IMG/VR virus record: IMGVR_UViG_3300044715_000866
From: a virus
Lineage: Duplodnaviria > Heunggongvirae > Uroviricota > Caudoviricetes
Length of the DNA: 64,000 nucleotides
Reading direction: 5' to 3' (one strand)
Part shown: one piece after another, positions 1 through 64,000 of the stretch
How the letters are laid out: each line of letters opens with the position of its first letter
Numbering within the stretch: the stretch's first letter is position 1
The notes under the pieces: model-generated
What the model was told of the DNA's origin: nothing
Databases searched by the model: none
Seen by the model: only the letters and a program-made list of their open reading frames with translations
Program-made: the position numbers and the translations under genes

Positions 1-1955
1 AGTTGCAAGAGGAATAGTTATTCCAGTTACTACCGTTGGATCATCTGGTAAAGTTTGTACAGGGCTGCTATAGTCTGATGCAACTGACAGCCCGCCATCA
101 TTTACTGCAATTAATGCATACTTGTAAATATCATAAGAAGTTAACCCTGTACTACTATAGGTTAATGTAGTAGTTCCAGAAGTAGTTACTCCGGTTAATG
201 TTTCCGACGTACTAGTTGTATTATTGTACTTAATTAAATTATAACTCGTTGCACCTGTAATCGCACTCCATGAAACATTAAGTTTAGTTCTACCATCTGG
301 CGGAGAAAGTGTAGTAACTGACGGACTTGATGGTTTCTCTAACTTAGTTCTAAATGTTACATCTGATGTAGTTATAGAATTATTTTCATTAGTTGTTGTT
401 ACTGACACTGAATATAATCCATTTGCAGTTAACGTAGTAGTAAAAGGAGTTTGACCCATTGTTGCAGAAACTGACGTTCCGACATCTTTTGATTCTAATA
501 CTGTTCCACTTTGTTTAAGATTAACAGTATACTTTGTAACTTGACCAATTGCAGCTGTCCACGTTGCAGTTGCAGTAGACGATGTAATATTTGGCAATGT
601 AACTGCTAAGTTAGTTACTACTGCTGCAGGTCCTGGCAATGTTCTTACAATATTACTAACCGGAGATGCAACTGACGACCCGCCTGCATTAACTGAAACT
701 AATGTATATTTGTATTGATTATAACTTAGTAAATCAGTATCGAGATACGGTGATGTAACATTAGTTAGTGTTACTGATGCATTCCCTGGAGTAGTAACAT
801 CGTACCTAATTAAATTATAACTTGTATGTCCGGTAACATTTTCAGTCCATGTAACAGTAAGTTGGTGTTGACCTAACGATGTATCAACTACACCTGTTAC
901 TACCGGAGCATTAACTGGAGCAGCTGTAGTTGTCCAAATATCTTCACTTGTTGATACAGGTAAATTATAGAATATAGATGATTCGTTTACTGTATACAAT
1001 GTTGCTGTATATTTTGAAGTAGCAGCTAACCCTGTTGAAATTGTAATCGTATTAGTTGTATTTGTTACATCATTTTTTCTATATACTTCAGTAGTTGTTC
1101 CAAAATTTACTACTACAAGTTGATAATAGTTAACTACTGGACTAGTTGACAATGTCCAATTAATAGTAAGGGTTGATACAGTTGAAGATGGTGTTGTAAA
1201 CACTGCAGATATTGGAGCATCTGGTAATGATCTTACAGAGTCACTTGTTGCCGACATCAGACTGTCTCCGCCTGTACTATGTCCTTTAACTGTATAGGTA
1301 TGTGAGGTATACACACCAACAGTATCAACATATGGCATTGTAGAAACTGTAGCAGTCGGAGTACTTGCACCGTCTCTGTATATGTAATAAGTAGTTGCAT
1401 AAGTTGATGCAGAATTTACACTTATTTGTGTAGAACTTTGTACTGTACCAACCGGTTTTGATGGAGTTAATGGTACATTTTCTAATGTTAATAAATCAAC
1501 TGATGTAGTTTTAGTTGCTGACACATTCTTAGCACTAACATCAACTCTATAGTTCTTAGTGTCTGAATGTACTGCTGATGCAATTAATCCTGTTATATTA
1601 GCCGATGATGCAGATTGCGCTAAGTTACCAGAATCGTATACAACTGAACTATCAGATAACTTAGTTACTATTACCTGATAATTATCTACTTGACCGTCAA
1701 TTACTAAACTTTGATAAGCCTTCCACGTCACAGTTGCAGTAGTTTGCGTTATAGCTGATAGCACTACATTACTTGGCGGCATGATGTTAGATTTACCATG
1801 ACCATTATGAAGTGATATAATAGTACCACTTGTTCGAGAAACTTGAAATAAAATTCGAACATCGTCGTCATTTAACGAAATTGGTCCGGATGCTTTATTT
1901 AACTCTGTGCGAACTTGCCCCATTGAAATTGCATTGTATTCTAATGGCAATGTCA
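1..1955 (-). CDS. Virion structural protein with fibronectin-III/Ig-like repeats, partial. The N-terminus starts at 1955 and the C-terminus runs off the window start.
   Basis: The minus-strand frame is open from the ATG at 1953-1955 (RBS aaagga 8 nt upstream) to position 1 with no stop. The translation is MTLPLEYNAISMGQ.... It contains repeated ~90-aa units with TWTA/NWT and YNLI(K/R)Y...VNxGG signatures typical of FN3-like domains. The ORF track omits it because it has no in-window stop. Confidence 0.7.
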
Positions 1956-2585
1956 TTATTTAATTCCTTTTAACTCGTCTATTTGAACTTGTTGTGCTTT
2001 AATACATTCAATTAACAATGGAATTAATTTCTGATAATCAACAGCTAAAATGCCATTATCTCTTTCATGTACTGCTTCTGGTAGTACTTCAATTACTTCT
2101 TGAGCAATTACACCTACGTCATATTCTTTAAATAAAGATTGATTTTGAGTTGCATAATAATCTGCAGTCCATTTAAATGTATTGCCTGAAAGTGTTAGTA
2201 ATTTCTCAAGTGGGTTAGCAATAGGAGTAATATTTTCTTTTAATCTTTTATCCGAACTATTGTAAGCAGTAATATTCTGCAACGCAGTAAGATCATGTTT
2301 ACAATTTACTACACTACCAGCAGCTGTCGACCCAATGTTAACTATAGTTGCAGCTCCACCAATATTAAGAGTAGTTGCAGTAGTATTAATTAGATCAAAG
2401 CTTCCAACAACTGATGCAGATATAGAATCTGTAAAAAGAGGAGCAGTTGCAAAAACTAACTTCCCAGTACCAGTAGTATCAACTGCACCGACATCAGCTA
2501 AATTAATGTAATCTAAATATGCTAATCGACCTAAATCAGCATTAGTTGGTACTTGATGTGGTCTATTTCCTATAAAACTACTCAT
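1956..2585 (-). CDS. Small tail-fibre-like protein with a C-terminal peptidase-S74 intramolecular chaperone (auto-cleaving) domain.
   Basis: The 209-aa protein has the conserved S74 block SDKRLKENITPI...LEKLLTLSGNTFKW...GVIAQEV...YQKLIPLLIECIK, matching endosialidase and T5-L-fibre chaperone domains. Its N-terminus is Gly/Thr-rich and fibre-like. Confidence 0.75.
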   Translation of the reverse strand: MSSFIGNRPHQVPTNADLGRLAYLDYINLADVGAVDTTGTGKLVFATAPLFTDSISASVVGSFDLINTTATTLNIGGAATIVNIGSTAAGSVVNCKHDLTALQNITAYNSSDKRLKENITPIANPLEKLLTLSGNTFKWTADYYATQNQSLFKEYDVGVIAQEVIEVLPEAVHERDNGILAVDYQKLIPLLIECIKAQQVQIDELKGIK

Positions 2586-2640
2586 TGTTGCAACCCTTTT
2601 AACGTTTTAGTTTTGTATGTTTGTTTCATTATTTATTCCC

Positions 2641-5600
2641 TTATTGCATTGTAAGTACTAACAATTCATTACCGCTTAATTGTTTTGCGTAATATGTAAA
2701 TTTTGTAATGTATTGTGTACCGACTCCATTACCAAATTTTAACATATTAACATCAATTGGAGCTGCAAAATTGCTATCATCAACAGCCGCTGGCTGATTA
2801 TTAAACGTATATGTTGCAGGAGATGTTGCAGGATTTAAACCATAACTAACTGCATGAGTTACAATTGTGTTTAACGTTGACGTTGTATAACCAGCAAAAT
2901 CAAACTGAACAGTTGAGGTGTTAGTTTTACAAACCGAATTATATACAATGCTTCCGCTAGCCGAATTACATCCAACTTCAATGTACGATGTTACTGCAGG
3001 TGAAGTTTGAATTCTAGCACCGCCGTAATCAGCAAATCCGTCATTAATACCTAACGCAGTATGTGATAACACCATAGTACCTTGTGTCTTGCTATACCAA
3101 CTAGAAAAATTAGTTCCAGTTACATTAACATCTTCTACAGTTCGAAGCACTGGTGCTTCGAGCGTAGGAATATAACTTGTCATATATTTACCATCTTCAA
3201 GTTGCGCTCCCCATAATACAACAGTAGTATCAGTAGATGCAAACTGTAAACTTATTTTATTTGTAGGTGGAGATTCAGTAAAGCTAAGTCGAACTAGCGA
3301 TGAAATATCATATGTTGATTCATCTATTACTGTCCAATTCATACTAGTTGAGAATTTATAACTTATTGCGCCAACTCCTGTAACTCGTTTAATCCATATT
3401 GAGAATGTTTTAAACCCACTACCCGTTGTCGAATCGTTAAACACTAATTCTGCATTAGCAGCATTGGCAGTAAATTGATATGCAAACCCTATACCATACG
3501 GAGTTAAAGTATTTGATGTTGCGCGTGTCATTAACGGATATGTCCATGACGAGAACGATTCAGATCTTGTTAAATAATTTGTTCTTGCTTCTTCAAGTAA
3601 CAACCCTTTTGACTCTCTAGTAATTGGATCGTGATCAAACCTTGCGCAATTTGGATCAGCAACAACTAATAAACCGGTTGAATTATAATATGTTGCAATA
3701 CTTGTTCTGCTAAACGTAATACGAGGATCAAGTGTTTTACTATTAGCAAAATCAAACATAACTGATGGACGTATTGTTGGTCTTGTTGCAGTTGCAGTAA
3801 TCCCTGTTGCAGACATTATTGAACTACCTAATGTTAAGTCAATTCGGCTGTTTGTTGATAGTGCCCATTTTCCAGTTATAGTACCTTCAATAGTTGCATC
3901 ACCAGTTGATAATGTTTTAGATTTTAATACACTAGTAGCTGCAGTAACATCTAACGTACCTGTAATTGCTACATTAGTAGATGATGCCGCGCCACCCGAT
4001 GCAACTATAAAATCAACGTTGCCAGGTGTAGTAAATTTAACTTGTCTGTTTGGATTAGTATCGTCAACATTATATGTATCAATGATAGTATAACCATCAA
4101 CTTTTAAACCTTTAACATTAATAACACCGTTAGTATCTGTCTGAACAATACTAGATGCTCCGCCAACTTGTGTATACGGAACTACTTCATATGCAGTTGC
4201 CTTACTGCTAACTACTGTTTTAACTGTCATTACACCAACTGATGTAAATGTTGCATTTTTAATACCGTCGCCATCAAGTACAATGTCACCTGTTGAAACT
4301 TCAGTAACTGCACCGGTTGCATTAGTATAGTTACCTAACATTTTCTTAGCAGCAACATGTTTTATTTTAGAAATATCAATACCGTTAGCAGATGTTCCGG
4401 TTTCTAAATCAATCCACCCATTAGTAGATTTAAACACTGCACTATTATACGTTGATACACCTAAATCAGATTGCAGATTAGTTGATGCAGCTCTTGCCAC
4501 TGCTTTAACTAAGTTTAACTTGCTTTGATCTATTTCAGCAGTTAAACTAACCATACTGTTAACAATTTTAGCAGCCCCAATAGTTGAAGTTAATGTAGCA
4601 GTAGAACCAACTACTACATACGCAATAGTTACATCGCCAGTTAATGTTGAGTTAATCCATTTATTTGGTCCAAGTAACCCAGTGTTTCTTTGTACTAGTA
4701 ATTGAGCATCAACTAATGTAGCAGATGTTATTGATACATCTCCTAATTCTGATATTGCATTGTTACTAGCAATTAATCTATCAACATACCCTTTAGTTGC
4801 AGCATCTTTTGATTCAATATCAGGTTCTAAACTTGGTGTTTTAAGATTAGTAATTGCATTGTTACCCATTGATAAATCGCCAGACATAACAAGCGATCCG
4901 TTTAATGGTAAAAACCCTGGTCCAATCCATGTAGAGAATGGAACTGCAGAACCACCGTGGTCTAAACCTAATCGTTTGTCAATATATCCACGTACTGCAC
5001 TTTGTACTGGTACCGTGTCAGCAGCGTTGTTAGTTAATGAAGAGTCTGATGAAAATTCATTTACTACAACACCTCGACTAAATCCAAAACCTTCAATATT
5101 TGATAATGAAATCTTAGCACTAAATGTTACTGTTCCTGTACCTTGATCTACTGAGAAAAACCGCCCTACTCTAAATATACCGTCTTGGTTGGTTGAAACA
5201 TAGAAACAACGACCTACGCCTTCGTCCAACGTCTCGCGTGATGCATTACGAGGTAAAGCAGGATCACCGTAAATTGAATATGGAATATTTGTTGTACTAT
5301 ATCCGCCTGTTCCAATATCGCAGAAATCATGCCCAGTTGCACGACATGTACTAATACGTGTTGTTACTTGTGCAAGTGAATTAGATTGGTGTCCAATTTT
5401 TAATGTATACGACGAACTACGACTAAAAGGTTTACTAATACCTAAATTAGAACTAGTTCCAGATGCTAATGTATCTGTTATTAGCGTAGGATCTACTATA
5501 TCAAAAACACCCGGATTATATGGATAAAATACAGTAGCACTTGTAGCTGTTGCAGATATTACACGAACAAATCCATTATATAATGCGTTAATGTTTCCTT

Positions 5601-8600
5601 CAACTTTAAGCCATGAATTGTCTGCTAGTGTTGTAGCTCTTGCATTAAATTGGAAAGTTACTGAATATCCGGTTGCGTTAGTTGACGAAGTTGGTAACGG
5701 AGATGTAAGTACTGTAGATGTAGTACCTAAAATTTCAGCTCCCGGATTAACAGATTCTACAGGATCAGTTGGGTATAACACAGTTATTCTATTAACAGAT
5801 ACTCCTTCAGATGCAGTTGTATCTACATACACCGGAGTAGATAATTCAACTGATAAATCAGCAGGTGTTATAGGTTGAAGTTCATCTGGAAGATGTAAAT
5901 TTAAATCCGGAATATTAATATATCCAGAACCACGATAAACAATTTTAATTTCAACAATTTTAGTATCAACAATCTTACATACTGCTTTTGCTTGTTTTGT
6001 ATATCCTCCGCCATCGATTGTAATTGTCGTACCATCAGGATATCCAAGACCGCCATTTACAACAGTTATTGTTTTAACATTTGCCGCAGTTGATGCTCTA
6101 ATTTGAGATCCTGCAGGAACCCAACATGACGGACTAACTGTAATAGTATGATTTGGAATATCAACTTCTTGAATAATTGCACCAACGCCACTAATTGATT
6201 CTACTGCCGAGGTCACAACCATGCCAACCTTAAATCCATTAGTTGAACTAATTGTTAACGTAGTTTGATCTAATACACCAACAACTTGATAAGAACCGTT
6301 ATAGTCACTTAATGCGTTATCGTTAACTGCAATATTAAGATAACCGTCAACTTTTGGTAACACATTATCTTTATTATACGGAACATCAAACGTTACGACT
6401 GTAGCAACTACGCTGCCGTCTTGCAATGCCTTACTATGATACGACATTGCAGGTAATGTATAGTCGTCGGCACTATTATTTGTTATTGGAACACTTGAAA
6501 TTTCAATATATCCGTTACGTGTAGATCCAAATGTAACTGAGTAATTATTAATTGCAGTACCGACTGTATCTCTAACTGTTACAACTGCAATAGCCGGGTC
6601 TTCGCTATTAATTACTACATTATCAACATACCCAGTAAGTGTGATAGTAGTTCCATTTTTTACTACAAAATAATCAGAAATATTAATTGTGCCTACAGTA
6701 CCACTAACTGTTAGTATATTACCAACATAGCTAGTACATGTTCTACTAACTGCAGCAGTTGGTTGTACATATTGCAAAATTTGATGTATTCTACCATTCC
6801 ATGCTGTAATATAGGTTTGTTTGTTAAGTTGATCTATTACTGCAATTTGTGTAATTGGAATTACTGCAAGTTTAGTATCACTTACTTTATACCCTTGGGT
6901 TGCATTTGTAAACGAAACTTCGCCTGATGGTGTTACCGACGGTGCTGCCTCTAATGATGGTTCAACTGTTGTTAACACAATCTCAAATTTACCAGCATCT
7001 ACACCTGTTTTTGCAACTACAGATTGGACTATTTGTCCAGCAAACCCAATACCAACAATTGTTTGACCTACTGCAATGGTAGTACCAGCTGCAACGTTAT
7101 TAACGACAATCGTCGTACTTGATGTACTACCTGATACAACAGTTGCAGTAATAGTGTTAGACGGATCGCCGTTGATGATATTAGTAGGATCGATCATAAT
7201 ATTGTAATATGCAAATGAATTATCACTTTGTAAAATTGCAATATTTGGATCTAATAGCTCACCGGTTGATTCTGCTAAATTATAAGCAACGATACGATAT
7301 ACATCATTTAAGTTATCGTTATATTGCAATGCAGTAGACGGTCTAGTTGGTTTAACGTTATCAATGTTATTAAACTTAACATTTTTTAATACACGAATTG
7401 ATACTACTTGTCCATCATACAACGCTTTTGCTAATCCTGAACTTGCAGTGTTATTATCGCCTGATGTACTTAAATTAAGTTTAATTACAATTATGTTGTT
7501 TACCCGAACAGTAGTATACTCAACTGATGTAATAATATAGTTAGTAATAATACCACCGTTTGCACTATGGTCAATTTCTAATCCCGACCCGGTAGTTGGA
7601 ATATACTCATACGCATGTACCCATACTGCAACTGCAGGAGTAGTAGCAGTAGGCACCATCTCGTTAATAGTTTCACCTTGTTTATAAACTTTTGCAGTTT
7701 GCAACATATGATTTGCTAAGTTTGCACTATCTGGTAATTCAGTAACATCAAACCCTGAAGCACGCATACCATAGTTACCAAATGTGTTTGAACACCCGAC
7801 ACCACGTAAATTACTACCGTTATTTGCCCAGAACCCGGTATGTGCATAATATGTAAATGTACACACTTGTTCAGTAAATGCACCGTTAGATGCTACTATA
7901 CCATAACCTAAATCGTTAAACATTGCAAAGTCATTTGCTAACATTGAACGATTACCACCGGTTTCTAAATTAATTGTTAAATCTGCACCGTTGTTTAAAA
8001 AATCAGTTACTTGTTTAGCAATCCCAGTAGGACCTGTAATATCTAACCCAGTGTATGCAGTTGTATTAACATTACTTGGCAACGTAGGCCATTCTACTGT
8101 AGGTAAGGTTGATGCTACATTTGGATTTGAATTTACATAATCAATTACTATATTAACTAGCGTAGTAAGGGTTAAATCAAATGTACTATCAGCAGCTAAT
8201 GTTTGAATTTGATTTTCTTTATTGCCACGGGTTGGAGTTACTTCAACACCTTTAACAATTGATGTTAAAATATTACGTAATCTTATGTATGCTGTTTGAC
8301 ATACTGATTGCACATCTCCATCTAACAATACTGATTCATATAAATTTGAATTGTTTTTAGAAAATAACGACGTAGCATAATCAACTGTTTGGCTGTTACC
8401 GCCATAGAAAATATCATATGTAATTGCATCAACTAAATAGCCAACATCACGTTCACTCTTTTGTCTATTATAGTTAGGCAACGTGCTTAACACATAATTA
8501 TCTGAAATATACGCAGTTATTTCAGCTTTAATAAACGGTTTATTAATTTGAAGAATATCACGAGCTTTATTTTCATTTAGTGTTTTAGATGCCCAAACAA

Positions 8601-11600
8601 AGTCTAATGTAGCACTTACACCGTTAACTAACATACTTGTTATAAGTGTACTTGATAAAGTTAACCCGGGAATTTCAGCATTTGCTAATTCGATCGATTT
8701 CTCAATTCCTGCTTTAGTTAACCCTTGAAGCTCTCCAATTAACAAACTAGAAGATAGTCTTAAGAATGCTCTACCTGCATGTATTGCACGATAATTAGTA
8801 CCTAATATCGCATCAGTAACTACTGCATCAATTACATACCCTGCATCGCGTCGTGCCTTTACTTCATCGTACACTAAATTGTTTGATATTGGATTATACA
8901 TATACGGCGTTGTAGTATCTAACGTTAACGTTACTGTTTGAGTAGCAGCATTAAATTCAACAATGTCGTCAATTTGATAACGCTTTCCTCTAACATAAAA
9001 CGAACATGGCGGTTGTGGAGGTCTAACATCAAGTCCGCTGCTTTGACCAAACACAATTTTACCAGACGGCGTACTATCTGCAACTGCACTTAATACCACT
9101 GTAGCATTAGTCGATGGCGCAACTGGTAACGTTACACTTACAACATATTGTCTACTTTCAAATCCAGTACCTGTAATTTTAACACCTGGTTTTAATCCAA
9201 CAATGTTAACGATATTATTAACAACCATAGTAGTTGATAATCGTCCGCCACTTACATATGTACCAACTGCACTAGTTGTACCTTGTACTTTAATTGTAAG
9301 ACCTAAGTCAGTAATCTCTTTAATAGTGCCGTATACGCGACCTGCAAATCCGTCAATATATTGTCCACCTGCAAATCGTTTATAGTTGTTACTTTGTGAA
9401 AAACTAGAACATTCTTGAATGTACGGTGATTTAGTTTTAATGTTACCTTCTGGATCTAGAACCATTGCAAAGCCGCCTTGACCTTGGAACGTTACACCAA
9501 TAATACGATTACCTTCATTACATAAGAATACGTCAATTTCTTTATTATTTTTAGCAGGACTTGTTACATCTAATGGATTAGTTAAATAATGACGTCCGTA
9601 GTTAATAGTGTCAAACAAGAACCAGTTGCCGGCTAGTTTAGTAAATGCAGTTTCAAACGGATAAATTACCGTACAGTTCATTGTGTTACCACTAACTGAA
9701 TCAATAACTGCTTTTCCTCTTTTCTTATTGCCACCAGCAGGTATAACATTATCAGTAAACACTTTACCTACCCAACTTAATAATGCTTGGTAATTATTAC
9801 TTAACGTGATAATAATTTTACCACTAACACCGTCAAGCGTAGCAGTAATACCTAAAGAGACTAACGGTGCCGAATTTGAAGCATAATCAATAAGACCTAC
9901 TTCTAACGCATCAATAATTGCATCGCGATAGAAAAATACTCTACGCCACGGGCTTTGACTTTCTCTATCGATTGGACGAATAAGTGTTCTACGCATCTCG
10001 TCACCGCGAACTGAAACGTTTGCTGGAATTTTTAACGGAAAGTCTTCGTAATATATTCCGCTTTCTATAAATACTGAAAGATTTAAATCTCGTACTGTTT
10101 CACCAAATTCCAATTCTTCGCCTACTTTAAAGAAACCGGGTTTAGTTAATCGAACTTGTATTCTGTCTTTACCTGTTGATATTTCAGGTGTGTATTTTAC
10201 AATGCTAGCATACGCCCCTGATGCAGTTAAATTAGTTGACACCCGGCCAACTCCGACAATTATCTTAGCAGGAAAAATATCATTGCTTTTTGGAGCACCT
10301 TGGTCAACATAACCCTTACCGCCGTTGTCAATATCAATATTCCAAATTGCAGTACCGTGCGACGGCGTGGCTGCAAAACTAACACCGTAACGGATTATGT
10401 CTAATACACTATCTAAACTATCAGTAAATATTGCAGTAGCTTCATCTGAAATTTCAGACAGATAGCTGCCAACTACTCCAATGCTACTTGATGGTAGTAT
10501 TGCAGTTGATGAAAACGCAGTAAGCTGAGTTTCAGCTTGTTGGTATCGAACTGCTGTGTAACCTGTTAATACCTCTATACCTAAGTTTTTTGCAAATGCA
10601 ATACCGTCAAAAGATTGAACATAATGTGTGCCAATTGCAACTGATTTCGCGCTTGAGTTTTTGTAAAAACTTTTACCTGCAGTTATTGATTGCCAGTTTC
10701 CACCGGTAATAATATCTATTGCGGCTGCATCAACTATTAGTCCAATATCGCGATAACATAACGATTCATCATAATTAAATCCACCGCCAAACGCAGTATT
10801 AACATAATCAATAGAGGTATTTTCAATTACTTCGGCATTATTATTAATAATAACCTTTAAACTAATTGCATCAATGTATGTTCCACCAGTAAATATAGTG
10901 TCATCAACTGGGATACCCATATATAAGTCATTATCAATTGCAGTAGCTGCAGCTGTAAATTTTGTACCAATAAGGGTTGACGTTGCATTAGTATCATCGT
11001 CGTCGCTATGTCCGTTAACGATAGTTCTAGCGTATAACGAAGTTTTACTAATAACAGTTTTTGTAATAGCCGGCGTGCTAACTATTGTCATTTGATGTGC
11101 AGCTGCAACCGATGCTGCTGTCCCGCCGTACGTAATATCATAACATACTGAAATAATTAGTTTCCTTAAATCAACTGCTAATATAGCTAAAACATCTACG
11201 TCAGTGATACTTTCATCAATATCTAAATATGAGTTAACATCATTAATAATACTAGTAATAGCAGCATTATCTAAACGATTACGTGCGTTACGAATCCAGC
11301 CATTTGGTAGCGGTTGTGTAGTGCCGCCAGTTACATATGAATTTACTTCAACATTAATATCTGGATATCTTGGTAACTCTGTCGGAAGTTCACCTGACTT
11401 AATTATTGTGTCAATTTCAACAAACAACGCGTTAATTCTTTCTAAATAATTAGGATCGTTAATTACTGGGTAGAAGTGATCCATATACCATGATGCTGTA
11501 GTAGTAACATCTGAATTTGTGCCAACAGTGTATATAGATTTATCTAATTCTAATGCTGTAAAAAATGTTATTAAATCAGGTGTCCCAGCAGCAGAATTTG

Positions 11601-14148
11601 GCAACTGGATAGCCGGAGTAGTATTACGTTCTAATATATCTTTAATTGTTAATATGTTAGTATGTATTGAATTGACTGCGTTAATACCATTTATTAACGT
11701 ATCGTTTCTATATTGTCTAACTGATTGTTGGTATTGTTTAGTAATTGAATCATTTTCAACAATTTTTTCTGCTAACTCACCTACCTGTGCAATTGCAGCC
11801 GCACATGCAGCACGATTAACATTTGAAACATTATTGCTAATATTAATATCCCAAAATCTTCTACCTACATATACTGATTGACTATTACCAGAATACATTA
11901 AGTCATATGCTAAACTCCAAATAATATACTTAACATCTCGCATGCATAACTCTCTGTCATAAGTAACATCTGAATATTCTGCACTTAAAAATGCAATAAT
12001 TTCAGCTTGTACAAATGGAATATTTGCTAACAACAAATCCTTTGCACTCGATCTTCCAACAGTATCATAACTGCTTATTGCTGCCGGAGCATATACTTTT
12101 GGCATAACTACTGCAGGTAATACACTATCAGTTACAATTTTACTAATAATTGCTGCATTAGATCTAAATGATGCTTTTGCAGTATTATTAAGATCAGGTC
12201 TTAATAATAACATATTAATTAAATTTTTACGATCAAACGACCCATTAGACACGATATAAGTATCAGAAGCTAATGCTGAACTATTAAATATTTTAATTTC
12301 GTAATTAGAAGAAACTTGCACTTCATATGATATTATTACATCATCTTCAACAGATGTTAACGAAAACGGATCTCCACCAGTTGTTTCAGGAGTAAATGTG
12401 CCGTTAATTAAAATATGACTATATGGAGGAAATACATTAGAAATTTGAGTTGCAAATTTTAAAGTAATGTATTCAGCAGTAACTGCTACCGATTTAATGC
12501 TAATTGGATTAATTGTTAACATTGATTCTAACTGAGTAGCATTTAAATTAGTTCCTGCGTTAGAAAATGCAATACCGGCCTGAATACTTTGGTAATTTGA
12601 TTTATATATTAAGTCGTATCCTAACGAATTGATAACCTGGATTATATATGCTGATAACTCTGTAGTTGCATACGATAATTCAAGTAACTGTTTTTTAATA
12701 AATTCGATAGTTGACAACCATTGAATCAACCCTTCATTAGTATTATTGCGATGTAAATACGAAATTGCAGCCCACTGTGAATTAAAATTTGTACCAGGAA
12801 TACCTGTGATATCAAAATGTTCAGTGTTTACATTTTCAGTTCCGTTAGCGCCTAACCACAAGTCAGTTGCAATTGCAGTTAGCAATGATGAGTCGTGGTC
12901 AGTAGCAGTAAGCTTTAACGACGAGATTTGTTTTCTAAAAGTAGTATCATCATATTCAAATTTATTAACATATTTTTTATTAATATATGCAATAGTTTCT
13001 GCTTGAATAAACGCTCGGTTTGCTTGCAATATGTTAAATGCAGCAATCATTCCTGCACTGTTATTATTATTTTCTACATTATTGACAGTATTTCCGCCTG
13101 TTAGTGCAACTGTTTGAATTGTAGAAAACGTTTGATCCGGCCCATCCGTCCATGATATACGTTGTTTATATGGTCCAGGCTCTTGGCTAGCTAACGAGAT
13201 TAAAGACTCAGCGTGTAGCAGTGCTGCACCGATTGATCTAAACGCATAGTTCCAATATCTACCTTCGCGCCCTGCAGGTGTTTTAAGCTGAAGATCGTCG
13301 CCACTTGACGCTACATACAAATTAACATTACTTGAAAATGTTTTATTATCAACATAGAATGCAGTAGCTGCTTGTAAATCTTCTTTACTAGATGCACCAA
13401 TTGTACCAGCTAAATTGTTAGGATGATCATGCAAGTATAATGGGCCACGCATTGTATCTCCGCCGCGATATACTGCATCAACACGCGGCAATACTTCATT
13501 TGACAAATAATTACCAGTTAGGGTTGGATCATAATTAGGATTGCCAATAGGCGGCAAAGTAGGTTCGTCTCTTGCTTTTACTGGTCCTGGTACAATAATA
13601 CCGTTTGCATCAGGTATACCTACGATGCCATCTTCAGTTAACCTAACATAATTTGTATTAGCAAATCCAACAGTTACTGGTAGTTGATCCAATGTCGTTT
13701 GATCATCATGAACTAAGTTAAAATCTCTAACAGCTTGATCACTAGGCGATACTAATCGACCAATAGTAAATAACCCTGCATTTAACGGAGCTCCTAATGT
13801 TGGAAACTCTTCATTAACTAATTGTGCATCACTTCTTAATGAAATAACAATTGCGTCAAGTCCTGGATCAGATGGAGAATCTTGAATAATTCTCTGTTCA
13901 ATTCGTATACCTGCACCTTCAACAAATGATTTTGCAGTTAACCCGCCACTGCTGCTACCTACAATAATTTGCCCAATACCGTAGTCACACCCGTCGGATA
14001 AATCACTAAATCCAATAGTACCCTCACCGCCTTTAAAGATACTATAAATTTCATTAAAATTGTCATTAACTTTACGAAACGAGTCGCGTATACTGTCGCC
14101 AGTACCGTCGTTTCCTTGAGCACCAATGTCGATTATCTGTTTTGTCAT
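2641..14148 (-). CDS. Giant 3,835-aa virion protein, a putative tail fibre/adhesin, with a right-handed beta-helix (pectate-lyase-like) segment and internal repeat modules.
   Basis: Single uninterrupted 11.5-kb ORF with RBS aagggg and an ATG at 14146-14148. It contains NLYVASSGDD...GREGRYWNYAFRSIGAAL, a typical beta-helix N-cap. At least five copies of the motif RDxxYxxDxxxYDxxYGGNxQ(S/T)V are present, preceded by NxPF(I/V)xAExIAY. A second beta-helix-like stretch (NWFLFDTINYGRHY...FQGQGGFAMVLDPEGN) is also present. Confidence 0.8.
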   Translation of the reverse strand: MTKQIIDIGAQGNDGTGDSIRDSFRKVNDNFNEIYSIFKGGEGTIGFSDLSDGCDYGIGQIIVGSSSGGLTAKSFVEGAGIRIEQRIIQDSPSDPGLDAIVISLRSDAQLVNEEFPTLGAPLNAGLFTIGRLVSPSDQAVRDFNLVHDDQTTLDQLPVTVGFANTNYVRLTEDGIVGIPDANGIIVPGPVKARDEPTLPPIGNPNYDPTLTGNYLSNEVLPRVDAVYRGGDTMRGPLYLHDHPNNLAGTIGASSKEDLQAATAFYVDNKTFSSNVNLYVASSGDDLQLKTPAGREGRYWNYAFRSIGAALLHAESLISLASQEPGPYKQRISWTDGPDQTFSTIQTVALTGGNTVNNVENNNNSAGMIAAFNILQANRAFIQAETIAYINKKYVNKFEYDDTTFRKQISSLKLTATDHDSSLLTAIATDLWLGANGTENVNTEHFDITGIPGTNFNSQWAAISYLHRNNTNEGLIQWLSTIEFIKKQLLELSYATTELSAYIIQVINSLGYDLIYKSNYQSIQAGIAFSNAGTNLNATQLESMLTINPISIKSVAVTAEYITLKFATQISNVFPPYSHILINGTFTPETTGGDPFSLTSVEDDVIISYEVQVSSNYEIKIFNSSALASDTYIVSNGSFDRKNLINMLLLRPDLNNTAKASFRSNAAIISKIVTDSVLPAVVMPKVYAPAAISSYDTVGRSSAKDLLLANIPFVQAEIIAFLSAEYSDVTYDRELCMRDVKYIIWSLAYDLMYSGNSQSVYVGRRFWDINISNNVSNVNRAACAAAIAQVGELAEKIVENDSITKQYQQSVRQYRNDTLINGINAVNSIHTNILTIKDILERNTTPAIQLPNSAAGTPDLITFFTALELDKSIYTVGTNSDVTTTASWYMDHFYPVINDPNYLERINALFVEIDTIIKSGELPTELPRYPDINVEVNSYVTGGTTQPLPNGWIRNARNRLDNAAITSIINDVNSYLDIDESITDVDVLAILAVDLRKLIISVCYDITYGGTAASVAAAHQMTIVSTPAITKTVISKTSLYARTIVNGHSDDDDTNATSTLIGTKFTAAATAIDNDLYMGIPVDDTIFTGGTYIDAISLKVIINNNAEVIENTSIDYVNTAFGGGFNYDESLCYRDIGLIVDAAAIDIITGGNWQSITAGKSFYKNSSAKSVAIGTHYVQSFDGIAFAKNLGIEVLTGYTAVRYQQAETQLTAFSSTAILPSSSIGVVGSYLSEISDEATAIFTDSLDSVLDIIRYGVSFAATPSHGTAIWNIDIDNGGKGYVDQGAPKSNDIFPAKIIVGVGRVSTNLTASGAYASIVKYTPEISTGKDRIQVRLTKPGFFKVGEELEFGETVRDLNLSVFIESGIYYEDFPLKIPANVSVRGDEMRRTLIRPIDRESQSPWRRVFFYRDAIIDALEVGLIDYASNSAPLVSLGITATLDGVSGKIIITLSNNYQALLSWVGKVFTDNVIPAGGNKKRGKAVIDSVSGNTMNCTVIYPFETAFTKLAGNWFLFDTINYGRHYLTNPLDVTSPAKNNKEIDVFLCNEGNRIIGVTFQGQGGFAMVLDPEGNIKTKSPYIQECSSFSQSNNYKRFAGGQYIDGFAGRVYGTIKEITDLGLTIKVQGTTSAVGTYVSGGRLSTTMVVNNIVNIVGLKPGVKITGTGFESRQYVVSVTLPVAPSTNATVVLSAVADSTPSGKIVFGQSSGLDVRPPQPPCSFYVRGKRYQIDDIVEFNAATQTVTLTLDTTTPYMYNPISNNLVYDEVKARRDAGYVIDAVVTDAILGTNYRAIHAGRAFLRLSSSLLIGELQGLTKAGIEKSIELANAEIPGLTLSSTLITSMLVNGVSATLDFVWASKTLNENKARDILQINKPFIKAEITAYISDNYVLSTLPNYNRQKSERDVGYLVDAITYDIFYGGNSQTVDYATSLFSKNNSNLYESVLLDGDVQSVCQTAYIRLRNILTSIVKGVEVTPTRGNKENQIQTLAADSTFDLTLTTLVNIVIDYVNSNPNVASTLPTVEWPTLPSNVNTTAYTGLDITGPTGIAKQVTDFLNNGADLTINLETGGNRSMLANDFAMFNDLGYGIVASNGAFTEQVCTFTYYAHTGFWANNGSNLRGVGCSNTFGNYGMRASGFDVTELPDSANLANHMLQTAKVYKQGETINEMVPTATTPAVAVWVHAYEYIPTTGSGLEIDHSANGGIITNYIITSVEYTTVRVNNIIVIKLNLSTSGDNNTASSGLAKALYDGQVVSIRVLKNVKFNNIDNVKPTRPSTALQYNDNLNDVYRIVAYNLAESTGELLDPNIAILQSDNSFAYYNIMIDPTNIINGDPSNTITATVVSGSTSSTTIVVNNVAAGTTIAVGQTIVGIGFAGQIVQSVVAKTGVDAGKFEIVLTTVEPSLEAAPSVTPSGEVSFTNATQGYKVSDTKLAVIPITQIAVIDQLNKQTYITAWNGRIHQILQYVQPTAAVSRTCTSYVGNILTVSGTVGTINISDYFVVKNGTTITLTGYVDNVVINSEDPAIAVVTVRDTVGTAINNYSVTFGSTRNGYIEISSVPITNNSADDYTLPAMSYHSKALQDGSVVATVVTFDVPYNKDNVLPKVDGYLNIAVNDNALSDYNGSYQVVGVLDQTTLTISSTNGFKVGMVVTSAVESISGVGAIIQEVDIPNHTITVSPSCWVPAGSQIRASTAANVKTITVVNGGLGYPDGTTITIDGGGYTKQAKAVCKIVDTKIVEIKIVYRGSGYINIPDLNLHLPDELQPITPADLSVELSTPVYVDTTASEGVSVNRITVLYPTDPVESVNPGAEILGTTSTVLTSPLPTSSTNATGYSVTFQFNARATTLADNSWLKVEGNINALYNGFVRVISATATSATVFYPYNPGVFDIVDPTLITDTLASGTSSNLGISKPFSRSSSYTLKIGHQSNSLAQVTTRISTCRATGHDFCDIGTGGYSTTNIPYSIYGDPALPRNASRETLDEGVGRCFYVSTNQDGIFRVGRFFSVDQGTGTVTFSAKISLSNIEGFGFSRGVVVNEFSSDSSLTNNAADTVPVQSAVRGYIDKRLGLDHGGSAVPFSTWIGPGFLPLNGSLVMSGDLSMGNNAITNLKTPSLEPDIESKDAATKGYVDRLIASNNAISELGDVSITSATLVDAQLLVQRNTGLLGPNKWINSTLTGDVTIAYVVVGSTATLTSTIGAAKIVNSMVSLTAEIDQSKLNLVKAVARAASTNLQSDLGVSTYNSAVFKSTNGWIDLETGTSANGIDISKIKHVAAKKMLGNYTNATGAVTEVSTGDIVLDGDGIKNATFTSVGVMTVKTVVSSKATAYEVVPYTQVGGASSIVQTDTNGVINVKGLKVDGYTIIDTYNVDDTNPNRQVKFTTPGNVDFIVASGGAASSTNVAITGTLDVTAATSVLKSKTLSTGDATIEGTITGKWALSTNSRIDLTLGSSIMSATGITATATRPTIRPSVMFDFANSKTLDPRITFSRTSIATYYNSTGLLVVADPNCARFDHDPITRESKGLLLEEARTNYLTRSESFSSWTYPLMTRATSNTLTPYGIGFAYQFTANAANAELVFNDSTTGSGFKTFSIWIKRVTGVGAISYKFSTSMNWTVIDESTYDISSLVRLSFTESPPTNKISLQFASTDTTVVLWGAQLEDGKYMTSYIPTLEAPVLRTVEDVNVTGTNFSSWYSKTQGTMVLSHTALGINDGFADYGGARIQTSPAVTSYIEVGCNSASGSIVYNSVCKTNTSTVQFDFAGYTTSTLNTIVTHAVSYGLNPATSPATYTFNNQPAAVDDSNFAAPIDVNMLKFGNGVGTQYITKFTYYAKQLSGNELLVLTMQ

Positions 14149-14228
14149 ATTAAGTTACACCCCTTATGTGAACATGTTGTTTTACGATATTTATCAAAAA
14201 AATTTTATAATCTTAATGTAAATACAAT

Positions 14229-14516
14229 ATGATTATCTCTACTCAATACATTACTACTGAATATACTCGTACTAGCAAATTAGGAGTTAACCATACATAT
14301 ATTCGAAAGAAAACTATTATTATGTTAAGATGCGACTGTTGCGGTTTGGAATTTAATAGATCTAAAGGATCAATGGCGCCTGCACGATTATCTAATCAAG
14401 TATACCATGTATGTAACATGTGTGATGTAAAAGCGTTTGCACAGTCAAAAGGAGTTGAGACTAGAAATGTTTGGAATATGCCAGTTAGTAGTCTTAAGAA
14501 TCTAACCAAATTATAA
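14229..14516 (+). CDS. Small Cys-rich (zinc-ribbon-like) protein. The start is uncertain; an internal ATG near 14322 is an alternative.
   Basis: 95-aa ORF with CDCCG...CNMCD cysteine pairs. No strong RBS. Confidence 0.4.
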   Translation: MIISTQYITTEYTRTSKLGVNHTYIRKKTIIMLRCDCCGLEFNRSKGSMAPARLSNQVYHVCNMCDVKAFAQSKGVETRNVWNMPVSSLKNLTKL

Positions 14517-14535
14517 ATATGAAAAAGGAGATATT

Positions 14536-14880
14536 ATGTTTGAATTTATTAAATCATTATTTAGAAAAAATCGTCCTGAGGAGACTAACGCCGCATCAAA
14601 ATGCCCGTTCCTTGGACATTCGTCATATACTGATGAAGAGGAAGTTGAGCCAGTTACTGTAATACCGGCTAAACCAAAAACAACTAAACCAAAAAAACTA
14701 AAAATAGTCGAACCTGCTGCTGAAATTATTAATGTTACTCCGGCAATTGCAAAGGGTGTTAAACCGGCTGCTAAAAAAACTAAGAAACCTACAGTTAAAG
14801 CTGAGCCTGCAAATATTGTTCAATTTGTGCAACCTGCACCAGCTAAGAAAAAAGGTCGTCCTAAGAAAGACAAAGTATAA
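14536..14880 (+). CDS. Lys/Pro/Ala-rich basic protein with a C-terminal AT-hook-like GRPKK motif, a putative DNA-binding histone-H1-like protein.
   Basis: Strong RBS aaaaaggag 7 nt before the ATG. The sequence PKTTKPKKLK...AKKTKKPTVKA...KKKGRPKKDKV is low-complexity and basic. Confidence 0.6.
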   Translation: MFEFIKSLFRKNRPEETNAASKCPFLGHSSYTDEEEVEPVTVIPAKPKTTKPKKLKIVEPAAEIINVTPAIAKGVKPAAKKTKKPTVKAEPANIVQFVQPAPAKKKGRPKKDKV

Positions 14881-14882
14881 CA

Positions 14883-14911
14883 TTGCAAACTTTGCACAAC
14901 TATGATATTAT
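14883..14911 (+). promoter_or_regulatory. Possible sigma70-type promoter (TTGCAA-N17-TATTAT).
   Basis: The sequence is ttgcaa actttgcacaactatga tattat, upstream of the 29-aa micro-ORF. Confidence 0.3.
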
Positions 14912-14940
14912 AATGCTTTATATAACTAAGAGGTGCTACT

Positions 14941-15030
14941 GTGAAAAAAATTGGCTTTGCTTGCAAGTATGTTGACAGAACTAAAACCGGGTTTGAACTG
15001 TTTGACCAGTATAAAGAAGAATTTATGTAA
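14941..15030 (+). CDS. Possible 29-aa micro-ORF with a GTG start, VKKIGFACKYVDRTKTGFELFDQYKEEFM.
   Basis: RBS aagaggtg 5 nt upstream. It sits between a candidate promoter (14883-14911) and the terminator at 15036-15066. It is below the track's length threshold. Confidence 0.2.
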   Translation: MKKIGFACKYVDRTKTGFELFDQYKEEFM

Positions 15031-15035
15031 TCAAT

Positions 15036-15066
15036 AAAAAAGGCAGCCTAAGCTGCCTTTTTTATT
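15036..15066. terminator. Bidirectional rho-independent terminator between convergent genes.
   Basis: The sequence is aaaaa aggcagc ctaa gctgcct ttttt. It has a 7-bp GC-rich stem flanked by an A-run and a T-run. Confidence 0.7.
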
Positions 15067-15598
15067 ATCCTGTATATCTACAATGGCTCTTCTTTGTTTC
15101 CCACAGCTCAACTGCAGTAACCTTTGCTACATCACCAATGCGTGATTGTGCATATTCAAACAAATACTTACAGATGTTTTCACTAGTTGGTACAAAATCT
15201 ACTAGTACAAAACTGTTATAATGTAACTGCTCACCTTCAGTTAATCCGACCCAGTTGCAAGTTCCTAAGTTAGTAAAGTTTGCAAATGGGTGTTCTGAAT
15301 TCCTCCATTCGTTACCTGTAATTAACTTAAAGTTTGGATCATTAATATCAATCATAAACTTATGATCTAGCACATCATCTACAAATTGTTTCATAAAGTT
15401 TAAATTCTTAAAGTCTGTAACCATTTCTGAATGATCTAAAGTATCAGAACCTAAAAATACTTTAATTGAATAGCTGTGTCCGTGTAAATGCTTGCAGGCA
15501 CAGTCAGTTGAAATACTTAACTCAACATGATTTAATTTTTGTGCCCATACTCTGTGTCCCATTTCAAAATGAAACTCTTTATCTATTTCCCATTTCAT
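15065..15598 (-). CDS. queD: QueD/PTPS-family 6-carboxy-5,6,7,8-tetrahydropterin synthase (T-fold).
   Basis: EFHFEMGHRVW aligns with the QueD N-terminal FEAAHRL motif. CKHLHGHSY matches the Cys-x3-His-Gly-His zinc/catalytic motif, and VLDHKFMID matches the LDHxxLND block. Its own sigma70-like promoter lies on the minus strand at 15626-15654. Confidence 0.8.
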   Translation of the reverse strand: MKWEIDKEFHFEMGHRVWAQKLNHVELSISTDCACKHLHGHSYSIKVFLGSDTLDHSEMVTDFKNLNFMKQFVDDVLDHKFMIDINDPNFKLITGNEWRNSEHPFANFTNLGTCNWVGLTEGEQLHYNSFVLVDFVPTSENICKYLFEYAQSRIGDVAKVTAVELWETKKSHCRYTG

Positions 15599-15625
15599 AT
15601 AATTGCCTGTCTATTAAAAAGCTAT

Positions 15626-15654
15626 ATTATATAATCATTGCTTCAAGAAGTCAA
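15626..15654 (-). promoter_or_regulatory. Sigma70-type promoter on the minus strand driving queD (TTGACT-N17-TATAAT).
   Basis: The reverse complement reads ttgact tcttgaagcaatgatta tataat. It ends 28 nt upstream of the queD ATG. Confidence 0.6.
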
Positions 15655-15655
15655 C

Positions 15656-16045
15656 CTACTTCTTCATATCAGCACAACTATCTACTGCTGGACAATCGTT
15701 GCATATGTTGCCAGCTGTTTCTTTACAATTCACAATAATCCTTATTTGGTCAAGATCTGATGTAATCTCAGTTAATATTTGATATTCAGAATGCACAGCC
15801 CTGACTATTTTACCAATTGCACTAACTGTCCAATACCACCAATTTATACTAACTATTAAACTAACCGAAATAATTCCCCACCAAATTAAATTATTATCAA
15901 GACTAGAAAGATAAAACCAACTAATAATCATACCAATAACTGCTACTACTACTAACGAACTAGCATATAACCATAATCTACGCTGACGATAGATCACTTC
16001 TAACTCGTCAGTATGGTCTTTAATTTTTCTAGTATTGTCGTCCAT
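15656..16045 (-). CDS. Small membrane protein with two TM helices and a Cys-rich C-terminus.
   Basis: LWLYASSLVVVAVIGMIISWFYL and LIWWGIISVSLIVSINWWYWTV are hydrophobic helices. The C-terminus is CKETAGNICNDCPAVDSCADMKK. Confidence 0.55.
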   Translation of the reverse strand: MDDNTRKIKDHTDELEVIYRQRRLWLYASSLVVVAVIGMIISWFYLSSLDNNLIWWGIISVSLIVSINWWYWTVSAIGKIVRAVHSEYQILTEITSDLDQIRIIVNCKETAGNICNDCPAVDSCADMKK

Positions 16046-16095
16046 TCAATATCCTTAAATTATATACTTCAATTATATTTATGCATCTATCAATG

Positions 16096-16103
16096 TATAA
16101 ATA
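16096..16103 (+). promoter_or_regulatory. T4-type late-promoter box TATAAATA.
   Basis: An exact TATAAATA lies 19 nt upstream of the ATG of the structural Ig-repeat gene at 16122. Confidence 0.5.
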
Positions 16104-16121
16104 CTACACACGAGAACGATT

Positions 16122-18434
16122 ATGTCATTAACTGTCTGGAACAAACAATCTGGCCTGCTTGCAACTATCCAAGAAGGCAACGCTATTAATATTCAATTGC
16201 CGGCTAATCATCATAGCAATATTCATTATGCTATTATTTCTGGTAAGTTACCACCAGGTACTTGGATTGATAAAAATTATATAAAAGGAACACCGTACGA
16301 AGTTTCAAGAGAAACTACTTTCTCATTTTGCATCCGTGCGTCTCAACAAAATTATGGAATTTCAGATCGAACATTTTCACTAATAGTCAACGGGGCAGAT
16401 GCTCCTGTTATTGTAACACCAACTGGATTGCTTGATATTGGACCTAAAAAACAATTATATGTTATAGATAATACATTTGTTAACTATCAAATTCGTGCAA
16501 TAGATTCTGATACTAGTACTGGTCAAAAACTAACCTACTATATAGATCCAGCGTACGGCATACTACCGCCTGGGTTATCTCTTACTAAAGATGGAATAAT
16601 ATACGGTGTAGTTGATGCAGTAACATCGTTAACTCCAAATGACGGCACAGGTGCCTACGACAACGGTTTATTTGACGTTTCACCGTACGACTTTGCAAAT
16701 ATTCAACAACAAAATGGATTTGACGTATATCCATACGACAAACCAGGTTACGATTTTACAATTACATTAAAACCTAAAAAACTAAACCGACATTATCGAT
16801 TTAGAGTATTTGTAACTGATAGTGAGACAGCAACACCTCCAAGTAGAGAATTTGAAATATTTGTAGTAACTGATTCATTTTTTAGAGCAGATGCAGACGC
16901 ACTTATTTCTGATTTAAAACCGTTTACTGCCGATGTAACGTATTTGTCGCAGCCAATCTGGATAACACAATCTAACTTAGGTATATATCGTGCAAATAAT
17001 TATATTACGTTAATGTTAGATGTATATGATACAGGATTAATATACTACACATTAGGAAATACTACTACTAGATGGGCCGCTAATACAGTGTATCTAGTGG
17101 ACGATTTAATTTATGAAACTCCTAAAATATCTTATATTTGTAGAGTTGCTCACACATCTGGAAGTTCATTAAATTTAGCTAACTGGGCAAGATACGGATT
17201 GCCGCCTGGCATGGAATTTGATGACAAAACCGGTGAAGTATTTGGTAAAGTGCCGGCCCAACCTGCAGTAACTACTACCTACACTTTTTCAGTAACTGCT
17301 ACACGGCACGGCGATGAAGATACTACTGAGATTGCAAAAACATTAAAAACATTTACTGTTAGTATTATTGGTGAGATCGAAAGTGCAATATCATGGGTAA
17401 CGCCGTCCGAGTTAGGAACAATTGATGCAGGATACGCATCGTCGTTGTTTGTTCGTGCAAATAGTAGTTACTACAATGCAGTTGTTACTCACACTATTAT
17501 TGACGGTAACTTACCGCCCGGACTGTCGTTAATGAGCGACGGTGAGATTGTTGGAGTTATATCTCAATTCTCAACTTCAATTGCGTTTGATCGAAATACT
17601 ACTACGTTTACATCTACAACATTTGATCAAACTAATAAAACTTATGGGTTAACTACATTTTCAAACAACTATGCTAGTAAAACTAGAACTACGTTTGATA
17701 ACAATACTACGTCATTTAATCGTAAATTTACATTTACAGTTAAGGCATCTGACCAATCATACTATAGTGCAACTGAACGCACCTTTACTATAACTGTTAA
17801 AACTCCTAATTTAATTCCATACAGTAATATTAGAGTACAACCGTTCCTTAGTCCTAATCATGTTACATTATGGAAAACATTTATTACCTCAAACGTTTTT
17901 AACATCGATGACATTTATAGACCGTATGACCCTGCATTTGGAATTCAAGATAACCTATCAATGCTTATCTTTGAAGGTATTGAAACTCGCAGTTATGGAT
18001 CATATATATTAGGGTTTAATCATAAAACTAAACACTTTCGATTTGGTAATATTAAAAAAGCAGCTGCAATCTTACCTGGAACTAAAACTGCATTATACGA
18101 AGTAGTGTATATTGAAATGATTGAAACAACATTATCTAATAGTGTTGAAGAGTGGAGATACGAGTTTAGCAGTATTAGCCAACCTAAGTACGACTTTTTG
18201 CCATTATGGATGCGCTCTGTTCAACCTACTTACAGAAAAGAATTAGGATTTATTTTAGCAGTACCAATCTGTTTCTGTAAAGTCGGCACTGCAGACAACA
18301 TAATGTTAAAAATTAAATATAGCGATTTTGATTTTAAACTCATTGATTACCAAATTGATCGATTCATAATCAATGCCGTAACAGGATCACATACCGATAA
18401 ATATATAATATTCGATAACAAGGAAACACAATGA
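16122..18434 (+). CDS. 770-aa structural protein with four putative-Ig (He_PIG / dystroglycan-cadherin-like) repeats, a likely baseplate or fibre component.
   Basis: The repeats are GKLPPGTWID...IKGTP, GILPPGLSLTKDGIIYGVV, GLPPGMEFDDKTGEVFGKVP and GNLPPGLSLMSDGEIVGVIS. A TATAAATA late-promoter box sits 19 nt upstream. Confidence 0.7.
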   Translation: MSLTVWNKQSGLLATIQEGNAINIQLPANHHSNIHYAIISGKLPPGTWIDKNYIKGTPYEVSRETTFSFCIRASQQNYGISDRTFSLIVNGADAPVIVTPTGLLDIGPKKQLYVIDNTFVNYQIRAIDSDTSTGQKLTYYIDPAYGILPPGLSLTKDGIIYGVVDAVTSLTPNDGTGAYDNGLFDVSPYDFANIQQQNGFDVYPYDKPGYDFTITLKPKKLNRHYRFRVFVTDSETATPPSREFEIFVVTDSFFRADADALISDLKPFTADVTYLSQPIWITQSNLGIYRANNYITLMLDVYDTGLIYYTLGNTTTRWAANTVYLVDDLIYETPKISYICRVAHTSGSSLNLANWARYGLPPGMEFDDKTGEVFGKVPAQPAVTTTYTFSVTATRHGDEDTTEIAKTLKTFTVSIIGEIESAISWVTPSELGTIDAGYASSLFVRANSSYYNAVVTHTIIDGNLPPGLSLMSDGEIVGVISQFSTSIAFDRNTTTFTSTTFDQTNKTYGLTTFSNNYASKTRTTFDNNTTSFNRKFTFTVKASDQSYYSATERTFTITVKTPNLIPYSNIRVQPFLSPNHVTLWKTFITSNVFNIDDIYRPYDPAFGIQDNLSMLIFEGIETRSYGSYILGFNHKTKHFRFGNIKKAAAILPGTKTALYEVVYIEMIETTLSNSVEEWRYEFSSISQPKYDFLPLWMRSVQPTYRKELGFILAVPICFCKVGTADNIMLKIKYSDFDFKLIDYQIDRFIINAVTGSHTDKYIIFDNKETQ

Positions 18435-19057
18435 CCACAAAAATCAATACATCTACAATTGATGAAACTTTTCCAATACCAGGAGAGGACAACGATACTT
18501 CGGGATTTCGAACTAACTTTGAACAAATTAACATTCAACTAAACCAAGCCGGCACTGAAATTACTGAATTGCAAAATTATGCCATGCTATCCGGCACAAT
18601 TGATAATAACACTACCCCGGTTACTAACAACTTACGCAGTAGTACTATAACTAACGGAACATACGCAAATTTTCACGGAGCAGTAGTTAGTCAAAATAAC
18701 GAATCTGGATCAATTGAAATTAACGTCGCTAATGGTAATTTTCAAGCATTGCGATTATCAGTTGACGCTACCCTGTCTTTTACAAATTGGCCAAATCCAA
18801 CGTATTATTCATCACGGTATGCAACTGTTAGAATACACTTAACTACTAGCCCAACGGCTCCTTCGACTGGTGTAACCATTCTTGGTTACACAAGTGCAGG
18901 CGTAATTAACGCAACTGGTAGATTTAAGTCTACTAATTTTCCAACTGTGCATATTAACCCCGGTTCAACTGTAGTTATTGACGCATGGAGCCACAACGGC
19001 GGCAATACCTTTTTTCTAAACTACATAGGTGAATTTAATGCATCCCCTGGTTCTTAA
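18431..19057 (+). CDS. Hypothetical protein (208 aa), Thr/Asn/Ser-rich and fibre-like, translationally coupled to the upstream gene.
   Basis: ATGA overlap at 18431-18434. Composition is typical of tail-fibre distal domains. Confidence 0.6.
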   Translation: MTTKINTSTIDETFPIPGEDNDTSGFRTNFEQINIQLNQAGTEITELQNYAMLSGTIDNNTTPVTNNLRSSTITNGTYANFHGAVVSQNNESGSIEINVANGNFQALRLSVDATLSFTNWPNPTYYSSRYATVRIHLTTSPTAPSTGVTILGYTSAGVINATGRFKSTNFPTVHINPGSTVVIDAWSHNGGNTFFLNYIGEFNASPGS

Positions 19058-19268
19058 TTTAGAGTCTCTTAAAAACGCTGAAATTGAATCTAAAATAAAT
19101 GATTTAACTAAAAAATATTTTATGACGTCAAACTACGATGTGCAAAGTCAAATTGCAGCAGTGTTAGATGTTTACAAAGAAGAGCTGTCTACTCGACAAC
19201 GTGCAGAATGGCAAAAAACTATGGAATCTCGCGATAAAGGACTTGACAAACTCATAAATGTAAGTTAA
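19029..19268 (+). CDS. Hypothetical small protein (79 aa).
   Basis: ORF with a coiled-coil-like sequence. The start overlaps the upstream gene by 29 nt. Confidence 0.4.
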   Translation: MNLMHPLVLNLESLKNAEIESKINDLTKKYFMTSNYDVQSQIAAVLDVYKEELSTRQRAEWQKTMESRDKGLDKLINVS

Positions 19269-19279
19269 AATATACACAT

Positions 19280-19789
19280 ATGAGACTAGACCAATTTAAC
19301 AATCCTATTTTTAATGAAACTGATATCTTTGATGCCTTATACTTAGGGCATCAGTCAGTACTACCAAATATACTAGCCGAACAAACAATAGAGATTGCAA
19401 ATTTAGAAAAATTTGCAGAATTTAAATTTGCCACGTTAGATCCATTAATCTGTAATCTATCAATTGAAGAATACGACAAACAACTACAAGCTGATTGGTT
19501 TATGCCTCCTGAATACTACACGATTGATATAGAGATGTATTGTATATCTAGATGTAAGTTGGACATAGAGAAATCTCGTGTGTTAGAAGAACTTGCTGAA
19601 TATAAAACACGAGGAATGCAACCGTTATTACAATGGTTAATATACTTTGTAGATACATGTAAAAAAGATAAGATTGTATGGGGAGTTGGTAGAGGATCAA
19701 GTGTGTCAAGTTTTGTATTGTATCTTTTAGAAGTTCATAAGATTCATAGCATTAAATATAATTTAGATTGGCGCGATTTTTTAAGATAA
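19280..19789 (+). CDS. Hypothetical 169-aa protein whose last ~35 residues resemble the DnaE (Pol III alpha) GxGRGSxxxSxVxYxLxIT / KYDLxFERFL block.
   Basis: C-terminus is GVGRGSSVSSFVLYLLEVHKIHSIKYNLDWRDFLR*. The N-terminal 130 aa have no PHP-domain motifs. Confidence 0.5.
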   Translation: MRLDQFNNPIFNETDIFDALYLGHQSVLPNILAEQTIEIANLEKFAEFKFATLDPLICNLSIEEYDKQLQADWFMPPEYYTIDIEMYCISRCKLDIEKSRVLEELAEYKTRGMQPLLQWLIYFVDTCKKDKIVWGVGRGSSVSSFVLYLLEVHKIHSIKYNLDWRDFLR

Positions 19790-19810
19790 GTACACACAAC
19801 GGAGAATAAA

Positions 19811-20155
19811 ATGAGTATTATACACAAAACAGCTAAAGGAAAACCAGTAGACATGAATAAACTGGTTACACAAAATGAACTTACTGTTGCAGTAAGTAAT
19901 GTTAGAATTAATGCAAGAGGTGATGAGTTAGGACCAGGTGGTCAAATTATTCACAAAAACGTTGAACCTGTTCATACCGGAGTGCCTGTTCAGCAGCAAT
20001 CAATCCGTGAAGTTGCTACCCCCGTTAAACCTGCAGCTCCTAAACCTGCAGCTCCTAAACCTACGTTTTCACCAGTAACTGATTCACCAAATGCACTGTT
20101 ACAACCTGCACCTGAATCAAAAGACGCTGATAAACAACCTAAAGGTAAACAATGA
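19811..20155 (+). CDS. Hypothetical Pro/Ala/Lys-rich protein (114 aa).
   Basis: RBS acggag. PAAPKPAAPKP is encoded by a 2x15-nt tandem repeat (cctgcagctcctaaa). Confidence 0.5.
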   Translation: MSIIHKTAKGKPVDMNKLVTQNELTVAVSNVRINARGDELGPGGQIIHKNVEPVHTGVPVQQQSIREVATPVKPAAPKPAAPKPTFSPVTDSPNALLQPAPESKDADKQPKGKQ

Positions 20156-20535
20156 TAGTTGACGGTACTTTAGATACTATTCATGATAACGTATTAATTA
20201 CTGACATGAATTTTGATGAGCAAGTAACTGCTGGCGGTATTATAGTCGGCAGCGATAATGGGAAAACAGAAGGTATTAAACCCCGATGGGGTAAAGTATA
20301 CAAAGTAGGTCCTGATCAACACGATATTACAATTGGTGATTGGATTTTAATAGAACACGGTCGATGGACTCGTGGTATTCAAATTAAAGACGATAACGGC
20401 AACGTTGTTACTGTTAGACGAGTAGAAACTAAGGCAATATTAGCAGTCTCAGATCATCAACCTACTGATATTAATCTAGGTAGATCAAACGCATCAACTG
20501 TACAAGAGTTTGACTTTAGTCAACCTATGTACTAA
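20152..20535 (+). CDS. GroES-like co-chaperonin (T4 gp31 / CocO analogue).
   Basis: 127 aa. TAGGIIVGSD...WGKVYKVGPD...IGDWILIEHG...ETKAILAV matches the GroES mobile-loop/AGGIVL/GxVxAVG/GDxV pattern. Confidence 0.6.
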   Translation: MIVDGTLDTIHDNVLITDMNFDEQVTAGGIIVGSDNGKTEGIKPRWGKVYKVGPDQHDITIGDWILIEHGRWTRGIQIKDDNGNVVTVRRVETKAILAVSDHQPTDINLGRSNASTVQEFDFSQPMY

Positions 20536-20556
20536 TCAACATGAGTAATGGAGAAC

Positions 20557-20585
20557 TTGACATTCTCCATTACTTACTATATAAT
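20557..20585 (+). promoter_or_regulatory. Consensus sigma70-type promoter (TTGACA-N17-TATAAT) upstream of the clamp-loader gene. The -35 hexamer sits in the loop of a 10-bp hairpin (20546-20572).
   Basis: The sequence is taatggagaa cttgaca ttctccatta cttacta tataat. Confidence 0.6.
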
Positions 20586-20617
20586 ATACTTTTTAAACAC
20601 AACAAAAAGGCATTTAA

Positions 20618-21538
20618 ATGGCAACAACATCGTTATGGGTTGAAAAATATCGTCCAAATACAATAGATAGCTACGTATTTAGAGATCAGCAGCAAAAAAA
20701 TCAAATAGACGGATGGATTAAACAGCAAAGCATTCCACATTTACTGTTTAGTGGTAGTGCTGGTATTGGTAAAACTACACTTGCAAAAATATTGTTTAAT
20801 GAACTAGATATTGAACCATTAGACATTTTAGAAATTAACGGATCACGAACTAACTCAGTCGACGACGTTCGTAACTTAATCACTAACTTTGTACAAATGA
20901 TTCCGTTTGGTGACTTTAAAGTTGTATTGTTAGACGAAGCAGATTACTTATCAGTGAATGCACAAGCAGCATTACGTGGGGTTATGGAAGAATATCATAA
21001 CACTGCAAGATTTTTACTTACATGTAACTATCCGCATAAAATTATTCCTGCTATACATTCAAGATGTCAAGGATTTCATATTGAAAAAGTTGATGTTGTA
21101 GAATTTACTGCAAGAGTAGCTACTATTTTAGTAGAAGAAAACGTAGAATTTGAGTTAGATACGCTTGACACGTTTGTTAAAGCAACTTATCCAGATTTAA
21201 GAAAATGCATCAACACTGTACAGATGAATAGTTTAAGTGGTACACTTTCAACTCCGTCACAAAGTGATACAGGAAGTAGTGACTATAAAGTAGAAATGGT
21301 TGAGCTATTTAAAGCAGGCAAGATATCCGATGCTCGTAAGCTATTATGTTCGCAAGCACGACCAGAAGAGATGGAAGAAATCTACAGATGGTTATATGAC
21401 AATATTAGTATATTTGGTGACGAAGCTACTCAAAATAAAGCTATTCTAATTATTAAACAAGGACTAGTTGATCATACTATTATTGCAGATGCAGAGATTA
21501 ACTTATCTGCTACATTAATACGATTAGGTAATCTATAA
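20618..21538 (+). CDS. 44: Clamp-loader AAA+ subunit (RFC small-subunit / T4 gp44 homologue).
   Basis: Walker A GSAGIGKTT, Walker B VVLLDEADYL and the RFC SRC motif IHSRCQ are present. KYRPNTIDSYVF matches the N-terminal RFC box II. The length (306 aa) is close to gp44. Confidence 0.85.
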   Translation: MATTSLWVEKYRPNTIDSYVFRDQQQKNQIDGWIKQQSIPHLLFSGSAGIGKTTLAKILFNELDIEPLDILEINGSRTNSVDDVRNLITNFVQMIPFGDFKVVLLDEADYLSVNAQAALRGVMEEYHNTARFLLTCNYPHKIIPAIHSRCQGFHIEKVDVVEFTARVATILVEENVEFELDTLDTFVKATYPDLRKCINTVQMNSLSGTLSTPSQSDTGSSDYKVEMVELFKAGKISDARKLLCSQARPEEMEEIYRWLYDNISIFGDEATQNKAILIIKQGLVDHTIIADAEINLSATLIRLGNL

Positions 21539-21540
21539 AC

Positions 21541-21569
21541 TTGCATTGATACAGTTAATATAGTATAAT
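21541..21569 (+). promoter_or_regulatory. Sigma70-type promoter (TTGCAT-N17-TATAAT) upstream of the small membrane protein / band-7 operon.
   Basis: The sequence is ttgcat tgatacagttaatatag tataat. Confidence 0.5.
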
Positions 21570-21599
21570 ATGTTTTTATTTAATTATTAAGGAGCAACT

Positions 21600-21809
21600 A
21601 TGTTGTTAATTTATTTTAAGGTGCTAGCTGTATTATTATTTTTTCTACTACAGTTTATTTTTGTACTACCGTACTACATGTCATCAGCTGAATGGTGGGA
21701 ATTTACATTAGGTTGGTTTATTTTATTAATCATTGATCCAATTGTAATTTACAAATTATGGAAGGATGCAGTTAAACCCGTTGACGAACTTTTTAAGGAT
21801 GTGAAATAA
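21600..21809 (+). CDS. Small two-TM membrane protein (69 aa).
   Basis: RBS aaggag. Two hydrophobic helices. A sigma70-like promoter lies at 21541-21569. Confidence 0.4.
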   Translation: MLLIYFKVLAVLLFFLLQFIFVLPYYMSSAEWWEFTLGWFILLIIDPIVIYKLWKDAVKPVDELFKDVK

Positions 21810-22660
21810 TGAATAAATTACTATTAGTTGCAGCAATGGCTACTGTACTTTCTGGCTGTTCAAATGTTAATGTAGGCGAAGTAGGCATTAAAGTACATTT
21901 ACTAGGCGGTGATAAAGGTGTTGACACTGAGCAATTAACTCCAGGACGTTATTGGATTGGTATAAATGAACAACTGTATACGTTCCCAACATTTATGCAA
22001 AACTATACATGGACTAGATCTCGTGCTGAAGGTCGTAACGAAGATGAGTCAATTACATTCCAAACTAAAGAAGGCCTTTCTGTAAACGCTGATATTGGTA
22101 TTACTTACACATTACAACCAGATAAAATTCCAGTTTTATTCCAAAAATATCGCAAAGGTATTGATGAAATTACACACGTTTATTTGCGTAATTTAGTGCG
22201 TGATGCAATTAACACCGAGTCATCTACTAAGTCAATTGACTCTGTTTACGGTGAAGGTAAATCGGATTTAATTAAAGCTGCTGAACATCGTGTTCGTGCT
22301 GAAGTTGAATCATACGGTATTGTGTTAGATCACTTATCTTGGGTTGGTGATATTAGATTGCCAGAGACTGTAACTGCTGCAATTAATGAAAAGATTGGTG
22401 CATCGCAACAAGCAATTACACGTCAGAACCAAGTTGAAACTGCTAAAGCACAAGCTGCAATTGCTATTGCACAAGCAGATGGTGAAGCTCAATCACGCCT
22501 ACTCGTAGCTGAAGCTGAAGCCAAAGCTATTCATTTAAAGGGCGAAGCTGTTAAAAACAACCCAGGAGTTGCTGAATTAAATGCAATTGAAAAATGGAAC
22601 GGTGTCTTACCAGTTACAATGTTACCAAACAGTTCAGTGCCGATGATTAATATAAAATAA
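21809..22660 (+). CDS. SPFH/band-7 (HflC/prohibitin-like) lipoprotein.
   Basis: Signal peptide plus lipobox MNKLLLVAAMATVLSGC. The SPFH core is GLSVNADIGITY...PVLFQKYR, followed by a C-terminal Ala/Glu-rich coiled coil (AKAQAAIAIAQADGEAQSRLLVAEAEAKAI). Confidence 0.8.
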   Translation: MNKLLLVAAMATVLSGCSNVNVGEVGIKVHLLGGDKGVDTEQLTPGRYWIGINEQLYTFPTFMQNYTWTRSRAEGRNEDESITFQTKEGLSVNADIGITYTLQPDKIPVLFQKYRKGIDEITHVYLRNLVRDAINTESSTKSIDSVYGEGKSDLIKAAEHRVRAEVESYGIVLDHLSWVGDIRLPETVTAAINEKIGASQQAITRQNQVETAKAQAAIAIAQADGEAQSRLLVAEAEAKAIHLKGEAVKNNPGVAELNAIEKWNGVLPVTMLPNSSVPMINIK

Positions 22661-22669
22661 AGGAATTAC

Positions 22670-24310
22670 ATGACTAACACTGATTGGGCAACTAATGTTG
22701 CCCTATCATCTTATACAGATGATGAATTTAATTTAGGTATTTGTGGATCGCATGACGCCTCAATTGCAATATCAAAAGGGAATAAAATCTTAGAAGTAGT
22801 TGAGATTGAAAAATTCACTGGAGAAAAACATGCTAATTTAATATTTAATACTGAAACACAAAAAGATATTAATAGCCACATTATTACCGAAGTATTAACT
22901 TACTTTAGACGCAAGTATCAAGCTAACACATATAACACTGTTTTTTGGAACTTGGTCTGTTACCACAACCAATGGTTAATGGATGACTTACCTACAGAAA
23001 TTAAAAACTTGTTCCCTTCGCGGAATTTTAAAAGATTTAGCCATCACTTATCACACGCATCAAGTGCATTTTATCAATCGCCGTATAATCGAGCATTAAT
23101 TATAACATTTGACGGCGGAAGCGATGAAGGATTATTAAATGTATATATCGGTAATGGAACTGACGATTTAATTCATTTATATAGTAATACTCGTAATTAC
23201 TGTGTTCCTTATGCAGTAATAGGCCATTTCATTTACGAGATTAAAAATGAACCAATCTATCAAATGGGGCAATTTACGTATCCGGGTAAAATGATGGGAT
23301 TAGCCGGGGACGGAGAAGTAGCTGACGATATTGAGCAAAATTTTACAAACTATTTCGAAGAAGTTGCAACTGCTAACTTACAAATACCTGAATTAATAGA
23401 TTGCTTTGCAAAACATATGAATATTTCAAATTCAGTACAGGCGAGTAAAAATACTGCAAAAACATTTGCCGCCACTGCTCAAGTAGTATTTGAAAAATTG
23501 CTACATGAAGAAATTGGTGGGTTCTTAAAGGCATCACACGGGTTGCCGATTGTGTTGTCAGGCGGTGGTGCATTGAACATTATAAACAATTCAAGAATAG
23601 CAAAATCTCATAAAGTATTTGTTCCGCCTAATCCGAATGATTCAGGGATTGCAATAGGATTGTTATGCAATGGTATTCGACCAAAAGAAAAGATAGATTG
23701 TGCATACCTTGGTCCAGACGCATTAGATAGCAGTACGTTAGAAGATGTTGTAGCGTTACGTAACGGCACTACTGTTGATCTAAATAAGCTTGCTGATAAT
23801 ATCATTGCAGGTAAAATTTATGGCGTAGTCCGAGGCCGATCTGAATGTGGGCCAAGAGCATTAGGTAATCGAAGTTTGATATGTAGTGCAATTATTCCTG
23901 AAATGAAAGATATCTTAAATTCTAAAATTAAAAATAGAGAAAGTTTTAGACCGTTTGCACCAGTTGTAAGATTAGAAGATGTTCACACATATTTTAAAAG
24001 TAAAGATGAATTAAGATTTATGTCATTTAATGTTGAAATTCATAAACAGTATGAATCACTATTATATGCAGTATCAAGTTCAGACAATACTGCTAGGGTA
24101 CAAACAATTACTCGAGAACAAAATGAATTCTTATACGATTTATTAACACTATTAGATAAAAAAGTCGGACATGGTATTTTGCTAAACACATCGTTTAATC
24201 TTGATGGAAAACCGATTTTAAACAAATATGCCGATGCATTAGACGTATTAGACACTAAAGATATAGACGGTGTAATCTTTGAAAATTATCTTATTGAAAA
24301 ATCAAAATGA
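22670..24310 (+). CDS. NodU/CmcH-family carbamoyltransferase.
   Basis: The N-terminal Kae1/YgjD-like block is LGICGSHDASIAI. The C-terminal hallmark GRSECGPRALGNRSLI matches GRxEFGPRALGNRS. The 546-aa length fits the family. Confidence 0.85.
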   Translation: MTNTDWATNVALSSYTDDEFNLGICGSHDASIAISKGNKILEVVEIEKFTGEKHANLIFNTETQKDINSHIITEVLTYFRRKYQANTYNTVFWNLVCYHNQWLMDDLPTEIKNLFPSRNFKRFSHHLSHASSAFYQSPYNRALIITFDGGSDEGLLNVYIGNGTDDLIHLYSNTRNYCVPYAVIGHFIYEIKNEPIYQMGQFTYPGKMMGLAGDGEVADDIEQNFTNYFEEVATANLQIPELIDCFAKHMNISNSVQASKNTAKTFAATAQVVFEKLLHEEIGGFLKASHGLPIVLSGGGALNIINNSRIAKSHKVFVPPNPNDSGIAIGLLCNGIRPKEKIDCAYLGPDALDSSTLEDVVALRNGTTVDLNKLADNIIAGKIYGVVRGRSECGPRALGNRSLICSAIIPEMKDILNSKIKNRESFRPFAPVVRLEDVHTYFKSKDELRFMSFNVEIHKQYESLLYAVSSSDNTARVQTITREQNEFLYDLLTLLDKKVGHGILLNTSFNLDGKPILNKYADALDVLDTKDIDGVIFENYLIEKSK

Positions 24311-24738
24311 AACAAAAGTTTAAACATGCTTTTATGAAAACGGCTTATACATTTGCGGAATTAAGTTCCGCAGTTAAGCTCAAAGTTGGTGCTGTTGTAG
24401 TTAAAGACGATAGAATTATTAGTCTTGGCTACAACGGTACACCTACCGGATGGGATAATACATGTGAACTTGAAATTATTAACTTTCAGGATGGATCTGT
24501 TCAACTTAAAACTAAATCAGAAGTTATTCATGCAGAAATGAATGCACTTATGAAATTAGCAAGTTCATCTGAATCTGGTAAAGGTGCAGCTATTTTTATT
24601 ACACATTCGCCTTGCATGGAATGTGCTAAAGGAATATACCAAACTGGTATAACTGAAGTATACTACACTGAAGCATATCGTAATGTAGATGGTATTGAAT
24701 TTTTACAAAAATGTGGTATAACTGTCGAAAAATTATAA
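24307..24738 (+). CDS. cd: dCMP deaminase (CDA-fold zinc deaminase).
   Basis: HAEMNAL...HSPCMECAKGI is the H(A/C)E...PCxxC zinc-binding signature. It is ATGA-coupled to the carbamoyltransferase. Confidence 0.8.
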   Translation: MKQKFKHAFMKTAYTFAELSSAVKLKVGAVVVKDDRIISLGYNGTPTGWDNTCELEIINFQDGSVQLKTKSEVIHAEMNALMKLASSSESGKGAAIFITHSPCMECAKGIYQTGITEVYYTEAYRNVDGIEFLQKCGITVEKL

Positions 24739-24740
24739 AA

Positions 24741-24770
24741 ATAGCAGCTGATTCCTCAGCTGCTATATTC
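24741..24770. terminator. Bidirectional terminator hairpin between cd(+) and phoH(-).
   Basis: The sequence is agcagctga ttcc tcagctgct, a 9-bp stem. The flanking sequences are A-rich and T-rich, but the runs are short. Confidence 0.55.
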
Positions 24771-24781
24771 AGTTGTAACTT

Positions 24782-25513
24782 CTAACTTTCCCCGTAGAGT
24801 GCCAAAACCTCTTTTACTGCGTTATGGCGTTCAATATCTTTATGCGTAAAATACGCAACATCAATATGGCTTAATGCCGTTTTATTGTTATCTAATCTAT
24901 CGATAAATTCTAATAAACCGTTATCATGCAAGCGATCAGCTTGTGCTAAATCCCCTGTTACAACCATACGTGAATTTTCCCCTAATCTAGTAAGAGCCAT
25001 CTTCATTTGATTAGGAGTTGTATTTTGAGCTTCATCAAAAATGATATACGCATTTTTGAAAGTTCTCCCTCTCATATAACTTAGTGGACTAATTTCAATA
25101 TCACCCTCAGCTAGAAATTTTGCAATGTCTGTCTGATGGTAATACTCGCCGAATACATCAAAAATAGGTCTTGTCCATGGCGCCATCTTTTCATTTAATG
25201 TGCCTGGTAAGAACCCTAATTCTTCATCTACCGATACTGCTGGTCTAGTTACAATAATCTTATCTATTAACCCTTCCTGAAATAATTTAATCCCATTTTG
25301 AACTGCTAACATCGTTTTCCCTGTACCTGCTGGTCCAACTGCAAACACAATGCTAGTATCTTCATCTTGTAGCATTGCGACATATTCTTTCTGACTTTGG
25401 TTGCGTGGGTTTAATGTTACGCTGTATCTTTTTGGTTTAATCAATTTTGGTTGTTGAAACTCAACTATGTTAACTTGCGATGTGAAACGTTTTTGTACTC
25501 GTTTTTGGGCCAT
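24782..25513 (-). CDS. phoH: PhoH-like ATPase.
   Basis: Walker A GPAGTGKTMLAV and the PhoH core ...IVTRPAVSVDEELGFLPG...VVTGDLAQ. RBS aggag. Confidence 0.85.
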   Translation of the reverse strand: MAQKRVQKRFTSQVNIVEFQQPKLIKPKRYSVTLNPRNQSQKEYVAMLQDEDTSIVFAVGPAGTGKTMLAVQNGIKLFQEGLIDKIIVTRPAVSVDEELGFLPGTLNEKMAPWTRPIFDVFGEYYHQTDIAKFLAEGDIEISPLSYMRGRTFKNAYIIFDEAQNTTPNQMKMALTRLGENSRMVVTGDLAQADRLHDNGLLEFIDRLDNNKTALSHIDVAYFTHKDIERHNAVKEVLALYGES

Positions 25514-25663
25514 ATAGTGTAACTCCTAGTTTTTTGTTAGAATGGTAGTAACCACAGCGACATGGATACTACACAGTTATTTAATGAAAGGGAGTCAAAT
25601 ACAAAGAAATACCGGTTGATTTTAAACCAGGATAAATAAGTGTAAACGTTTTAGGATATTATT

Positions 25664-26275
25664 ATGGCTACAGATGTATTAGATATTATTAAAAACATTC
25701 AAAATCTATATGAGAACAATTCAAGTCTAGCAGTGTTAAAAGATTTTGAAAGAGTACTCGACGAACTAGATTTGTATGTTTACAAAAACTGGGAAGATGG
25801 CGAATTAGCGTATGGACCAAAAGTTGACCGTCATTGGATTACTGTTGGGTTTATGTGGCCAAGAGATAACATGCCAGATCCAGCAGGCGGCAAACGATTA
25901 GCAGATTTAGGATGCAAAGTTAAGTATCAAAAATCACATATGGTTGAACCGCGACCAATTAAAACACCTGAAGATATTCGCCCAGGCACTAAAAAAGGTA
26001 AATTAGACCGACATCCAATTTGGATTGTAGAAATACAAATGCCAAAAAAATTAGCCTTTGATATGTATAAAGGTTATATGGATAAGCTAAAAAATGAAAA
26101 CATAGAACCGCCAAAAGAACCAGCACAACCTGCGGCTGCCCCGGCAGCAGGCGGAATGCCTCCAGCACCGGGCGGAATGGGCGGCGGAATGCCTCCGGCA
26201 CCGGGCGGAATGGGCGGCGGAATGCCTCCAGCACCGGGCGGAATGGGCGGCGGAATGCCTCCGGCACCGATGTAA
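25664..26275 (+). CDS. Hypothetical protein with a C-terminal Gly/Met/Pro-rich tandem repeat (PPAPGGMGGGM x3.5).
   Basis: 203-aa ORF whose 3' end is a GC-rich 33-bp tandem repeat. Confidence 0.6.
   Translation: MATDVLDIIKNIQNLYENNSSLAVLKDFERVLDELDLYVYKNWEDGELAYGPKVDRHWITVGFMWPRDNMPDPAGGKRLADLGCKVKYQKSHMVEPRPIKTPEDIRPGTKKGKLDRHPIWIVEIQMPKKLAFDMYKGYMDKLKNENIEPPKEPAQPAAAPAAGGMPPAPGGMGGGMPPAPGGMGGGMPPAPGGMGGGMPPAPM
26158..26272 (+). repeat. About 3.5 copies of a GC-rich 33-bp tandem repeat (gcctccRgcaccgggcggaatgggcggcggaat), in-frame inside the 25664-26275 CDS.
   Basis: Direct reading. The local GC is about 70 % against a ~37 % background. Confidence 0.85.
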
Positions 26276-26277
26276 GG

Positions 26278-27012
26278 ATGACTATGATTACAGAAAGTTT
26301 ACACGCACACGATCTTAAACACTTAATAAAGAAAGTTTTTGAAATTGATTCATATAGAAGTAAAATAGGCGACGATCAAGATGTAGTTGTTGTGTCGTTT
26401 ACTGTGGATCAAGAAGATCCTGCAAAAGATTTAGAAAATTTTGTAGAAATGGGTTATGATTTTGTTTTAGATGCAGATGTTAGCCCAGGTGAAACAGATG
26501 ACGGGAATTATAAAGTTTTTATTGAACTAGAAAGAAGCAGACATGCGGCTGAACAAATTCTTGAACTAATGGATGGCATTGAACAACTAACCGGAATGTC
26601 TGATATGAGATTTCGGTATTTTAAAAGTTTTAAAAGCCAAGATGCAAATTTAGAAAATTTAACTGCAGCAATACCTGTCGATAAAGATGCATACGACATT
26701 GCAACCAAACGAGACAAATTAGACAACTTTAGTAATTTCTTTTCAAATAGTTTTTCAGACGATGTTAGTGTTACTAACGAATCAATTACATTTAAAAGAA
26801 TTTGGACTGATCCGTTATCATTTGAGATAATTACTAGTGGTCCTAAACAAACAGTTTATAACACAATACAAGGTCCAATTATGTTGGAAGGTAGTGATAT
26901 TGCAGAAGTAATGTACTTTACAAAATGCATAGGTAACTACAATATTACCAAGGTTGGTAATACATTTATATTTGAAAACAGCGGATGGGCTGTTGCATTG
27001 GAGAAAAAATAA
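26278..27012 (+). CDS. Hypothetical protein (244 aa).
   Basis: ORF with RBS aaggatg. No recognisable motif. Confidence 0.55.
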   Translation: MTMITESLHAHDLKHLIKKVFEIDSYRSKIGDDQDVVVVSFTVDQEDPAKDLENFVEMGYDFVLDADVSPGETDDGNYKVFIELERSRHAAEQILELMDGIEQLTGMSDMRFRYFKSFKSQDANLENLTAAIPVDKDAYDIATKRDKLDNFSNFFSNSFSDDVSVTNESITFKRIWTDPLSFEIITSGPKQTVYNTIQGPIMLEGSDIAEVMYFTKCIGNYNITKVGNTFIFENSGWAVALEKK

Positions 27013-27632
27013 TGGCATTCACATTTACAGAAGCACACTTAGCAAAAATTATTCCAGGTAATTCATACATTTCAGAATGGTATGACGCATTATCATCTAT
27101 CTTACCAGAATACGATATTAACACACCAGAACGCGTTGCAGCATTCCTTGCTCAAACCGCTCACGAAAGCGGCAACTATACTGCATTAAAAGAAAACTTA
27201 AATTACAAAGCTGTAACATTGCAAAAAGTGTTTCCTAAATACTTTCCAACTGCAGCGTTAGCAGAATCATATGCCGGTAAACCAGAAAAAATTGCTAGCA
27301 AAGTATACGGCGGACGTATGGGCAACGGTGACGAATCTACAGGCGAAGGATACAAATTCTGCGGTCGTGGACTTATCCAATTAACAGGTAAAGACAACTA
27401 TACACGTTTTGCTGAAAGTTTAGAAATGGAAATTGATGAAGCTATTGAATACTTAGAAACATTTGAAGGTGCTGTACAAAGTGCTTGCTGGTTTTGGGAA
27501 ACTAATAACTTAAACCAATGGGCAGATAAAGGTGACATCATTACACTTACAAAAAGAATTAATGGCGGAACTATTGGAATTGAAGACCGTAAACATCACT
27601 ATGCTAACGCAATCAAAGTATTGAGTGCATAA
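27013..27632 (+). CDS. GH19 chitinase-like endolysin.
   Basis: AAFLAQTAHESGNY matches the GH19 catalytic box FxAQTSHET. KENLNY carries the second Glu. GRGLIQLTGKDNY is a conserved GH19 block. The start is moved to the ATG at 27013, immediately after the upstream stop; the track's 26985 start is an overlapping N-extension. Confidence 0.8.
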
Positions 27633-28132
27633 TGTTTATCTTACATTTCCTCCCTGATTCATATTTACTTTGGGCGGTTAACACAATCCTGCTATTAGGT
27701 GCTATTGGTACTATAGCAGGATTTTTTATTAAGTTTATTCCATTTTTAAATCATTACAAACTATTGTTAAATATACTGTCAACATTTTTACTAGTTGTAG
27801 GAGTTTACTTTAAAGGTGGTTATGGTGTTGAGATGGAGTGGCGTAACCGTGTAGCAGAACTTGAACAAAAAATAGCGATAGCAGAAGCCCAATCAAAAGA
27901 GGTTAATATCCAAATTGAAACTCGTGTGGTGGAAAAAGTAAAAGTTATTAAGGAAAAAGTATATGCAACCAAAAAAATTATTCAAGAACACAAAGAGATT
28001 ATTAACGCTGATTGTACTGTTCCTGATGTTGCAAGGGTGCTCTACAACAGTGCCGTTAACAATGAGCTTCCCGCAGGTACCTCCGTCCTTGATGGAGCCA
28101 GCACCAACGTTAAAGACATTATCTCAAACTAA
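27632..28132 (+). CDS. i-spanin-like (Rz-like) protein with N-terminal TM helices followed by a periplasmic coiled coil. It may be a holin-spanin hybrid.
   Basis: The TM segments are LLWAVNTILLLGAIGTIAGFFI and LLLNILSTFLLVVGVYF. They are followed by EMEWRNRVAELEQKIAIAEAQSKEVNIQIE. TAATG overlap with the endolysin. Confidence 0.55.
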   Translation: MFILHFLPDSYLLWAVNTILLLGAIGTIAGFFIKFIPFLNHYKLLLNILSTFLLVVGVYFKGGYGVEMEWRNRVAELEQKIAIAEAQSKEVNIQIETRVVEKVKVIKEKVYATKKIIQEHKEIINADCTVPDVARVLYNSAVNNELPAGTSVLDGASTNVKDIISN

Positions 28133-28262
28133 ACCAGAACTAAGTGATATATTAGAAAATGCTAGTGAGAATTACGGTTCTTACTATGAACTACGAGAAC
28201 GATATCTTGCATGGCAAGATTGGTACAAACAACAAACGAAAATATATGAGGACGTAAAATGA
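27963..28262 (+). CDS. o-spanin (Rz1-like outer-membrane lipoprotein), encoded in the +1 frame and overlapping the 3' end of the i-spanin gene.
   Basis: Signal peptide plus lipobox LMLQGCSTT, then a Pro-rich mature part (PLTMSFPQVPPSLMEPAPTL). Embedded/overlapped genetic architecture. Confidence 0.6.
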   Translation: MQPKKLFKNTKRLLTLIVLFLMLQGCSTTVPLTMSFPQVPPSLMEPAPTLKTLSQTKPELSDILENASENYGSYYELRERYLAWQDWYKQQTKIYEDVK

Positions 28263-28663
28263 AAAGAGTATTAGCAGTTATTTTACTTAGTATGCTATCT
28301 GGTTGCGCAGCAATGGATGCGTATTTTATGGCAAAATTTGATCAAAACGAATATCAATTAATCAATGACGTTCGGAGTCTTTCGCAAATAGGATCAGAGT
28401 TTTGTAGTAATCAACAACAAATGGTTCCTATTGTAGATCGTATATATTTAAAAAGTATTGAATTTAAAAACTATGCTGAATTTATACCAGAAAACAAAGT
28501 AACTATGAAACTATCAGAATCATTAATGGATTTAACAGAACCATTACATGTACGATATCATAAAACAGAAAAAATAAGTGAAGCATATTGTAAACAAAAA
28601 ATGGATATTTTAACAAAAGCGGCAACTACAATTGCCCAAACTATAGGGAGTAAACCACGATGA
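28259..28663 (+). CDS. Lipoprotein (134 aa).
   Basis: Lipobox MKRVLAVILLSMLSGCAAM. ATGA-coupled. Confidence 0.6.
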   Translation: MKRVLAVILLSMLSGCAAMDAYFMAKFDQNEYQLINDVRSLSQIGSEFCSNQQQMVPIVDRIYLKSIEFKNYAEFIPENKVTMKLSESLMDLTEPLHVRYHKTEKISEAYCKQKMDILTKAATTIAQTIGSKPR

Positions 28664-28929
28664 GTACACAAGATATTTTAAATAGTTTAAGCGGATACGA
28701 TACTGTTAAAAGTCACGCTCTTGCAGATGCAGCAGCAGAACTTAAAGGATTAACTGAAGACTTTCAAAACGGTGTAATTAGCGCGTCTGAATATGAAGAA
28801 CTATTACAAGATATTTCTACAACTGGAATTATCATCGAAGATGCGGCAGCACTTAACGCACAAACTGAATTAAACAAAATTATAAACACTGCAATCACAA
28901 TTGCATCAACCGCTGCAAAAGCAATTTAA
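28660..28929 (+). CDS. Hypothetical small acidic protein (89 aa).
   Basis: ATGA-coupled ORF. Confidence 0.5.
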   Translation: MSTQDILNSLSGYDTVKSHALADAAAELKGLTEDFQNGVISASEYEELLQDISTTGIIIEDAAALNAQTELNKIINTAITIASTAAKAI

Positions 28930-28944
28930 ATACAAGGAACGTAA

Positions 28945-29394
28945 ATGGAAGAAAACAAAGAGGATTTTATGACAAAATATTGGCGCCCAATGATGGCAAT
29001 GACATACATGGCAACATGTTTGTTTGACTTTATTGTAGGACCGATTCTATACAACGTATTACAATACTATAACCCCGGTCAAAACTTAGACATGTGGCAA
29101 CCATTAACATTACAAGGTGGTGGACTTTATCACATTGCAATGGGTGTTGTATTAGGTATTTCGGCACACGGTCGTACACAAGAAAAAATTAACACACCGT
29201 CTTTACCTGGAATGGGTAGTTTCATGCCAGCACCGCAAGAATCACCAGCTCCGACTCCAGTTTATGCACCTGCGCCTGCACCGGTATATGTACCGCCAGC
29301 ACCTGCGCCTGCACCGGTAGTTGAAGAAGCTCCTGCACCTGTTAGAAAAAGACCGATGGCAAAACCAATTCCAAAATCAGATGAACCAATTTAA
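28945..29394 (+). CDS. Membrane protein with two TM helices and a Pro/Ala-rich C-terminal tail, a holin candidate.
   Basis: RBS caaggaacg. TM helices are YMATCLFDFIVGPILYNVL and LYHIAMGVVLGISAH. The C-terminus is PAPTPVYAPAPAPVYVPPAPAPAPV. Confidence 0.5.
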   Translation: MEENKEDFMTKYWRPMMAMTYMATCLFDFIVGPILYNVLQYYNPGQNLDMWQPLTLQGGGLYHIAMGVVLGISAHGRTQEKINTPSLPGMGSFMPAPQESPAPTPVYAPAPAPVYVPPAPAPAPVVEEAPAPVRKRPMAKPIPKSDEPI

Positions 29395-29403
29395 GGAAAC
29401 ATT

Positions 29404-29640
29404 ATGAAAAAACTATTATCATTAATTATAATTGGCATGTTGGCAGCTTCACCAGTTGCATATGCTAACCATGAAGAAGGGCATGTTGGCCCAACTACTA
29501 AAGAAGTTTGCAAAACTGTAAAAGGTAAGAAACAATGCAAAACTATCAAAGTTCATAAGAAATTTGAAGGTAAAAAAGTTCCACCTAAAAAGGCAGTTGT
29601 AAAACCAGCTCCAAAAAAAGTAGTTAAAAAACGTAAGTAA
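29404..29640 (+). CDS. Small secreted lysine-rich protein (78 aa) with an N-terminal signal peptide.
   Basis: MKKLLSLIIIGMLAASPVAYA signal with an AxA cleavage site. The mature part is about 30 % Lys. Confidence 0.5.
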   Translation: MKKLLSLIIIGMLAASPVAYANHEEGHVGPTTKEVCKTVKGKKQCKTIKVHKKFEGKKVPPKKAVVKPAPKKVVKKRK

Positions 29641-29648
29641 TCAAAATA

Positions 29649-29677
29649 TTGACAGGTCAGGCATTGTATAGTATAAT
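29649..29677 (+). promoter_or_regulatory. Consensus sigma70-type promoter (TTGACA-N17-TATAAT) upstream of the dnaJ-like gene.
   Basis: The sequence is ttgaca ggtcaggcattgtatag tataat. Confidence 0.65.
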
Positions 29678-29714
29678 TACTATACAAACTGACCTTTTTT
29701 ATGAGAAATTAACC

Positions 29715-30539
29715 ATGACAGACTTTTATTCAAAATTAGGTGTGTCCCAAGACGCATCACAAGACGATATTAAAAAAGCATATCGTTCATTAGCAAACCG
29801 CCATCATCCCGATAAAGGAGGTGACCAAGCTGCATTTAAAGATATTTCTGTAGCATACGATACTCTAAGTGATCCGCAAAAACGTGCAGAGTATGATAAT
29901 CAACAACACGGACATCAGTTTGGGGGTGGACAACATTTCCATTTTGATATGAATGACATATTTGGACAACACGCACATTTTACTAATATGTTTGGAAATG
30001 GATTTAGACAACAACAACGCAACAAAGATTTAAACTTACAAGTACAAGTAACCCTTGTTGAATCTTTTAAAGGTAAACAAGTAGATGCATCATTTACATT
30101 GCCTAGTGGAAAACCGCAAACTGTTTCTATTAATGTACCAGCTGGCATTGATCACGGTGACACTATACGATACCAAGGATTAGGTGACGATTCTATTCCA
30201 AATATTGCTCGTGGAAATCTTAATGTAACAATTCACGTTATTCCGGATTATATATTTAGACGTGAAGGAAATGACGTGTTTGCTACATTAGAAATTAATC
30301 CAATTGAGGCAATGCTTGGCTGTATTAAATCGGTTAAAACTATTACTGGTGAAATAAAAAATGTAAGTATTAGAGCCGGAGTTGAAACTGGCACACACTA
30401 TGCTTCTGGACCGGGATTTACTAATTTACATAGTAAACAAACTGGACAATTTATTTCAGTTATTAAAATTAAAGTTCCTACAATTACTGATCCTGCACTA
30501 ATTGCACAATTACAAGCAATAAACAGTCAATTAAATTGA
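29715..30539 (+). CDS. DnaJ-family co-chaperone with a J-domain and a DnaJ C-terminal substrate-binding domain, but no zinc-finger region.
   Basis: DFYSKLGVSQDASQDDIKKAYRSLANRHHPDKGGD contains the HPD motif. The C-terminal domain is VQVTLVESFKGKQVDASF...VPAGIDHGDTIRYQGLGD. The start is moved to the ATG at 29715; the track's 29649 start is a TTG lying inside the promoter -35 box. Confidence 0.8.
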   Translation: MTDFYSKLGVSQDASQDDIKKAYRSLANRHHPDKGGDQAAFKDISVAYDTLSDPQKRAEYDNQQHGHQFGGGQHFHFDMNDIFGQHAHFTNMFGNGFRQQQRNKDLNLQVQVTLVESFKGKQVDASFTLPSGKPQTVSINVPAGIDHGDTIRYQGLGDDSIPNIARGNLNVTIHVIPDYIFRREGNDVFATLEINPIEAMLGCIKSVKTITGEIKNVSIRAGVETGTHYASGPGFTNLHSKQTGQFISVIKIKVPTITDPALIAQLQAINSQLN

Positions 30540-30563
30540 CTTTTATGTAAAATAGTGTATAAT
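30536..30563 (+). promoter_or_regulatory. Sigma70-type promoter (TTGACT-N16-TATAAT) upstream of the clpA-like gene.
   Basis: The sequence is ttgact tttatgtaaaatagtg tataat. Confidence 0.6.
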
Positions 30564-30595
30564 ATAACTTTACTTAACAACTACAAGGAACTACT

Positions 30596-32896
30596 ATGGT
30601 CGAACCAAGCGAAAAACTACAAGCAATTTTTGACAAAGCTATTGCCGCAGCAAAAAACATGCATCATGAGTATGTAACACTTGAGCACGTATTGTTTTCA
30701 ATGCTCATGGAAGATGAAGGATTTACAAGTTCTTTACAGCATTTTGGTGCCGACACTACATTTTTAAAGAATACTGTACTAGATCATTTACAAACAAAAT
30801 GTCAAGAAATTACTACAGTTGACGTAGTAGTTAAACCTAAAAAAACTCAAGCTGTAGAACGCTCTTTAAATAGAGCGTTTACACAAGTGTTGTTTAACGG
30901 TGGCAATCGTATCGAACCAGCTGATTTTTTCTTAGCAATGCTAGGCGAGAAACGGTCATGGGCGTTTTATTATGTTGCACAGGTAAACATCACTAAAGAA
31001 AAGTATGCCGAGTATATACAAAATGTTACATCTGACGATGATGATGCAACAACAAGTTCAGTTAAACCTGGCTCACAAACACACAAAGCATTACAGGCGT
31101 ACACTACTAATTTAAACGAAGAAGTTAAAAATAACAAGATTGACCCAGTTATTGGTCGTGTAGACGAATTAGAACATATTGCGCTTGCGTTAGGACGTCG
31201 TAGTAAAAACAACGTTATTATGGTAGGTGATCCGGGTGTAGGTAAAACTGCAATTGCCGAAGGTCTTGCATATAACATTGTTAACGGTTCGGTTCCTGAA
31301 TTTTTAATAGATTACACTGTTTACAATTTAGATATTGCTGCTATGTTGGCAGGTTCTAAATACAGAGGCGACTTTGAAGAACGATTTAAACAAGTAATTA
31401 AGTCGTTACAGAAACTTGGTAAATGTGTACTATTCATTGACGAGGCCCATATGATTAGTGGTGCAGGTGCATCTGGTAATTCTTCTAATGATTTAGCTAA
31501 TATGATGAAGCCTGCACTTAGTAAAGGTAACATTAAAGTTATTGCAAGTACTACATGGGACGAATACCGTAAACACTTTGAAAAAGATCGTGCGTTAATG
31601 CGTAGATTCCAACGTATTACAGTTGACGAACCTACACAAGAAATGACTTTACAAATTCTTAAAGGTATTAAGAAGTACTACGAAGGTCATCACAAACTTA
31701 AAATTAAGGACGAAGCATTACAAGCGTCAATTAAATTATCTGTAAAATATCAAGCAGATAAAAAATTACCCGATAAAGCTATTGACTTAATTGATTGTGC
31801 TTGCTCACGGTTTAACTTAAAACTTGCAGATCAACGTGTAGTTACAGAAGCTGATATTCAGTTTGAATTAGCTAAAATGGTTAACATGCCAGTTGAACAG
31901 ATCATGCAAACTGAAACTAGTTCGCTAATTACATTGCAAGAAAAACTTGAAGCTGAAGTATTTGGTCAAGATACTGCATTAACTGAAATTGTTGACAAAA
32001 TTATGGTTGCACAAGCAGGATTAAAACCAGAAAACAAACCAATTGGTAGCTTTGTGTTTATGGGACCAACAGGGTGTGGTAAAACTGAAACAGCTAAAGC
32101 ACTTGCTAAACATTTAAATACTAAATTGTTACGTTTTGATATGTCAGAATATCAAGAGAAACACAGTATTAGCAAACTAATTGGCAGTCCTCCAGGTTAT
32201 GTAGGTTTTGAAGACAATGCAGGTTTGTTGATTACACAAATTCAAGAAAATCCAAATGCGGTATTGTTATTTGATGAGATTGAAAAATCACATCCTGATG
32301 TATCTACAGTGTTGTTACAAATGATGGACAACGGCTTTATTACAGGCTCAAATGGTAAACAAGCTGATTGCCGCCATATTGTATTAATTCTAACTACTAA
32401 TGCCGGTGCGCAATCTGCAGAAAAAAATCAAATTGGGTTTGGCTCTCAAGAAAAAGACTATTCAGATACTGATCTTAAGAAGTTTTTATCGCCTGAGTTC
32501 CGCAACAGACTAGATGGTGTTATTACGTTTAATAAGTTAGGAAAAGACACTATGGTTAAAGTTGTAAACAAGTTTATTGACGAAGTGCGTGAACAAGTTA
32601 AAGAAAAAGGCATTAAGATCAAAATTGATAAAGCTGCAACTAATTGGTTGTTAGACAACGGATTTGATGCTAAAATGGGTGCTAGACCATTACATCGCAT
32701 TATTGATAAAGAGATCAAACGTGATCTTGCTAAAATGATGTTGTTTGGTGATCTTAAATTAGGAGGATGGTTAACAGTAACAGTTGCAGATGATAAAATT
32801 GTACTTGTTTCTAAACCTAAAGCACTTAAAGTACCGTTACTTACTACAAAAGAAGTGTTAACATCAGACAACTTGTTTATTGAAGATGCTGATTAA
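30596..32896 (+). CDS. ClpA-like double-AAA+ chaperone/unfoldase (766 aa).
   Basis: Clp_N-like N-terminus. D1 Walker A GDPGVGKTA and D1 Walker B VLFIDEAH. D2 Walker A GPTGCGKTE, D2 Walker B LLFDEIEKSHPD and the sensor GARPLHR. There is no long M-domain, so it is ClpA-type rather than ClpB-type. Confidence 0.9.
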   Translation: MVEPSEKLQAIFDKAIAAAKNMHHEYVTLEHVLFSMLMEDEGFTSSLQHFGADTTFLKNTVLDHLQTKCQEITTVDVVVKPKKTQAVERSLNRAFTQVLFNGGNRIEPADFFLAMLGEKRSWAFYYVAQVNITKEKYAEYIQNVTSDDDDATTSSVKPGSQTHKALQAYTTNLNEEVKNNKIDPVIGRVDELEHIALALGRRSKNNVIMVGDPGVGKTAIAEGLAYNIVNGSVPEFLIDYTVYNLDIAAMLAGSKYRGDFEERFKQVIKSLQKLGKCVLFIDEAHMISGAGASGNSSNDLANMMKPALSKGNIKVIASTTWDEYRKHFEKDRALMRRFQRITVDEPTQEMTLQILKGIKKYYEGHHKLKIKDEALQASIKLSVKYQADKKLPDKAIDLIDCACSRFNLKLADQRVVTEADIQFELAKMVNMPVEQIMQTETSSLITLQEKLEAEVFGQDTALTEIVDKIMVAQAGLKPENKPIGSFVFMGPTGCGKTETAKALAKHLNTKLLRFDMSEYQEKHSISKLIGSPPGYVGFEDNAGLLITQIQENPNAVLLFDEIEKSHPDVSTVLLQMMDNGFITGSNGKQADCRHIVLILTTNAGAQSAEKNQIGFGSQEKDYSDTDLKKFLSPEFRNRLDGVITFNKLGKDTMVKVVNKFIDEVREQVKEKGIKIKIDKAATNWLLDNGFDAKMGARPLHRIIDKEIKRDLAKMMLFGDLKLGGWLTVTVADDKIVLVSKPKALKVPLLTTKEVLTSDNLFIEDAD

Positions 32897-33491
32897 GACT
32901 ACTAAAAAGTTATATAAAGGCAAATACCAGTACAATATTGTGCTGGTATGCGCATTTTCTGTTGTGTTTAGAGGAAATGATCTTAATGTTACTGCTCGTA
33001 AAATTGACAATGAAGAAAAATTAGTAGACACAAAATGGGCGTGGAAAAATCCATTAGAGTTTGCGTATGCTAAAGAACTTTACAATATGCTAATTACCAT
33101 GGACGATTTTTCCATTAGAGTTGAATCTCCAACTATTACATGTTATACTAACAACTACAGTGATATTATTGCATTAAGAGAAATAGACATTTCAAAAGTT
33201 CGTAGAATTAGTGTTCCAATGGTTACATTAACTGAAGACTCTGTATACATGCCAGAGATAGATTACGAGTTTCGTGTTACTATCGGAGGCACTAAACACC
33301 AATATTTAGATTTTTTAGAATGGGCAGATGCTATTGACAAATTACGAATTACTAATAGCTGTAGAGAAATGTTATCACAACGCAGTAGTTATGGCGGGGG
33401 TCACTTTTATGTAAATGGTGAAAACATGTTATTAATGTGTAGGATGCAATTAGCTGGTATAAATCTTACAGTCCACCGTATAGTACATTAA
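32886..33491 (+). CDS. Hypothetical protein (about 201 aa).
   Basis: ORF overlapping the clpA-like 3' end. First ATG at 32886; the track start at 32880 is a TTG. Confidence 0.5.
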   Translation: MLIKTTKKLYKGKYQYNIVLVCAFSVVFRGNDLNVTARKIDNEEKLVDTKWAWKNPLEFAYAKELYNMLITMDDFSIRVESPTITCYTNNYSDIIALREIDISKVRRISVPMVTLTEDSVYMPEIDYEFRVTIGGTKHQYLDFLEWADAIDKLRITNSCREMLSQRSSYGGGHFYVNGENMLLMCRMQLAGINLTVHRIVH

Positions 33492-33492
33492 G

Positions 33493-33500
33493 TATAAATA
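33493..33500 (+). promoter_or_regulatory. T4-type late-promoter box TATAAATA.
   Basis: An exact TATAAATA lies 24 nt upstream of the ATG at 33524. Confidence 0.4.
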
Positions 33501-33523
33501 TATTAATAACACGGAATTTAACT

Positions 33524-33898
33524 ATGCGTATCACAGATTTATTAGAAAATGCTCACTTTAAAAGTGAAGAATTTGTTAAACAAACTGACGACGGTAACGA
33601 GATTGATTTTGATCTAACCGAGGATTTAGTTTTCTTTTTAAACAACAATGACGATGCATATCGCCGTCACCTGTTGCCCGCAGTACATAAGTTTATTGAT
33701 ACACAAAAAGCAGGCAATGAACCCAAATATACTATTTTTAAAACTGCAGTTGCAGATGGTTATAAACAATACACTCAGCAATATCCAATGCGTGAATTGC
33801 CGGATGAAATAGATAAGAAAACTTGGAAAACAACTTGTAAAAATTTGTTTGATCAAATTTCTAAAGATATGGAAGACGGTCATTACGATCACACTTAA
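33524..33898 (+). CDS. Hypothetical acidic protein (124 aa).
   Basis: ORF preceded by a TATAAATA box at 33493-33500. Confidence 0.55.
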   Translation: MRITDLLENAHFKSEEFVKQTDDGNEIDFDLTEDLVFFLNNNDDAYRRHLLPAVHKFIDTQKAGNEPKYTIFKTAVADGYKQYTQQYPMRELPDEIDKKTWKTTCKNLFDQISKDMEDGHYDHT

Positions 33899-33922
33899 CA
33901 TTTTTATTATATAGGTAACAAT

Positions 33923-35623
33923 ATGGCAGGAATAGCACACCCTGAAGATCTTATCATTACTGAAGGATCTAACGGTGCCCTTCAAGCAGTTAATGAATTA
34001 ACTAATCTTTCAACATTAACTATTAAATGGGACGGCTTTCCTGCAATAGTTTTTGGTCGAGATAAAAATGGAACATTAGTGCTTGTTGATAAGCACATGT
34101 TTAAACAAGTTGCTAACGGCAATCTTGAATTTACTTCAATTAGAGAATACGATTTAACCCGTAATATAAATCGTAACGACTTATGGGATAAAGAAGACAT
34201 TCTCCGTCCTGCATTAGACAAAATAATTCCAAATATAACTGACACTTACTACATGGGCGATTTGCTATGGGTTAATACCCCTGTTAGTGTTGGAGATTCA
34301 TATGTTTTTAAACCAAATACTGTCAAATATCATGTTGATCACAATAGTGAGTTAGGTAAATCAATTGCTAATAGTGTTGGGGGTATTGCAGTACATACGT
34401 TTATTCCAGGGTTAACTGCAGAAGACGAACCAATTAATGGTTTTGATGTGTTTGCAGAGTGTAAAGACATTACGTTTATTGCAACTGAGATGAAACAGCC
34501 AAATATTGTTATAAACACTGCATTATTAAACGCTGTACAAACTACAATTGCTACATATTCCAGCGATGTAGACGCTGTTATTGCTAAATTAACTGAGTTA
34601 AAATGTAAAAGTGTAATTACTGCAATGGGACCGTTTATTACTAGTATGATTAACAGTGAAGATCTATCTACTAACATTGTTCCAAGATTTATTGATTTTT
34701 TTACGCTAAGACTTACAAAACCTGCTCACGCTAAACTGTTTTTACCAAATGGAAAACTACGTAACGACATTTACACTGGTATTAATGGTTTATGGAGTAT
34801 ATGGAGTGCAATTTCTAATCTCAAATTAGACATTAAACGTCAAATTGATGAACAACAACTGCACAGTGCAGTGCAACCTGTAATAAATAGTATTATAAGT
34901 CACGAAGGCTATGTATGCGGCAGCGGTATTAACAAAATAAAAATTATAAATCGGTTAGAATTTAGCCGTGCTAACTTTTCCAAATACAATGTAACTGCAG
35001 AGGAAATTGCCGCAAAAAGTAACATGCCAATGGCAACTTTTTGTTTTGGTAGAATGAATCCTCCAACAGTTGGACATAAAAGAGTTATACAACAAACAGT
35101 AGCACTTGGAAAAGAACATGCATATATTTTTGCAAGTAATAAACATGATCCTAAAAGTGACCCATTAGAGTACGACGTTAAAACTGAATTTATTAAAAAA
35201 ATTCATCCTGATTATTCTAACTTTATGGTAACCGAATATGTTAGAGATCCATGGCAAGCTGCATGTTGGTTATATGATAGAGGTTATAGACACATGACAT
35301 TTGTTGCAGGCAGTGATAGACTAGGTAATAGTACTAGAAGTTTAGAAACTGCACTTAACAATTGGAATAGTGGTCCATCTCGCACTTCTGATTATGCTCG
35401 CGGACCAAATGGTAGAGAACATGTAGTATTAAAATTTGTTAGTAGTGGAGATCGCACAGATGAAACTAATAACGCTAGCAGTACATTAGCACGTGAATAC
35501 GCTAAAATAGGTGACAAGATTAATTTCCAACTAATAACTGGTGTAAGTGAAGATATTACAGTATGTGGTAAAACCTTATATGAAGCTACTAGGGAGGGAA
35601 TGAATGTACAACGGAATGAATAA
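33923..35623 (+). CDS. Rnl1-type RNA ligase (nucleotidyltransferase motifs I, IV, V) fused to a C-terminal HIGH-motif (cytidylyltransferase-like, NMNAT-like) nucleotidyltransferase domain.
   Basis: Motif I is LTIKWDGFPAIV (KxDG). EGYVCGSGINKIKII aligns with T4 Rnl1 EGYVAVMKDGSHFKIKS (motifs IV and V). The C-terminal ~200 aa contain FCFGRMNPPTVGHKRV, the HxGH box of the alpha/beta phosphodiesterase-fold nucleotidyltransferases, and later a YRHMTFVAGSDR block. Confidence 0.75.
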   Translation: MAGIAHPEDLIITEGSNGALQAVNELTNLSTLTIKWDGFPAIVFGRDKNGTLVLVDKHMFKQVANGNLEFTSIREYDLTRNINRNDLWDKEDILRPALDKIIPNITDTYYMGDLLWVNTPVSVGDSYVFKPNTVKYHVDHNSELGKSIANSVGGIAVHTFIPGLTAEDEPINGFDVFAECKDITFIATEMKQPNIVINTALLNAVQTTIATYSSDVDAVIAKLTELKCKSVITAMGPFITSMINSEDLSTNIVPRFIDFFTLRLTKPAHAKLFLPNGKLRNDIYTGINGLWSIWSAISNLKLDIKRQIDEQQLHSAVQPVINSIISHEGYVCGSGINKIKIINRLEFSRANFSKYNVTAEEIAAKSNMPMATFCFGRMNPPTVGHKRVIQQTVALGKEHAYIFASNKHDPKSDPLEYDVKTEFIKKIHPDYSNFMVTEYVRDPWQAACWLYDRGYRHMTFVAGSDRLGNSTRSLETALNNWNSGPSRTSDYARGPNGREHVVLKFVSSGDRTDETNNASSTLAREYAKIGDKINFQLITGVSEDITVCGKTLYEATREGMNVQRNE

Positions 35624-36027
35624 TGAAACGATATACAAATGAAGATATACGGGAATTTGAGATTGCCGTAAATGAGATGCAGCATAGCCTAATCCGTGAA
35701 GGTAAACTTCGTCAAGGTGTCCGAGATGCAGTTCCCGGATTAAATGCATGGCCTGCATTAAACAATAATAACAATCCATACAACGCTTATAGATTTGGCA
35801 TTGCAATGGCAGGTGCCCCTGATTTTAAAACTGATAAAAAAGGGCCAAACGGTGGGGACTTTATGACAATGTCATACACTAGTGGCGACGACGAAATATT
35901 AAACTCTGCTGCAAAACAAATGGGTGTAAAAAGTTCATCAATTGCAGCAAAAAAATCTAAAGAAACTGATGATGTTCATAAAGTTAGTCCAGTTGCTAAT
36001 AAAAAACGTAACAGGTACGGTATATGA
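35623..36027 (+). CDS. Hypothetical 134-aa protein, paralogue A of a tandem pair.
   Basis: Shares YxxYRFG(I/V)xMAG(A/S)PD and the C-terminal SSPVAxxKRN(R/K)YG(I/V) with the next gene. TAATG overlap. Confidence 0.6.
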   Translation: MKRYTNEDIREFEIAVNEMQHSLIREGKLRQGVRDAVPGLNAWPALNNNNNPYNAYRFGIAMAGAPDFKTDKKGPNGGDFMTMSYTSGDDEILNSAAKQMGVKSSSIAAKKSKETDDVHKVSPVANKKRNRYGI

Positions 36028-36428
36028 AAATTTTAGAAATCATTACCGAATCAGAAGCTGGTAATACTGATGCTACACAAAACGCCAGCAACACTAAAAA
36101 GTCCGGAAAAATGCATGACAATTTTAAGTCTTCAATAAAAGGAATGCATACATATCCTGGCAATCATACGTATTACGATATGTATAGATTTGGTGTTGAT
36201 ATGGCAGGTAGCCCAGATGATCATAACGAGTACGACCCGTCAAGTCCAGTTGCAAACCAGTTAGTAACACTGTCATATTCTGATGCTGATCAAAAAATTA
36301 TTGATAAAAGTAAAAAGAAAATGGGGTTTAACAGTAAACAGTTAACTTCGGATAATAGTACAGAACCATCTGAAACACATACCTCAAGTCCTGTAGCTAA
36401 AATAAAAAGAAATAAATATGGGGTGTAA
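36024..36428 (+). CDS. Hypothetical 134-aa protein, paralogue B of a tandem pair.
   Basis: Same length and conserved blocks as 35623-36027. ATGA overlap. Confidence 0.6.
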   Translation: MKILEIITESEAGNTDATQNASNTKKSGKMHDNFKSSIKGMHTYPGNHTYYDMYRFGVDMAGSPDDHNEYDPSSPVANQLVTLSYSDADQKIIDKSKKKMGFNSKQLTSDNSTEPSETHTSSPVAKIKRNKYGV

Positions 36429-36431
36429 ATT

Positions 36432-36689
36432 GTGAAACAATATAGAATAACATCCGAGCATATACTACAAGACAGCCCAGACGACTGTTTTCTTGCGCCC
36501 GACGATCCAATACAAGAATTGAAAATTGCACATCATTTAGGCGGACTGGGTGCAGATGCACGCCTACACGAGTATCGCGCACAACAAATACAACAACCGT
36601 TTAGTGATGAACGCGGAAAATATCAGCGTGAAAATAATATTAGACCCGGTACTCCTGCATGGTTTGAATTATGGGGTAACAAATTATGA
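36432..36689 (+). CDS. Hypothetical 85-aa protein with a GTG start.
   Basis: ORF filling the gap between coupled genes. No ATG is available near the 5' end. Confidence 0.4.
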   Translation: MKQYRITSEHILQDSPDDCFLAPDDPIQELKIAHHLGGLGADARLHEYRAQQIQQPFSDERGKYQRENNIRPGTPAWFELWGNKL

Positions 36690-36982
36690 GAATTAGAGAA
36701 ATTATTTCAGAAATGGCATCAACAGGTGCAACAAGTGCGTCAAGTGTTGGAACTAACATTGCAAATTATGACCTAGGTAATAATAAAGGTAATAAAAAAT
36801 ATACAGGGTCACCAGGTAAAAGTGGTACACATGTAAACCAAGTTAAAACAGTATCAATAAAAAATAAAAACGGTACTGTAAAGAACGCACTAGATATAAA
36901 AGGAAAAAAAGGTAATTTATTTGGCACAGTTGTAGGTGAAGGCGGAGACTTATTTACCGGCGGAACTATCAAAAGAGGCTAA
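36686..36982 (+). CDS. Gly/Lys/Asn-rich small protein (98 aa).
   Basis: ATGA overlap. Low-complexity GNNKGNKKYTGSPGKSGT...KGKKGNLFGTVVGEGGDLFTGG. Confidence 0.5.
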   Translation: MRIREIISEMASTGATSASSVGTNIANYDLGNNKGNKKYTGSPGKSGTHVNQVKTVSIKNKNGTVKNALDIKGKKGNLFGTVVGEGGDLFTGGTIKRG

Positions 36983-37004
36983 ATATACAATAACGGAGTT
37001 TACC

Positions 37005-38831
37005 ATGACACAAAGAAAAAAACTTTCAGAATTTGCAGAACTCGAGCTAGAGTTACCAAAGATTGATTTACCATCACCAGAATTAGATATTTCATCAGGC
37101 GAATTACAACATGACACTCATGATATGAACGCAGACGACGAAGGTGCAATGGTTAAAGCTGATTTATATAAATTAGCAAAATATAGCGTTAAATTATTTA
37201 AGAAAATTGAAGACGAAGATCAGTTCGAATCTTGGGTTCAAGCTAAAATTACCAAAGCTGCAGATTATATTTCTTCAGTTTACCATTATTTAGAATACGA
37301 AATGAAGTTCAGCGAATACGGCGATAAGATAGAGAATAGTGATATGTACTCAGAAAGTCAAAAAAGACAAATGAAAAATGCGTTAATGGAAGCAAAGAAA
37401 ACTCTTGCTGCCCTTAAAATTGATCAAGCTGATAAACTTGACAAAACTAAAACAGTTAAAGAAGGTGTGTCTCACACATGCGGTGAATGCGGCGGAACTG
37501 GTATGGTTGAAAAAGCACTTCCAGAAAAAACTAAAACCTTAGTAAACAAACACAGAATTTTACGTAACTTTGTTCAATCAAAAATTGATTCAGATGGCGA
37601 TAGTATCCCAGATGATGAAGAATTGCCAGGTCACAAATTTACACCAGATGTAGCTCCAGGCAAATCAAAATCTAAAAAATCTTCACCATTTGAAAAAAAA
37701 AATGATGACGAAAAAGACGATGTAACATCTAAAAAACCTGCTAAAAAATCATCACCGTTTGATAAAAAAGATGATTCTAAAAAAGATGATTCTAAAAAAG
37801 ATGATAGCAACGGTAGTAACCCGTTTGCTAAAAAATCAGCTCCTAAAAAAGACAGCGGTGATGATTCTAAATCAAAAAAATCAGCTCCTAAAAAAGAAAA
37901 AGATGATTCTAAAACAGAAGGCATTTTTGGTGGATCAGTTTACGGCGAATCTGTAACTCCTGTTAAAAAACCAAGTAGTGTAGCTGACAAAAAAAGCAAC
38001 AATCCTTTTGCTAAAAAAGATGATAAAAAAGACGGTGGTAAAGAATTTGGCAAAGCATTAGAAAAAGCCAGAGCAGATATTAACGAATCTTCTAAAAAAG
38101 CTAAAAAAGATTATGACAAAGATGGCAAAATTGAAACCGGTGAAGAAGAACACAAAGGTGCAGTTGATAATGCTATTAAAGCATCTAAAGAAAAAGATTG
38201 TAAGAACGAGTCTGCAGAATTTAATGCAATTATGAGAAACAGTGGCTTAAATGAATTCAAAGACGATATGGGTTACGATATTTCACCTGAAGAATATGCA
38301 GCTCAAGAAAAGCAAAACGCAAAATGGGCACCTTCATCGCAAGAGCCGATGCCAAAAGGCGGAAAAGCATTAACACCTGCACAACTAAAAGCTGCTGCAA
38401 TAACTCATCCATTTGTATTTGGTCCTGAAGCTGACAAACGCATGAATGCAATGTTACAAAAGCTTGATGATCAAGCTAACAAACGGGATGACGAAGATCA
38501 TGCTAGATGGTCAAAACAACTTGATCAATCTGCCGATCGGTGGCAACAACAGCTAGACACTAAATATGCAGCAGACCAAGCAGCAGAACAAGATGCAGCT
38601 GCAAAAAGAGCATACTACTCAACACACCCTGATGAATTAGCTAATACCATTTCAGCTCAACAACAAGGTCAAGATATGATGAACAATCCGCAAATTGCAG
38701 TTGATCGTGCGCAAGCTGCTCGTACACAGGCAGATCACCAACGTTATTTAGATCAACAAAATCAAGGATGGTTCCAAGAATCAACTGAATTAGATCGTTT
38801 AAAAATGATTACAGAAAGAGTTATTAAGTAA
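37005..38831 (+). CDS. Highly charged, largely disordered protein with (K)KSSPF(E/D)KK / NPFAKK short repeats and a CGECGG zinc-ribbon-like element. It may be an internal or ejected virion protein.
   Basis: RBS acggag 8 nt before the ATG at 37005; the track's 36936 start is a GTG overlapping the previous gene. The Lys/Asp/Glu-rich repeat region lies about 37670-38030. The C-terminal third is Gln/Ala-rich. Confidence 0.65.
   Translation: MTQRKKLSEFAELELELPKIDLPSPELDISSGELQHDTHDMNADDEGAMVKADLYKLAKYSVKLFKKIEDEDQFESWVQAKITKAADYISSVYHYLEYEMKFSEYGDKIENSDMYSESQKRQMKNALMEAKKTLAALKIDQADKLDKTKTVKEGVSHTCGECGGTGMVEKALPEKTKTLVNKHRILRNFVQSKIDSDGDSIPDDEELPGHKFTPDVAPGKSKSKKSSPFEKKNDDEKDDVTSKKPAKKSSPFDKKDDSKKDDSKKDDSNGSNPFAKKSAPKKDSGDDSKSKKSAPKKEKDDSKTEGIFGGSVYGESVTPVKKPSSVADKKSNNPFAKKDDKKDGGKEFGKALEKARADINESSKKAKKDYDKDGKIETGEEEHKGAVDNAIKASKEKDCKNESAEFNAIMRNSGLNEFKDDMGYDISPEEYAAQEKQNAKWAPSSQEPMPKGGKALTPAQLKAAAITHPFVFGPEADKRMNAMLQKLDDQANKRDDEDHARWSKQLDQSADRWQQQLDTKYAADQAAEQDAAAKRAYYSTHPDELANTISAQQQGQDMMNNPQIAVDRAQAARTQADHQRYLDQQNQGWFQESTELDRLKMITERVIK
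37670..38030 (+). repeat. Low-complexity A/G-rich coding region with degenerate 15-45-nt repeats (gatgattctaaaaaa; KKSSPFxKK / NPFAKK).
   Basis: Direct reading. It generates spurious ORFs on both strands. Confidence 0.7.
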
Positions 38832-39430
38832 TGGATATGAAACAAATTCTACAGGCGATGGATTCAGTTAAAACATCTGCTCCTATAGAAAATGCAGACG
38901 ACATGAAGAAATTCATGTCGATTGTTACAGAAGGGTCAAATCCGCATAAAGTTGCATTGCCTGTACAAATGGCAATGCAGCATTATGCTGTACCTACTGA
39001 AGAAACACCTGTTGAACAAAAACCAGTTAGAACATCGTTACTTAAACAATATATGGCAGAAGCATCTGCAGAAAAAGAAGCAGTACAATACAATAAAGCG
39101 TTAGACCTTAAAATGTATGCTCAAAAAATTGCATATAAAGTAATGGGCGAAAATGCAATCCCTGGACACTCTCCTGGTTTTACAGGCGGAGTTGGTCCCG
39201 GAATGGAAGTGCAACCGTACGAATCTGCAGAAAATCCACAAGATGTTGTTACAATGGACATCCCACTACTTATTCGGTTGCTTGAATATTCTAGAGAAGA
39301 TGCAAAAACAGATATGGATTTACACAATGTCACTGAAATGCTAATTAAGTTAAGTACAACAGGAAACGTACTATCTATGGCCCATTACGATCGTATTGTA
39401 AATAATCAGAGGACTAATAATGAACTTTAG
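38831..39430 (+). CDS. Hypothetical protein (199 aa).
   Basis: Coupled ORF with no motif recognised. Confidence 0.55.
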   Translation: MDMKQILQAMDSVKTSAPIENADDMKKFMSIVTEGSNPHKVALPVQMAMQHYAVPTEETPVEQKPVRTSLLKQYMAEASAEKEAVQYNKALDLKMYAQKIAYKVMGENAIPGHSPGFTGGVGPGMEVQPYESAENPQDVVTMDIPLLIRLLEYSREDAKTDMDLHNVTEMLIKLSTTGNVLSMAHYDRIVNNQRTNNEL

Positions 39431-40892
39431 AGATTTAATGACTACGCTAGAGCAGATTGATAAACCGATCTTATCAGAAGCGTTAACCCTTTCGGCAATT
39501 ATTGCGTTAACATCAGGTTACGAACAAGACGATAAAGTTCGTATTCCTAAGTTAGCAGATCTTGCTAAACAAAACAACCTTGAAGGATTAGTTGATCCGG
39601 TTACTGGAAAATACGTATCTAACGAAGGCGACGAGGATGACGAAGTACCATTTGAGATTGCTGAAAAATTATCAGCAGCAGGGTTACTTCCAACAAATGC
39701 AAAACTTCCACAAGCTGGTTGGTTTGATAACAATCGGGTATTTGATACAGCTAACAAAAATTTGTTAAGTCAAAGTTCAAGCGTTGCAGACCGCCATGAA
39801 CTTATAATGGCAAAGTTACAATTACTTCGAGACCTTGCTAAACAAATAGTAGCGTTTCGTGATAAACGTGCTACTACAAAAATGCAAGATATGATTGGCG
39901 AAAAACCAATATTACCGTCAAATGCACCATCACCTGAATTAGCAAGACTAACTCCTACTTTTCCATCTCAAACAATGGCAGGTATAAATGAGTCAGCTGG
40001 ACTAGCAGATGCACTCATGGAGTCTTTTGAATACTTATATGAAGATTTAAAAGATCAAGAATGGTCATTTCGTCGTCCAGAAGTAGCCCAATCGTCACTA
40101 CCTGCAGATGAATTCTACCGGTCTCGCCGTAATCCAGAATTAAGAAATTCTGCTAATACTGCAATAAGTGATTTACGTCAACCTACTACTAAATCGTTGC
40201 CAGGTGGCGAATATAATGCATCAAATATAGATAAACCAACGTCATCATCAAGTGTTTCAGATACTGCTGCTCCTAAAACAGCACCTAAATCAGGGGTAAT
40301 GGATGTAAATAAATTTGGTAACCAAGCTGATAGAGACTTTGGAAAACTTAAAGGTATTCCACTTGCTAAAGAATTAGGTAGTAGGTTTGTTAAAAAAGAA
40401 GCAAATAGGATTGTACCAATCTTAGGAACTGCATGGGGGCTAGCCGACGGCGCAAGACGATTCTCACAAGGTGATTATACTGGGGTAGGACTTGATGCAG
40501 CATCGGCTATTGCGTCAAATATCCCCCATCCTGCTGCACAAATTGGTGCAGCAGGATTAGATGCATATAACATCTATCGAGATTACGACGCTGCTAAAAC
40601 AGCAGATGAAGAAGATGCAGCTGCTAAAGAAGCACCGGCAGTAGAACCTAATAAAGAAGCACCGGCAGTAGAACCTAATAAAGAAGCACCGGCAGTAGAA
40701 CCAACTAAAGAAACTCCACCAGTTAAATCTACACGCAATGATCCTGTTACTAGTACTAAAAACTTTCAAACATACTTAAAATCGTTAGGTGCTAATTTAG
40801 GAAAAACTGGTCCAAATCGAGACGGAATTGACGGAGTAGTTGGACCACTAACTAAAGCTGCAATTGCAAAATACATTTTAAATGGAAGATGA
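39420..40892 (+). CDS. Protein with a C-terminal peptidoglycan-binding domain (PG_binding_1-like) and a 3x10-aa tandem repeat (KEAPAVEPNK).
   Basis: FQTYLKSLGANLGKTGPNRDGIDGVVGPLTKAAIAKYIL fits the PGBD consensus (G..DG.fG..T..A). The 30-bp tandem repeat lies at 40626-40715. Confidence 0.65.
   Translation: MNFRDLMTTLEQIDKPILSEALTLSAIIALTSGYEQDDKVRIPKLADLAKQNNLEGLVDPVTGKYVSNEGDEDDEVPFEIAEKLSAAGLLPTNAKLPQAGWFDNNRVFDTANKNLLSQSSSVADRHELIMAKLQLLRDLAKQIVAFRDKRATTKMQDMIGEKPILPSNAPSPELARLTPTFPSQTMAGINESAGLADALMESFEYLYEDLKDQEWSFRRPEVAQSSLPADEFYRSRRNPELRNSANTAISDLRQPTTKSLPGGEYNASNIDKPTSSSSVSDTAAPKTAPKSGVMDVNKFGNQADRDFGKLKGIPLAKELGSRFVKKEANRIVPILGTAWGLADGARRFSQGDYTGVGLDAASAIASNIPHPAAQIGAAGLDAYNIYRDYDAAKTADEEDAAAKEAPAVEPNKEAPAVEPNKEAPAVEPTKETPPVKSTRNDPVTSTKNFQTYLKSLGANLGKTGPNRDGIDGVVGPLTKAAIAKYILNGR
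40626..40715 (+). repeat. 3 x 30-bp in-frame tandem repeat encoding KEAPAVEPNK.
   Basis: Direct reading. Confidence 0.85.
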
Positions 40893-41796
40893 TATCATGA
40901 AATCAAAAACAGTAGCGGAATCAATTGCAGAATTAAGAGATCGATTAACATCAATCGACTGTACTCCTGCTAATACAACCTTAAATGAAAGTGCCCAATC
41001 GTTAAATAGTTTGCAAGAACACATGCAACAAGTTGAACAAGACTATCTATTTGAAAAAGGTTCACCCGGCCACAAAGGATCAATTGGCAACTGGATATAT
41101 AATGCTAAACGAGGATTGTATGGGGAGAAAACCGCTAAACCCGGACTTGAGAAAATTCCCGGAACTGACAATTATGGCGCTACTGGCCCGTTAACAAAAG
41201 GCGACAAAGGTGCTTGGGAAGTTGGTAAAGGTATTCGTCGAAGCGTTGGTGGCGGCATTGTAGGAGCCGGGTTAGGCGGTGCTGCAAGCCTAGATCATAA
41301 ACTCACTACTGGCAACTGGCTACCTGGCGGTAACACAAATGATACAACAGATGGTAAAATAAATGGCCAACTAGATGGCGGAGATCCAAAACCGCGCACT
41401 AATCCTAACTATGATGAAAAAACTGCACACTTACAACAATGGTTACTTGATCAAGGTGCTGACTTAGGCACTACTGGTCCTAACGGTGACGGCGTAGACG
41501 GTGTTATGGGAGAGAAAACTAGACAAGCTGCAAAAGATCATCATGTTGCTGGGTACGAAGACTCAACTCCACCAGTAACTCAAAACGCGCCACCAGTAAC
41601 TCAAAACGCGCCACCTGTTACTCAAAACGCGCCACCTGTTACTCAAAACGCGCCACCTGCAGGTAACAGTAATGCCGAGTTTCAATCTATTGTAGATAAA
41701 TTTGAAAAAACTTTTAGAGAACTTGAAGGTTTGACAAAAGGCGACCCAGAAGCACAACGTGAATTAGAACAAATTAGACGTAGTGCAGGATATTAA
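40882..41796 (+). CDS. Gly-rich protein with a peptidoglycan-binding domain and a 4x7-aa tandem repeat (PPVTQNA).
   Basis: LQQWLLDQGADLGTTGPNGDGVDGVMGEKTRQAAK is the PGBD. The 21-bp tandem repeat lies at 41569-41660. An alternative start is at 40897. Confidence 0.65.
   Translation: MEDDIMKSKTVAESIAELRDRLTSIDCTPANTTLNESAQSLNSLQEHMQQVEQDYLFEKGSPGHKGSIGNWIYNAKRGLYGEKTAKPGLEKIPGTDNYGATGPLTKGDKGAWEVGKGIRRSVGGGIVGAGLGGAASLDHKLTTGNWLPGGNTNDTTDGKINGQLDGGDPKPRTNPNYDEKTAHLQQWLLDQGADLGTTGPNGDGVDGVMGEKTRQAAKDHHVAGYEDSTPPVTQNAPPVTQNAPPVTQNAPPVTQNAPPAGNSNAEFQSIVDKFEKTFRELEGLTKGDPEAQRELEQIRRSAGY
41569..41660 (+). repeat. 4.5 x 21-bp in-frame tandem repeat (ccaccWgtWactcaaaacgcg) encoding PPVTQNA.
   Basis: Direct reading. 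Confidence 0.85.
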
Positions 41797-41810
41797 CAAT
41801 ACGCTATTCT

Positions 41811-41838
41811 AAAAAAGGCAGCGTGTCTGCCTTTTTTT
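41811..41838 (+). terminator. Rho-independent terminator.
   Basis: The sequence is aaaaa aggcag cgtgt ctgcct ttttttt. Confidence 0.7.
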
Positions 41839-41859
41839 ACCTTCATTTTACCAAGTCAG

Positions 41860-41888
41860 TTGACACACTGAACAAACGAATATATAAT
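41860..41888 (+). promoter_or_regulatory. Consensus sigma70-type promoter (TTGACA-N17-TATAAT).
   Basis: The sequence is ttgaca cactgaacaaacgaata tataat. It lies immediately downstream of the terminator at 41811-41838. Confidence 0.65.
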
Positions 41889-41919
41889 ATATACATATTA
41901 ACACAAAGGAGAAGCACTA

Positions 41920-42174
41920 ATGAGTAGAGCATATGGTCCAGAAGAAAAAGCTAAACTTGAAAAATTAATTACTGAAGGTTCTTTAGTTTTAAGAGAAGTT
42001 GAAGACTTACAAGCCGGTTTAAAAGATACTGTAAAAGCAGTAGCAGAAGAATTGCAAGTTAAACCTGCAGTTATAAATAAGGCTATCAAGATAGCACATA
42101 AAGGTAATTGGCAAGATCATAATGAAGATTGGGAAGAAGTTGAAGCAATCTTAGACATTACAAAACGCATTTAA
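41920..42174 (+). CDS. Hypothetical small acidic protein (84 aa).
   Basis: RBS aaggag. Preceded by a terminator and a consensus promoter. Confidence 0.55.
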   Translation: MSRAYGPEEKAKLEKLITEGSLVLREVEDLQAGLKDTVKAVAEELQVKPAVINKAIKIAHKGNWQDHNEDWEEVEAILDITKRI

Positions 42175-42217
42175 TAAGTAGTTTATTGAGAACGGCAGGC
42201 AGGCCATAAGCTGCAAA

Positions 42218-42433
42218 ATGGTATTTGTGAGCCACAAGTCACATAAACTGAGATACAATATGGAAGAATTTAAAATCTGTACGGAATGTATTCGTCCGGA
42301 GATATGTTTATCAAGATGTGAATGTAGTATCATTGTTAATAGCGAAGAAGCTGTTGCAAGATTACGTGACGAAGAATCATTCATGTCATGGATTAACGAA
42401 CACGCAACTAATCGCGATAGAGGTGAAGCATGA
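42218..42433 (+). CDS. Small Cys-rich protein. An internal ATG at 42260 is an alternative start.
   Basis: CTECIRPEICLSRCECS. ATGA-coupled to the polymerase gene. Confidence 0.45.
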   Translation: MVFVSHKSHKLRYNMEEFKICTECIRPEICLSRCECSIIVNSEEAVARLRDEESFMSWINEHATNRDRGEA

Positions 42434-45093
42434 GTTATGTAGATGCTTACTTTGATCGTGATAACGATGTTATTAAAATTGTAGAAAGAAATTCAAAAGG
42501 TGAACGGGAATACAAAGATATTGCCGTTAAACACACATTATATTATACAGACCCGAAAGGGAAATATCAATCAATTTACGGAGACCCCGTATCAAAAGTA
42601 ATTTGTAACAATACAAAAGAGTTCCGCAAAGAACTTTCAATACACGGTAATAAAAAGCTGTTTGAAGCAGATATTAATCCAATTTTTAAATGCTTATCAG
42701 ATAACTATCTTAATCACGACGCGCCTAAATTAAATATTGCGTTTTATGATATTGAGGTTGATTTCGATCCAGAACGCGGGTATGCATCACCCGATGATGC
42801 GTTTATGCCTATTACTGCTATTGCAGTGTATTTACAATGGTTAGATACTCTTATTTGTTTAGCAATACCTCCAAAGACATTAACTATGGATCAAGCTAAA
42901 GAACAAATTAGAGATATTCCAAATACTATTCTTTTTAACACAGAAGCAGAGATGTTAGATACATTTTTAACACTGCTTGAAGATGCTGATATTATTAGCG
43001 GCTGGAATAGTGAAGGATTTGATATACCATACACTGTAAATCGTGTTACAAAAGTTCTATCAAAAGATGATACACGCAGATTTTGCTTGTTTAATCAATT
43101 ACCAAAAAGACGTGAATATGAAAAGTACGGCAAAGCTGCAGTAACATACGACTTTGTAGGACGTGTGCATTTAGATAGTTTACAATTATATCAAAAGTAC
43201 ACATATGAAGAAAGACATAGTTTTAGACTTGATGCTATTGCTGAATATGAGTTAGGTGATCGTAAAACACAGTACGAAGGTACGCTTGATCAGTTATACA
43301 ACAATGACTTTAGAACGTTTATTGAGTACAACCGTCAAGATACTATGCTATTACACAGACTTGATACAAAATTAAAGTTTATTGACCTAGCTAATACACT
43401 TGCACACGAGAACACTGTATTACTACAAACTACTATGGGTGCGGTTGCTGTAACAGAACAAGCAATTATTAACGAATCACATCACAGAGGGTTTGTTGTA
43501 CCTAACAGAAAAGGTAAAGCAGAACCAATTCAAGCTGCAGGCGCGTATGTTGCGTATCCTAAAGAAGGAATTCATGACTGGATTGGCTCGCTAGATATTA
43601 ACTCTCTGTATCCAAGTGCCATTAGAGCATTAAATATGGGTCCGGAGACTATTGTAGGACAACTAAGACCAATCGTAACTGACGAATACATAGGCTTACA
43701 ACTAGCTAAAGGTAAATCGTTTGCTTCTGCATGGGAAGGTTTGTTCGGTACACTTGAATATACGTCTGTTATGAATGAAGAAATAGGTACTGATATTACA
43801 ATTGACTGGGAAAATGGCGATACTGATATATTAAGTGCTGCTGAAGTATACAGATTGATATTTGAAAGTAATCAGCCATGGGTTATGTCAGCTAATGGAA
43901 CTATCTTTTCATATGAAACAGAAGGTATTATTCCTGGATTACTAAAGCGATGGTATGCAGAACGTAAGGATATGCAGAAAAAGCTAAAAGAAGCTATTAA
44001 TGCAGGTAATAAGATTGAAGAAGAATACTGGGATAAACGTCAGCTGGTTAAGAAGATTAACCTAAATAGTTTATATGGTGCTATTCTTAATCCTGGATGT
44101 AGGTTCTTTGATAAACGTATTGGGCAATCAACTACGTTAACTGGTAGACAAATTGCTAAACACATGGCAGCTAAAGTAAATGAGATTATAACCGGCGAAT
44201 ACAATCACACAGGTAAGTCTATTATTTACGGTGACACTGACTCTTGTTACTTTTCAGCGTATCCTACACTTAAACGTGAAATAGATAATGGTAGTTTACC
44301 ATGGTCTAAGGAAACTGTTGTTCAATTATATGATCAAATTAGTGATCAAGTTAATGGTACATTTCAACAGTTCATGCTTGATGCATTTCATTGCCCTAAA
44401 TCGCGTGGTGAAGTAATTAAAGCTGGTCGTGAGATTGTTGGTAGTAAGAGCTTATTCATTACTAAAAAACGTTATGCAGTACTAGTATACGATAAGGAAG
44501 GTAAACGTAAGGATACACTTGGTAAAAACGGTGAAATTAAAGCTATGGGCTTAGACTTAAAGCGTAGTGATACACCTGAATTTATTCAAGACTTCTTATC
44601 ACAAGTATTAGAAATGGTATTAGGTGGTGATACTGAACAGCATGTACTAGATTACATCAGTAAGTTTAGGATATCGTTTAAAGCTAGACCAGGTTGGGAA
44701 AAAGGTTCGCCTAAACGCGCTAATAGCATTACGTCTTATTTAGAAAAAGAAGCTAAACAAGGCAAAGTTAATATGCCCGGACATGTTAGAGCAAGTTTAA
44801 ACTGGAATACACTAAAACGTATGTATGATGACAAGTATTCAATGTCTATTACAGACGGTGCAAAGGTAATTGTATGTAAACTTAAACAAAACCCATTAGG
44901 GTTTACAAGTGTTGCGTACCCAGTAGATGAATTACGCTTACCACAATGGTTTAAAAACCTACCATTTGATCATAATGGAATGGAAGATACTATTATTGAT
45001 AACAAACTTGATAACTTGATTGGCATTTTGAACTGGAAGTTAGCTGATACGTCAGATAGAAACACATTTAACAGTTTATTTGAATTTGAATAA
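42430..45093 (+). CDS. 43: Family-B DNA polymerase (T4 gp43-like) with a 3'-5' exonuclease domain.
   Basis: Exo I is FYDIEVD. Motif A is LDINSLYPSAI, motif B is KINLNSLYGAIL and motif C is YGDTDSCYFS. Length is 887 aa. Confidence 0.95.
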   Translation: MSYVDAYFDRDNDVIKIVERNSKGEREYKDIAVKHTLYYTDPKGKYQSIYGDPVSKVICNNTKEFRKELSIHGNKKLFEADINPIFKCLSDNYLNHDAPKLNIAFYDIEVDFDPERGYASPDDAFMPITAIAVYLQWLDTLICLAIPPKTLTMDQAKEQIRDIPNTILFNTEAEMLDTFLTLLEDADIISGWNSEGFDIPYTVNRVTKVLSKDDTRRFCLFNQLPKRREYEKYGKAAVTYDFVGRVHLDSLQLYQKYTYEERHSFRLDAIAEYELGDRKTQYEGTLDQLYNNDFRTFIEYNRQDTMLLHRLDTKLKFIDLANTLAHENTVLLQTTMGAVAVTEQAIINESHHRGFVVPNRKGKAEPIQAAGAYVAYPKEGIHDWIGSLDINSLYPSAIRALNMGPETIVGQLRPIVTDEYIGLQLAKGKSFASAWEGLFGTLEYTSVMNEEIGTDITIDWENGDTDILSAAEVYRLIFESNQPWVMSANGTIFSYETEGIIPGLLKRWYAERKDMQKKLKEAINAGNKIEEEYWDKRQLVKKINLNSLYGAILNPGCRFFDKRIGQSTTLTGRQIAKHMAAKVNEIITGEYNHTGKSIIYGDTDSCYFSAYPTLKREIDNGSLPWSKETVVQLYDQISDQVNGTFQQFMLDAFHCPKSRGEVIKAGREIVGSKSLFITKKRYAVLVYDKEGKRKDTLGKNGEIKAMGLDLKRSDTPEFIQDFLSQVLEMVLGGDTEQHVLDYISKFRISFKARPGWEKGSPKRANSITSYLEKEAKQGKVNMPGHVRASLNWNTLKRMYDDKYSMSITDGAKVIVCKLKQNPLGFTSVAYPVDELRLPQWFKNLPFDHNGMEDTIIDNKLDNLIGILNWKLADTSDRNTFNSLFEFE

Positions 45094-45101
45094 ACTACTT
45101 A

Positions 45102-45130
45102 TTGACAAATTGATACAAATATAATATAAT
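45102..45130 (+). promoter_or_regulatory. Consensus sigma70-type promoter (TTGACA-N17-TATAAT) downstream of the polymerase gene.
   Basis: The sequence is ttgaca aattgatacaaatataa tataat, followed by RBS aggag and the ATG at 45152. Confidence 0.65.
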
Positions 45131-45151
45131 ATATAAAACTAGGAGATATAC

Positions 45152-45889
45152 ATGAAAGACTTTTTACAAGATTTAGTAGCACATACACATACATTAACCG
45201 TTTTACCATTAGTTAAAGTAACTGCAACTGCAGAAAATGCAGTGATTGAATCAGTAGCAGAAGATAGATCAGTAATGCTGTACGCAACTACACATACGCC
45301 AGTTAATGGTCTCGAACCATGCATCTTTGGTATGCCAAATTTAAACAAATTAGACTTACATCTTAAATGTCCAGAATATAAAACTGATGCAACTATTAAA
45401 GTTGTACAAGAAACTAGAGATGGTGTAAAAATCCCAACAGGGTTACACTTTACTAATGCAACTGGTGATTATGAAAATGATTATAGATTTATGAATGAAG
45501 AAATCGTTAGTGCAAAAGTAAAAAGACCAAAACTTAAAGTAGAAATAGTGTATGATTTAGATTTTATTCCAACAGGTGTAAGTATTCAAAGATTAAAACA
45601 TCAAGCTGCTGCACATACTGAAGAAACTGTATTTCAACTAGTAACAGTTGATAACGACTTAGTATTTAGATTCGGTGATGCTAGTACACACGCAGGCTCA
45701 TTTGTATTCCATCATAACATTAATACTACATTAAAAAATACATGGTCATGGCCAATTACTCCAATTTTAAGTATTTTAAACTTAAATGGTAACTTAACTA
45801 TGAAAGTTTCAGATCAAGGTTCGTTACAAATTATAGTTGACAGTGGTATTGCAGTTTATAACTACACTATTCCAGCATATACAAAATAA
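45152..45889 (+). CDS. Hypothetical 245-aa protein. Its size and position immediately downstream of the polymerase, with its own consensus promoter, are compatible with a sliding-clamp-like accessory protein, but no motif supports this.
   Basis: RBS aggag. Consensus promoter at 45102-45130. Confidence 0.5.
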   Translation: MKDFLQDLVAHTHTLTVLPLVKVTATAENAVIESVAEDRSVMLYATTHTPVNGLEPCIFGMPNLNKLDLHLKCPEYKTDATIKVVQETRDGVKIPTGLHFTNATGDYENDYRFMNEEIVSAKVKRPKLKVEIVYDLDFIPTGVSIQRLKHQAAAHTEETVFQLVTVDNDLVFRFGDASTHAGSFVFHHNINTTLKNTWSWPITPILSILNLNGNLTMKVSDQGSLQIIVDSGIAVYNYTIPAYTK

Positions 45890-46305
45890 TGATAGACATT
45901 AGAAAAGCATTAAAATTATTAGATATCATATATGTAAACGACAACGAGAGCATTAAATCGTCAGTTGATAAACTAACAATGTTAGCGCAATTAGATATGC
46001 CATCTTATGCTATGCCAGGACCGTTTGAACAGTTTTATGTTGATTACGAATACATGAAACAACGTGTGCAAGGACTTGAATCGAGATTAACCACACTTGA
46101 AGATTATAATCGAAACCCATATACAAATTACACTGTTAATTCGCATATAGTTGGCCATGTTACTACAAGTCCGCAGTTTGTAAGTGCATTTAACAGAATT
46201 ACACAATTAGAAACTGAATTACAAGTTACTAAAACGTTACTTAGTAAGTTATTAACCCCAGAACAGGAAGAAGATGAATCGGAACTTAACAGCAACACAG
46301 AATGA
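45889..46305 (+). CDS. Hypothetical coiled-coil protein (138 aa).
   Basis: TAATG-coupled ORF. Confidence 0.5.
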   Translation: MIDIRKALKLLDIIYVNDNESIKSSVDKLTMLAQLDMPSYAMPGPFEQFYVDYEYMKQRVQGLESRLTTLEDYNRNPYTNYTVNSHIVGHVTTSPQFVSAFNRITQLETELQVTKTLLSKLLTPEQEEDESELNSNTE

Positions 46306-48169
46306 TTATGCTGTATTCCTACCAGCAACGTCGGGTTTTTACTCAACGTTTGTCGGAAAACAACGTTACGGCAATTATGTTGAACCTTCACGTATTCCTG
46401 CATCATTTAAAGCAGGCGTAGAAGGTCTTAATTACTTAGAACCAGAAAAAGGTGAATTTTATTACAGATGGTGTTTGTATTCAGCAGGGCATGCAAACTT
46501 AGACTTGACTAAGCCTGACGAAAGCGAAGACATGTTTCGTAATAGAGATAGAAGCACTAGTTGGGTATTAGGTGACTCGGGCGGTTTCCAGATTGGTAAA
46601 GGCGTATGGGAAGGCGAATGGAGAGATCCTAACAGTGCAATAGTACAAACAACCATGGCTGATTGCATTGCTAAAGGTATTGAAACTGTTCCTGTACTTG
46701 ACTCAACAGGAAACCCAGTAGTTAACAAAAAAGGTGTTCCTAAAACTACTAAAATTGATCACGTTAAACTATATCAAGCTCGGTTAGATGCTGCTCAAAA
46801 GAAAAGAGAGCAAGTATTAGCATGGATGGATACGTTAATGGATTACGGAATGGTACTTGATATTCCGGCATGGGTCGAACGAAGTCCTGCAGGTAAACTT
46901 GCAACTGGTATTACAAGTTATGACGAAGCAGTTGATGCTACAATTTATAACAATGAATACTTTATGAAACACCGCAATGGTAACTGTAAATTCTTAAACG
47001 TATTACAAGGTGAAACCCATACACAAGCTGACGATTGGTATAGTAAGATGAAAGACTTTTGTGATCCTGCTATATATCCAGATACACACTTTAACGGGTG
47101 GTCAATGGGTGGTCAAAATATGTGTGATGCCGAACTAGTACTTAAACGTGTAGTAACATTAAAATTTGACAACTTGTTACAAGAAGGCAAACATGATTGG
47201 ATGCATTTCTTAGGAACCAGTAAATTAGAATGGGCATGCTTTTTAACTGATGTACAACGTGCAGTGCGTAAATATGTTAATCCAAAATTTACTATTAGTT
47301 ATGATTGTGCTAGTCCGTTTTTAGCTACTGCAAATGGACAGGTGTATATTACTACTGAATTAGACGATAGATCTAAATGGGTATATCGAATGGTGCCAAG
47401 CGTTGACGATAAAAAATATGCACAGGATTCTAGACTATTTAAAGATGCAGTAATACAAGATGGTATTTTTAGTGTGTTTGATCCAAGTCCATTAATTGAT
47501 CAAGTAGCAATTAAAGACGTGTGTATATACGGTCACGGTGTTCCTAATTGGACAGAAGTTAATAACGATAATGTTGATCATGCTAACCTATTTACAGATC
47601 CAAAATATTTAAATGATCCTAAATACTGGATAACATTAGGCGATGCAAATAAAATTAACAAGATTGGTAAAACTAGTTGGGATAGTTTTAGCTATGCTAT
47701 TTTAATGGGGCATAATGTGTGGAGTCACGTTAATGCTGTACAAAAAGCAAATGAAGCTTACGACAACGGTATAATTCCTCGAATGTTAATAGGCGAAAAA
47801 ACTCAACCGTATGTTGTTAGAGATATTATTGACCGGATTATTGCGTGTGATGATAGAACCGTTGCTATTAAGATGATTGAAGATCTTGAAAAGATATGGA
47901 TGGCTATTCCGGGCACTAGAGGTAACACTGGCAAAAACATAGTTAACAACGAAACTACTACTACTACTAATTATGTAGCCGAATCAATTATTACAGAAAA
48001 AGTTGAAAAAATTAGAAAAGTGTTATTAACAGATCTTACATCACAAGTTAACAACTTATTTGATTTTGATGACAATATTACAGAAGAAGTAGAATCCGAT
48101 GACTATGAGTTTTCTGAAGAAGACGAACTTACCTTATCTAACCTAGAAGATAGCATTAAACATGAATAG
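46274..48169 (+). CDS. dpdA: tRNA-guanine-transglycosylase-like DNA transglycosylase (DpdA-like) with a long acidic C-terminal extension.
   Basis: VLGDSGGFQIGKG matches the TGT catalytic-Asp motif (T/L)DSGGFQ. The length of 631 aa exceeds the ~400 aa typical of DpdA/TGT. The C-terminus is DDYEFSEEDELTLSNLEDS. RBS aggaag. Confidence 0.7.
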   Translation: MNRNLTATQNDYAVFLPATSGFYSTFVGKQRYGNYVEPSRIPASFKAGVEGLNYLEPEKGEFYYRWCLYSAGHANLDLTKPDESEDMFRNRDRSTSWVLGDSGGFQIGKGVWEGEWRDPNSAIVQTTMADCIAKGIETVPVLDSTGNPVVNKKGVPKTTKIDHVKLYQARLDAAQKKREQVLAWMDTLMDYGMVLDIPAWVERSPAGKLATGITSYDEAVDATIYNNEYFMKHRNGNCKFLNVLQGETHTQADDWYSKMKDFCDPAIYPDTHFNGWSMGGQNMCDAELVLKRVVTLKFDNLLQEGKHDWMHFLGTSKLEWACFLTDVQRAVRKYVNPKFTISYDCASPFLATANGQVYITTELDDRSKWVYRMVPSVDDKKYAQDSRLFKDAVIQDGIFSVFDPSPLIDQVAIKDVCIYGHGVPNWTEVNNDNVDHANLFTDPKYLNDPKYWITLGDANKINKIGKTSWDSFSYAILMGHNVWSHVNAVQKANEAYDNGIIPRMLIGEKTQPYVVRDIIDRIIACDDRTVAIKMIEDLEKIWMAIPGTRGNTGKNIVNNETTTTTNYVAESIITEKVEKIRKVLLTDLTSQVNNLFDFDDNITEEVESDDYEFSEEDELTLSNLEDSIKHE

Positions 48170-48686
48170 ACAGTATAATAACATAACTACTAACACTGCT
48201 AAGTTTTTTGTTGGCAACGAAGTAGAACACACACCAGCATATAGTTTAAAAACATTGTTTGTTGTTGGCGCGCAAACTACAGAAGCAATCCATTATCGGT
48301 TAGATGCTGAAGAAGATATTACACATATCTTCTTTGGTGCAAACCATAGTTTTAATCCAAATACACCAGGTGCATGGCTCAATTGGAATAACATTATCGA
48401 GCACTTTTTAAAATTAGGCAAACAGTGTTCATTAGATATTCCATTTACAGTAGTAAACGATTTTAATAATAAAACTAATTTATGTTCATATGCAAATTTT
48501 ATTCCTCAAATTAGAATTCCGGTTGCAAATATTAAAGATTGGAGTTATAATACAATGATAAAATTAGATGACATAGATTTTAACGCAACTAATCCCGGGG
48601 TGTGGACACATAACTTAAAAGCATTGCAAAATGACGATGTGTTTACTAGCTGGACTGACTATAACAACGACAATATAATTAAATGA
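48162..48686 (+). CDS. Hypothetical protein (174 aa).
   Basis: ORF overlapping the dpdA stop. No motif recognised. Confidence 0.5.
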   Translation: MNRQYNNITTNTAKFFVGNEVEHTPAYSLKTLFVVGAQTTEAIHYRLDAEEDITHIFFGANHSFNPNTPGAWLNWNNIIEHFLKLGKQCSLDIPFTVVNDFNNKTNLCSYANFIPQIRIPVANIKDWSYNTMIKLDDIDFNATNPGVWTHNLKALQNDDVFTSWTDYNNDNIIK

Positions 48687-49042
48687 CAGATACACAAATG
48701 ATATGGGTTTCTTTTAAGAAAGAAGGAATTCACCATTACCCTGATGCATTAACTAACCCTAACTTAATAGATGTATCTTTTTTAGGACATCCACATAGAC
48801 ATATATTTCATTTTAAAGTATGGATAGAAGTTACGCATTCTGACAGAGACATTGAGTTTATACAATTTAAACGATGGTTAGAATCATTGTATATTAGTTC
48901 AACATTATCATTAGATAACAAAAGTTGTGAAATGATAAGTAATGATTTATCATTAACAATTAGAAATGAATACCCTAATAGGGCAATTTGGATTGAAGTT
49001 TCTGAAGACGGCGAAAACGGATCATTTATTAAGTATTTGTAA
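48683..49042 (+). CDS. Second, divergent QueD/PTPS-like T-fold protein that lacks the catalytic Cys.
   Basis: VSFKKEGIHHYPD aligns with QueD FTFEAAHRLPH. LGHPHRHIFHFKVWIEV aligns with LHGHNYKVEVTV, but there is no Cys upstream of the H-x-H. Confidence 0.45.
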   Translation: MTDTQMIWVSFKKEGIHHYPDALTNPNLIDVSFLGHPHRHIFHFKVWIEVTHSDRDIEFIQFKRWLESLYISSTLSLDNKSCEMISNDLSLTIRNEYPNRAIWIEVSEDGENGSFIKYL

Positions 49043-49043
49043 T

Positions 49044-49256
49044 ATGAAACATTTTGTCTCAAAAGCTATGCTTGAACAACAGATTAATCGGTTACGCCAA
49101 GAGATATCAGACTTTGAAATCCAACATATGAAATCAGTTAACCCTAAACTTAAAAACGTATTACACATTAAACAATTAAGAAATCAACTGTACGATTTGA
49201 AGGAACAACTGCTAATTCGTACTAAACAAACTATATTAAAAAACGGAAGAAAATAA
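49044..49256 (+). CDS. Hypothetical coiled-coil protein (70 aa).
   Basis: ATG at 49044 directly after the upstream stop. The track's 48966 start is an overlapping extension. Confidence 0.45.
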   Translation: MKHFVSKAMLEQQINRLRQEISDFEIQHMKSVNPKLKNVLHIKQLRNQLYDLKEQLLIRTKQTILKNGRK

Positions 49257-49257
49257 A

Positions 49258-49512
49258 ATGGCTAAAAATTACAAAACATTCTCATACTTAGAATCACGTC
49301 CAGATGTTGTTAAAATCTTTGAAGATTTAGAAGCATTCCATGACTTTTGCAGAATTGAGTTACGTAAATTTGATCCAGCAGATTTATATCGTAAAGATAG
49401 TAAATCATACGGTGCTTACATTGCTAGTAAACGCCCTCGTAAACCATATCAAGGTAATAAACCTTGGCCAAACGGTGTTAGACCCAAAAACACATATCAA
49501 AAAAAATCTTAA
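49258..49512 (+). CDS. Small basic protein (84 aa).
   Basis: ORF followed by the hairpin at 49527-49546. Confidence 0.5.
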   Translation: MAKNYKTFSYLESRPDVVKIFEDLEAFHDFCRIELRKFDPADLYRKDSKSYGAYIASKRPRKPYQGNKPWPNGVRPKNTYQKKS

Positions 49513-49524
49513 TCTTATTTTTAA

Positions 49525-49548
49525 CTGAAAGCCCTACGGGGCTTTCAC
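49525..49548 (+). terminator. Stable hairpin without a U-tract, a possible terminator or RNA processing element.
   Basis: The sequence is gaaagccc tacg gggctttc. Confidence 0.3.
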
Positions 49549-49561
49549 CGCAGGACATATT

Positions 49562-50659
49562 ATGAAATTAAAACCTACTATTTGGATATTTGCTATTGAA
49601 CCATTAGATACTCGATATACTAAACAATGGATCGAGCATATTCCATCACAACTTAAAGAACACGTTGGTGATTACAACATTGTACAAATTACTGGTGATC
49701 AACAAGACTCAGAAGTAACACCGGGTGCATTTTTAAACTTTATAGATACTAACATTTGGAAAGGATCACAGCTTGTTGGTTTTTTAAAAAACTATAATAA
49801 ATCTTCAACTAATGATCATTTCTTATTTACAGATGCATGGAATCCGGCAATTATAAACTTAAAGTACATTAAAGACTTAATGAGATTAAATTGGACATTT
49901 CACGGGTTGTGGCACGCAGGTAGTTATGATAAACACGACTTTCTAGGTGCTATTGATCACGGGTGGGTTAAACTAGCTGAAAAGAGTTATTATGCAGCAT
50001 TTGATCATAATTACTTTGCAACTGAATTCCACGTGCGTATGTTTATGGAACAATTATTAAACAACGGAATGACTAGTGAAAATCCGTGGTTTGAAGAAGA
50101 TTGGGATGAACGTTACGACGATGGTAAAATTGTACGCACTGGTTGGCCAATGGAATACTTAGCAGACGAACTAGCGCCGTATGCTAATAAAGAGAAACGT
50201 GATTTAATTGTATTTCCACATAGAGTTGCTAGCGAAAAACAAGTTGATATTTTTAAAGCATTAGCTCATCAATTACCACAATACGACTTTGTTGTATGTC
50301 AAGAACAAAAGCTAAGTAAAGATGAATATCACAACCTGTTAAGCGAAGCAAAGATCGTGTTTAGTGCTAACTTACAAGAAACATTAGGCATTAGTTGTTA
50401 TGAAGGTGCGTTACTTGGTGCTATTCCAATGGTTCCTGATAGATTAAGTTATAAAGAAATGTATATGTATCATTTTAAATATCCATCAGAATGGACTGCT
50501 AGTTATGCAGACTACGAATCACACAGTTATGATTTGTGTAACAAAATTATCCATTACATAGAAAACTATAATGATATTGTACCATATGTTAAACAACAAG
50601 CCGATTACTTAGCACTGGAATTTTTTAATGCAGGAGATTTATATGACAAGTTTAAATGA
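49562..50659 (+). CDS. Putative GT-B-fold glycosyltransferase (GT4-like C-terminal domain).
   Basis: LIVFPHRVASEKQ...KIVFSANLQETLGISCYEGALLGAIPMV resembles the GT-B C-terminal E-x7-E sugar-donor-binding region (EGFGLxxLEAMAxGxPVV). Confidence 0.5.
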   Translation: MKLKPTIWIFAIEPLDTRYTKQWIEHIPSQLKEHVGDYNIVQITGDQQDSEVTPGAFLNFIDTNIWKGSQLVGFLKNYNKSSTNDHFLFTDAWNPAIINLKYIKDLMRLNWTFHGLWHAGSYDKHDFLGAIDHGWVKLAEKSYYAAFDHNYFATEFHVRMFMEQLLNNGMTSENPWFEEDWDERYDDGKIVRTGWPMEYLADELAPYANKEKRDLIVFPHRVASEKQVDIFKALAHQLPQYDFVVCQEQKLSKDEYHNLLSEAKIVFSANLQETLGISCYEGALLGAIPMVPDRLSYKEMYMYHFKYPSEWTASYADYESHSYDLCNKIIHYIENYNDIVPYVKQQADYLALEFFNAGDLYDKFK

Positions 50660-51062
50660 TACAATAACAACATCATCTGGGTGTGATACAATTACATTTA
50701 ATATGGATGGAGATCCAACACGTTACAGTATACCAGCTTTTGATACTATTACACTTAGTGACTATGTATCTAGTTCAACTGCTAGCGGAATATACAATGG
50801 AACAATGCATGGTACTGCTCCGTACACAATTAGTAATTCTTCTACTATTGGAATTAATGGGGGGTCATCTTATTACACCGGCACTGGTGGTTATTGGAAT
50901 CAATCATATAACGGTAAACCATTTGAAGATAACTTTCCAGAATGGAATGCATTTAGAGAGTTGTGTGATGAATATCCAGGATTAGAAAGAGCATATCAAA
51001 ACTTAAAAACTTTTTATACTATGTGCCATGCAGATAGTTTATTACCAAAGGACGATAAATGA
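50643..51062 (+). CDS. Hypothetical Ser/Thr/Gly-rich protein.
   Basis: RBS aggag before the ATG at 50643. The track's 50628 start is an in-frame extension. Confidence 0.5.
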   Translation: MTSLNDTITTSSGCDTITFNMDGDPTRYSIPAFDTITLSDYVSSSTASGIYNGTMHGTAPYTISNSSTIGINGGSSYYTGTGGYWNQSYNGKPFEDNFPEWNAFRELCDEYPGLERAYQNLKTFYTMCHADSLLPKDDK

Positions 51063-51589
51063 AAGTAGTAAAATACAGTTGGAAACAATTAGAAGGCGCA
51101 GCATTGGAGATTGCACGTCAAATACAAAAAGATAACTGGAAACCAGATTACATTGTTGGAATTACACGCGGTGGACTTATTCCTGCAAACTTACTTAGTC
51201 AGTATCTTGGAGTTAAGATGTTAACATTACACGTTAGTTTACGTGATCATCCGGATGATAACGAACACAATGCATGGATGGCATGTGATGCATTTGGAAT
51301 TACTGATGACGAACTAGCAAGTACCGGACAAGCTAAAAACATCTTAATTGTTGATGACATAAATGACTCAGGTGCAACCCTTGATTGGATTAAAGAAGAT
51401 TGGAAATCATTGTGTTTACCAAATGACATAAGATGGAAACACGATGTATGGCATAAGAATGTAAGATTTGCTACAATATTTGATAATAGTGCTAGTAATG
51501 CACATGTTGATTATTGTGCAGAAGAATTTGATAACCGAGACGATCCAATTTGGATTGACTTTCCATGGGAAAACTACTGGAAGAAATAA
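51059..51589 (+). CDS. Type-I phosphoribosyltransferase that most resembles xanthine-guanine PRTase (Gpt).
   Basis: [22 protein letters not shown] aligns with Gpt [36 protein letters not shown] is the PRPP-binding loop (Gpt VIDDLVDTGGTA). [15 protein letters not shown] aligns with Gpt TWIEQPWD. It is 176 aa against Gpt's 152 aa. Confidence 0.7.
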   Translation: [176 protein letters not shown]

Positions 51590-51921
51590 TGGAACTACAT
51601 TCAATAGCTAAGAAACACGGTATACGAAGCATAGACGTTGAACAATTTTATGCTGCAGGTGATAACTATTCGTTAGATTGGTCAAGATCAAACCTACCAA
51701 GCGAAAGAGCAAACGTTACACGGTCATTAACTGTTAAAATACACGAGAACGATTTTATAAAGTTAATTGACAAAGCTGAAAAGTGTGAAGACTGGAATAA
51801 AAAATATTATGAAGATATGTATGTTAGAGATTCTAATCCAACTGTAAAAGCAGCATACGAAAAATATCAAATGTTTTTAGAAATAGCAAGATCGGAAGTA
51901 CACAATGACAGACTTAACTAA
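51589..51921 (+). CDS. Hypothetical protein (about 110 aa).
   Basis: TAATG overlap at 51587-51591. Confidence 0.5.
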   Translation: MELHSIAKKHGIRSIDVEQFYAAGDNYSLDWSRSNLPSERANVTRSLTVKIHENDFIKLIDKAEKCEDWNKKYYEDMYVRDSNPTVKAAYEKYQMFLEIARSEVHNDRLN

Positions 51922-52066
51922 AGAAGAACTACAAGAAAAGATTTTACAAGTAAAACGTGATATTTCTAAACATAGCGATTCAAGTAATCCACGTATATTA
52001 TTAGGCCTTCAAGAATATGTAAATTATTTAGAAGACGAATTAAAAACATTGACAAATAAACAGTAG
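51905..52066 (+). CDS. Possible 53-aa coiled-coil micro-protein (MTDLTKEELQEKILQVKRDISKH...).
   Basis: ATG-initiated ORF below the track threshold. Its 3' end runs into the folE promoter. Confidence 0.3.
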   Translation: MTDLTKEELQEKILQVKRDISKHSDSSNPRILLGLQEYVNYLEDELKTLTNKQ

Positions 52067-52077
52067 TGTTGTATAAT
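52049..52077 (+). promoter_or_regulatory. Consensus sigma70-type promoter (TTGACA-N17-TATAAT with a TG-extended -10) upstream of folE.
   Basis: The sequence is ttgaca aataaacagtagtgttg tataat. Confidence 0.65.
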
Positions 52078-52103
52078 ACACACTTACAACTAGGAAATTA
52101 TAT

Positions 52104-52775
52104 ATGAGCTTTAATAAAACAAAAACCGATTCAGAATTAGGTTTAGAAATACACAATCATTTAGTAAGTTTAGGAGTAGAAACTCCGGTAACTGAAAAAA
52201 TATTAACATCATCAGAAAAGATTAATATCATTCAGGACAAGTTTTATGATATTATGGTAACTTTAGGTTTAGACTTAACAGATGACAGTTTAGCAGACAC
52301 TCCTAAACGTGTTGCAAAAATGTTTGTCAACGAAATATTTTGGGGTCTTGATTATGATGCGTTTCCCAAATGTACTACTATTCAAAATAAGATGGGATAC
52401 AATGAAATGTTAATTGAACGCAACATTAACGTACAAAGTAACTGCGAACATCACTTTGTAGTAATTGACGGGTTTGCAACAGTAGGTTACATTCCAAAAG
52501 ATGTTGTACTTGGATTAAGCAAAATTAATCGCGTAGTTGAATACTTTGCAAAACGTCCACAAGTACAAGAAAGATTAACAGAACAAGTATTCCATGCACT
52601 GGAATACATTTTAGATACTGATAATATTGCAGTAGTAATTGATGCAAAACACTATTGTGTTGCTGCAAGAGGTGTAGAAGATACAGGTAGCACTACTATT
52701 ACTAGTAAGTTAGGTGGTGCATTTAAAAACGATCCAACTACTCGTGCAGAATTTATGAGTATTGTAAACAAATAA
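52104..52775 (+). CDS. folE: GTP cyclohydrolase I.
   Basis: CEHHFVVIDG and QVQERLTEQV are FolE signature blocks. Length is 223 aa. The gene has its own consensus promoter. Confidence 0.85.
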   Translation: MSFNKTKTDSELGLEIHNHLVSLGVETPVTEKILTSSEKINIIQDKFYDIMVTLGLDLTDDSLADTPKRVAKMFVNEIFWGLDYDAFPKCTTIQNKMGYNEMLIERNINVQSNCEHHFVVIDGFATVGYIPKDVVLGLSKINRVVEYFAKRPQVQERLTEQVFHALEYILDTDNIAVVIDAKHYCVAARGVEDTGSTTITSKLGGAFKNDPTTRAEFMSIVNK

Positions 52776-52783
52776 GGAGAGTT

Positions 52784-53236
52784 ATGAAAGACTTAAAACC
52801 ACAAATTCCAGCAGTAGGCATTATGAAAACAAGTGACTGGGGTAACAGTAAAATGTATAAAATTCAATGCACATGCGGCAACGACGATGACAATATTGAG
52901 TTTATGATTGAGGCAGATGATCTTAATATGATTACTGTAACTACATTTACAACACAAAAAACTGCGTACTGGGATAGACCATTTGATGTTTCGAACACAT
53001 ACAAAATTAAAAATTCGTTTTTAAGCAGTATTGCATACGAAACATTGAGCTTTCTTAACGGGTTTCAGCATCGTATTAAAATGACATGGAATTTGTGGTT
53101 TAATGGTTATCTTAAATATCAGCAATCAACTATAATGACTGAACAACAGACATTAAACTATGCAGAAACATTGAAGGCTGCAGTTAATGATTGCAAAGAT
53201 TTTCGTAAACAAGATAGGGCAACTAATCTTAAATGA
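52784..53236 (+). CDS. Hypothetical protein (150 aa).
   Basis: RBS aaggag. No clear motif. Confidence 0.5.
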   Translation: MKDLKPQIPAVGIMKTSDWGNSKMYKIQCTCGNDDDNIEFMIEADDLNMITVTTFTTQKTAYWDRPFDVSNTYKIKNSFLSSIAYETLSFLNGFQHRIKMTWNLWFNGYLKYQQSTIMTEQQTLNYAETLKAAVNDCKDFRKQDRATNLK

Positions 53237-53257
53237 GGTAGTTTTAAACCCTTAACA

Positions 53258-53265
53258 TATAAATA
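53258..53265 (+). promoter_or_regulatory. T4-type late-promoter box TATAAATA upstream of the GIY-YIG candidate.
   Basis: An exact TATAAATA lies 18 nt upstream of the ATG at 53283. Confidence 0.4.
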
Positions 53266-53282
53266 AGTGTAGAGGAACTATT

Positions 53283-53933
53283 ATGAACTACTTAATGATT
53301 AAAAAATGTATGAATACCGGACTTAAATATCTGTGTAAAACAAGCGGTAACAAAAATCCTTATTTATATACCGGATCCGGAGTTAGATGGTTGCACCATA
53401 TTAAGAAACACAAATCACATATTATAACTTGTATAATAGGTGAATATAATACTAAAGAAGAATTGCAAGAAGCAGGTCTGCATTATTCTAAATTATATAA
53501 TGTAGTAAAAGATTACACCTGGGCAAATTTAACAGAAGAAAAAGGCGACGGTGGATTAATAGGTAACGGACAATTAGGTAAAACTTGGAAAATTAAAGAT
53601 ACATCTAATATGAATAAACCAAAAACTAAAACAGATGCTTGGTATGAAGGTAAAAAAAAGACTGCTGGTAAAAACAACTATCAATTTAAAGGTCAAATAA
53701 AGACCCCATGGGGTCTTTTTGATACAGGTTTAGATGCTATTACAGAAGGCAAACGATTAAGAGAATTAGGAAATACAGAAGTAATTACAGATGGCAATAC
53801 TTTAAGAAAGTATTTACATTCGTTAGATACTGTGTTAAACTTACAAGGCAGGCGAACTCCAAAAACTTGGAGAGGTAAAACGCCAAGAGAAATAGGTTTT
53901 GAAATAATAAAGGATACAGATGTCAAAAATTAA
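53283..53933 (+). CDS. Seg-like GIY-YIG homing-endonuclease candidate.
   Basis: LKYLCKTSGNKNPYLYTGSGVRWLHHIKKH aligns with I-TevI GIYQIKNTLNNKVYVGSAKDFEKRWKRH (GIY...YIG...R..H). It is followed by a Lys-rich, probably DNA-binding tail. A TATAAATA box lies at 53258-53265. Confidence 0.5.
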   Translation: MNYLMIKKCMNTGLKYLCKTSGNKNPYLYTGSGVRWLHHIKKHKSHIITCIIGEYNTKEELQEAGLHYSKLYNVVKDYTWANLTEEKGDGGLIGNGQLGKTWKIKDTSNMNKPKTKTDAWYEGKKKTAGKNNYQFKGQIKTPWGLFDTGLDAITEGKRLRELGNTEVITDGNTLRKYLHSLDTVLNLQGRRTPKTWRGKTPREIGFEIIKDTDVKN

Positions 53934-54762
53934 GATATCAGAAATATTTTACTCTCTACAAGGAGAGGGTAGATTTATGGGAGTGCCAAGTGTGTTCCTT
54001 AGAACGTTTGGGTGCAATTTTTCTTGTAGAGGGTTTGGAATGCCAGCAGGTGAACTAAGTGTACAAGCAGATGCGATTGCTAATAATGGTATACAATATC
54101 ATTCATATGATGAACTACCATTAGTAACTACTGGCTGTGACAGTTATGCAAGTTGGCATCCAAAGTTTAAACATCTAAGTCCAGCGATGTCAATAGACGA
54201 AGTTGCAGCTAAAATGATTGAGCTGTTACCTAACGGTGAATGGGGTGGAGTACACTTAGTAATTACAGGCGGCGAACCATTATTACCAGGTTGGCAACAA
54301 ATATATCCAGAATTACTAAGACATCCATTATTAGCAGACTTAAAAAACATTACATTCGAAACTAATGGTACACAAGAACTGTTACAAGATTTTGAAAACT
54401 ACTTATACATGGAAAGACGGTATCAAACTACGTTTTCAGTTAGTCCTAAACTAAGTGTAAGTGGCGAGCCTAGAGAAAAGGCAATACGTCCTGAAATAGT
54501 AACCGAGTATCAGTTTTCAGGGCATAGTTCATTTTTAAAATTTGTAGTAGCATCTGAAGAAGACGTAGAAGAAGCGCGTGAAGTAATGCAGCTATATAAA
54601 GACAACGGATTTAGAGGTGATATTTACTTAATGCCAGTAGGCGGTGTAACTGATGTATACAACCTTAATAATCGACGAGTAGCAGAACTTGCATTAACGC
54701 ACGGATTGAGATACAGTGATAGACTTCACCTCCCTCTCTTCGGTAACAACTGGGGAACATAA
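53920..54762 (+). CDS. queE: 7-carboxy-7-deazaguanine synthase (radical-SAM QueE) with a long insertion inside the cluster-binding Cys motif.
   Basis: ISEIFYSLQGEGRFMGVPSVFLRTFGCNFSC aligns with QueE EIFxTIQGEGxxxGxPxxFVRxxGC. The third Cys (TGCDSY) lies about 38 residues downstream. Confidence 0.8.
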   Translation: MSKIKISEIFYSLQGEGRFMGVPSVFLRTFGCNFSCRGFGMPAGELSVQADAIANNGIQYHSYDELPLVTTGCDSYASWHPKFKHLSPAMSIDEVAAKMIELLPNGEWGGVHLVITGGEPLLPGWQQIYPELLRHPLLADLKNITFETNGTQELLQDFENYLYMERRYQTTFSVSPKLSVSGEPREKAIRPEIVTEYQFSGHSSFLKFVVASEEDVEEAREVMQLYKDNGFRGDIYLMPVGGVTDVYNLNNRRVAELALTHGLRYSDRLHLPLFGNNWGT

Positions 54763-55196
54763 TGTTTGGAAATTTTATAAAAAAAGTGTTTAGTGGTGAA
54801 AATCCAGAACTAAAACATCAACAAGAAGTACAAGAAGCAATTAAAGCTAAACAAAAAGCTAAACCTAAAGCAAAAGTTAAGCCAAAAGCTAAAGTAATTG
54901 AAAAAGAACCGCTAACTGACAAAGAAAAAGCTACCTTAAAACATGAACCATGGGTTGATGTAATTGGGTTTAAAGTTAATCCAAGTAACATTAGAAATGG
55001 TTTTTTTGAAATTGATTGGAATGATCACTGGATTGAAAAATTAAAACAAGAAGGGTATGGCTTTGACGGCGATCCTGAAGAAGAAATAGTAGGTCGTTGG
55101 TACAGAGATATTTGCACCAACGCTGCAGCAGCCGAAGGCATTGATATATCAGATCAGGACTTTGGATTCCTTAACGTTAACCGATCAGGCAACTAA
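54762..55196 (+). CDS. Hypothetical protein with a Lys-rich N-terminus (KAKQKAKPKAKVKPKAKV).
   Basis: TAATG-coupled ORF. Confidence 0.5.
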   Translation: MFGNFIKKVFSGENPELKHQQEVQEAIKAKQKAKPKAKVKPKAKVIEKEPLTDKEKATLKHEPWVDVIGFKVNPSNIRNGFFEIDWNDHWIEKLKQEGYGFDGDPEEEIVGRWYRDICTNAAAAEGIDISDQDFGFLNVNRSGN

Positions 55197-56182
55197 TGAC
55201 ATTTATTTTAGTAGATACTTCAAACTTATTTTATCGTGCAAGACATTCAGTGCAAGGTAGTGCCGATTTAAAACTTGGAATGGCATTGCACATTACATTT
55301 AATAGTGTTAAAAAAGCATGGCAAGACTTTGGAGGAGAACACGTAGTATTCTGTTTAGAAGGACGCAGCTGGCGTAAAGACTTTTACGAACCATATAAGA
55401 AAAATCGTGCAGTAACACGCGCTGCTATGACAGTAAGAGAACAAGAAGAAGATAAACTTTTTTGGGAGGCATACGGTGATTTTACAACATTCCTAAATGA
55501 AAAAACTAATTGCACAGTATTACAACATTCAAAGTTAGAGGCAGATGATTTAATTGCTGGATTTATTCAGATGCATCCGGAATCTAAACATGTTATTGTT
55601 AGTACAGATACTGACTTTCATCAATTGATTAGTGAAACTGTTAGTCAATATAACGGTGTAGCAGATCAACACGTTACTCACACCGGATATTATGATGCTA
55701 AAGGAAAACCTGTAATTGATAAGAAAACAGGCGAACACAAAGTACCATTTGATCCGGAATGGGTATTATTTGAAAAATGTATCCGCGGTGATACTAGCGA
55801 TAATGTGTTTTCAGCATATCCTGGTGCTAGAACCAAAGGCACTTCAAAGAAAGTCGGGTTAACTGAAGCGTTTGAAGATCGCAACACAAAAGGTTATTCG
55901 TGGAATAACTTTTTATTACAAAAATGGACTGATCATAATGGTCAAGAACATCGGGTATTAGACGATTATGAACGAAATCGCGTGCTAGTTGACTTAACTA
56001 AACAACCAGCAGAAATTCGGTCGTTTATTAACGAAACAATTAGTACTAATTCTAAACCTAAATGTATTACACAAGTTGGTTCACGCATGATTAAATTTTG
56101 TCAATCATATGATATGAAACGGATGATTGACAATATCCAACCATTTGCAGAACCGTTTCAAGCAAACTACCCAATAAAATAA
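55196..56182 (+). CDS. rnh: 5'-3' exonuclease / flap endonuclease (T4 RNase H family).
   Basis: The N-terminal PIN-like block ILVDTSNLFYRARH and the acidic clusters DTDFHQL and GDTSDNV match the FEN / T4 RNase H catalytic carboxylates. Confidence 0.85.
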   Translation: MTFILVDTSNLFYRARHSVQGSADLKLGMALHITFNSVKKAWQDFGGEHVVFCLEGRSWRKDFYEPYKKNRAVTRAAMTVREQEEDKLFWEAYGDFTTFLNEKTNCTVLQHSKLEADDLIAGFIQMHPESKHVIVSTDTDFHQLISETVSQYNGVADQHVTHTGYYDAKGKPVIDKKTGEHKVPFDPEWVLFEKCIRGDTSDNVFSAYPGARTKGTSKKVGLTEAFEDRNTKGYSWNNFLLQKWTDHNGQEHRVLDDYERNRVLVDLTKQPAEIRSFINETISTNSKPKCITQVGSRMIKFCQSYDMKRMIDNIQPFAEPFQANYPIK

Positions 56183-56184
56183 TT

Positions 56185-56385
56185 ATGAAAAAGATTACAA
56201 TACTAAAAGAAGAACTAATTGAAATATTAGCAGTACTAGACAAGTTTCCAGATGTAGAAAAGATTGATGTAGGGTATGATAACAATAGCGGTATTGGTTA
56301 CATATTAAATATTTCATTCCCATACGTAGTAAACGGTGTTGCTACTACTCAAACTGTTGAAATTACAGGTGTAGATCAATGGTAG
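56185..56385 (+). CDS. Hypothetical 66-aa protein.
   Basis: ORF. Confidence 0.45.
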   Translation: MKKITILKEELIEILAVLDKFPDVEKIDVGYDNNSGIGYILNISFPYVVNGVATTQTVEITGVDQW

Positions 56386-56861
56386 AAATTGAATTACACG
56401 CTAAACCTATTATTGATGGCAAATTTTGGATTGTTGAACAAGACGGTTTAAAAGTTGCTACACTGCATAAAAAAGAAAACAAATATGTGTTAAGTAATAT
56501 AGACGGTGAGATACTGTTTAATAAAAAAGAAGAAATAACTAATCAATTTGGATCTGATTTCTTCTTAACTAAACATAATATAAAAGTGTCTGCGGTTGAA
56601 ACAAATGAGTGTTATGGATATCCGACTAGTTGTAAACCGTATAACGCTATATACGACGTTAGACGCAAGTTACCACTGTTTACTAAAAGTGATCAAAGTA
56701 AAAGTCTGTACTGCGCCGGATATTATACTATTAAATTTGAAAAAGGATGGGTTAAAAGCTTCTGTCCTAAAGTAATTACTATAGAACGCAATGATCACAA
56801 AGGTCCGTTTAAAACGGAATTAGAAATGAAAATGGTACTAACTAATGCAAAATCAGATTAA
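56379..56861 (+). CDS. Hypothetical 160-aa protein.
   Basis: Coupled ORF. Confidence 0.5.
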   Translation: MVEIELHAKPIIDGKFWIVEQDGLKVATLHKKENKYVLSNIDGEILFNKKEEITNQFGSDFFLTKHNIKVSAVETNECYGYPTSCKPYNAIYDVRRKLPLFTKSDQSKSLYCAGYYTIKFEKGWVKSFCPKVITIERNDHKGPFKTELEMKMVLTNAKSD

Positions 56862-57093
56862 TTTAACACCAATAACACAATTTGCTCAGTTGTTACGTGC
56901 AACTGAGCTTTCTCAACAAAAAGAAGTTAAAATTCCAGTTCAACAAGCTAGATTACTTAACTTAGCACTAACTGAGATTTTAGATCAGCTTAATCAAGAT
57001 AACATTGCGCTACTTATTGAATTACGTAATCCATCTTCTCCTGAAATAGTAAACATAACTATGGATGGTGGCGGATTTAGCGAAGGCAACTAA
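56845..57093 (+). CDS. Hypothetical 82-aa protein.
   Basis: ORF. Confidence 0.45.
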   Translation: MQNQINLTPITQFAQLLRATELSQQKEVKIPVQQARLLNLALTEILDQLNQDNIALLIELRNPSSPEIVNITMDGGGFSEGN

Positions 57094-57125
57094 CGATAAA
57101 TACACGTAGTTAATAGGAGGACCTC

Positions 57126-57401
57126 ATGTCTCGACCCAAACCACGTGTATTATTAGAAAATCTTGACCCGAACACACTTCAATTAGATCAAATATTAGAA
57201 GCAGATGCTATTTGGGCGGTTGTTTATAAAGACGAACCATTTAATTTAAAGACAACTTCAAAACAACTCGGTTCTAAATATAAAAAATCGTCTTTTTCAA
57301 ATCCAGGTCATGCACACAACTTAGCAGAAAAGCTAAACACTACATTTAAATGCAGCGACTTCGCTGTTGTAAAGCTAACTAAAGGGGTTACAGTGCGATG
57401 A
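57126..57401 (+). CDS. Hypothetical 91-aa protein.
   Basis: Strong RBS aggagg. Confidence 0.55.
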   Translation: MSRPKPRVLLENLDPNTLQLDQILEADAIWAVVYKDEPFNLKTTSKQLGSKYKKSSFSNPGHAHNLAEKLNTTFKCSDFAVVKLTKGVTVR

Positions 57402-57781
57402 TTCTACGCGACACACTAACACGCATATTTTTAGACCAATGGGGAAAGTGTTCTGACGACACTAACGTAAAACTATACTCTCGCAAATGGTGGCAATCCT
57501 CGCGTGTAGGAAAACAAACTGCTTACAGGTTAAGTGAAGATGGGTTTGAGTTTTTAACTAACACATTAGAACTCAAATCATACGAAATCCCATTTACAGA
57601 TACAATTGAGATAAGTCCGCAGACTATTGTGTTCTTAGAACGGTATTTAGATTGTCCTTATTACTTAACATATAAAAGTATAACAGTGTTCTCAGAACGC
57701 AAATGCGTTGAACTATATTTCTTTTCAGATGACATACGACGATTTGGATTAGCGAAAGCAATGAAAGAACGAACTTCTTAA
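57398..57781 (+). CDS. Hypothetical 127-aa protein.
   Basis: ATGA-coupled ORF. Confidence 0.5.
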   Translation: MILRDTLTRIFLDQWGKCSDDTNVKLYSRKWWQSSRVGKQTAYRLSEDGFEFLTNTLELKSYEIPFTDTIEISPQTIVFLERYLDCPYYLTYKSITVFSERKCVELYFFSDDIRRFGLAKAMKERTS

Positions 57782-57794
57782 TTAAAAATAAGTC

Positions 57795-57822
57795 TTGACG
57801 TTTGCTAAAAATACTGTATAAT
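57795..57822 (+). promoter_or_regulatory. Sigma70-type promoter (TTGACG-N16-TATAAT) upstream of the MoxR gene, with a ~95-nt leader.
   Basis: The sequence is ttgacg tttgctaaaaatactg tataat. Confidence 0.6.
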
Positions 57823-57917
57823 ATGCTACATAGTTTGTTAGCAACACAACATATTAACACTGCTACAAGTTATTTAATTTACTTTTTCTTTTTTACTAAC
57901 CTATGAGGTAATAATTT

Positions 57918-59009
57918 ATGAGCAACAACATCGCATCACGTACAGTCGGGCCAAAAGGCGCTAAAAAATCTTTACGCAAAGCATTTAGCAGCAAACGTCC
58001 ATTGTTTATTTGGGGACCTCCAGGAATTGGTAAATCAGATATTATTAAACAACTTGGTACCGAGTTAAATGCTCATGTTACTGACGTGCGTTTAAGTTTA
58101 TGGGAACCAACAGACATCAAAGGTATTCCATACTTTGACTCAGTAGATCAAACAATGGTATGGGCTCCACCATCAGAGTTACCAAGCAAATCATTTGCTG
58201 AAAAACACAAAATGATTATTTTGTTCTTAGATGAGATGAATTCTGCTGCACCGAGTGTACAGGCTGCTGCTTATCAGCTTATTTTAAACCGTCGCGTAGG
58301 TCAGTACGAATTACCAGACAACGTTGTTATTGTTGCTGCTGGTAACAGAGAAACAGACAAAGGTGTTACTTATCGTATGCCAGCTCCATTAGCTAACAGA
58401 TTTATCCACTTAGAAATGGCTGTTGAATGGGATGACTACTTTGAATGGGCCACAGACAACAATGTACATCCAGATGTTGTTGGTTATTTAACTGCTTGCA
58501 AAAGTGATTTATACACTTTTGATTCAAAATCAGCAGATAGAGCGTTTGCTACACCACGTTCATGGAGCTTTGTTAGCGAGTTGTTAACAGACGGCGATAC
58601 TGACTCAGACACACTAGCTGACTTAGTTGCTGGTTCAATTGGTGAAGGGCTTGCTATTAAATTTATGGCACACAGACAGTTTTCAAGTAAACTTCCTGAT
58701 CCACGCGCTGTACTTGAGGGTAAAATTACACATTGTGAAACTAAAGAGATTTCAGCAATGTATTCACTAACTGTTAGTATGTGCTATGAGTTGAAAGAAC
58801 TTTTCAATAAAAAGGCTGCTAACAAAAACACAGCAATGAACAATTACTTTTTGTTTATGATGAACAACTTTGAAACTGAAATTGCAATTATGGGTACTAA
58901 ACTTGCGTTATGCTCATACAAATTGCAAATTGATCCAGACGACATTGCGTGCTTTGATGATTTCCACAGCAAGTACGGCAAATACATTACTGCTGCAAGC
59001 GGTCAGTAA
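57918..59009 (+). CDS. MoxR-family (AAA_5) ATPase.
   Basis: Walker A is FIWGPPGIGKSD. Walker B is IILFLDEMN. The sensor is VVIVAAGN. The 363-aa length is typical of MoxR/CbbQ/NorQ/CobS-like ATPases. Confidence 0.85.
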   Translation: MSNNIASRTVGPKGAKKSLRKAFSSKRPLFIWGPPGIGKSDIIKQLGTELNAHVTDVRLSLWEPTDIKGIPYFDSVDQTMVWAPPSELPSKSFAEKHKMIILFLDEMNSAAPSVQAAAYQLILNRRVGQYELPDNVVIVAAGNRETDKGVTYRMPAPLANRFIHLEMAVEWDDYFEWATDNNVHPDVVGYLTACKSDLYTFDSKSADRAFATPRSWSFVSELLTDGDTDSDTLADLVAGSIGEGLAIKFMAHRQFSSKLPDPRAVLEGKITHCETKEISAMYSLTVSMCYELKELFNKKAANKNTAMNNYFLFMMNNFETEIAIMGTKLALCSYKLQIDPDDIACFDDFHSKYGKYITAASGQ

Positions 59010-59020
59010 TACCAAAACAG

Positions 59021-59049
59021 TTGACACCGCCGCAAGGCGGTGTTATACT
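59021..59049 (+). promoter_or_regulatory. Sigma70-type promoter (TTGACA-N17-TATACT) upstream of the HExxH-vWA gene. Its spacer is a GNRA-capped hairpin.
   Basis: The sequence is ttgaca ccgccgcaaggcggtgt tatact. Confidence 0.55.
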
Positions 59050-59060
59050 TTGTACTTTAT
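59024..59060 (+). terminator. Terminator-like hairpin with a GNRA loop and a U-rich tail, overlapping the promoter at 59021-59049.
   Basis: The sequence is acaccgcc gcaa ggcggtgt tatactttgtactttat. Confidence 0.45.
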
Positions 59061-59079
59061 AATTATGCAGGAGTAATTC

Positions 59080-60258
59080 ATGGCTTTAGATTCAATTGTT
59101 GATAAAATTATCGTAGCTCGCGTAGGCTTACTATTACGCCATCCTTTCTTTGGTACTATGGCAACACGTTTAAAAATTGTAGACGGATCCGACTGGTGTC
59201 CAACTGCAGCAACTGACGGTCGTCATATCTTTTATAATCGTGAGTTCTTTGAACCGTTAACTGTAAAACAAATTGAATTTGTTATTGGTCATGAAATCCT
59301 ACACAACGTTTTTGATCACATGTCACGTCGTGATGGTCGCAATCCTAAAATCTTTAATATTGCATGTGACTATAATGTAAATGGTCAGTTAATTCGTGAT
59401 AAGATTGGCGAAGTTCCGCCTGTTATTAAAATCTTCCACGACACTAACTATTACGGTATGGGTTCTGAAGAGATATATGATAAGTTACTAGAAGATCACG
59501 ATGAAGATTCACTTTCTAAAATTGGTGAGATGCTTGACGAACATATTGACTGGGAAAGTTCAGGGTCAAACGGTCGTCCATCATACAGTAAAGAAGAATT
59601 GAAAAAGATTCGTGATGAAATTCGTGAAGCTACAATGACTGCAGCACAAGCAGCAGGTGCAGGTAATACTCCAGCTAGTATTGCACGTTTAATTAAAGAT
59701 CTTACTGAGTCTAAAATGAACTGGCGTGAGATTTTACGTCAGCAAATACAAAGTACTCTTAAAAATGACTTTTCGTTTATGCGTCCTAACAGAAAAGGTT
59801 GGCACATGAATGCAATTTTGCCAGGTACTAACTATGACGAAACAATTGATATCTGTGTTGCAATTGATATGTCAGGGTCAATTGGCGATGATCAAGCTAG
59901 AGATTTCTTAAGTGAGATTAAAGGCATCATGCAAGAGTATCAGGACTTTAGCATTAAGTTATGGTGCTTTGATACACAAGTTTATAACGAGGCATCATTT
60001 ACTGGTTATACTATAAGCGAGTTTGATGAGTATCAACCAAAAGGTGGCGGTGGTACTGACTTTGATGCTAACTGGGAATATATGAAAGAAAATGACATTA
60101 ATCCTAAAAAGTTCCTATGTTTTACTGATGGGTATCCTTTTGGAAGCTGGGGCGATGAGTCGTATTGCGATACTGTGTTTATTATACACGGTAATGATAC
60201 AATCGTAGCCCCATTTGGTGAAACTTGCTATTACGAGTTTTCAAAAGAAAAGGCATAA
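59080..60258 (+). CDS. Putative zinc-metallopeptidase-like (HExxH) domain fused to a C-terminal von Willebrand factor A domain (DUF2201-type).
   Basis: FVIGHEILHNVFDH is the HExxH motif. CVAIDMSGSIGDD is the MIDAS DxSxS of a vWA domain. It is the classic genomic partner of a MoxR ATPase. Confidence 0.8.
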   Translation: MALDSIVDKIIVARVGLLLRHPFFGTMATRLKIVDGSDWCPTAATDGRHIFYNREFFEPLTVKQIEFVIGHEILHNVFDHMSRRDGRNPKIFNIACDYNVNGQLIRDKIGEVPPVIKIFHDTNYYGMGSEEIYDKLLEDHDEDSLSKIGEMLDEHIDWESSGSNGRPSYSKEELKKIRDEIREATMTAAQAAGAGNTPASIARLIKDLTESKMNWREILRQQIQSTLKNDFSFMRPNRKGWHMNAILPGTNYDETIDICVAIDMSGSIGDDQARDFLSEIKGIMQEYQDFSIKLWCFDTQVYNEASFTGYTISEFDEYQPKGGGGTDFDANWEYMKENDINPKKFLCFTDGYPFGSWGDESYCDTVFIIHGNDTIVAPFGETCYYEFSKEKA

Positions 60259-60546
60259 ATGGCACTAAAAAATGGAAAACCTAATCCATTAGATTATTTT
60301 AAAATGCGGAGAGTAGATTTTGCTTGTCCGCATTTTGAATACTTTACTATTAATAAATCAAGAACGGATTTACTCGAATTTATTAATGAATGGATTACTA
60401 AAAACTTAAATAGCAGATACTACATTGGAAAAGGAATTTCATTAGATAGTAATAACGCTATTGTTTACAACATTACAATTGGGTTTGAATCAGAAAAAGA
60501 ACTTAGCTTTTTCACAATTGCATGCCCATATTTACATTCAAGATAA
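60259..60546 (+). CDS. Hypothetical 95-aa protein.
   Basis: ORF starting right after the upstream stop. Confidence 0.45.
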   Translation: MALKNGKPNPLDYFKMRRVDFACPHFEYFTINKSRTDLLEFINEWITKNLNSRYYIGKGISLDSNNAIVYNITIGFESEKELSFFTIACPYLHSR

Positions 60547-60578
60547 TTAATTATATTACACTAACAGAGGAAAATAAC

Positions 60579-60818
60579 ATGACCGAAACTACACAAGAAG
60601 CAGTACAAGAAACCGCAGCAGAAGCAACTCAAGAACAAGCAGGTGCTGATCTTACTATTAACGATTTAAATGCGTTAAAAACTATTATTGACATTGCAAG
60701 TTCACGTGGTGCATTTAAACCAAATGAAATGGTTGCTGTAGGACAAACATATACAAAATTGGATACATTTTTAACAGCAGTTACTGATCAAGCTAAAGCA
60801 GCGCAAGGTGCTCAATAA
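60579..60818 (+). CDS. Hypothetical acidic 79-aa protein.
   Basis: RBS agagga before the ATG at 60579. The track's 60522 start is an extension. Confidence 0.45.
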   Translation: MTETTQEAVQETAAEATQEQAGADLTINDLNALKTIIDIASSRGAFKPNEMVAVGQTYTKLDTFLTAVTDQAKAAQGAQ

Positions 60819-61483
60819 TGGCAGAACTTAAACATGTTGGAAGAGTTAAAGCTTCTGGCAAAAAATGTATAGTAGCATATCGCACCCTACCAGGCGATGC
60901 GTACAATTGCTTAATTGTACCTACTGAAAATTTGCCAGACAGCTATCACGATGCACTTATTAACTTAGTTGAAAGTTCAAGTGGTCAGGCTTCGTATGAA
61001 TTTGCAGAAGCAATGGCACGCACTAACTTTCCAGATGGCAGTATCATGCTTGCTGCGTTGCACACTCAAGATAGATTAGTTAAAGTTTCAACTGATCAAA
61101 TTGAAATGTTACCAACTAATTCGTACACAATTTTGTTGTCTGAACTAAATCAAGTTATTGCAGAACAACGTGGCACTACAGTTGATGAGCTATCTCTTAA
61201 ATCTACAGTTAAAATAGAACAACCTACTAAACCTGTAGTTAAAGAAACTCCGGCTGAGGCAAAAGCGGCACTTGTTGAACTATTGACTCCCGAGCAAAAA
61301 GCTAAACACTATCGTTCAGAAGCAGATCGTCTTTCAAAAGAAGCTGCATCTTTACGTAGACAGGCTGAAGAATTAGTACCAACTGCTAAAAAAGTTAAAA
61401 CTGAAACTGTAGCAGAAGAAGTAGTAACTACCACTACAGCAAAAAAGGAAAAAGTTGTTAAAACAGACGAAACCGCTTCCTAA
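60818..61483 (+). CDS. Hypothetical 221-aa protein with a C-terminal coiled coil.
   Basis: TAATG-coupled ORF. Confidence 0.55.
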   Translation: MAELKHVGRVKASGKKCIVAYRTLPGDAYNCLIVPTENLPDSYHDALINLVESSSGQASYEFAEAMARTNFPDGSIMLAALHTQDRLVKVSTDQIEMLPTNSYTILLSELNQVIAEQRGTTVDELSLKSTVKIEQPTKPVVKETPAEAKAALVELLTPEQKAKHYRSEADRLSKEAASLRRQAEELVPTAKKVKTETVAEEVVTTTTAKKEKVVKTDETAS

Positions 61484-61775
61484 AGAAGTAGTTGCACACT
61501 GGCCAGAAGTATTTGAAGAGGTAACACTTAATGTGTTACCTCTTCTTTATTTGCATTCAGTAGTTATTAATTTTAAAGATAATAAGTCTTGGGAAATAAA
61601 ATTAACAACTAAAATAAAAAAAGATGGATGGAATAGCTTTCAACAGAGTTTATCAGAATTGTTAAATTCGTATGAAGAACAGATAGACGATGTAGATTTT
61701 AAACTGGATGCAGCAAAAGTAAAAAAAGATGTAGAAAAACTAACCAATAAATTTTTAAAGAAACAAAAATTATGA
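61455..61775 (+). CDS. Hypothetical ~106-aa protein; the TTG start is doubtful.
   Basis: ORF overlapping the upstream gene by 29 nt with no ATG near the 5' end. Confidence 0.35.
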   Translation: MLKQTKPLPKEVVAHWPEVFEEVTLNVLPLLYLHSVVINFKDNKSWEIKLTTKIKKDGWNSFQQSLSELLNSYEEQIDDVDFKLDAAKVKKDVEKLTNKFLKKQKL

Positions 61776-62539
61776 ACATTAAATTAGTATCATATTCTCA
61801 ACCAACTGAAGAATTTGCTGAATTAGGAATTACTGATGCACAAGAACTTATTGCGTTTTGCGCTCGGGTAAGTAATCCGTCAAATCAGTTTAATACAGAA
61901 ACTTCAGAAAAACTTATCAACTACTTAATTAAACATAAACATTGGTCACCGCTTGAAATGGTTAATGTGTGTTTAGAAATTAATACCACCCGCGATATTG
62001 CACGTCAATTACTACGTCACGCTTCATTTAGATTCCAAGAGTTTAGTCAACGCTATGCAGATCCAACAAACGATCTGTCTTTTGAAATACGCGATGCTAG
62101 ATTTCAAGATCCTAAAAATCGTCAAAATTCAATTACAATTAATACTGCAGAAGAAGAGGCAATTAATGATGAATGGCATCTAAGACAAGAAGCTCATATT
62201 AATTCAGCAAAAGCACAATATGAATGGGCAATTAGCAAAGGTATTGCTAAAGAACAAGCTCGTGTCGTTCTTCCAGAAGGCAATACTAAAAGTCGTGTGT
62301 ATGTTAACGGGACGTTGCGCTCATGGATTCACTACATACAAGTGCGCAGTAACGTGGATACACAGCTTGAACACAAACAAGTTGCTGTAGCATGTGCGCA
62401 AGCAATTAGCGCAGTATTTCCAATGGTAAATGACTTTGTTTATAAGGAAGAACCAGTTTTAGAACCTATTAAAGAAGAAATTGTTGAACCTAAAAAACTT
62501 AAATGGCATCAACACTTTTTTAATTTTTACAAACACTAA
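61772..62539 (+). CDS. thyX: ThyX-family flavin-dependent thymidylate-synthase homologue with a degenerate RHR motif.
   Basis: HKHWSPLEM aligns with the ThyX HxSxxEH block. LRHASFRFQEFSQRY fits the RHRx7SxR signature spacing, but the third Arg is Ala. Length is 255 aa. Confidence 0.6.
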   Translation: MNIKLVSYSQPTEEFAELGITDAQELIAFCARVSNPSNQFNTETSEKLINYLIKHKHWSPLEMVNVCLEINTTRDIARQLLRHASFRFQEFSQRYADPTNDLSFEIRDARFQDPKNRQNSITINTAEEEAINDEWHLRQEAHINSAKAQYEWAISKGIAKEQARVVLPEGNTKSRVYVNGTLRSWIHYIQVRSNVDTQLEHKQVAVACAQAISAVFPMVNDFVYKEEPVLEPIKEEIVEPKKLKWHQHFFNFYKH

Positions 62540-62544
62540 TCACA

Positions 62545-62572
62545 ACAAAGCCGGCAATTGCCGGCTTTATCA
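62545..62572. terminator. Bidirectional terminator (perfect palindrome) between convergent thyX-like(+) and the Gly-rich gene(-).
   Basis: The sequence is aaagccggcaattgccggcttt, flanked by A-rich and T-rich sequence. Confidence 0.65.
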
Positions 62573-62595
62573 TTTGTACTACTTTTTACTAACTG

Positions 62596-64000
62596 CTATA
62601 CTGAATGTTTCCATGGATTACGTGTATTCCACACAACTGCACCTGCACTGTTTTTAATATCAGCACCACCATAGCCATAATAGCCAGCATTAAATACAAT
62701 TTTAACAATTATATTAAGTGTTGTTGGAATTGGGATGGCGCTATTCCAATTGCCGCTAGTTGGAATGTGTGTCCATGACACTCCGTTATTATCAGTCAAA
62801 ACAATACTACCAGCTTGATGATCAACAATAACTGCGCGTAATACCATACCAGTTGTTACTAATATGTTCAAATCTTCCCAGTACAATGCCGGAATCCACG
62901 GCTGTGTTGACCAGTCTGCCTTTGGATATACCCAATACGATGTATAACCATCAGTCGCTCTATCTGATATATACGAACCTAAATTATACGCCGCTGGCGG
63001 TATCGACGGTACTGCTGGTGTTGTTGGATATGTTGCTTTTCCAGTTGGTATTACTGCTGTATTAGTTGGTACAGATGGCCCCCACGAAATTCGTACTTTA
63101 GCAGGTTGTCCCGCCGTTCCAGAACCAAGTGTTGGTTTTATATAAGAACCGGGTGATCTAGTTGTCCAAAGATAATTGGCATCTGAAGCTATCTCATCAA
63201 CCCTACGACGTAACGTTACAGCTATACCAACAGTCTTACACACATTTGCTGTATTTTTAAACCATTTATAGGAAAGTGTAATTCTATTATTCCATTCAGC
63301 TGCTAGCGTAATGTTATAAGTTGTTACTTTCTTTGTTCCATCCCACGGTGTTGTAGTATCACCTACTGATACAAAACCGTAACCGTCTGTCCATATGTCT
63401 AAAATATAGTCTCCTTGCGGTATAGGCTGTCCTGCCGTTACCGCAGGACCATTCTGAACTTGCGGTTTTGTTTTGCTACTTACTACATTAGGCCATGATA
63501 CAAAGAATGCGTCAGTACGTGTCGTAGCATCTGGCGGAGCAATTGCATGATCTGTAAAGAATCTTGGTATACCATAAGTCTTACCTTTAATTATAATAGT
63601 CGTAGTATCGCTTGATCCTTCCTGCGGTGTTGCTGCAATTAACTGCACACCGGCGCCGCCTAATCCGCCGCCGTTTGGAATATATACAAAACAACTTTCT
63701 GGCGGAACATACGAGTTACCACCAGTGCCCCCATTTCGAGATACTGCATTAGGAGATTTATTATATGCTTGTTTATCAACTAAACCGCCTCCGCCGCCGC
63801 CGCCACCTGAACCAGGGCTAGCTTTAGCATTAGCAGACACGCCAGCAGAAACATAAGTTGCTGCATATTTACCTATAAGCTGAACACCAGTTGAACCAGG
63901 GGTGCCCGGTAACGTTCCATTCAATCTCCCTGCACCGCCACCACCTGCGCCGCCAACTGTTACCCATGGGGTGTTGGTTAGTGGTTTTTTATTAGTTCCT
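62596..64000 (-). CDS. Gly-rich structural-like protein, partial. The N-terminus lies beyond the window end.
   Basis: The minus-strand frame is open from 64000 down to the stop at 62596-62598. Poly-Gly runs (SGGGGGGGG) and Thr/Pro/Gly-rich segments are present. The track's start at 63924 is a TTG, and the frame continues upstream without a stop. Confidence 0.6.
   Translation of the reverse strand, partial: GTNKKPLTNTPWVTVGGAGGGGAGRLNGTLPGTPGSTGVQLIGKYAATYVSAGVSANAKASPGSGGGGGGGGLVDKQAYNKSPNAVSRNGGTGGNSYVPPESCFVYIPNGGGLGGAGVQLIAATPQEGSSDTTTIIIKGKTYGIPRFFTDHAIAPPDATTRTDAFFVSWPNVVSSKTKPQVQNGPAVTAGQPIPQGDYILDIWTDGYGFVSVGDTTTPWDGTKKVTTYNITLAAEWNNRITLSYKWFKNTANVCKTVGIAVTLRRRVDEIASDANYLWTTRSPGSYIKPTLGSGTAGQPAKVRISWGPSVPTNTAVIPTGKATYPTTPAVPSIPPAAYNLGSYISDRATDGYTSYWVYPKADWSTQPWIPALYWEDLNILVTTGMVLRAVIVDHQAGSIVLTDNNGVSWTHIPTSGNWNSAIPIPTTLNIIVKIVFNAGYYGYGGADIKNSAGAVVWNTRNPWKHSV

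Follow-up and report, generated by a model that had tools for sequence, protein, structure and literature searches.

The locus

The stretch of viral DNA analysed here, 64,000 nt long and referred to as the window, contains on its minus strand an open reading frame that continues from ATG to stop through 3,835 codons with no internal stop in the sequence and occupies 17.98% of the window (Table 1). A preliminary description of this DNA had reported a single uninterrupted frame of 3,835 aa at 2641-14148, with about 18% of the window in it, and both points are borne out; the strand had been left unstated. The "many spurious antisense ORFs" said to accompany it come down to 13 ORFs on the plus strand with a minimum length of 50 aa, two of which reach 100 aa.

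The start codon is preceded by a Shine-Dalgarno-like AAGGGG and, within an 80-nt divergent intergenic region, by the candidate late promoter TATAAAAT. The latter agrees with the T4 late-promoter consensus, TATAAATA, at 7 of 8 positions, as read by eye. The 209-aa gene downstream gives PHROG tail-fibre C-terminal matches (E 2.5e-32) as well as PF13884, and probably belongs to the same fibre module as the giant ORF. QueD and a He_PIG Ig-domain protein are the other neighbours. The polymerase and ClpA-like genes of the phage are closest to those of Atu_ph07/Phosso-type jumbo phages. The best explanation is that the DNA comes from an uncultured marine myovirus whose replication genes resemble those of Atu_ph07/Phosso/Rak2-type jumbo phages.

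Table 1. Positions of the giant gene, its flanking signals and the parts of its product (aa, residues of the giant protein)
Feature	Position	Strand	Remarks
Giant ORF	2641..14148	minus	3,835 aa in one open frame from its ATG
Shine-Dalgarno-like AAGGGG	14160..14165	minus	11 nt upstream of the ATG; read in the sequence
Candidate late promoter TATAAAAT	14202..14209	minus	54 nt upstream of the ATG
209-aa gene, Peptidase_S74 / tail-fibre C-terminal chaperone-type domain	1956..2585	minus	55 nt downstream of the giant ORF
Putative N-terminal baseplate-attachment region, aa 1-335	13144..14148	minus	GxxGxGDxxRxxFxKxNxNFxEIY motif, gp9/gp10-like
Module A1, aa 377-409	12922..13020	minus	HMM E 7e-10
Module A2, aa 479-584	12397..12714	minus	without CxRD; HMM E 3e-15
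Module B, aa 709-828	11665..12024	minus	LCMRD...YDLMYSGNSQS; copy chosen for modelling
Module C, about aa 991-1060	10969..11178	minus	weak, partial, without RD; HMM E 7e-5 to 7e-6
Module D, aa 1104-1213	10510..10839	minus	LCYRD...IDIITGGNWQS; HMM E 1.5e-28
Conserved beta-rich core block 1, aa 1277-1644	9217..10320	minus	homologue alignment
Module E, aa 1744-1839	8632..8919	minus	ARRD, without Cys; HMM E 2e-17
Module F, aa 1869-1985	8194..8544	minus	SERD...YDIFYGGNSQT, without Cys; HMM E 4.5e-24
Conserved beta-rich core block 2, aa 2057-2331	7156..7980	minus	GNRSMLANDF...NDLGYG...FTYY...NGG.IR motif
Variable beta-rich spacer, aa 2332-2915	5404..7155	minus	small barrel-like repeats
Conserved fibre-shaft block, aa 2916-3410	3919..5403	minus	phrog_9851 tail fibre protein and homologues
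Distal region, presumably receptor-binding, aa 3333-3833	2650..4152	minus	phrog_5939 tail protein, E 1.5e-52
GTA head-spike-fibre domain NF048003, aa 3517-3670	3139..3600	minus	76 bits against a cut-off of 36

A single intact gene

The identical 3,835-aa protein recurs on 5 contigs, drawn from three or more independent samples, in JGI as well as Logan assemblies. Homologues are collinear with it over every supposed gene junction, and proteins of 3,000-6,400 aa that bear the repeated module described below are common. A megablast search with the giant gene against cultured phages gave no match.

Separate genes at this place in related genomes had been named beforehand as the sign of an assembly error, and one relative, L004, superficially shows them: over the homologous stretch the gene caller delivers genes of 1,035, 862, 804 and 553 aa. 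However, the L004 product is a collinear orthologue of the giant protein (45% identity, module order matching), and its breaks are four frameshifts, each within a conserved motif; at one of them GITFAK and DHLGVQVL stand on either side of the break where the giant protein reads GIAFAKNLGIEVL. Since the apparent splits are frameshifts inside conserved motifs, L004 has one gene here as well. The giant ORF is one intact, very large real gene, and assembly error is very unlikely.

Block architecture of the protein

The N-terminal block is retained in shorter homologues. In a phmmer search against the PDB, aa 3-39 match the "baseplate wedge tail fiber connector" 9f4a, weakly (E 0.017), and a precomputed match to PF07880 (T4_gp9_10) exists for homologues that share 43-47% identity with the giant protein over aa 1-545. 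The Pfam scan of the whole giant protein gave no family at E ≤ 0.1, PF07880 and PF00502 included.

In the shorter homologues core block 1 follows aa 206-335 closely, tens of residues apart. Specifically, about 27 residues separate the counterparts of aa 206-335 and 1277-1613 in short homologues, and about 34 separate those of aa 1520-1644 and of the part from aa 2057 on. The alignments suggest that aa 336-1276 and 1645-2056 are expansion segments, which may be either insertions within a domain or linear expansions between domains. An AF2 model of 1,111 aa, the second one made, has an all-alpha insert flanked by beta-rich parts. Core block 1 is mostly strands by DSSP on a low-confidence model; the overall pLDDT of the 1,111-aa model is 58.9, and its beta-rich parts are uninterpretable because of this low confidence.

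The spacer that follows core block 2 is missing or far shorter in homologues of 1,650-2,090 aa, whose alignment to the giant protein breaks off near aa 2331 and resumes near aa 2916. It has a weak phrog_460 match (aa 2639-2838), and self-BLAST relates aa 2335-2413 to aa 1629-1700. The shaft is 44-56% identical to its homologues and matches tail fibres of cyanophages and of Pelagibacter phage Mosig, with the phrog_9851 match at aa 2930-3059 (E about 4e-41). The distal region is 29-35% identical to tail proteins of Synechococcus myoviruses (tblastn, E 4e-30), and its spike-fibre domain is the only match in the NCBIfam scan of the giant protein. Judged from its sequence, the giant protein most likely belongs to a fibre or the baseplate of the virion. 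The earlier assignment to the virion is thus most likely right, given the gp9/gp10-type N-terminal motif, the PHROG tail and tail-fibre matches, NF048003 and the Synechococcus-like tip.

A repeated module

An iterated HMM search delimits seven module stretches in the giant protein (E 7e-5 to 2e-35), at aa 377-409, 479-584, 709-829, 992-1055, 1104-1213, 1744-1839 and 1869-1989. Self-BLAST, run with fragments against the whole protein, pairs modules at E values reaching 5e-15. The repeat noticed in the preliminary description is therefore present, and four of the positions given for it (about aa 380, 700, 1010 and 1900) stand. Nothing was found at the other two, aa 1250 and 1570; the misplaced copies are in reality those at aa 1104-1213 and 1744-1839. 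The motif as it had been typed has zero literal matches, while a looser form, YD[IL].Y[SG]GN, picks up two copies (aa 748 and 1911).

The copies differ in how much of the module they keep. Cys-x-Arg-Asp (CxRD) is present in two of the seven, B (CMRD) and D (CYRD). E and F retain RD, which is hence found in four of seven; A1, A2 and C have neither the Cys nor the RD. By eye, A1 is a degenerate copy reaching about aa 470, with FRKQ replacing CxRD and with an insert. The L004 orthologue has two adjacent module copies at this place.

A predicted phycobiliprotein-type globin fold

The family to which the module points is PF00502, whose gathering cut-off is 22.2 bits. Module-rich homologues pass it: P0020 with 42.1 bits in three stretches, P0025 with 35.9, P0028 with 29.2, P0027 with 28.1 and P0029 with 27.3. 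These matches cover profile positions 40-149 of 155, their starts ranging from 27 to 72. Taken singly, 7 of 54 modules match PF00502, which is the sole recurrent family; module B alone gives no match to it. That the giant's own copies belong to PF00502 is suggested by homology to their sister copies and by the predicted fold.

Structural comparisons point the same way. The module profile, searched against the PDB, leads to residues 81-104 of phycocyanin alpha, weakly (E 0.04-5), and the module's Cys-x-Arg-Asp falls on the bilin-attachment site Cys84-x-Arg86-Asp87. The AF2 model of module B (pLDDT 88.7) has four main helices, and its top 11 PDB matches in Foldseek are all phycobiliproteins (TMq 0.44-0.63), with weak E values of about 0.3. 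The second, independent model has copies E and F in its all-alpha insert, and it matches ApcE and PE545 (TMt 0.62-0.66; 0.65 for ApcE). Bilin-binding photocobilin and ApcE domains are among the closest folds. Only one residue of the module is invariant, Asp41; this Asp and the YGGN are absent from phycobiliprotein features. Profiles and models together indicate that the module, of about 120 aa, is a phycobiliprotein-type globin domain in truncated form: a PF00502 homologue without the N-terminal X/Y helices.

Distribution of the module

The module was found in 1,531 protein clusters (counted by representatives), in proteins of up to 6,382 aa, and as many as 36 copies can stand in one protein. 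A comparison of repeat number among related phages had been proposed for this locus, and copy number does vary widely, from 1 to 36. Of 256 copies, 152 have CxRD and another 24 keep the RD; 41% are without CxRD.

Among cultured phages (50,697 records) the module occurs only in cyanophages, in proteins annotated as tail, baseplate or structural. Two independent module queries retrieved 67 and 349 cultured records, all of them cyanophages. A single-module search of 185,579 species genomes found no relative. With a degenerate DNA pattern 10 loci turned up; each is a giant low-GC ORF in an aquatic MAG, and they are probably mis-binned phage contigs. The searches indicate that the module is limited to the giant proteins of phage fibres and baseplates. 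As a building block of phage fibres it appears to be undescribed, none having been found in the literature searched.

The proposed fibre and its alternatives

We propose, with a probability of roughly 0.7, that the giant protein is a baseplate-anchored fibre, presumably trimeric, lengthened by globin-like modules. The gp9/gp10-like N-terminus would plug the protein into the myovirus baseplate. Next would come the conserved beta-rich core that is common to the homologues of 1,650-2,090 aa, interrupted by two expansion segments that together would hold the seven four-helix modules of about 120 aa. Beyond the core, the variable spacer would lead into the conserved shaft and a receptor-binding tip like that of Synechococcus myoviruses. 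The modules may be knobs or spacers, compact and rigid and perhaps also able to bind, that extend and decorate the proximal fibre, and their copy number could be an evolvable parameter of length and valency. The earlier suggestion of a stalk or of ligand-binding units remains a fair yet unspecific guess.

A more far-reaching possibility is that the CxRD modules (B and D in the giant protein, and the majority of those in relatives) attach bilins, which would render fibre or baseplate responsive to light, or decorated with bilins. The bilin would be supplied by the host or by a phage HO, PebS, PcyA or PcyX, and be attached either free of a lyase, as in BBAG-1/3, or by a phage CpeT. The exact alignment of CxRD on Cys84/Arg86/Asp87, its frequency in the family and the bilin-binding proteins among the nearest folds all favour this idea. 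To these may be added the restriction to cyanophages among cultured phages and the presence of the module in P-HM2 and S-PM2, which adsorb in a light-dependent manner. CXRD is a hallmark common to phycobiliproteins and the lyase-independent bilin-binding BBAG-1/3 (PMC10151467). The light-dependent adsorption of P-HM2 and S-PM2 does not need host photosynthesis, and its mechanism is not known (PMC6628666), while the role of the bilin genes of phages is an acknowledged mystery (PMC3037559; PMC11480375).

Several observations nevertheless make bilin attachment unlikely. Only two of the giant's seven copies have the Cys, CxRD is missing from 41% of copies in the family, the domain is truncated (the match starts at about profile position 40), and the invariant Asp41 and the YGGN are foreign to phycobiliproteins. 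The link to light-dependent adsorption is anecdotal, with two phages, and confounded by phylogeny. We know of no report of coloured cyanophage virions. No heme oxygenase, bilin reductase or other bilin-synthesis gene was seen among the 30 window ORFs scanned with Pfam or PHROG, or by eye in the rest; as the window covers a genome only in part, this absence does not decide the matter. In a weaker form of the idea, the CXRD bilin-binding-globin clade would have a third lineage, so far unrecognised, made up of the phage modules.

The preliminary description had instead seen the beginning of a tailspike. On this reading a right-handed, depolymerase-type beta-helix would be the enzymatic part, and the repeats would be stalk or ligand-binding units around it. 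The string on which it was based, NLYVASSGDD...GREGRYWNYAFRSIGAAL, is indeed present at about aa 275-311, within the N-terminal block, and its NLYVASSGDD...FRSIGAAL may resemble the cap at the N-terminus of pectate-lyase-type helices. In the low-confidence model the conserved core blocks consist largely of strands, which around aa 2058-2130 are short and follow one another at regular intervals. Yet three tests failed to lend support: the Pfam/NCBIfam scans gave no Beta_helix, Pectate_lyase or tailspike family, the core profile had zero matches in the PDB, and the top 50 Foldseek matches of the core model held globins and small beta-barrels instead of a beta-helix. At a pLDDT of 58.9 this Foldseek result should be read as absence of support, short of disproof. 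All told, a beta-helix of this kind is quite improbable. As to an artefact, whether through chimeric assembly or through a read-through that fused several neighbouring fibre genes, the split gene calls in L004 are what speaks for it, and it is close to refuted by the recurrence of the identical product in independent samples and assemblies, the position of the L004 breaks, the collinearity across all junctions and the commonness of such large module-bearing proteins.

What the module means

Giant fibre genes as such were known already, P-HM2 gp7 having 4,454 aa and relatives up to 6,382 aa. What appears to be new is the building block: a putative phycobiliprotein-type globin, with CxRD in most copies, spread over at least 1,500 clusters of phage tail and baseplate proteins in 1-36 copies. 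If the modules of the proposed fibre are purely structural, a light-harvesting or bilin-binding fold would have been strikingly recruited into the virion. The module would then also be of practical use, marking cyanophage-type fibres in metagenomes by sequence.

If bilins are bound after all, the virions of marine myoviruses would carry them covalently attached, and the ho1, pebS, pcyA, pcyX and cpeT genes of phages would gain a virion-directed purpose. This would bear on why phages, even those of hosts without phycobilisomes, carry genes for bilin synthesis. It would also bear on how some cyanophages adsorb only in light, by offering a photoreceptor for S-PM2, P-HM1 and P-HM2. A third CXRD-globin lineage would bear on the unresolved origin of phycobiliproteins.

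Comparison with known systems

The module resembles phycobiliproteins and the bilin-binding globins (BBAG-1/3, photocobilin, photoglobin) in that sister copies pass the PF00502 cut-off and in that CxRD sits on the equivalent helix. It departs from phycobiliproteins in missing the X/Y N-terminal helices, which are their alpha-beta dimerisation element, in having the invariant Asp and YGGN, and in lacking the Cys in many copies. Whereas phycobiliproteins are soluble subunits of 160-180 aa, the phage modules are built, in tandem or scattered, into giant extracellular proteins of the virion.

The same module of about 120 aa (KCxRD...D...YGGN) is present in virion proteins of cyanomyoviruses that run to thousands of residues: in two copies in P-HM2 gp7, the "baseplate wedge initiator", and in S-PM2, S-CAM, S-RIM and ACG-2014 proteins annotated as "short tail fiber", "tail protein" or "virion structural protein". 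T4-like cyanomyoviruses also provide the best cultured matches for the giant's shaft and distal tip, although the polymerase and ClpA-like genes set its phage apart from them. That the giant protein is an orthologue of gp7 was considered and rejected, BLASTP against P-HM2 gp7 aligning the module regions only. Moreover, cyanomyovirus gp7 is encoded in a gp6-gp7-gp8 baseplate cluster, whereas the giant ORF lies next to non-structural genes and its product begins with a putative gp9/gp10-type plug.

With the head-spike fibre of the Rhodobacter capsulatus GTA the giant protein has a single domain in common. Its aa 3517-3670 match the full 182-position profile of NF048003, but the GTA domain is on a head spike and the giant's copy would sit at the far end of a fibre on the tail or baseplate. 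T4 gp9 and gp10 are proteins of 288 and 602 aa. The first 40 or so residues of the giant protein weakly match a solved gp9-type connector, and its homologues carry the gp9/gp10 family, PF07880; unlike gp9 and gp10, however, the giant's plug would continue into some 3,600 residues that form the fibre itself.

A single giant gene

ORF listing and translation confirm one frame from ATG to stop (2641..14148, minus strand; 3,835 aa without an internal stop) that occupies 18% of the window, as the preliminary description had it. The many spurious antisense ORFs mentioned there come down to 13 of at least 50 aa overlapping the gene, only two of them of at least 100 aa. Because the exact product is recorded on five contigs (the longest 110 kb) that come from two JGI metagenomes and one Logan assembly, at least three independent samples, the giant gene is genuine and no assembly accident. 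Upstream of it, TATAAAAT resembles the T4 late-promoter consensus.

Separate genes in related genomes had been proposed as a sign against a single protein. An apparent split does exist in a 45%-identical relative on a 174-kb contig (L004), whose annotation over the homologous stretch shows genes of 1,035, 862, 804 and 553 aa; the gene caller yields ORFs of 1,035, 862, 804, 61 and 553 aa, two with a GTG start. True gene boundaries, however, are absent. By tblastn the two are collinear from aa 1 to 3442 of the giant, and the L004 frame switches at aa 1187/1188, at 2079/2081 and at about aa 2980-3030, where the giant is contiguous. In three-frame reading the first break lies within a conserved motif ('GITFAK | DHLGVQVLNKASATRYQ' vs. 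'GIAFAKNLGIEVLTGYTAVRYQ' in the giant), as does the second ('MLANDFAMINDS | LGYAIVVTNG' vs. 'MLANDFAMFNDLGYGIVASNG'). Since conserved motifs span them, the breaks are indel frameshifts, with the look of sequencing or assembly errors or of gene decay. In L004, too, the relative is therefore encoded by a single gene (about 3,390 aa), and its modules follow the same order as those of the giant.

Features of the giant gene, its relative and neighbouring genes (aa, residues of the giant protein)
Feature	Position	Strand	Basis or remark
Module A1	aa 377-409	minus	HMM E 7e-10
Module A2	aa 479-584	minus	HMM E 3e-15
Module B	aa 709-829	minus	HMM E 2e-35
Module C	aa 992-1055	minus	HMM E 7e-5
Module D	aa 1104-1213	minus	HMM E 1.5e-28
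Module E	aa 1744-1839	minus	HMM E 2e-17
Module F	aa 1869-1989	minus	HMM E 4.5e-24
Blocks common to giant and short homologues	aa 1-335, 1277-1644, 2057-2331, 2916-3410	minus	homologue alignment
Expansion segment 1	aa 336-1276		holds modules A1 to D
Expansion segment 2	aa 1645-2056		holds modules E and F
Expansion segment 3	aa about 2332-2915		beta-rich spacer
Shine-Dalgarno-like AAGGGG	11 nt 5′ of the giant's ATG	minus	read in sequence
TATAAAAT	80-nt divergent intergenic region upstream of giant	minus	near T4 late-promoter consensus
209-aa gene, Peptidase_S74/tail-fibre C-terminal chaperone-type domain	1956-2585	minus	directly downstream of giant gene
QueD/PTPS gene	15065-15598	minus	PHROG and Pfam
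Second QueD-like, GTP cyclohydrolase I-like and QueE-like radical-SAM ORFs	48683-49042, 52104-52775, 53920-54762		by eye only
Four L004 frameshifts	13090-13110, 15725-15740, 18300-18480		contig JGI 3300071517 Ga0620987_00713

A scaffold with expansion segments

Relative to a conserved scaffold, the giant protein has three expansion segments. Complete homologues of 1,650-2,090 aa (contigs of up to 304 kb) have four blocks in common with it; in these, the equivalent of aa 206-335 is followed by ~27 residues and then by 1277 onward, and that of aa 1520-1644 by ~34 residues and then by 2057 onward.

Both ends resemble fibre or baseplate proteins, the N-terminal one tentatively. The N-terminus carries the motif GxxGxGDxxRxxFxKxNxNFxEIY, and its sole PDB match is 9f4a, a gp9-type 'baseplate wedge tail fiber connector' (E 0.017); PF07880 (T4_gp9_10) is present in homologues 43-47% identical across aa 1-545. 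The C-terminal third matches a PHROG tail-fibre family (E 4e-41), a PHROG tail family (E 1.5e-52) and the NCBIfam GTA head-spike-fibre domain (76 bits, cut-off 36), and resembles tail fibres of cyanophages and of Pelagibacter phage Mosig, the tip matching Synechococcus myovirus tail proteins (E 4e-30). The giant gene, the S74-type gene and an fn3 gene form one fibre gene cluster. The fn3-containing product (2,014 aa), encoded past the window start at 22193-28237 of contig L001, is a second very large fibre-like protein and has no globin module. Divergently transcribed and two genes upstream of the giant, 16122-18434 encodes 770 aa that include a putative Ig domain of the He_PIG family (Pfam E 4e-16); PHROG gave no match, and the product may be a further surface or structural protein.

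The beta-helix segments earlier ascribed to the giant found no support in family, profile or fold searches. Pfam and NCBIfam gave no beta-helix family on it, and the profile of its conserved core had no match in the PDB. In the AF2 model of aa 1230-2340 (1,111 aa), of low confidence (pLDDT 58.9), an all-alpha insert sits between flanks rich in strands; Foldseek matches this model to globins and to small beta-barrels (F1-ATPase crown, E1 FCCH), with no tailspike or pectate lyase among the matches.

The module as a phycobiliprotein-type globin

The repeat motif as first typed has no literal match in the giant. A looser form, YD[IL].Y[SG]GN, matches at aa 748 and 1911, and BLAST of giant fragments against the whole protein finds significant internal pairs (best E 5e-15). 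An HMM iterated to convergence on the giant together with 77 homologues defines a module of ~120 aa in seven stretches, with no further copies elsewhere in the window. It upholds the repeats placed at ~380, 700, 1010 and 1900 and finds none at ~1250 and ~1570. A1 and A2 are probably two neighbouring degenerate copies, as the L004 orthologue has two there. The consensus is NxxFIQxExxAYI...Y....CxRDxGxIxDAxxYDxxYGGNxQ...AG..Y, with one Asp as the sole invariant residue. CxRD occurs in 152 of 256 copies, and RD without the Cys in another 24; within the giant the Cys is confined to B (CMRD) and D (CYRD), RD being kept in E and F.

Module-rich homologues match the Pfam phycobiliprotein family PF00502 above its gathering cut-off of 22.2 bits: P0020 at 42.1 bits (E 1e-10; three stretches, profile positions 40-149 of 155), P0025 at 35.9, P0028 at 29.2, P0027 at 28.1 and P0029 at 27.3. 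When modules were scanned singly, 7 of 54 matched PF00502 and other families were non-recurrent; the giant's own copies gave no significant match to PF00502. A profile of the 54 modules finds in the PDB almost exclusively phycocyanin alpha chains, weakly (E 0.04-5) and always at residues 81-104, the module's K-C-x-R-D-x-G-Y aligning on K83-C84-x-R86-D87-x-G-Y. The AF2 model of module B, built from the module alignment, is confident (pLDDT 88.7, pTM 0.81) and has four helices, and its top 11 Foldseek matches in the PDB are phycobiliproteins only (TMq 0.44-0.63; the best seven with a probability near 0.9). In a second, independent model, which contains copies E and F, the helical insert again resembles phycobiliproteins, namely ApcE (TMt 0.65) and PE545 beta (TMt 0.62-0.66). 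Because Pfam, the PDB profile and two fold models agree, the module is assigned, on these predictions, to the phycobiliprotein-type globins as a truncated domain without the X/Y helices.

Distribution of the module

Relatives vary in copy number, the comparison proposed earlier. Among 1.84 billion cluster representatives, the module profile (HMMER) matches 1,531 proteins at E ≤ 1e-3, of which 628 reach E ≤ 1e-30, with up to 36 modules in one 6,382-aa protein; the six or seven copies of the giant are a modest number. The proteins P0085-P0087 (4,799-6,382 aa) are mostly 31-36 tandem globin modules.

The module is confined to giant phage fibre or baseplate proteins. Two independent single-module queries of 50,697 cultured-phage records matched 67 and 349, all cyanophages except one marine virus, in genes annotated as short tail fibre, tail protein, baseplate wedge initiator or virion structural protein. 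A strict degenerate pattern found ten loci in 185,579 species-representative genomes, every one a giant open frame of low GC on a contig of an aquatic MAG; neither an isolate nor a cyanobacterium is among them. Module-bearing MAG contigs (GC 32-42%; 1-9 modules in the stretches read) are labelled Rhodobacteraceae, Verrucomicrobiales, Crocinitomicaceae, Chitinophagales and Gammaproteobacteria; L009, L013, L014 and L015 (FZLS01000008/12/13) belong to 'Rhodobacteraceae bacterium Water_Bin34', and L007, L008, L011, L012 and L016 are further such contigs. They are most likely phage DNA mis-binned into bacterial MAGs, since the one Rhodobacteraceae bin mixes contigs of very different coverage (5.7x, 67x and 88x).

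Possible roles

The giant protein is most probably a trimeric fibre anchored in the baseplate, in which the globin modules would form compact helical knobs that lengthen and decorate the proximal part, while the distal domains would bind the host.

That CxRD copies bind bilins is a possibility which we consider unlikely. In its favour, CxRD is conserved at the position of the chromophore site, and the module, among cultured phages nearly restricted to cyanophages, is related to globins that bind bilins without a lyase. The motif contains the Cys needed for covalent chromophore attachment and is common to phycobiliproteins and the lyase-independent BBAG-1/3 (Rockwell et al., 2023; PMC10151467). 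However, it is missing in 41% of copies and in five of the giant's seven, the domain is truncated, its invariant Asp and YGGN are not phycobiliprotein features, and the window ORFs scanned included neither a HemO nor an FDBR gene. To our knowledge, pigmented virions are unreported. If true, bilin binding would help to explain two matters on record as puzzling: what phage bilin-synthesis genes are for (Sullivan et al., PMC3037559), a question also raised for pelagimyophage-like phages (PMC11480375), and the light-dependent adsorption of S-PM2, P-HM1 and P-HM2 (PMC6628666). Both P-HM2 and S-PM2 bear the module.

A literature search covering few subscription journals found phycobiliprotein-like or bilin-binding-globin domains undescribed in phage virion proteins. 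The relation to PF00502 may already have been noticed by others, since public precomputed Pfam hits exist. The giant gene is a new member of a large family without a name, and its domain context is new within the bilin-binding-globin superfamily.

Affinities of the phage

The window probably encodes a 7-deazaguanine DNA-modification gene set (queuosine/archaeosine-type), and an adjoining 631-aa ORF (46274-48169) could be a transglycosylase. A chaperone/protease-like set (20152-20535, 29649-30539, 30596-32896 and 57918-60258) comprises GroES/Cpn10-like, DnaJ-like (by eye) and ClpA-like ATPase members and a MoxR/CobS-like AAA ATPase beside a DUF2201 metallopeptidase/VWA protein. Low-complexity tandem peptides (GGMPPAPGGMG, APAVEPNKE, NAPPVTQ) were seen by eye at the ends of ORFs 25664-26275, 39420-40892 and 40882-41796; the last two of these ORFs also hold, again by eye, a peptidoglycan-binding-like 'DG(V/I)DGVxGxxT' motif.

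In the cyanophage P-HM2, gp7 (4,454 aa) has two KCxRD copies and shares the modules with the giant; the rest is unrelated. The DNA polymerase (42430-45093) and the ClpA-like ATPase (30596-32896) are 41-49% identical to those of their nearest cultured phages, Sinorhizobium phage Phosso, Agrobacterium phage Atu_ph07, Vibrio phage 2.275.O and Rak2-type jumbo phages. By these genes the phage is no typical T4-like cyanophage, whereas the nearest cultured relatives of its fibre gene are cyanophages, and the fibre parts point to the cyanophage gene pool. As the two affinities differ, the phage would be either mosaic or an uncultured jumbo phage whose fibres are of the cyanophage type.

Follow-up and report, generated by a model that had tools for sequence, protein, structure and literature searches.

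The window analyzed here is a 64,000-nucleotide stretch of caudoviricete DNA (IMG/VR record IMGVR_UViG_3300044715_000866) from a phage whose genome measures 133 kb or more and which may be a jumbo phage. About 91 kb of this genome were inspected, comprising the window, ~11 kb of sequence recovered beyond its left end, 8.5 kb beyond its right end and a further ~8 kb of structural genes obtained from a metagenome scan. The features relevant to this analysis, which centers on a predicted O-carbamoyltransferase (CT) gene and the dCMP deaminase gene that follows it, are listed below in window coordinates, except for the last, which is given in those of L014.

20557..20585, + strand: sigma-70 consensus promoter, perfect TTGACA-17-TATAAT (consensus match)
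20618..21538, + strand: clamp-loader (gp44/RFC-like) AAA+ subunit, first gene of the unit (DNA_pol3_delta2 4.3e-15, AAA 9e-15)
21600..21809, + strand: hydrophobic membrane protein of 69 aa (from its sequence; without family match)
21809..22660, + strand: SPFH/Band7 protein with lipoprotein signal (LSGC lipobox; Band_7 1.9e-26)
22670..24310, + strand: predicted CT of the TobZ/NodU/CmcH family, 546 aa (PHROG 1601, 'Nol-like carbamoyltransferase')
24307..24738, + strand: S-TIM5-type (cyanophage) dCMP deaminase, 143 aa (Pfam dCMP_cyt_deam_1, 1e-22)
24741..24766, no strand: GC-rich hairpin with an 11-bp stem, at the point where the deaminase and PhoH genes converge (terminator-like site)
24782..25513, - strand: PhoH-like ATPase, convergent neighbor outside the unit (PhoH 3.3e-73)
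61772..62539, + strand: ThyX flavin-dependent thymidylate synthase (Thy1 2.5e-40)
L014 16756-17664: PF11397 GlcNAc-type glycosyltransferase beside fiber genes, including that of a 2014-aa fiber (PF11397 4.9e-27)

The window contains five perfect sigma-70 consensus sites, all on the + strand and intergenic, where 0.17 would be expected by chance. Promoter-like sites overall are not above chance in the region (25 found versus 25.3 expected), and only the perfect-consensus sites are significant. The site at 20557..20585 probably starts the unit containing the CT and deaminase genes, and the hairpin at 24741..24766 has the sequence of a probable bidirectional terminator closing it. With its clamp loader, CT and dCMP deaminase genes and its sigma-70-type promoter, the unit is of the early, replication-type class and not of the late structural one. 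A preliminary description of this locus had placed the pair next to phoH and the clamp loader, in a nucleotide-metabolism context. The PhoH gene is indeed directly adjacent, in convergent orientation, but the clamp-loader gene is set off by those for the 69-aa membrane protein and the Band7 lipoprotein. Deaminase, clamp loader and PhoH are all present, yet the context is mixed and not purely one of nucleotide metabolism, because the membrane protein, the Band7 lipoprotein and a lysis cassette (~2.2 kb downstream of the pair, with a GH19 hint) also lie nearby.

The CT and deaminase reading frames overlap exactly as initially described, in an ATGA at 24307-24310 where the deaminase ATG overlaps the CT TGA. 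This junction is commonplace in the window and nothing special: ATGA overlaps join 8 of the 60 same-strand adjacent gene pairs, and overlaps of any kind 30 of them. A sister lineage also has the CT/deaminase overlap, with a CT that shares only 58% identity with that of the window, while identity to this sister phage (L007) reaches 83% for the deaminase, 87% for the Band7 protein, 94% for the clamp loader and 95% for PhoH. Judging from these values, divergence of the CT has far outpaced that of its neighbors, and CT and deaminase evolve separately.

The CT reading frame matches Carbam_trans_N (PF02543, 2.4e-24) and Carbam_trans_C (PF16861, 5.4e-54) in Pfam, giving the full-length, two-domain architecture of a Kae1/ASKHA-like N domain and a YrdC-like C domain, and matches PHROG 1601 (1.6e-98) over residues 22-543. 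Among PDB sequences, NovN (3.3e-43) and TobZ (7e-40) are matched, with family E-values of 1e-35 to 1e-43. An AlphaFold model of the protein (pLDDT 86, pTM 0.87) superposes full-length on TobZ (TM 0.78, E 8e-39), with GdmN, NovN and VtdB also matching. These results bear out the preliminary assignment to a full-length NodU/CmcH-family enzyme, and the two motifs quoted in its support are both present (GSHDASIAI, residues 26-34; GRSECGPRALGNRS, residues 389-402). Across 18 aligned relatives, H28 (within GSHDAS), H125 and H129 (within HHLSHA), D148 and D324 are invariant. We take H125, H129, D148 and D324 to be the metal-binding equivalents of TobZ H114, H118, D137 and D338 (Parthier et al., 2012). 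Residue H28 aligns with the N-terminal catalytic histidine of TobZ, H14, which PDB titles name, and the residues mutated in TobZ structures (H14, K443, M473 and S530; PDB numbering is +6 in this alignment) correspond to conserved H28, K421, M451 and S508 in the CT. The carbamoyl-phosphate/ATP site, comprising the GPRALGNRS loop, K421, M451 and S508, is invariant in the alignment with relatives. At the sequence level the catalytic residues are intact, and the protein should be an O-carbamoyltransferase with a predicted TobZ-like transfer to a hydroxyl acceptor. Residues 1-18 form an N-terminal extension, of low confidence in the model, which is the sole clade-specific insertion. Neofunctionalization of the window CT clade was considered and rejected, as the clade has no internal insertions and just 9 clade-specific substitutions at conserved positions, mostly conservative.

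The window CT resembles TobZ, NovN, GdmN and VtdB in fold (TM 0.74-0.78, full-length) and in its retained catalytic and ligand residues, but is only 20-24% identical to these and the NodU/CmcH bacterial enzymes; it is phage-encoded, lies outside any natural-product or Nod-factor cluster and, at 546 aa versus 670-700 aa, is without the C-terminal extensions seen in NovN and GdmN. The best solved-structure matches are antibiotic-tailoring O-carbamoyltransferases, and the window genome has no sugar gene beside the CT, both of which would fit carbamoylation of a non-glycan small molecule, be it a metabolite of the host or a compound resembling secondary metabolites (cf. NovN, TobZ, GdmN and VtdB). 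We consider such a substrate unlikely. The resemblance to antibiotic enzymes reflects sampling, because the PDB holds only these for the CT family, and the groups that NovN and TobZ carbamoylate are themselves sugar moieties; in addition, a biosynthetic cluster is absent, and the viral relatives of the CT point to nucleotide-sugar and glycosyltransferase pathways.

A neighbor-joining tree built from 103 viral CTs places the window CT, together with P0002 and P0003, inside a clade that includes the CTs of Synechococcus phage S-SCSM1, L017-L019, L033, P0017 and P0036, all of which have glycan-gene neighbors. The window CT is 42.8% identical to that of S-SCSM1, 34% identical to that of Xanthomonas phage XacN1 and 38-49% identical to those of more than 100 metagenomic clade members. 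Cultured phages show the same kind of context: the S-SCSM1 gene lies between those for an O-fucosyltransferase and for mannose-6-P isomerase, GDP-mannose dehydratase and GDP-fucose synthase, and the XacN1 gene is flanked by glycosyltransferase genes. A Pfam-based census of the 128 genes within 2.5 kb of the CT at 27 of the closest IMG/VR CT loci counted GlcNAc PF11397 (21), HtrL_YibB (10), O-FucT (9), GDP-mannose dehydratase (6), epimerase (6) and FkbM methyltransferase (5) genes, as well as GT2, GT10 and GT11; the 25 families listed include neither thymidylate synthases nor deaminases. At least one strict sugar gene occurs within 6 kb of the CT at 25 of the 30 closest loci and at 41 of 80 overall. 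Of 80 viral relatives of the window CT, none has a ThyA-like neighbor and only one has a deaminase neighbor, at a locus that also carries glycosyltransferase-like ORFs, judged by eye. In P0023, a CT 46% identical to that of the window carries a PF11397 glycosyltransferase domain fused to its N terminus, and this domain is a homolog of the one that the window phage encodes (E 2e-23). The 2OG oxygenases in the relatives' clusters were examined as possible TET-like DNA oxidases and discarded, their Pfam families being PF13640 and PF13759 and not Tet_JBP.

The window CT shares with the PHROG 1601 viral CTs (S-SCSM1 gp117, XacN1 ORF333 and that of Pelagibacter phage HTVC008M) the two-domain organization and the GPRALGNRS motif, and their usual companion, a PF11397 glycosyltransferase, is also encoded by the window phage. 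The window CT differs in carrying the 18-residue N-terminal extension, in belonging to a sigma-70-promoted unit with a clamp loader, and in lying between the Band7 lipoprotein and dCMP deaminase genes with no glycan genes beside it; none occurs within 6 kb of the CT in the window, nor in L006 and L007. Tree and gene context nonetheless identify the window CT as a member of a widespread phage group normally placed among sugar-building genes. The preliminary description had named O-antigen, nodulation-factor or antibiotic enzymes of host genomes as the closest homologs that would speak against a DNA target; the closest homologs are CTs in glycan clusters, but viral and not host ones, which in essence goes against a DNA target.

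The product preferred in that description was a carbamoylated DNA base, with a chemistry said not to be assignable to any characterized phage system. One has in fact been characterized: a phage 5-hydroxymethylcytosine (5hmC) CT makes 5-carbamoyloxymethylcytosine, and the domains reported to co-occur with DNA-modifying CTs include dCMP deaminase and MazG/PRA-PH (Yang et al., 2021, eLife 10:e70021, PMC8670742). The literature collection searched had no follow-up work on 5cmdC. The 5hmC-CT belongs to the same superfamily as the window CT, with the same two Pfam domains, a dCMP deaminase nearby and presumably the same carbamoyl-phosphate and ATP mechanism. The window CT could be a 5-hydroxymethyl-pyrimidine CT acting on DNA or nucleotides (yielding 5-carbamoyloxymethyl-C or -U) and coupled to the deaminase as in the MetaGPA 5hmC-CT system. 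This chemistry is known in phages; dCMP deaminase is the last gene of genuine cassettes; the window phage has a MazG/PRA-PH gene; and the CT sits in an early-type operon with clamp loader and deaminase, the overlap with the latter being kept in the sister lineage. Genes for dCMP deaminase and MazG/PRA-PH are also common in phages without modified C.

The similarity between the two enzymes is nevertheless confined to the C-terminal half (27% identity over 281 C-terminal residues, BLASTP E 8e-15), NovN and TobZ scoring higher, and the Yang enzyme and its IMG/VR relative L097 sit on a separate long branch of the neighbor-joining tree. The equivalents of TobZ W408, G421 and R423 are V, G and R in the window CT, I, C and T in the Yang enzyme and L, C and T in L097. 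Position 408 is uninformative among viral CTs; G and R occupy 421 and 423 in 101/101 window relatives with a matched motif, whereas relatives of the Yang enzyme have C at 421 in 114/115 and T at 423 in 115/115, so that a GPRALGNRS loop is opposed to GPRA[LM]C[NH]T[ST] in the 5hmC-CT clade. By tree and motif, the window CT is outside that clade.

The genomic setting differs as well. The 5hmC cassette runs CT, two ORFs without Pfam match, ThyA-like hydroxymethylase and dCMP deaminase; in L097 the two intervening ORFs are a P-loop kinase-like one and one guessed to be MazG-like, and a ThyA-like gene lies within 3 kb of the CT in every 5hmC-CT member checked (L097, L101 and L102). The window lacks the intervening ORFs and the adjacent hydroxymethylase. 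The genome check for such an enzyme, proposed in the preliminary description, found no ThyA-like (PF00303-type) gene in ~91 kb (window and flanks), and a ThyA/gp42 search with E. coli ThyA and T4 gp42 probes matched only L097. Two ORFs beside MazG (401 aa and 266 aa) were inspected as cryptic hydroxymethylases and showed no resemblance. No kinase adjoins the CT, and the sole PRA-PH/MazG-like gene is ~30 kb from it, outside the window, the deaminase alone being adjacent. The genome backbones also contrast, 5hmC-CTs being found on PolA genomes (longest contigs of roughly 55-73 kb) and the window CT on a PolB genome that has Phosso and PA5oct as relatives. Together with the scarcity of ThyA-like (0) and deaminase (1) neighbors among the 80 viral relatives, these observations make a 5-hydroxymethyl-pyrimidine target very improbable.

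The case cautions that a dCMP deaminase next door does not make a phage CT DNA-modifying. We propose that GPRA[LM]C[NH]T[ST] with a ThyA-like neighbor marks DNA-type 5hmC-CTs, and GPRALGNRS with PF11397, O-FucT or GDP-sugar neighbors glycan-type viral CTs, a discriminator usable for sorting the many 'carbamoyltransferase' auxiliary genes of marine phages.

Another modified base might serve as acceptor, through N-carbamoylation of a 7-deazaguanine aminomethyl group (dPreQ1-like) or O-carbamoylation of a DNA-attached sugar. Genes for FolE, a QueE-like radical SAM enzyme and QueD/PTPS lie in the window, interleaved with those for a GT-B-like protein, which could attach the sugar to DNA, and a highly conserved 119-aa protein, an arrangement common to Phosso, PA5oct and ACP17. 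PA5oct DNA has been reported to carry modified G (PMC12191111). The CT, however, lies 25-30 kb from this module, and phages of Pseudomonas (PA5oct), Sinorhizobium (Phosso) and Acidovorax (ACP17) are absent among the ten organism names listed, out of eleven, for 142 CT-matching records, so the CT is probably outside the conserved FolE/QueD/QueE pathway. The genome regions searched yielded neither QueC nor QueF nor DpdA, and an aminomethyl acceptor is therefore not predicted. With its relatives placed in glycan clusters of the protein or polysaccharide type, we judge this target of the CT very improbable as well.

In a further reading, the window phage, a marine or freshwater relative of Phosso, PA5oct and ACP17, would have drawn its CT out of glycan clusters and into the replication-phase operon to carbamoylate the phage's own DNA. 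The enzyme might then act on a hydroxymethyl pyrimidine whose synthesis is encoded beyond the ~91 kb inspected, or on a sugar or side chain installed by the conserved FolE/QueD/QueE/GT-B-like module. We rate such a recruitment as very improbable; it would entail a carbamoylated hypermodified base not yet described and, with the same low likelihood, a second, independent origin of DNA carbamoylation. A paper on DNA glycan hypermodification made no link to carbamoylation or cyanophages. Megablast of the 7 kb around the CT/deaminase pair against INPHARED gave no match, close relatives of the phage being absent among cultured phages; the right end of the window likewise had no exact-pattern match in IMG/VR.

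The deaminase identification in the preliminary description holds. The protein carries the zinc motifs HAE (HAEMNA) and PCxxC (PCMEC), matches the S-TIM5 dCMP deaminase (PDB 4p9c) end to end (residues 1-143, E 4.8e-37; 50% identity by tblastn) and T4 Cd (3.4e-21), and has homologs in 1326 phage records. It is a small phage-type enzyme from which S-TIM5 dCMP deaminase and T4 Cd differ in nothing notable, and its sequence is most likely that of an ordinary S-TIM5-type enzyme of thymidine-supply metabolism. ThyX is its probable metabolic partner (dCMP to dUMP to dTMP); the deaminase would supply dUMP to the phage ThyX and thereby dTTP. The genome is 65% A+T.

Because the window CT falls in a phage group of glycan context and not in the DNA-carbamoylating one, it most likely decorates a glycan, as envisaged in the cell-surface alternative of the preliminary description, which the clade and the gene context of the relatives favor. 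We regard as reasonably probable a glycan-directed O-carbamoyltransferase next to an unrelated dCMP deaminase feeding ThyX; the two genes would share an operon and the ATGA junction simply through the tight packing of genes in this lineage and not through a shared pathway. We infer that the acceptor is most likely the hydroxyl of a sugar belonging to a glycan built or remodeled by the phage. The CT is predicted to be an active ATP- and carbamoyl-phosphate-dependent enzyme working like TobZ, in which the YrdC-like C domain would form carbamoyl-AMP and the metal-containing Kae1-like N domain would pass the carbamoyl group to the acceptor hydroxyl. The target glycan, on the virion or another protein or in a host envelope polysaccharide, may be made with the PF11397 glycosyltransferase encoded next to the giant fiber genes, ~30 kb upstream of the CT and just outside the window. 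This distance, with no glycan gene within 6 kb, counts against a glycan target, as do the early-type unit shared with clamp loader and dCMP deaminase, the conservation of the CT/deaminase overlap in the sister lineage, the co-occurrence of dCMP deaminase with DNA-modifying CTs (Yang et al., 2021, PMC8670742) and the inspection of only ~91 kb out of 133 kb or more of genome. The glycan-type CT group spans cyanophages, pelagiphages and jumbo phages, with virion or host envelope glycans as candidate targets. The fiber proteins of the window phage measure 2014 aa and 3835 aa.

Two overlapping forward-strand genes encode a predicted TobZ/NodU/CmcH-type O-carbamoyltransferase (hereafter CT) and a dCMP deaminase:

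22670-24310, +, CT, 546 aa
24307-24738, +, dCMP deaminase, 143 aa

The deaminase start codon overlaps the CT stop codon in an ATGA at 24307-24310. Pfam matches (Carbam_trans_N, 2.4e-24, and Carbam_trans_C, 5.4e-54, in the CT; dCMP_cyt_deam_1, 1e-22, in the deaminase) and the presence of both the GSHDASIAI and GRSECGPRALGNRS motifs in the CT bear out the families assigned in a preliminary description, which had also placed both reading frames and their overlap exactly. Over its entire length the deaminase can be aligned with that of cyanophage S-TIM5, whose structure is solved (4p9c, E 4.8e-37), and 1326 phage records contain homologues. An AlphaFold model of the window CT (pLDDT 86, pTM 0.87) gives a full-length match to TobZ (TM 0.78, E 8e-39), with GdmN, NovN and VtdB as further structural matches. 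H14, K443, M473 and S530, the positions mutated in crystallographic work on TobZ, are retained as H28, K421, M451 and S508. The His/His/Asp/Asp positions that we take to form the TobZ metal site are likewise conserved, and the enzyme looks catalytically intact, as judged from its sequence. Given its family and intact residues, it would most likely work as TobZ does, a YrdC-like domain converting carbamoyl phosphate and ATP to carbamoyl-AMP and a Kae1-like metal site passing the carbamoyl group to an acceptor hydroxyl.

The preliminary description favoured a new carbamoylated DNA base as the product and named no characterised phage system for such chemistry. One had been characterised in another CT clade: a phage NodU-family enzyme (hereafter the Yang enzyme) that turns 5hmC into 5-carbamoyloxymethylcytosine (Yang et al., 2021, eLife 10:e70021, PMC8670742). 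It needs carbamoyl phosphate and ATP and accepts 5hmC in ssDNA, dsDNA and RNA, as well as 5hmdCTP, but not 5hmdUTP (PMC8670742). CT genes co-occur with a thymidylate synthase homologue, PRA-PH/MazG and dCMP deaminase in cytosine-modified contigs, whereas glycosyltransferases flank those of unmodified contigs, and TobZ positions W408, G421 and R423 tell the two sets of CTs apart (PMC8670742).

Compared with the Yang enzyme, the window CT is 27% identical and only 281 C-terminal residues align (E 8e-15); its matches to NovN (3.3e-43) and TobZ (7e-40) are much stronger. With TobZ numbering transferred through the PDB alignment (offset +6), positions 408/421/423 read V, G and R in the window CT, whereas they read I, C and T in the Yang enzyme and L, C and T in the CT of L097, an IMG/VR relative of that enzyme. 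Among relatives of the Yang enzyme retrieved by database search, C occupies position 421 in 114 of 115 and T position 423 in all 115 (motif GPRA[LM]C[NH]T[ST]); GPRALGNRS is found in 101/101 window-CT relatives in which the motif was matched. The 5hmC-type cassette of L101 (Yang's contig), L102 and L097 comprises the CT, two ORFs and a ThyA-like hydroxymethylase, followed in L101 and L102 by a dCMP deaminase and then a DNA ligase. Pfam returned no match for the two intervening ORFs of L101 and L102; one of those in L097 has a P-loop kinase-like N-terminus and the other is MazG-like by guess. The window lineage has only the deaminase of these partners beside its CT. The check for a ThyA-like hydroxymethylase proposed in the preliminary description yielded no PF00303-type gene in the ~91 kb inspected (the window plus flanking loci) of a genome of at least 133 kb, and the only MazG-like gene found is outside the window, ~30 kb away from the CT. 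In a neighbour-joining tree built from 103 viral CTs, the Yang enzyme and the L097 CT share a long branch of their own, well apart from the window CT. Sequence, signature residues, cassette and phylogeny thus place the window CT outside the 5hmC class, and we regard it as very probably not an enzyme of that type. The new carbamoylated DNA base favoured in the preliminary description is not supported, and carbamoylation of a hydroxymethyl-pyrimidine appears very unlikely. As a by-product, the comparison provides a sequence and context discriminator of DNA-type and glycan-type phage carbamoyltransferases.

The best-supported reading is the one the preliminary description held as its alternative, glycan carbamoylation, on the strength of the relatives' glycan-gene context and a natural fusion. 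The window CT matches PHROG 1601 ('Nol-like carbamoyltransferase', 1.6e-98), and tblastn against sequenced phages returned 142 matches, mostly in marine cyanophages, others including Pelagibacter phage HTVC008M and Xanthomonas and Stenotrophomonas jumbo phages. In the tree it adjoins the S-SCSM1 group, within a clade of glycan-cluster CTs.

Genes neighbouring CT homologues (P0017 and P0036 are metagenomic proteins)
S-SCSM1: O-fucosyltransferase, 2OG oxygenases, mannose-6-P isomerase, GDP-mannose dehydratase, GDP-fucose synthase
XacN1: glycosyltransferases on both sides
P0017: radical SAM enzyme, epimerases, DegT aminotransferase
P0036: epimerase, O-FucT+GlcNAc glycosyltransferase, GlcNAc glycosyltransferase, second CT

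For 27 of the closest IMG/VR loci, a Pfam census took in 128 genes lying no more than 2.5 kb from the CT. The PF11397 'GlcNAc' glycosyltransferase led the count (21 members), followed by HtrL_YibB (10), O-FucT (9), GDP-mannose dehydratase (6), epimerase (6) and FkbM methyltransferase (5), and further by GT2, GT10, GT11, HPAT and collagen repeats; neither thymidylate synthase nor deaminase families were among the 25 families listed. With strict sugar probes, 25 of the 30 closest loci, and 41/80 overall, showed a glycan gene no more than 6 kb away from the CT. No ThyA-like gene lies near the CT in any of the 80 loci, and a dCMP deaminase does so in one (L065), which also bears glycosyltransferase-like ORFs, judged by eye. 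Metagenomic homologue P0023 is a natural fusion of an N-terminal PF11397 glycosyltransferase with a CT part 46% identical to the window CT, and directly next to a 2014-aa fibre gene, immediately left of the window, the window phage encodes a PF11397 glycosyltransferase homologous to that of P0023. From natural CT fusions of this sort, the acceptor pathway of the viral CTs as a group might be deduced. Extra segments also occur in homologue P0098 (~330 N-terminal residues) and in the XacN1-type CTs (XacN1 ORF333, L036, L044, L047; ~765 aa, with extra domains). In L008, the 315-kb phage-like contig carrying P0017, sugar-modification genes surround an AmoC gene (ammonia monooxygenase subunit C), which is situated downstream of the CT homologue at a distance of ~700 bp, with one ORF between them.

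On balance, the window CT probably acts on a glycan, the acceptor most likely being a sugar of a phage-directed glycan. Its carrier could be a protein that the PF11397 glycosyltransferase helps to make, with a virion fibre as a plausible candidate; virion glycosylation is known from mycobacteriophages (Freeman et al., 2023, cited in PMC12619734). Alternatively, it could be a host envelope polysaccharide, the target that the S-SCSM1 authors assume for their glycan cluster. Several points cast doubt on a glycan acceptor: no glycan gene adjoins the CT in the window lineage, the CT operon is early, of sigma-70 type, and shared with replication genes, the inspection covered part of the genome (~91 kb), and the phage has the probable DNA-modification module described below. 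The unit runs from a promoter at 20557 through clamp loader, 69-aa membrane protein, SPFH/Band7 lipoprotein, CT and dCMP deaminase to a hairpin, the last two genes apparently closing a single transcription unit.

20557, +, perfect TTGACA-17-TATAAT promoter, upstream of clamp loader
24741-24766, strong hairpin common to deaminase and convergent phoH, between them
29649, +, perfect promoter, upstream of DnaJ-like gene
41860, +, perfect promoter, upstream of 84-aa ORF (41920) preceding the PolB gene
45102, +, perfect promoter, upstream of clamp-like gene
52049, +, perfect promoter, upstream of FolE

Perfect TTGACA-N16-18-TATAAT sites number five in the window versus 0.17 expected, all intergenic and on the + strand, and by sequence they look like host-sigma-70 early/middle promoters. 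The nucleotide-metabolism neighbourhood proposed in the preliminary description holds in that phoH lies convergently next to the deaminase and the clamp loader belongs to the unit, but the membrane and Band7 genes lie between; with replication, membrane and nucleotide genes together, the CT context is mixed. Since ATGA overlaps occur at 8/60 same-strand junctions in the window, and some overlap at half of all junctions, the CT-deaminase overlap says little about a functional link. The deaminase would convert dCMP to dUMP, feeding the phage ThyX (61772-62539), a supply that suits the 65% A+T genome (window G+C ~35%).

Band7, CT, deaminase and PhoH follow one another in a sister lineage too (homologue P0003; loci L006 and L007), again with a 4-nt CT-deaminase overlap, which reflects collinearity of the whole region and not a specific link between the two genes. 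Identities to L007 are 95% for PhoH, 94% for the clamp loader, 87% for Band7 and 83% for the deaminase, but only 58% for the CT, which thus evolves like an arms-race-exposed accessory gene, independently of the deaminase, either by fast evolution or by recombinational exchange. Relative to glycan-cluster CTs, the window clade has no internal insertions, a low-confidence 18-residue N-terminal tail as its sole extra segment, and only nine clade-specific substitutions at conserved positions, mostly conservative. Nothing in these sequences suggests a change of acceptor class; the window CT is a somewhat divergent member of a phage auxiliary gene type already known.

Another DNA-linked acceptor is conceivable because the window phage carries a probable DNA-modification module, which adjoins the PolB gene (45152-54762, QueD/PTPS lying apart) and was compared with those of Phosso, ACP17 and PA5oct; the FolE, QueE-like and phosphoribosyltransferase genes are interleaved with the three genes listed before them:

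15065-15598, -, QueD/PTPS
46274-48169, large protein, 631 aa, 34% identical to PA5oct EST35_0316
48683-49042, very conserved 119-aa protein, 52-59% identical in Phosso, ACP17 and PA5oct, no Pfam match
49562-50659, GT-B-like protein, 365 aa, conserved (36-47% identical), also in PA5oct
51059-51589, phosphoribosyltransferase
52104-52775, FolE
53283-53933, +, 216-aa ORF, no Pfam or PHROG match
53920-54762, QueE-like enzyme

However, the module lies 25-30 kb from the CT, and none of the ten organism names listed for CT matches (of eleven in all) belongs to the host genera of PA5oct, Phosso or ACP17, which makes a link between the two unlikely; we consider such an acceptor highly improbable. The module, a more intriguing feature of the window than the CT, may represent a 7-deazaguanine-type DNA modification pathway not yet characterised. 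Neither QueC nor DpdA/TGT was seen with its deazaguanine genes, and PA5oct DNA appears to contain modified G (PMC12191111). The N-terminus of the 216-aa ORF resembles, by eye, GIY-YIG/Seg-type homing endonucleases, so this ORF may have come in between the deazaguanine genes as a mobile element; in variant contig L013 it is shorter (207 aa).

No close cultured relative of the window phage was found. Large phages, for example Sinorhizobium phage Phosso, Atu_ph07 and Xanthomonas phages, have family-B polymerases 42-49% identical to its own, the gene order around PolB is that of Phosso, PA5oct and ACP17, and the same CT protein is borne by metagenomic contigs as long as 133 kb. A probable lysis cassette (26985-28663, +) starts ~2.2 kb downstream of the CT-deaminase pair, and three giant ORFs with fn3 and Calx-beta hints, two of them just outside the window on flanking contigs L014 and L011, are presumably fibres:

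26985-27632, +, GH19-like endolysin
27632-28132, +, membrane protein
27963-28262, +, spanin-like lipobox protein, overlapping the membrane-protein gene end in another frame
28259-28663, +, second lipobox protein
2641-14148, -, giant ORF, 3835 aa
L014 10630-16674, giant ORF, 2014 aa, PF11397 glycosyltransferase gene next after
L011 10825-18684, giant ORF, 2619 aa
1956-2585, Peptidase_S74 chaperone-domain protein, between the 3835-aa and 2014-aa ORFs
20152-20535, GroES-like protein, weak Cpn10 match
29715-30539, DnaJ-like protein
30596-32896, ClpB/ClpA-type double AAA+ protein, 766 aa

The last three give the phage its own chaperone set. A 203-aa protein (25664-26275, +) has at its end four GGMPPAPGGMGG-type Pro/Gly/Met repeats in tandem, and further Pro-rich tails occur at 19811-20155 and 28945-29394.

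Follow-up and report, generated by a model that had tools for sequence, protein, structure and literature searches.

A QueC-independent, DpdL-type 7-deazaguanine DNA-modification module predicted in an uncultured giant relative of Pseudomonas phage PA5oct

The locus and its relatives

The question raised by this locus is how a phage encoding the enzymes for 7-carboxy-7-deazaguanine (CDG), together with a transglycosylase-like protein, would modify its DNA when QueC is missing. The window analysed here is a 64-kb stretch of DNA from an uncultured giant phage. A 7-deazaguanine pathway type lacking QueC was first described in 2023 (Hutinet et al. 2023, PMC10516641), and we consider, with a probability of about 0.68, that the window holds a QueC-independent, DpdL-type 7-deazaguanine DNA-modification module, with Pseudomonas phage PA5oct as a relative. 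This kind of system is already known (DpdL-type, the product being probably 2'-deoxy-7-deazaguanine, dDG); the variant in the window would be distinguished by a DpdA clade that is so far unassigned and by three conserved, undescribed partners.

The closest cultured relative was the Pseudomonas jumbo phage PA5oct (Wroclawvirus), which shows synteny across the window (26–60% amino acid identity) and carries the same nine genes as the module. The glycosyltransferase, DpdL, phosphoribosyltransferase (PRTase) and QueE genes keep the window's order in PA5oct, whereas FolE and QueD form a pair at a distance of ~55 kb and the 174-aa orphan is ~27 kb off. Its transglycosylase belongs to the same clade as the 631-aa protein of the window (34%); in the PA5oct record this protein, the glycosyltransferase, DpdL and the homologs of the orphan and the PRTase are all labelled 'hypothetical protein'.

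Eighty related loci, which represent one viral clade so that their conserved order partly reflects shared ancestry, were also compared. The DpdA-family transglycosylase was kept in every one of them. In the viral contigs long enough to be judged (33 loci extending 6 kb or more downstream), the order transglycosylase, 174-aa orphan, DpdL, GT4-like glycosyltransferase was found without exception (33/33), usually followed by the PRTase (30/33), FolE (30/33) and QueE (26/33). An earlier note on this DNA had described the genes as dispersed among unrelated ORFs; variable ORFs are indeed inserted, but they merely spread the module genes apart, and the gene order is conserved in relatives.

CDG synthesis and the absence of QueC

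The same note had proposed a 7-deazaguanine DNA-modification gene set, and this was borne out, FolE, QueD, QueE and the 631-aa transglycosylase-like protein all being encoded where it had placed them. FolE (GTP cyclohydrolase I; 52104–52775, + strand) matched Pfam GTP_cyclohydroI (E 2e-60) and the NCBIfam FolE equivalog (315.6 bits, cutoff 202), and is 62% identical to FolE of Acidovorax phage ACP17. QueD (6-carboxytetrahydropterin synthase; 15065–15598, − strand), located ~31 kb away from the main block, matched Pfam PTPS (E 1.5e-28), has CKHLHGH at 15476–15496 as its canonical CxxxHGH motif and shares 44% identity with PA5oct QueD. QueE (CDG synthase, radical SAM; 53920–54762, + strand) gave a full-length match to PHROG 2076 ('QueE-like radical SAM', E 1e-58) and matched NCBIfam QueE models at E 1e-12 to 1e-14, all under their cutoffs; a long insertion in its cluster-binding loop is common to PA5oct QueE (33% identity). 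From the established enzymology of these families, FolE, QueD and QueE would convert GTP into CDG.

The absence of QueC from the 64 kb, also claimed earlier, was confirmed by motif, tblastn and Pfam tests. Neither SGGxDS nor the looser [ST]GGxD[ST] occurred in any of the six frames of the window. The best tblastn hit of E. coli QueC in the window had an E value of 0.47 (this query matches a database record at 100% identity and retrieves 305 phage records), and a Pfam scan of 40 window ORFs, every ORF of 177–890 aa included, returned no QueC family. A QueC HMM, which gave 1e-24 to 1e-61 on four phages used as positive controls, found nothing in the 80 related loci. The suggestion that a neighbour (48162–48686, 50643–51062 or 52784–53236) replaces QueC was not supported, since no neighbour contains a PP-loop; QueC appears to be bypassed instead.

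The window covers 64 kb of a genome that is probably >200 kb, close homologs being found on contigs of 211–373 kb. Hence queC in its canonical form, or fused as Gat-QueC, might lie outside it (the note had allowed for a queC elsewhere), which would make the system one of the ordinary types (preQ0, ADG or G+). This is very unlikely: no QueC was found in PA5oct (positions 1–285,999 of 286,783 bp), whose sole PP-loop protein is TilS-like, nor in the 80 related loci; the published DpdL phages are without QueC (PMC10516641), and DpdL and QueC would be rivals for one substrate. QueC would rather be missing because CDG is the point at which the pathway turns to 7-deazaguanine instead of preQ0, as the presence of DpdL suggests.

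A DpdL homolog at the branch point

Two QueD-like proteins had been reported in the window. Both ORFs are present, but the second one (48683–49042, + strand; 119 aa) had gone unrecognised for what homology identifies it as, a DpdL homolog, that is, a QueD paralog and proposed CDG decarboxylase. It contains the published LxxxHRHxF signature (PMC10516641) as LGHPHRHIF at 48782–48808, matched PHROG 17812 (E 3e-34) and had no PTPS match in the Pfam scan. Its identity is 56% to ACP17 DpdL, 52% to PA5oct EST35_0318 and 32% to CGPG_00067 of Cellulophaga phage phiST, in which the signature is also found. DpdL would divert CDG from preQ0 synthesis; the reaction proposed in the literature is decarboxylation to 7-deazaguanine. 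The DpdL-carrying, QueC-less phiST contains 302,000 dDG per 10^6 nucleotides and zero dG; co-expression of dpdL and dpdA of phiST or ACP17 in E. coli yielded no dDG (PMC10516641). The predicted base is dDG or a dDG derivative, and this is a prediction for the window phage and for PA5oct alike.

The note's idea of a CDG-derived base was right in spirit, although dDG is better supported than dCDG. Insertion of CDG itself would imply a DpdL activity other than decarboxylation, which is itself a proposal; the FolE/QueD/QueE pathway does terminate at CDG, and in a host deficient in queC the DpdA2 of phage VH7D can insert CDG in DNA, though inefficiently (PMC10516641 Table 2). Nevertheless, phiST and its relatives, the only DpdL phages whose DNA has been measured, contain dDG and no dCDG (PMC10516641), and DpdL is kept in 33/33 loci adjoining the transglycosylase region, which makes dCDG quite unlikely.

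The 631-aa transglycosylase-like protein

The DpdA-like guanine transglycosylase (46274–48169, + strand; 631 aa) has a TGT-fold core, to which a helical C-terminal region and an acidic tail are added. It contains LGDSGGFQ, with DSGGFQ at nt 46574–46591, and had zero sequence matches in Pfam, NCBIfam, PHROG and PDB. Its predicted structure is a TGT fold of high confidence (pLDDT 89.8), and the best structural match of the model was the solved DNA insertase DpdA; sequence identity to the solved DpdA of the bacterial Dpd system (7ui4) is 15%. HHalign against DpdA2 (ACP17 and nt-1) gave 96.6% (E 6e-10), over a region that takes in DSGGxQ, LD, QG, HxLG and SxDS. As judged from sequence profiles, the protein would be nearest to DpdA2, in a kinship at the profile level only. 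ASD50403, the DpdA of ACP17, clearly belongs to DpdA2, matching nt-1 VPFG_00171 (presumably the nt-1 DpdA2 of the literature) at E 1e-50; its relationship to the 631-aa protein is distant, with a score of 27.8 bits on the family profile. Among 61 diverse homologs, D101 and D344 are invariant, Pfam TGT matched just two (E 0.04), and neither a CxCxxC zinc motif nor an invariant Cys was present. The gene sits between those for DNA polymerase and FEN/RNase H.

The fold of the 631-aa protein, the conservation of its Asp residues and the placement of its gene in a replication block suggest that it exchanges guanine in phage DNA for 7-deazaguanine. If so, the DNA should resist restriction enzymes with G in their sites, as published for PA5oct, whose resistance suggests modified G. 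Action on phage or host tRNA is extremely unlikely: the best structural match is a DNA insertase, the closest kin by sequence are DpdA2 proteins of phages, the zinc motif and invariant Cys are both absent, the gene is flanked by replication genes, the window has no tRNA genes, and in PA5oct it is the DNA itself that is restriction resistant.

Conserved partners of the module

The module also includes three conserved partner genes. The 174-aa orphan (48162–48686, + strand) always lies between the transglycosylase and DpdL in this viral clade. Its 2,779 homologous clusters include none with a Pfam domain, and profile searches of Pfam and PDB gave no match. Its invariant residues are E20, E22, H55, H62, C89, D92, Q116, R118, K134, D136 and D137, and homologs occur in PA5oct and in ACP17 (ASD50402, adjoining its DpdA). 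The second partner is a GT-B (GT4-like) glycosyltransferase (49562–50659, + strand), assigned by its fold and genetically linked to DpdL. The third, a type I purine PRTase that is xanthine/guanine-PRT-like (51059–51589, + strand), matched Pfam Pribosyltran (E 1e-16), PHROG 8995 and, as its top NCBIfam model, XPRT (E 1.6e-16, under cutoff); a homolog is found at the same position in PA5oct (EST35_0321). The presence of the glycosyltransferase and the PRTase hints at a pathway or an end product that may be other than plain dDG.

The glycosyltransferase and the orphan may be either accessory factors required by the reaction or further decorators of the base. In the latter case the glycosyltransferase, perhaps with the orphan, would add a sugar to 7-deazaguanine before or after insertion in DNA, which we regard as possible but doubtful. 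Near-full-length phage homologs of this GT-B/GT4-fold protein were found only in DpdL-carrying phages, adjoining DpdL or at most 4 kb off, in five lineages (PA5oct-like, ACP17, Phosso, Xanthomonas BUDD/X1 and Burkholderia BCSR5), and Phosso keeps the DpdL-glycosyltransferase pair together despite a transglycosylase ~170 kb off. The conservation in 33/33 related loci, the failure of dpdL plus dpdA alone in E. coli (PMC10516641) and the precedent of HuiG, a glycosyltransferase of huimycin biosynthesis with a 7-deazapurine base as its substrate (bioRxiv 10.64898/2026.04.15.718813), point the same way. However, this support is one of association; 7-deazaguanine has no hydroxyl group, so that N- or C-glycosylation would be required, phiST reaches 100% dDG without this enzyme, and several DpdL phages, including RHph_I1_18, Aeromonas Ahp1 and Vibrio Bakedbeans, have no detectable homolog. 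The enzyme may also act on an unrelated target, e.g. a protein or host glycan. In the text of PMC10516641 'glycosyl' never occurs, and the two extra ACP17 genes (ASD50402 and ASD50404) are undiscussed there.

Regarding the PRTase, our best guess is that guanine freed by base exchange is recycled to GMP/GTP, the pathway's own precursor. Alternatively, it could couple CDG or DG to PRPP, like TubE and ToyH, which provide the PRTase step in tubercidin and toyocamycin biosynthesis; the nucleotide would then be reduced, phosphorylated and polymerised by the DNA polymerase of the phage, with the TGT-fold protein as an auxiliary. That a type I PRTase belongs to the module in PA5oct as well as in 30/33 loci is consistent with this route, and a supply of dNTP makes complete G replacement easier to picture. 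The Streptomyces tubercidin cluster likewise combines the CDG branch point, a PF00156 PRTase (TubE) and a decarboxylation without QueC. It serves a small-molecule nucleoside antibiotic pathway, however, with no transglycosylase and no DNA target, and its decarboxylase is of the UbiD family, unlike the T-fold QueD paralog (DpdL) of the window; the resemblance is offered as a lead, not as membership. Entry before replication is unlikely, given that every locus retains a DpdA-family transglycosylase with invariant catalytic Asp, needless for a purely pre-replicative route, that the ACP17 and phiST blocks have no PRTase, and that the best family of the PRTase, xanthine/guanine PRT, is equally consistent with salvage of released guanine. 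In the published view every known deazaguanine DNA modification is post-replicative (PMC10516641).

Comparison with known systems

One of the nearest counterparts is the dDG system of phiST (FolE, QueD, QueE, DpdL and DpdA3; Hutinet et al. 2023, PMC10516641), which shares the logic of a CDG pathway, DpdL and a DpdA-family transglycosylase without QueC. Both modules adjoin a DNA polymerase region. The phiST product was measured, whereas that of the window phage is predicted; the phiST transglycosylase, a 259-aa DpdA3, has a weak relationship with the 631-aa protein (HHalign 78.7% over 90 columns), and the phiST block lacks homologs of the three partners, having instead a MazG-like protein and a P-loop kinase-like protein (the latter read from its sequence GEICSGKDT). 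The T4-like phage ACP17 (156 kb) carries a contiguous block of QueD, FolE, ASD50402, DpdA, ASD50404, DpdL and QueE, in which homologs of the orphan and the glycosyltransferase (ASD50404, 36%) accompany those of DpdL, FolE and QueE. The bacterial Dpd system (DpdA/DpdB/DpdC) inserts preQ0, requires DpdB and modifies <0.1% of G (PMC10516641); no DpdB or DpdC equivalents were identified in the window.

Promoters

The claim that each gene has its own sigma-70 promoter was not sustained. Promoter-like sites are not enriched in 42–57 kb (78 found, 71 ± 9 expected), and several module genes overlap the ORF upstream. Perfect TTGACA-17-TATAAT sites number five in the window (0.17 expected), and only two fall within 42–57 kb. 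The first (45102–45130, + strand), placed after the DNA polymerase stop (45093) and before the following start (45152), precedes a unit with the transglycosylase, the orphan, DpdL, the glycosyltransferase and the PRTase. The second (52049–52077, + strand) lies in a 37-bp gap just ahead of FolE (start 52104) and opens a unit running from FolE through QueE to FEN/RNase H. As predicted from the sequence, these two promoters define two transcription units.

Pathway genes and the absence of QueC

FolE, QueD and QueE together convert GTP into 7-carboxy-7-deazaguanine (CDG). The three genes that an earlier note on this DNA, made from the sequence alone, had assigned to this route were supported by profile searches. 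FolE (52104-52775) was unambiguous, with a Pfam E-value of 2e-60 and a NCBIfam equivalog match over the cutoff. QueE (53920-54762) matched the phage QueE family PHROG 2076 over its entire length (E 1e-58), and QueD (15065-15598, minus strand) matched the Pfam PTPS family (E 1.5e-28) and showed the canonical motif as CKHLHGH. The cluster motif of canonical QueE is CxxxCxxC-D-T-x-Y; in the window protein this motif is interrupted, C32-x3-C36 being followed after about 36 residues by C73-D-S-Y, and the NCBIfam QueE models gave scores under their cutoff. The same interruption, with an insertion of about 41 residues, was present in the QueE of the cultured Pseudomonas jumbo phage relative PA5oct (EST35_0322, positions 16454-17326 of sequence stretch L001), and the QueE proteins of Acidovorax phage ACP17 and Cellulophaga phage phiST have no insertion in the cluster motif.

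No QueC had been noticed in the 64-kb window, and four tests agreed with this. A P-loop of the SGGxDS type was found in none of the six frames, and tblastn with E. coli QueC detected nothing in the window. The query used matches a database record at 100% identity, and among phage records it picks up 305, the most distant at 26% identity. The Pfam QueC family was not matched by any of the 40 window ORFs scanned, which included every ORF of 177-890 aa. Finally, 80 related loci were searched with a QueC HMM that recognizes four control phages (E 1e-24 to 1e-61), and nothing was found. The suggestion that one of three neighbouring ORFs replaces QueC was not borne out: the 174-aa orphan (48162-48686, plus strand) lacks a PP-loop and could be assigned to no family, and the ORFs 50628-51062 and 52784-53236 have no family match. 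The last two were also dropped as core parts of the module, since they are kept in only 27/80 and 15/80 related loci, respectively.

The DpdL protein

DpdL is by definition a paralog of QueD with LxxxHRHxF in place of CxxxHGH; it was found in phages with DpdA, FolE, QueD and QueE and without QueC, and is proposed to decarboxylate CDG to 7-deazaguanine (DG), an activity that is a proposal for every member (Hutinet et al. 2023, PMC10516641). Two QueD-like proteins had been described in the window. One of them (15065-15598) is indeed QueD, but the other, a 119-aa ORF (48683-49042, plus strand), is DpdL. It carries the signature as LGHPHRHIF (48782-48808), is a member of PHROG 17812 and has no Pfam PTPS match. 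In a small local database it was 56% identical to ACP17 DpdL (E 9e-48) and 32% identical to phiST CGPG_00067 (E 6e-16), and tblastn against all phage records detected ACP17 and phiST with E-values of 3e-38 and 4e-8. The genomic context is also that of DpdL, both in the window and in the related loci, with FolE, QueD, QueE and a DpdA-like protein present and QueC absent.

The DNA of phiST contains 302,000 2'-deoxy-7-deazaguanine (dDG) per 10^6 nucleotides and zero dG (PMC10516641). The DpdL signature, the homology to ACP17 and phiST and the dDG of phiST together argue for a DpdL-type, QueC-independent branch and not for an incomplete preQ0 pathway. The system is of an already known kind, as the DpdL/dDG branch by which phages modify their DNA with 7-deazaguanine was reported in 2023. 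Of all such pathways, it is the one least well understood. Its decarboxylase has the status of a proposal, and the dpdL and dpdA genes of phiST or ACP17 yielded no dDG in E. coli, for which further enzymes may be required, as the authors suggested (PMC10516641).

The 631-aa transglycosylase

The TGT-like motif LGDSGGFQ pointed out in the earlier note is present in the 631-aa ORF (46274-48169, plus strand). This protein had no match in Pfam (E up to 0.01), NCBIfam, PHROG or the PDB (phmmer). Neither did a profile of its 61-sequence family match any PDB sequence, and the Pfam TGT family PF01702 matched just two of the 61 homologs (E 0.04). The protein escaped identification by these sequence searches and called for structure prediction. 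The predicted structure is a TGT-type (beta/alpha)8 barrel, the best structural match of which was a solved DNA insertase (DpdA). Residues D101 (DSGGFQ), H311, G314 and D344 (SYDCASP) are invariant in the 61 homologs, whose identity to the window protein is 26-88%, and the D101 and D344 motifs align with DSGGLQ and ISYDS of DpdA2. By analogy with the TGT literature, D101 and D344 would be the catalytic Asp residues, D344 taking the place of the nucleophile behind the HxLG strand. The zinc site of tRNA-TGTs (CxCxxC...H) has no counterpart: no C.C..C occurs in the 631-aa sequence, and no Cys is invariant in the alignment of diverse homologs.

When the family was compared with the four viral DpdA subfamilies by HHalign, the best result was obtained with DpdA2 (ACP17 ASD50403 plus nt-1 VPFG_00171; 96.6%, E 6e-10, 191 columns). 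The identification of VPFG_00171 of Vibrio phage nt-1 with the published DpdA2 is our inference from its gene position and DSGGLQ motif. DpdA3 of phiST followed with 78.7% (E 1.7e-5) over just 90 columns and scored 16.4 bits against the family profile. The values for DpdA1 (SeppeHuegi plus phiSM) and DpdA4 (HVTV1_69) were 0.8% and 0.05%, and the protein belongs to neither subfamily. The two DpdA2 references detect each other with an E-value of 1e-50; pairwise phmmer between PA5oct_0316 and ACP17 DpdA2 gave 0.045-0.09. We therefore place the 631-aa protein in the DpdA family, in a deep clade of its own to which DpdA2 is the nearest subfamily. None of these comparisons assigned the clade to DpdA1-4, which is one of two differences between this system and the known kind. 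Base exchange on DNA by this protein is supported indirectly, by the structural match to a DNA insertase, the position in the replication block and the restriction resistance of PA5oct.

The last ~45 residues of the protein (~48026-48169) are strongly acidic (EEVESDDYEFSEEDELTLSNLEDS), and an LFDFD motif precedes them; in the model, confidence is low for residues 553-572 and 585-609. A similar acidic C-terminal tail is found in the PA5oct homolog. The tail of the transglycosylase, whose gene lies just 3' of the DNA polymerase gene, is reminiscent of those by which the single-strand binding proteins of T4 and T7 are held at the replisome.

A conserved module with three further partners

A total of 80 IMG/VR loci with transglycosylases 53-69% identical to the window protein were fetched and scanned with HMMs built from window, PA5oct, ACP17 and phiST proteins. 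The order transglycosylase, 174-aa orphan, DpdL, 365-aa protein, purine phosphoribosyltransferase (PRTase), FolE, QueE was constant in these loci; they represent one clade, and the conserved order is in part shared descent. Genes were counted where the locus extended 6 kb or more downstream, which was the case for 33 loci. The orphan, DpdL and the 365-aa glycosyltransferase were present in all of them (33/33 each), PRTase and FolE in 30/33 each and QueE in 26/33, with QueC at 0/33. The module therefore exceeds the gene set of the earlier note by three conserved partners, namely the orphan, the glycosyltransferase and the PRTase. They make up the second difference from the known kind, no description of these partners having been found in the literature consulted.

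Although no family was detectable for the 174-aa orphan by profile searches, it has enzyme-like invariant Glu, His, Cys and Asp residues. Homologs are encoded in PA5oct and in ACP17, in the latter directly upstream of dpdA. A protein annotated as 'glycosylase' upstream of DpdL in Sinorhizobium phage Phosso was considered as a further homolog and discarded, since it had no HMM match.

The 365-aa protein (49562-50659, plus strand) has a predicted two-Rossmann GT-B fold and is GT4-like. Its 17 near-full-length homologs from cultured phages (80% or more of the query covered) all occur in DpdL-carrying genomes, adjacent to DpdL or within 4 kb of it, and are spread over five lineages (PA5oct-like, ACP17, Phosso, Xanthomonas BUDD/X1 and Burkholderia BCSR5). 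In Phosso (positions 7001-8472 of sequence stretch L095) the genes of DpdL and the glycosyltransferase overlap by 4 bases, beside those of DNA polymerase, FolE and QueE, and the homolog of the 631-aa transglycosylase lies ~170 kb from this pair. Hence, the link of the glycosyltransferase is tighter to DpdL than to DpdA.

The PRTase (51059-51589, plus strand) is of type I (PF00156, E 1e-16, 61 bits against a cutoff of 26.3), its best equivalog, XPRT, being under cutoff, and a counterpart occupies the same place in PA5oct. At 90% identity, the transglycosylase family comprises more than 7,500 clusters (873 at 50% identity), the orphan family about 2,800 and the glycosyltransferase family at least 8,000. 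No Pfam domain was found on the best 120 clusters listed for each of these three families, which are large blind spots in standard annotation.

Organization and transcription of the module

According to the earlier note, the genes are scattered rather than joined in one operon, each with its own sigma70 promoter. The order of the module is constant in related loci. The scattered appearance is due to variable inserted ORFs such as 53283-53933, a 216-aa ORF between FolE and QueE, the end of which is overlapped by QueE. This ORF has no family match and is absent from 80/80 related loci; it is probably a recent insertion and possibly a mobile-element gene.

One promoter per gene was not supported, promoter-like sites in the 42-57 kb region not being enriched (78 found, 71 +/- 9 expected from shuffles). 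The informative search was that for the exact consensus: the window has five TTGACA-N17-TATAAT sequences, where chance would give 0.17, and all are on the plus strand (20557, 29649, 41860, 45102 and 52049). Two of them are located in the module, both intergenic: 45102 lies ahead of the unit from the transglycosylase to the PRTase, and 52049 ahead of FolE. The transglycosylase, orphan, DpdL and QueE ORFs each overlap the ORF before. Together, the two exact promoters and the overlapping ORFs point to two transcription units. Judging from the five exact promoters, the phage evidently uses the host primary sigma factor for the units that carry them.

Comparison with PA5oct

Phages with 7-deazaguanine bases in their DNA resist restriction enzymes, and modification-sensing nucleases in turn target such DNA. 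PA5oct DNA resists restriction at G sites, and no transglycosylase was named for this phage (PMC12191111). PA5oct has genes for FolE, two QueD-like proteins and QueE as well as for DpdL (EST35_0318) and its companions in the module; among these, EST35_0316 is the transglycosylase, EST35_0317 the glycosyltransferase, EST35_0321 the PRTase and EST35_0364 the orphan. No QueC was detected in positions 1-285,999 of its 286,783 (best tblastn E-value 2.0). Since PA5oct is cultured, carries the same gene set and resists G-site restriction, the prediction is directly testable.

In the PA5oct bases searched, a single PP-loop ATPase was found, EST35_0433 (203 aa, positions 41391-42002 of sequence stretch L092), which contains SGGIDS. 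It was rejected as a hidden QueC, as it is TilS-like (HVNHG motif) and QueC gave tblastn E-values of 2.0 or worse. Its gene lies ~6 kb downstream of the PA5oct tRNA cluster, which includes three annotated Met(CAU) tRNAs. The second QueD-like ORF of PA5oct, EST35_0258 (positions 21501-21971 of sequence stretch L091), is labelled 'hypothetical', lies ~2 kb from the annotated QueD and outscores it on the QueD profile.

Possible mechanism and final product

In the proposed pathway, DpdL would divert CDG to DG through decarboxylation, as has been proposed for it, G in DNA would be exchanged for the DpdL-derived base by the transglycosylase, and the PRTase would return the released guanine to GMP/GTP, the pathway's own precursor. 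Alternatively, by analogy with tubercidin biosynthesis, the PRTase might act like TubE and couple CDG or DG to PRPP.

The two ACP17 genes flanking dpdA belong to the orphan and glycosyltransferase families. Since dpdL and dpdA of this phage failed in E. coli, these two genes are obvious candidates for what was lacking there. A reading covering this clade, PA5oct, ACP17 and Phosso would make the glycosyltransferase and the orphan working parts of a pathway that goes past dDG. In one version, DpdL and DpdA would be inactive unless these missing enzymes are supplied; in the other, the two could be tailoring enzymes that lead to a sugar-bearing 7-deazaguanine in DNA, outside the eight derivatives so far described. 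With either, guanine would be recycled to GTP through the PRTase, and the 631-aa protein would represent a fifth viral DpdA subfamily, very abundant in metagenomes. We give roughly one chance in four to a sugar-decorated deazaguanine in DNA or to a synthesis of dDG that cannot proceed without the glycosyltransferase and the orphan. If the product is simply dDG, the finding is a useful but ordinary extension of the 2023 discovery. A very abundant uncultured jumbo-phage clade carries the DpdL/dDG branch together with a transglycosylase that is invisible to standard annotation.

Affiliation of the phage and other window genes

The window has a G+C content of ~35% and the gene set of a large tailed phage (family-B DNA polymerase, clamp loader, PhoH, DnaJ, FEN/RNase H and ThyX). 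No near-identical DNA match was found among INPHARED phage genomes, and Rfam and tRNA scans of the window detected nothing. Many window proteins match PA5oct collinearly at 26-60% identity. Metagenomic contigs of 211-373 kb carry close homologs of window genes, and therefore the phage belongs to an uncultured jumbo-phage clade; several metagenome contigs encode exactly the same 631-aa protein. Among the metagenomes that contain this phage are JGI 3300042887 and SRR27428893.

A 3,835-aa ORF (2641-14148, minus strand) resembles the PA5oct virion protein EST35_0128 (3,857 aa) in size and position, and tblastn against PA5oct at E 1e-5 gave no match. A NodU/CmcH-type carbamoyltransferase (22670-24310; Pfam E 5e-54) is 43% identical to a protein of Synechococcus phage S-SCSM1. 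Its homologs were found in 142 phage records, mostly from marine cyanophages and some from jumbo phages, with none in PA5oct, a distribution that hints at an aquatic origin of the phage.
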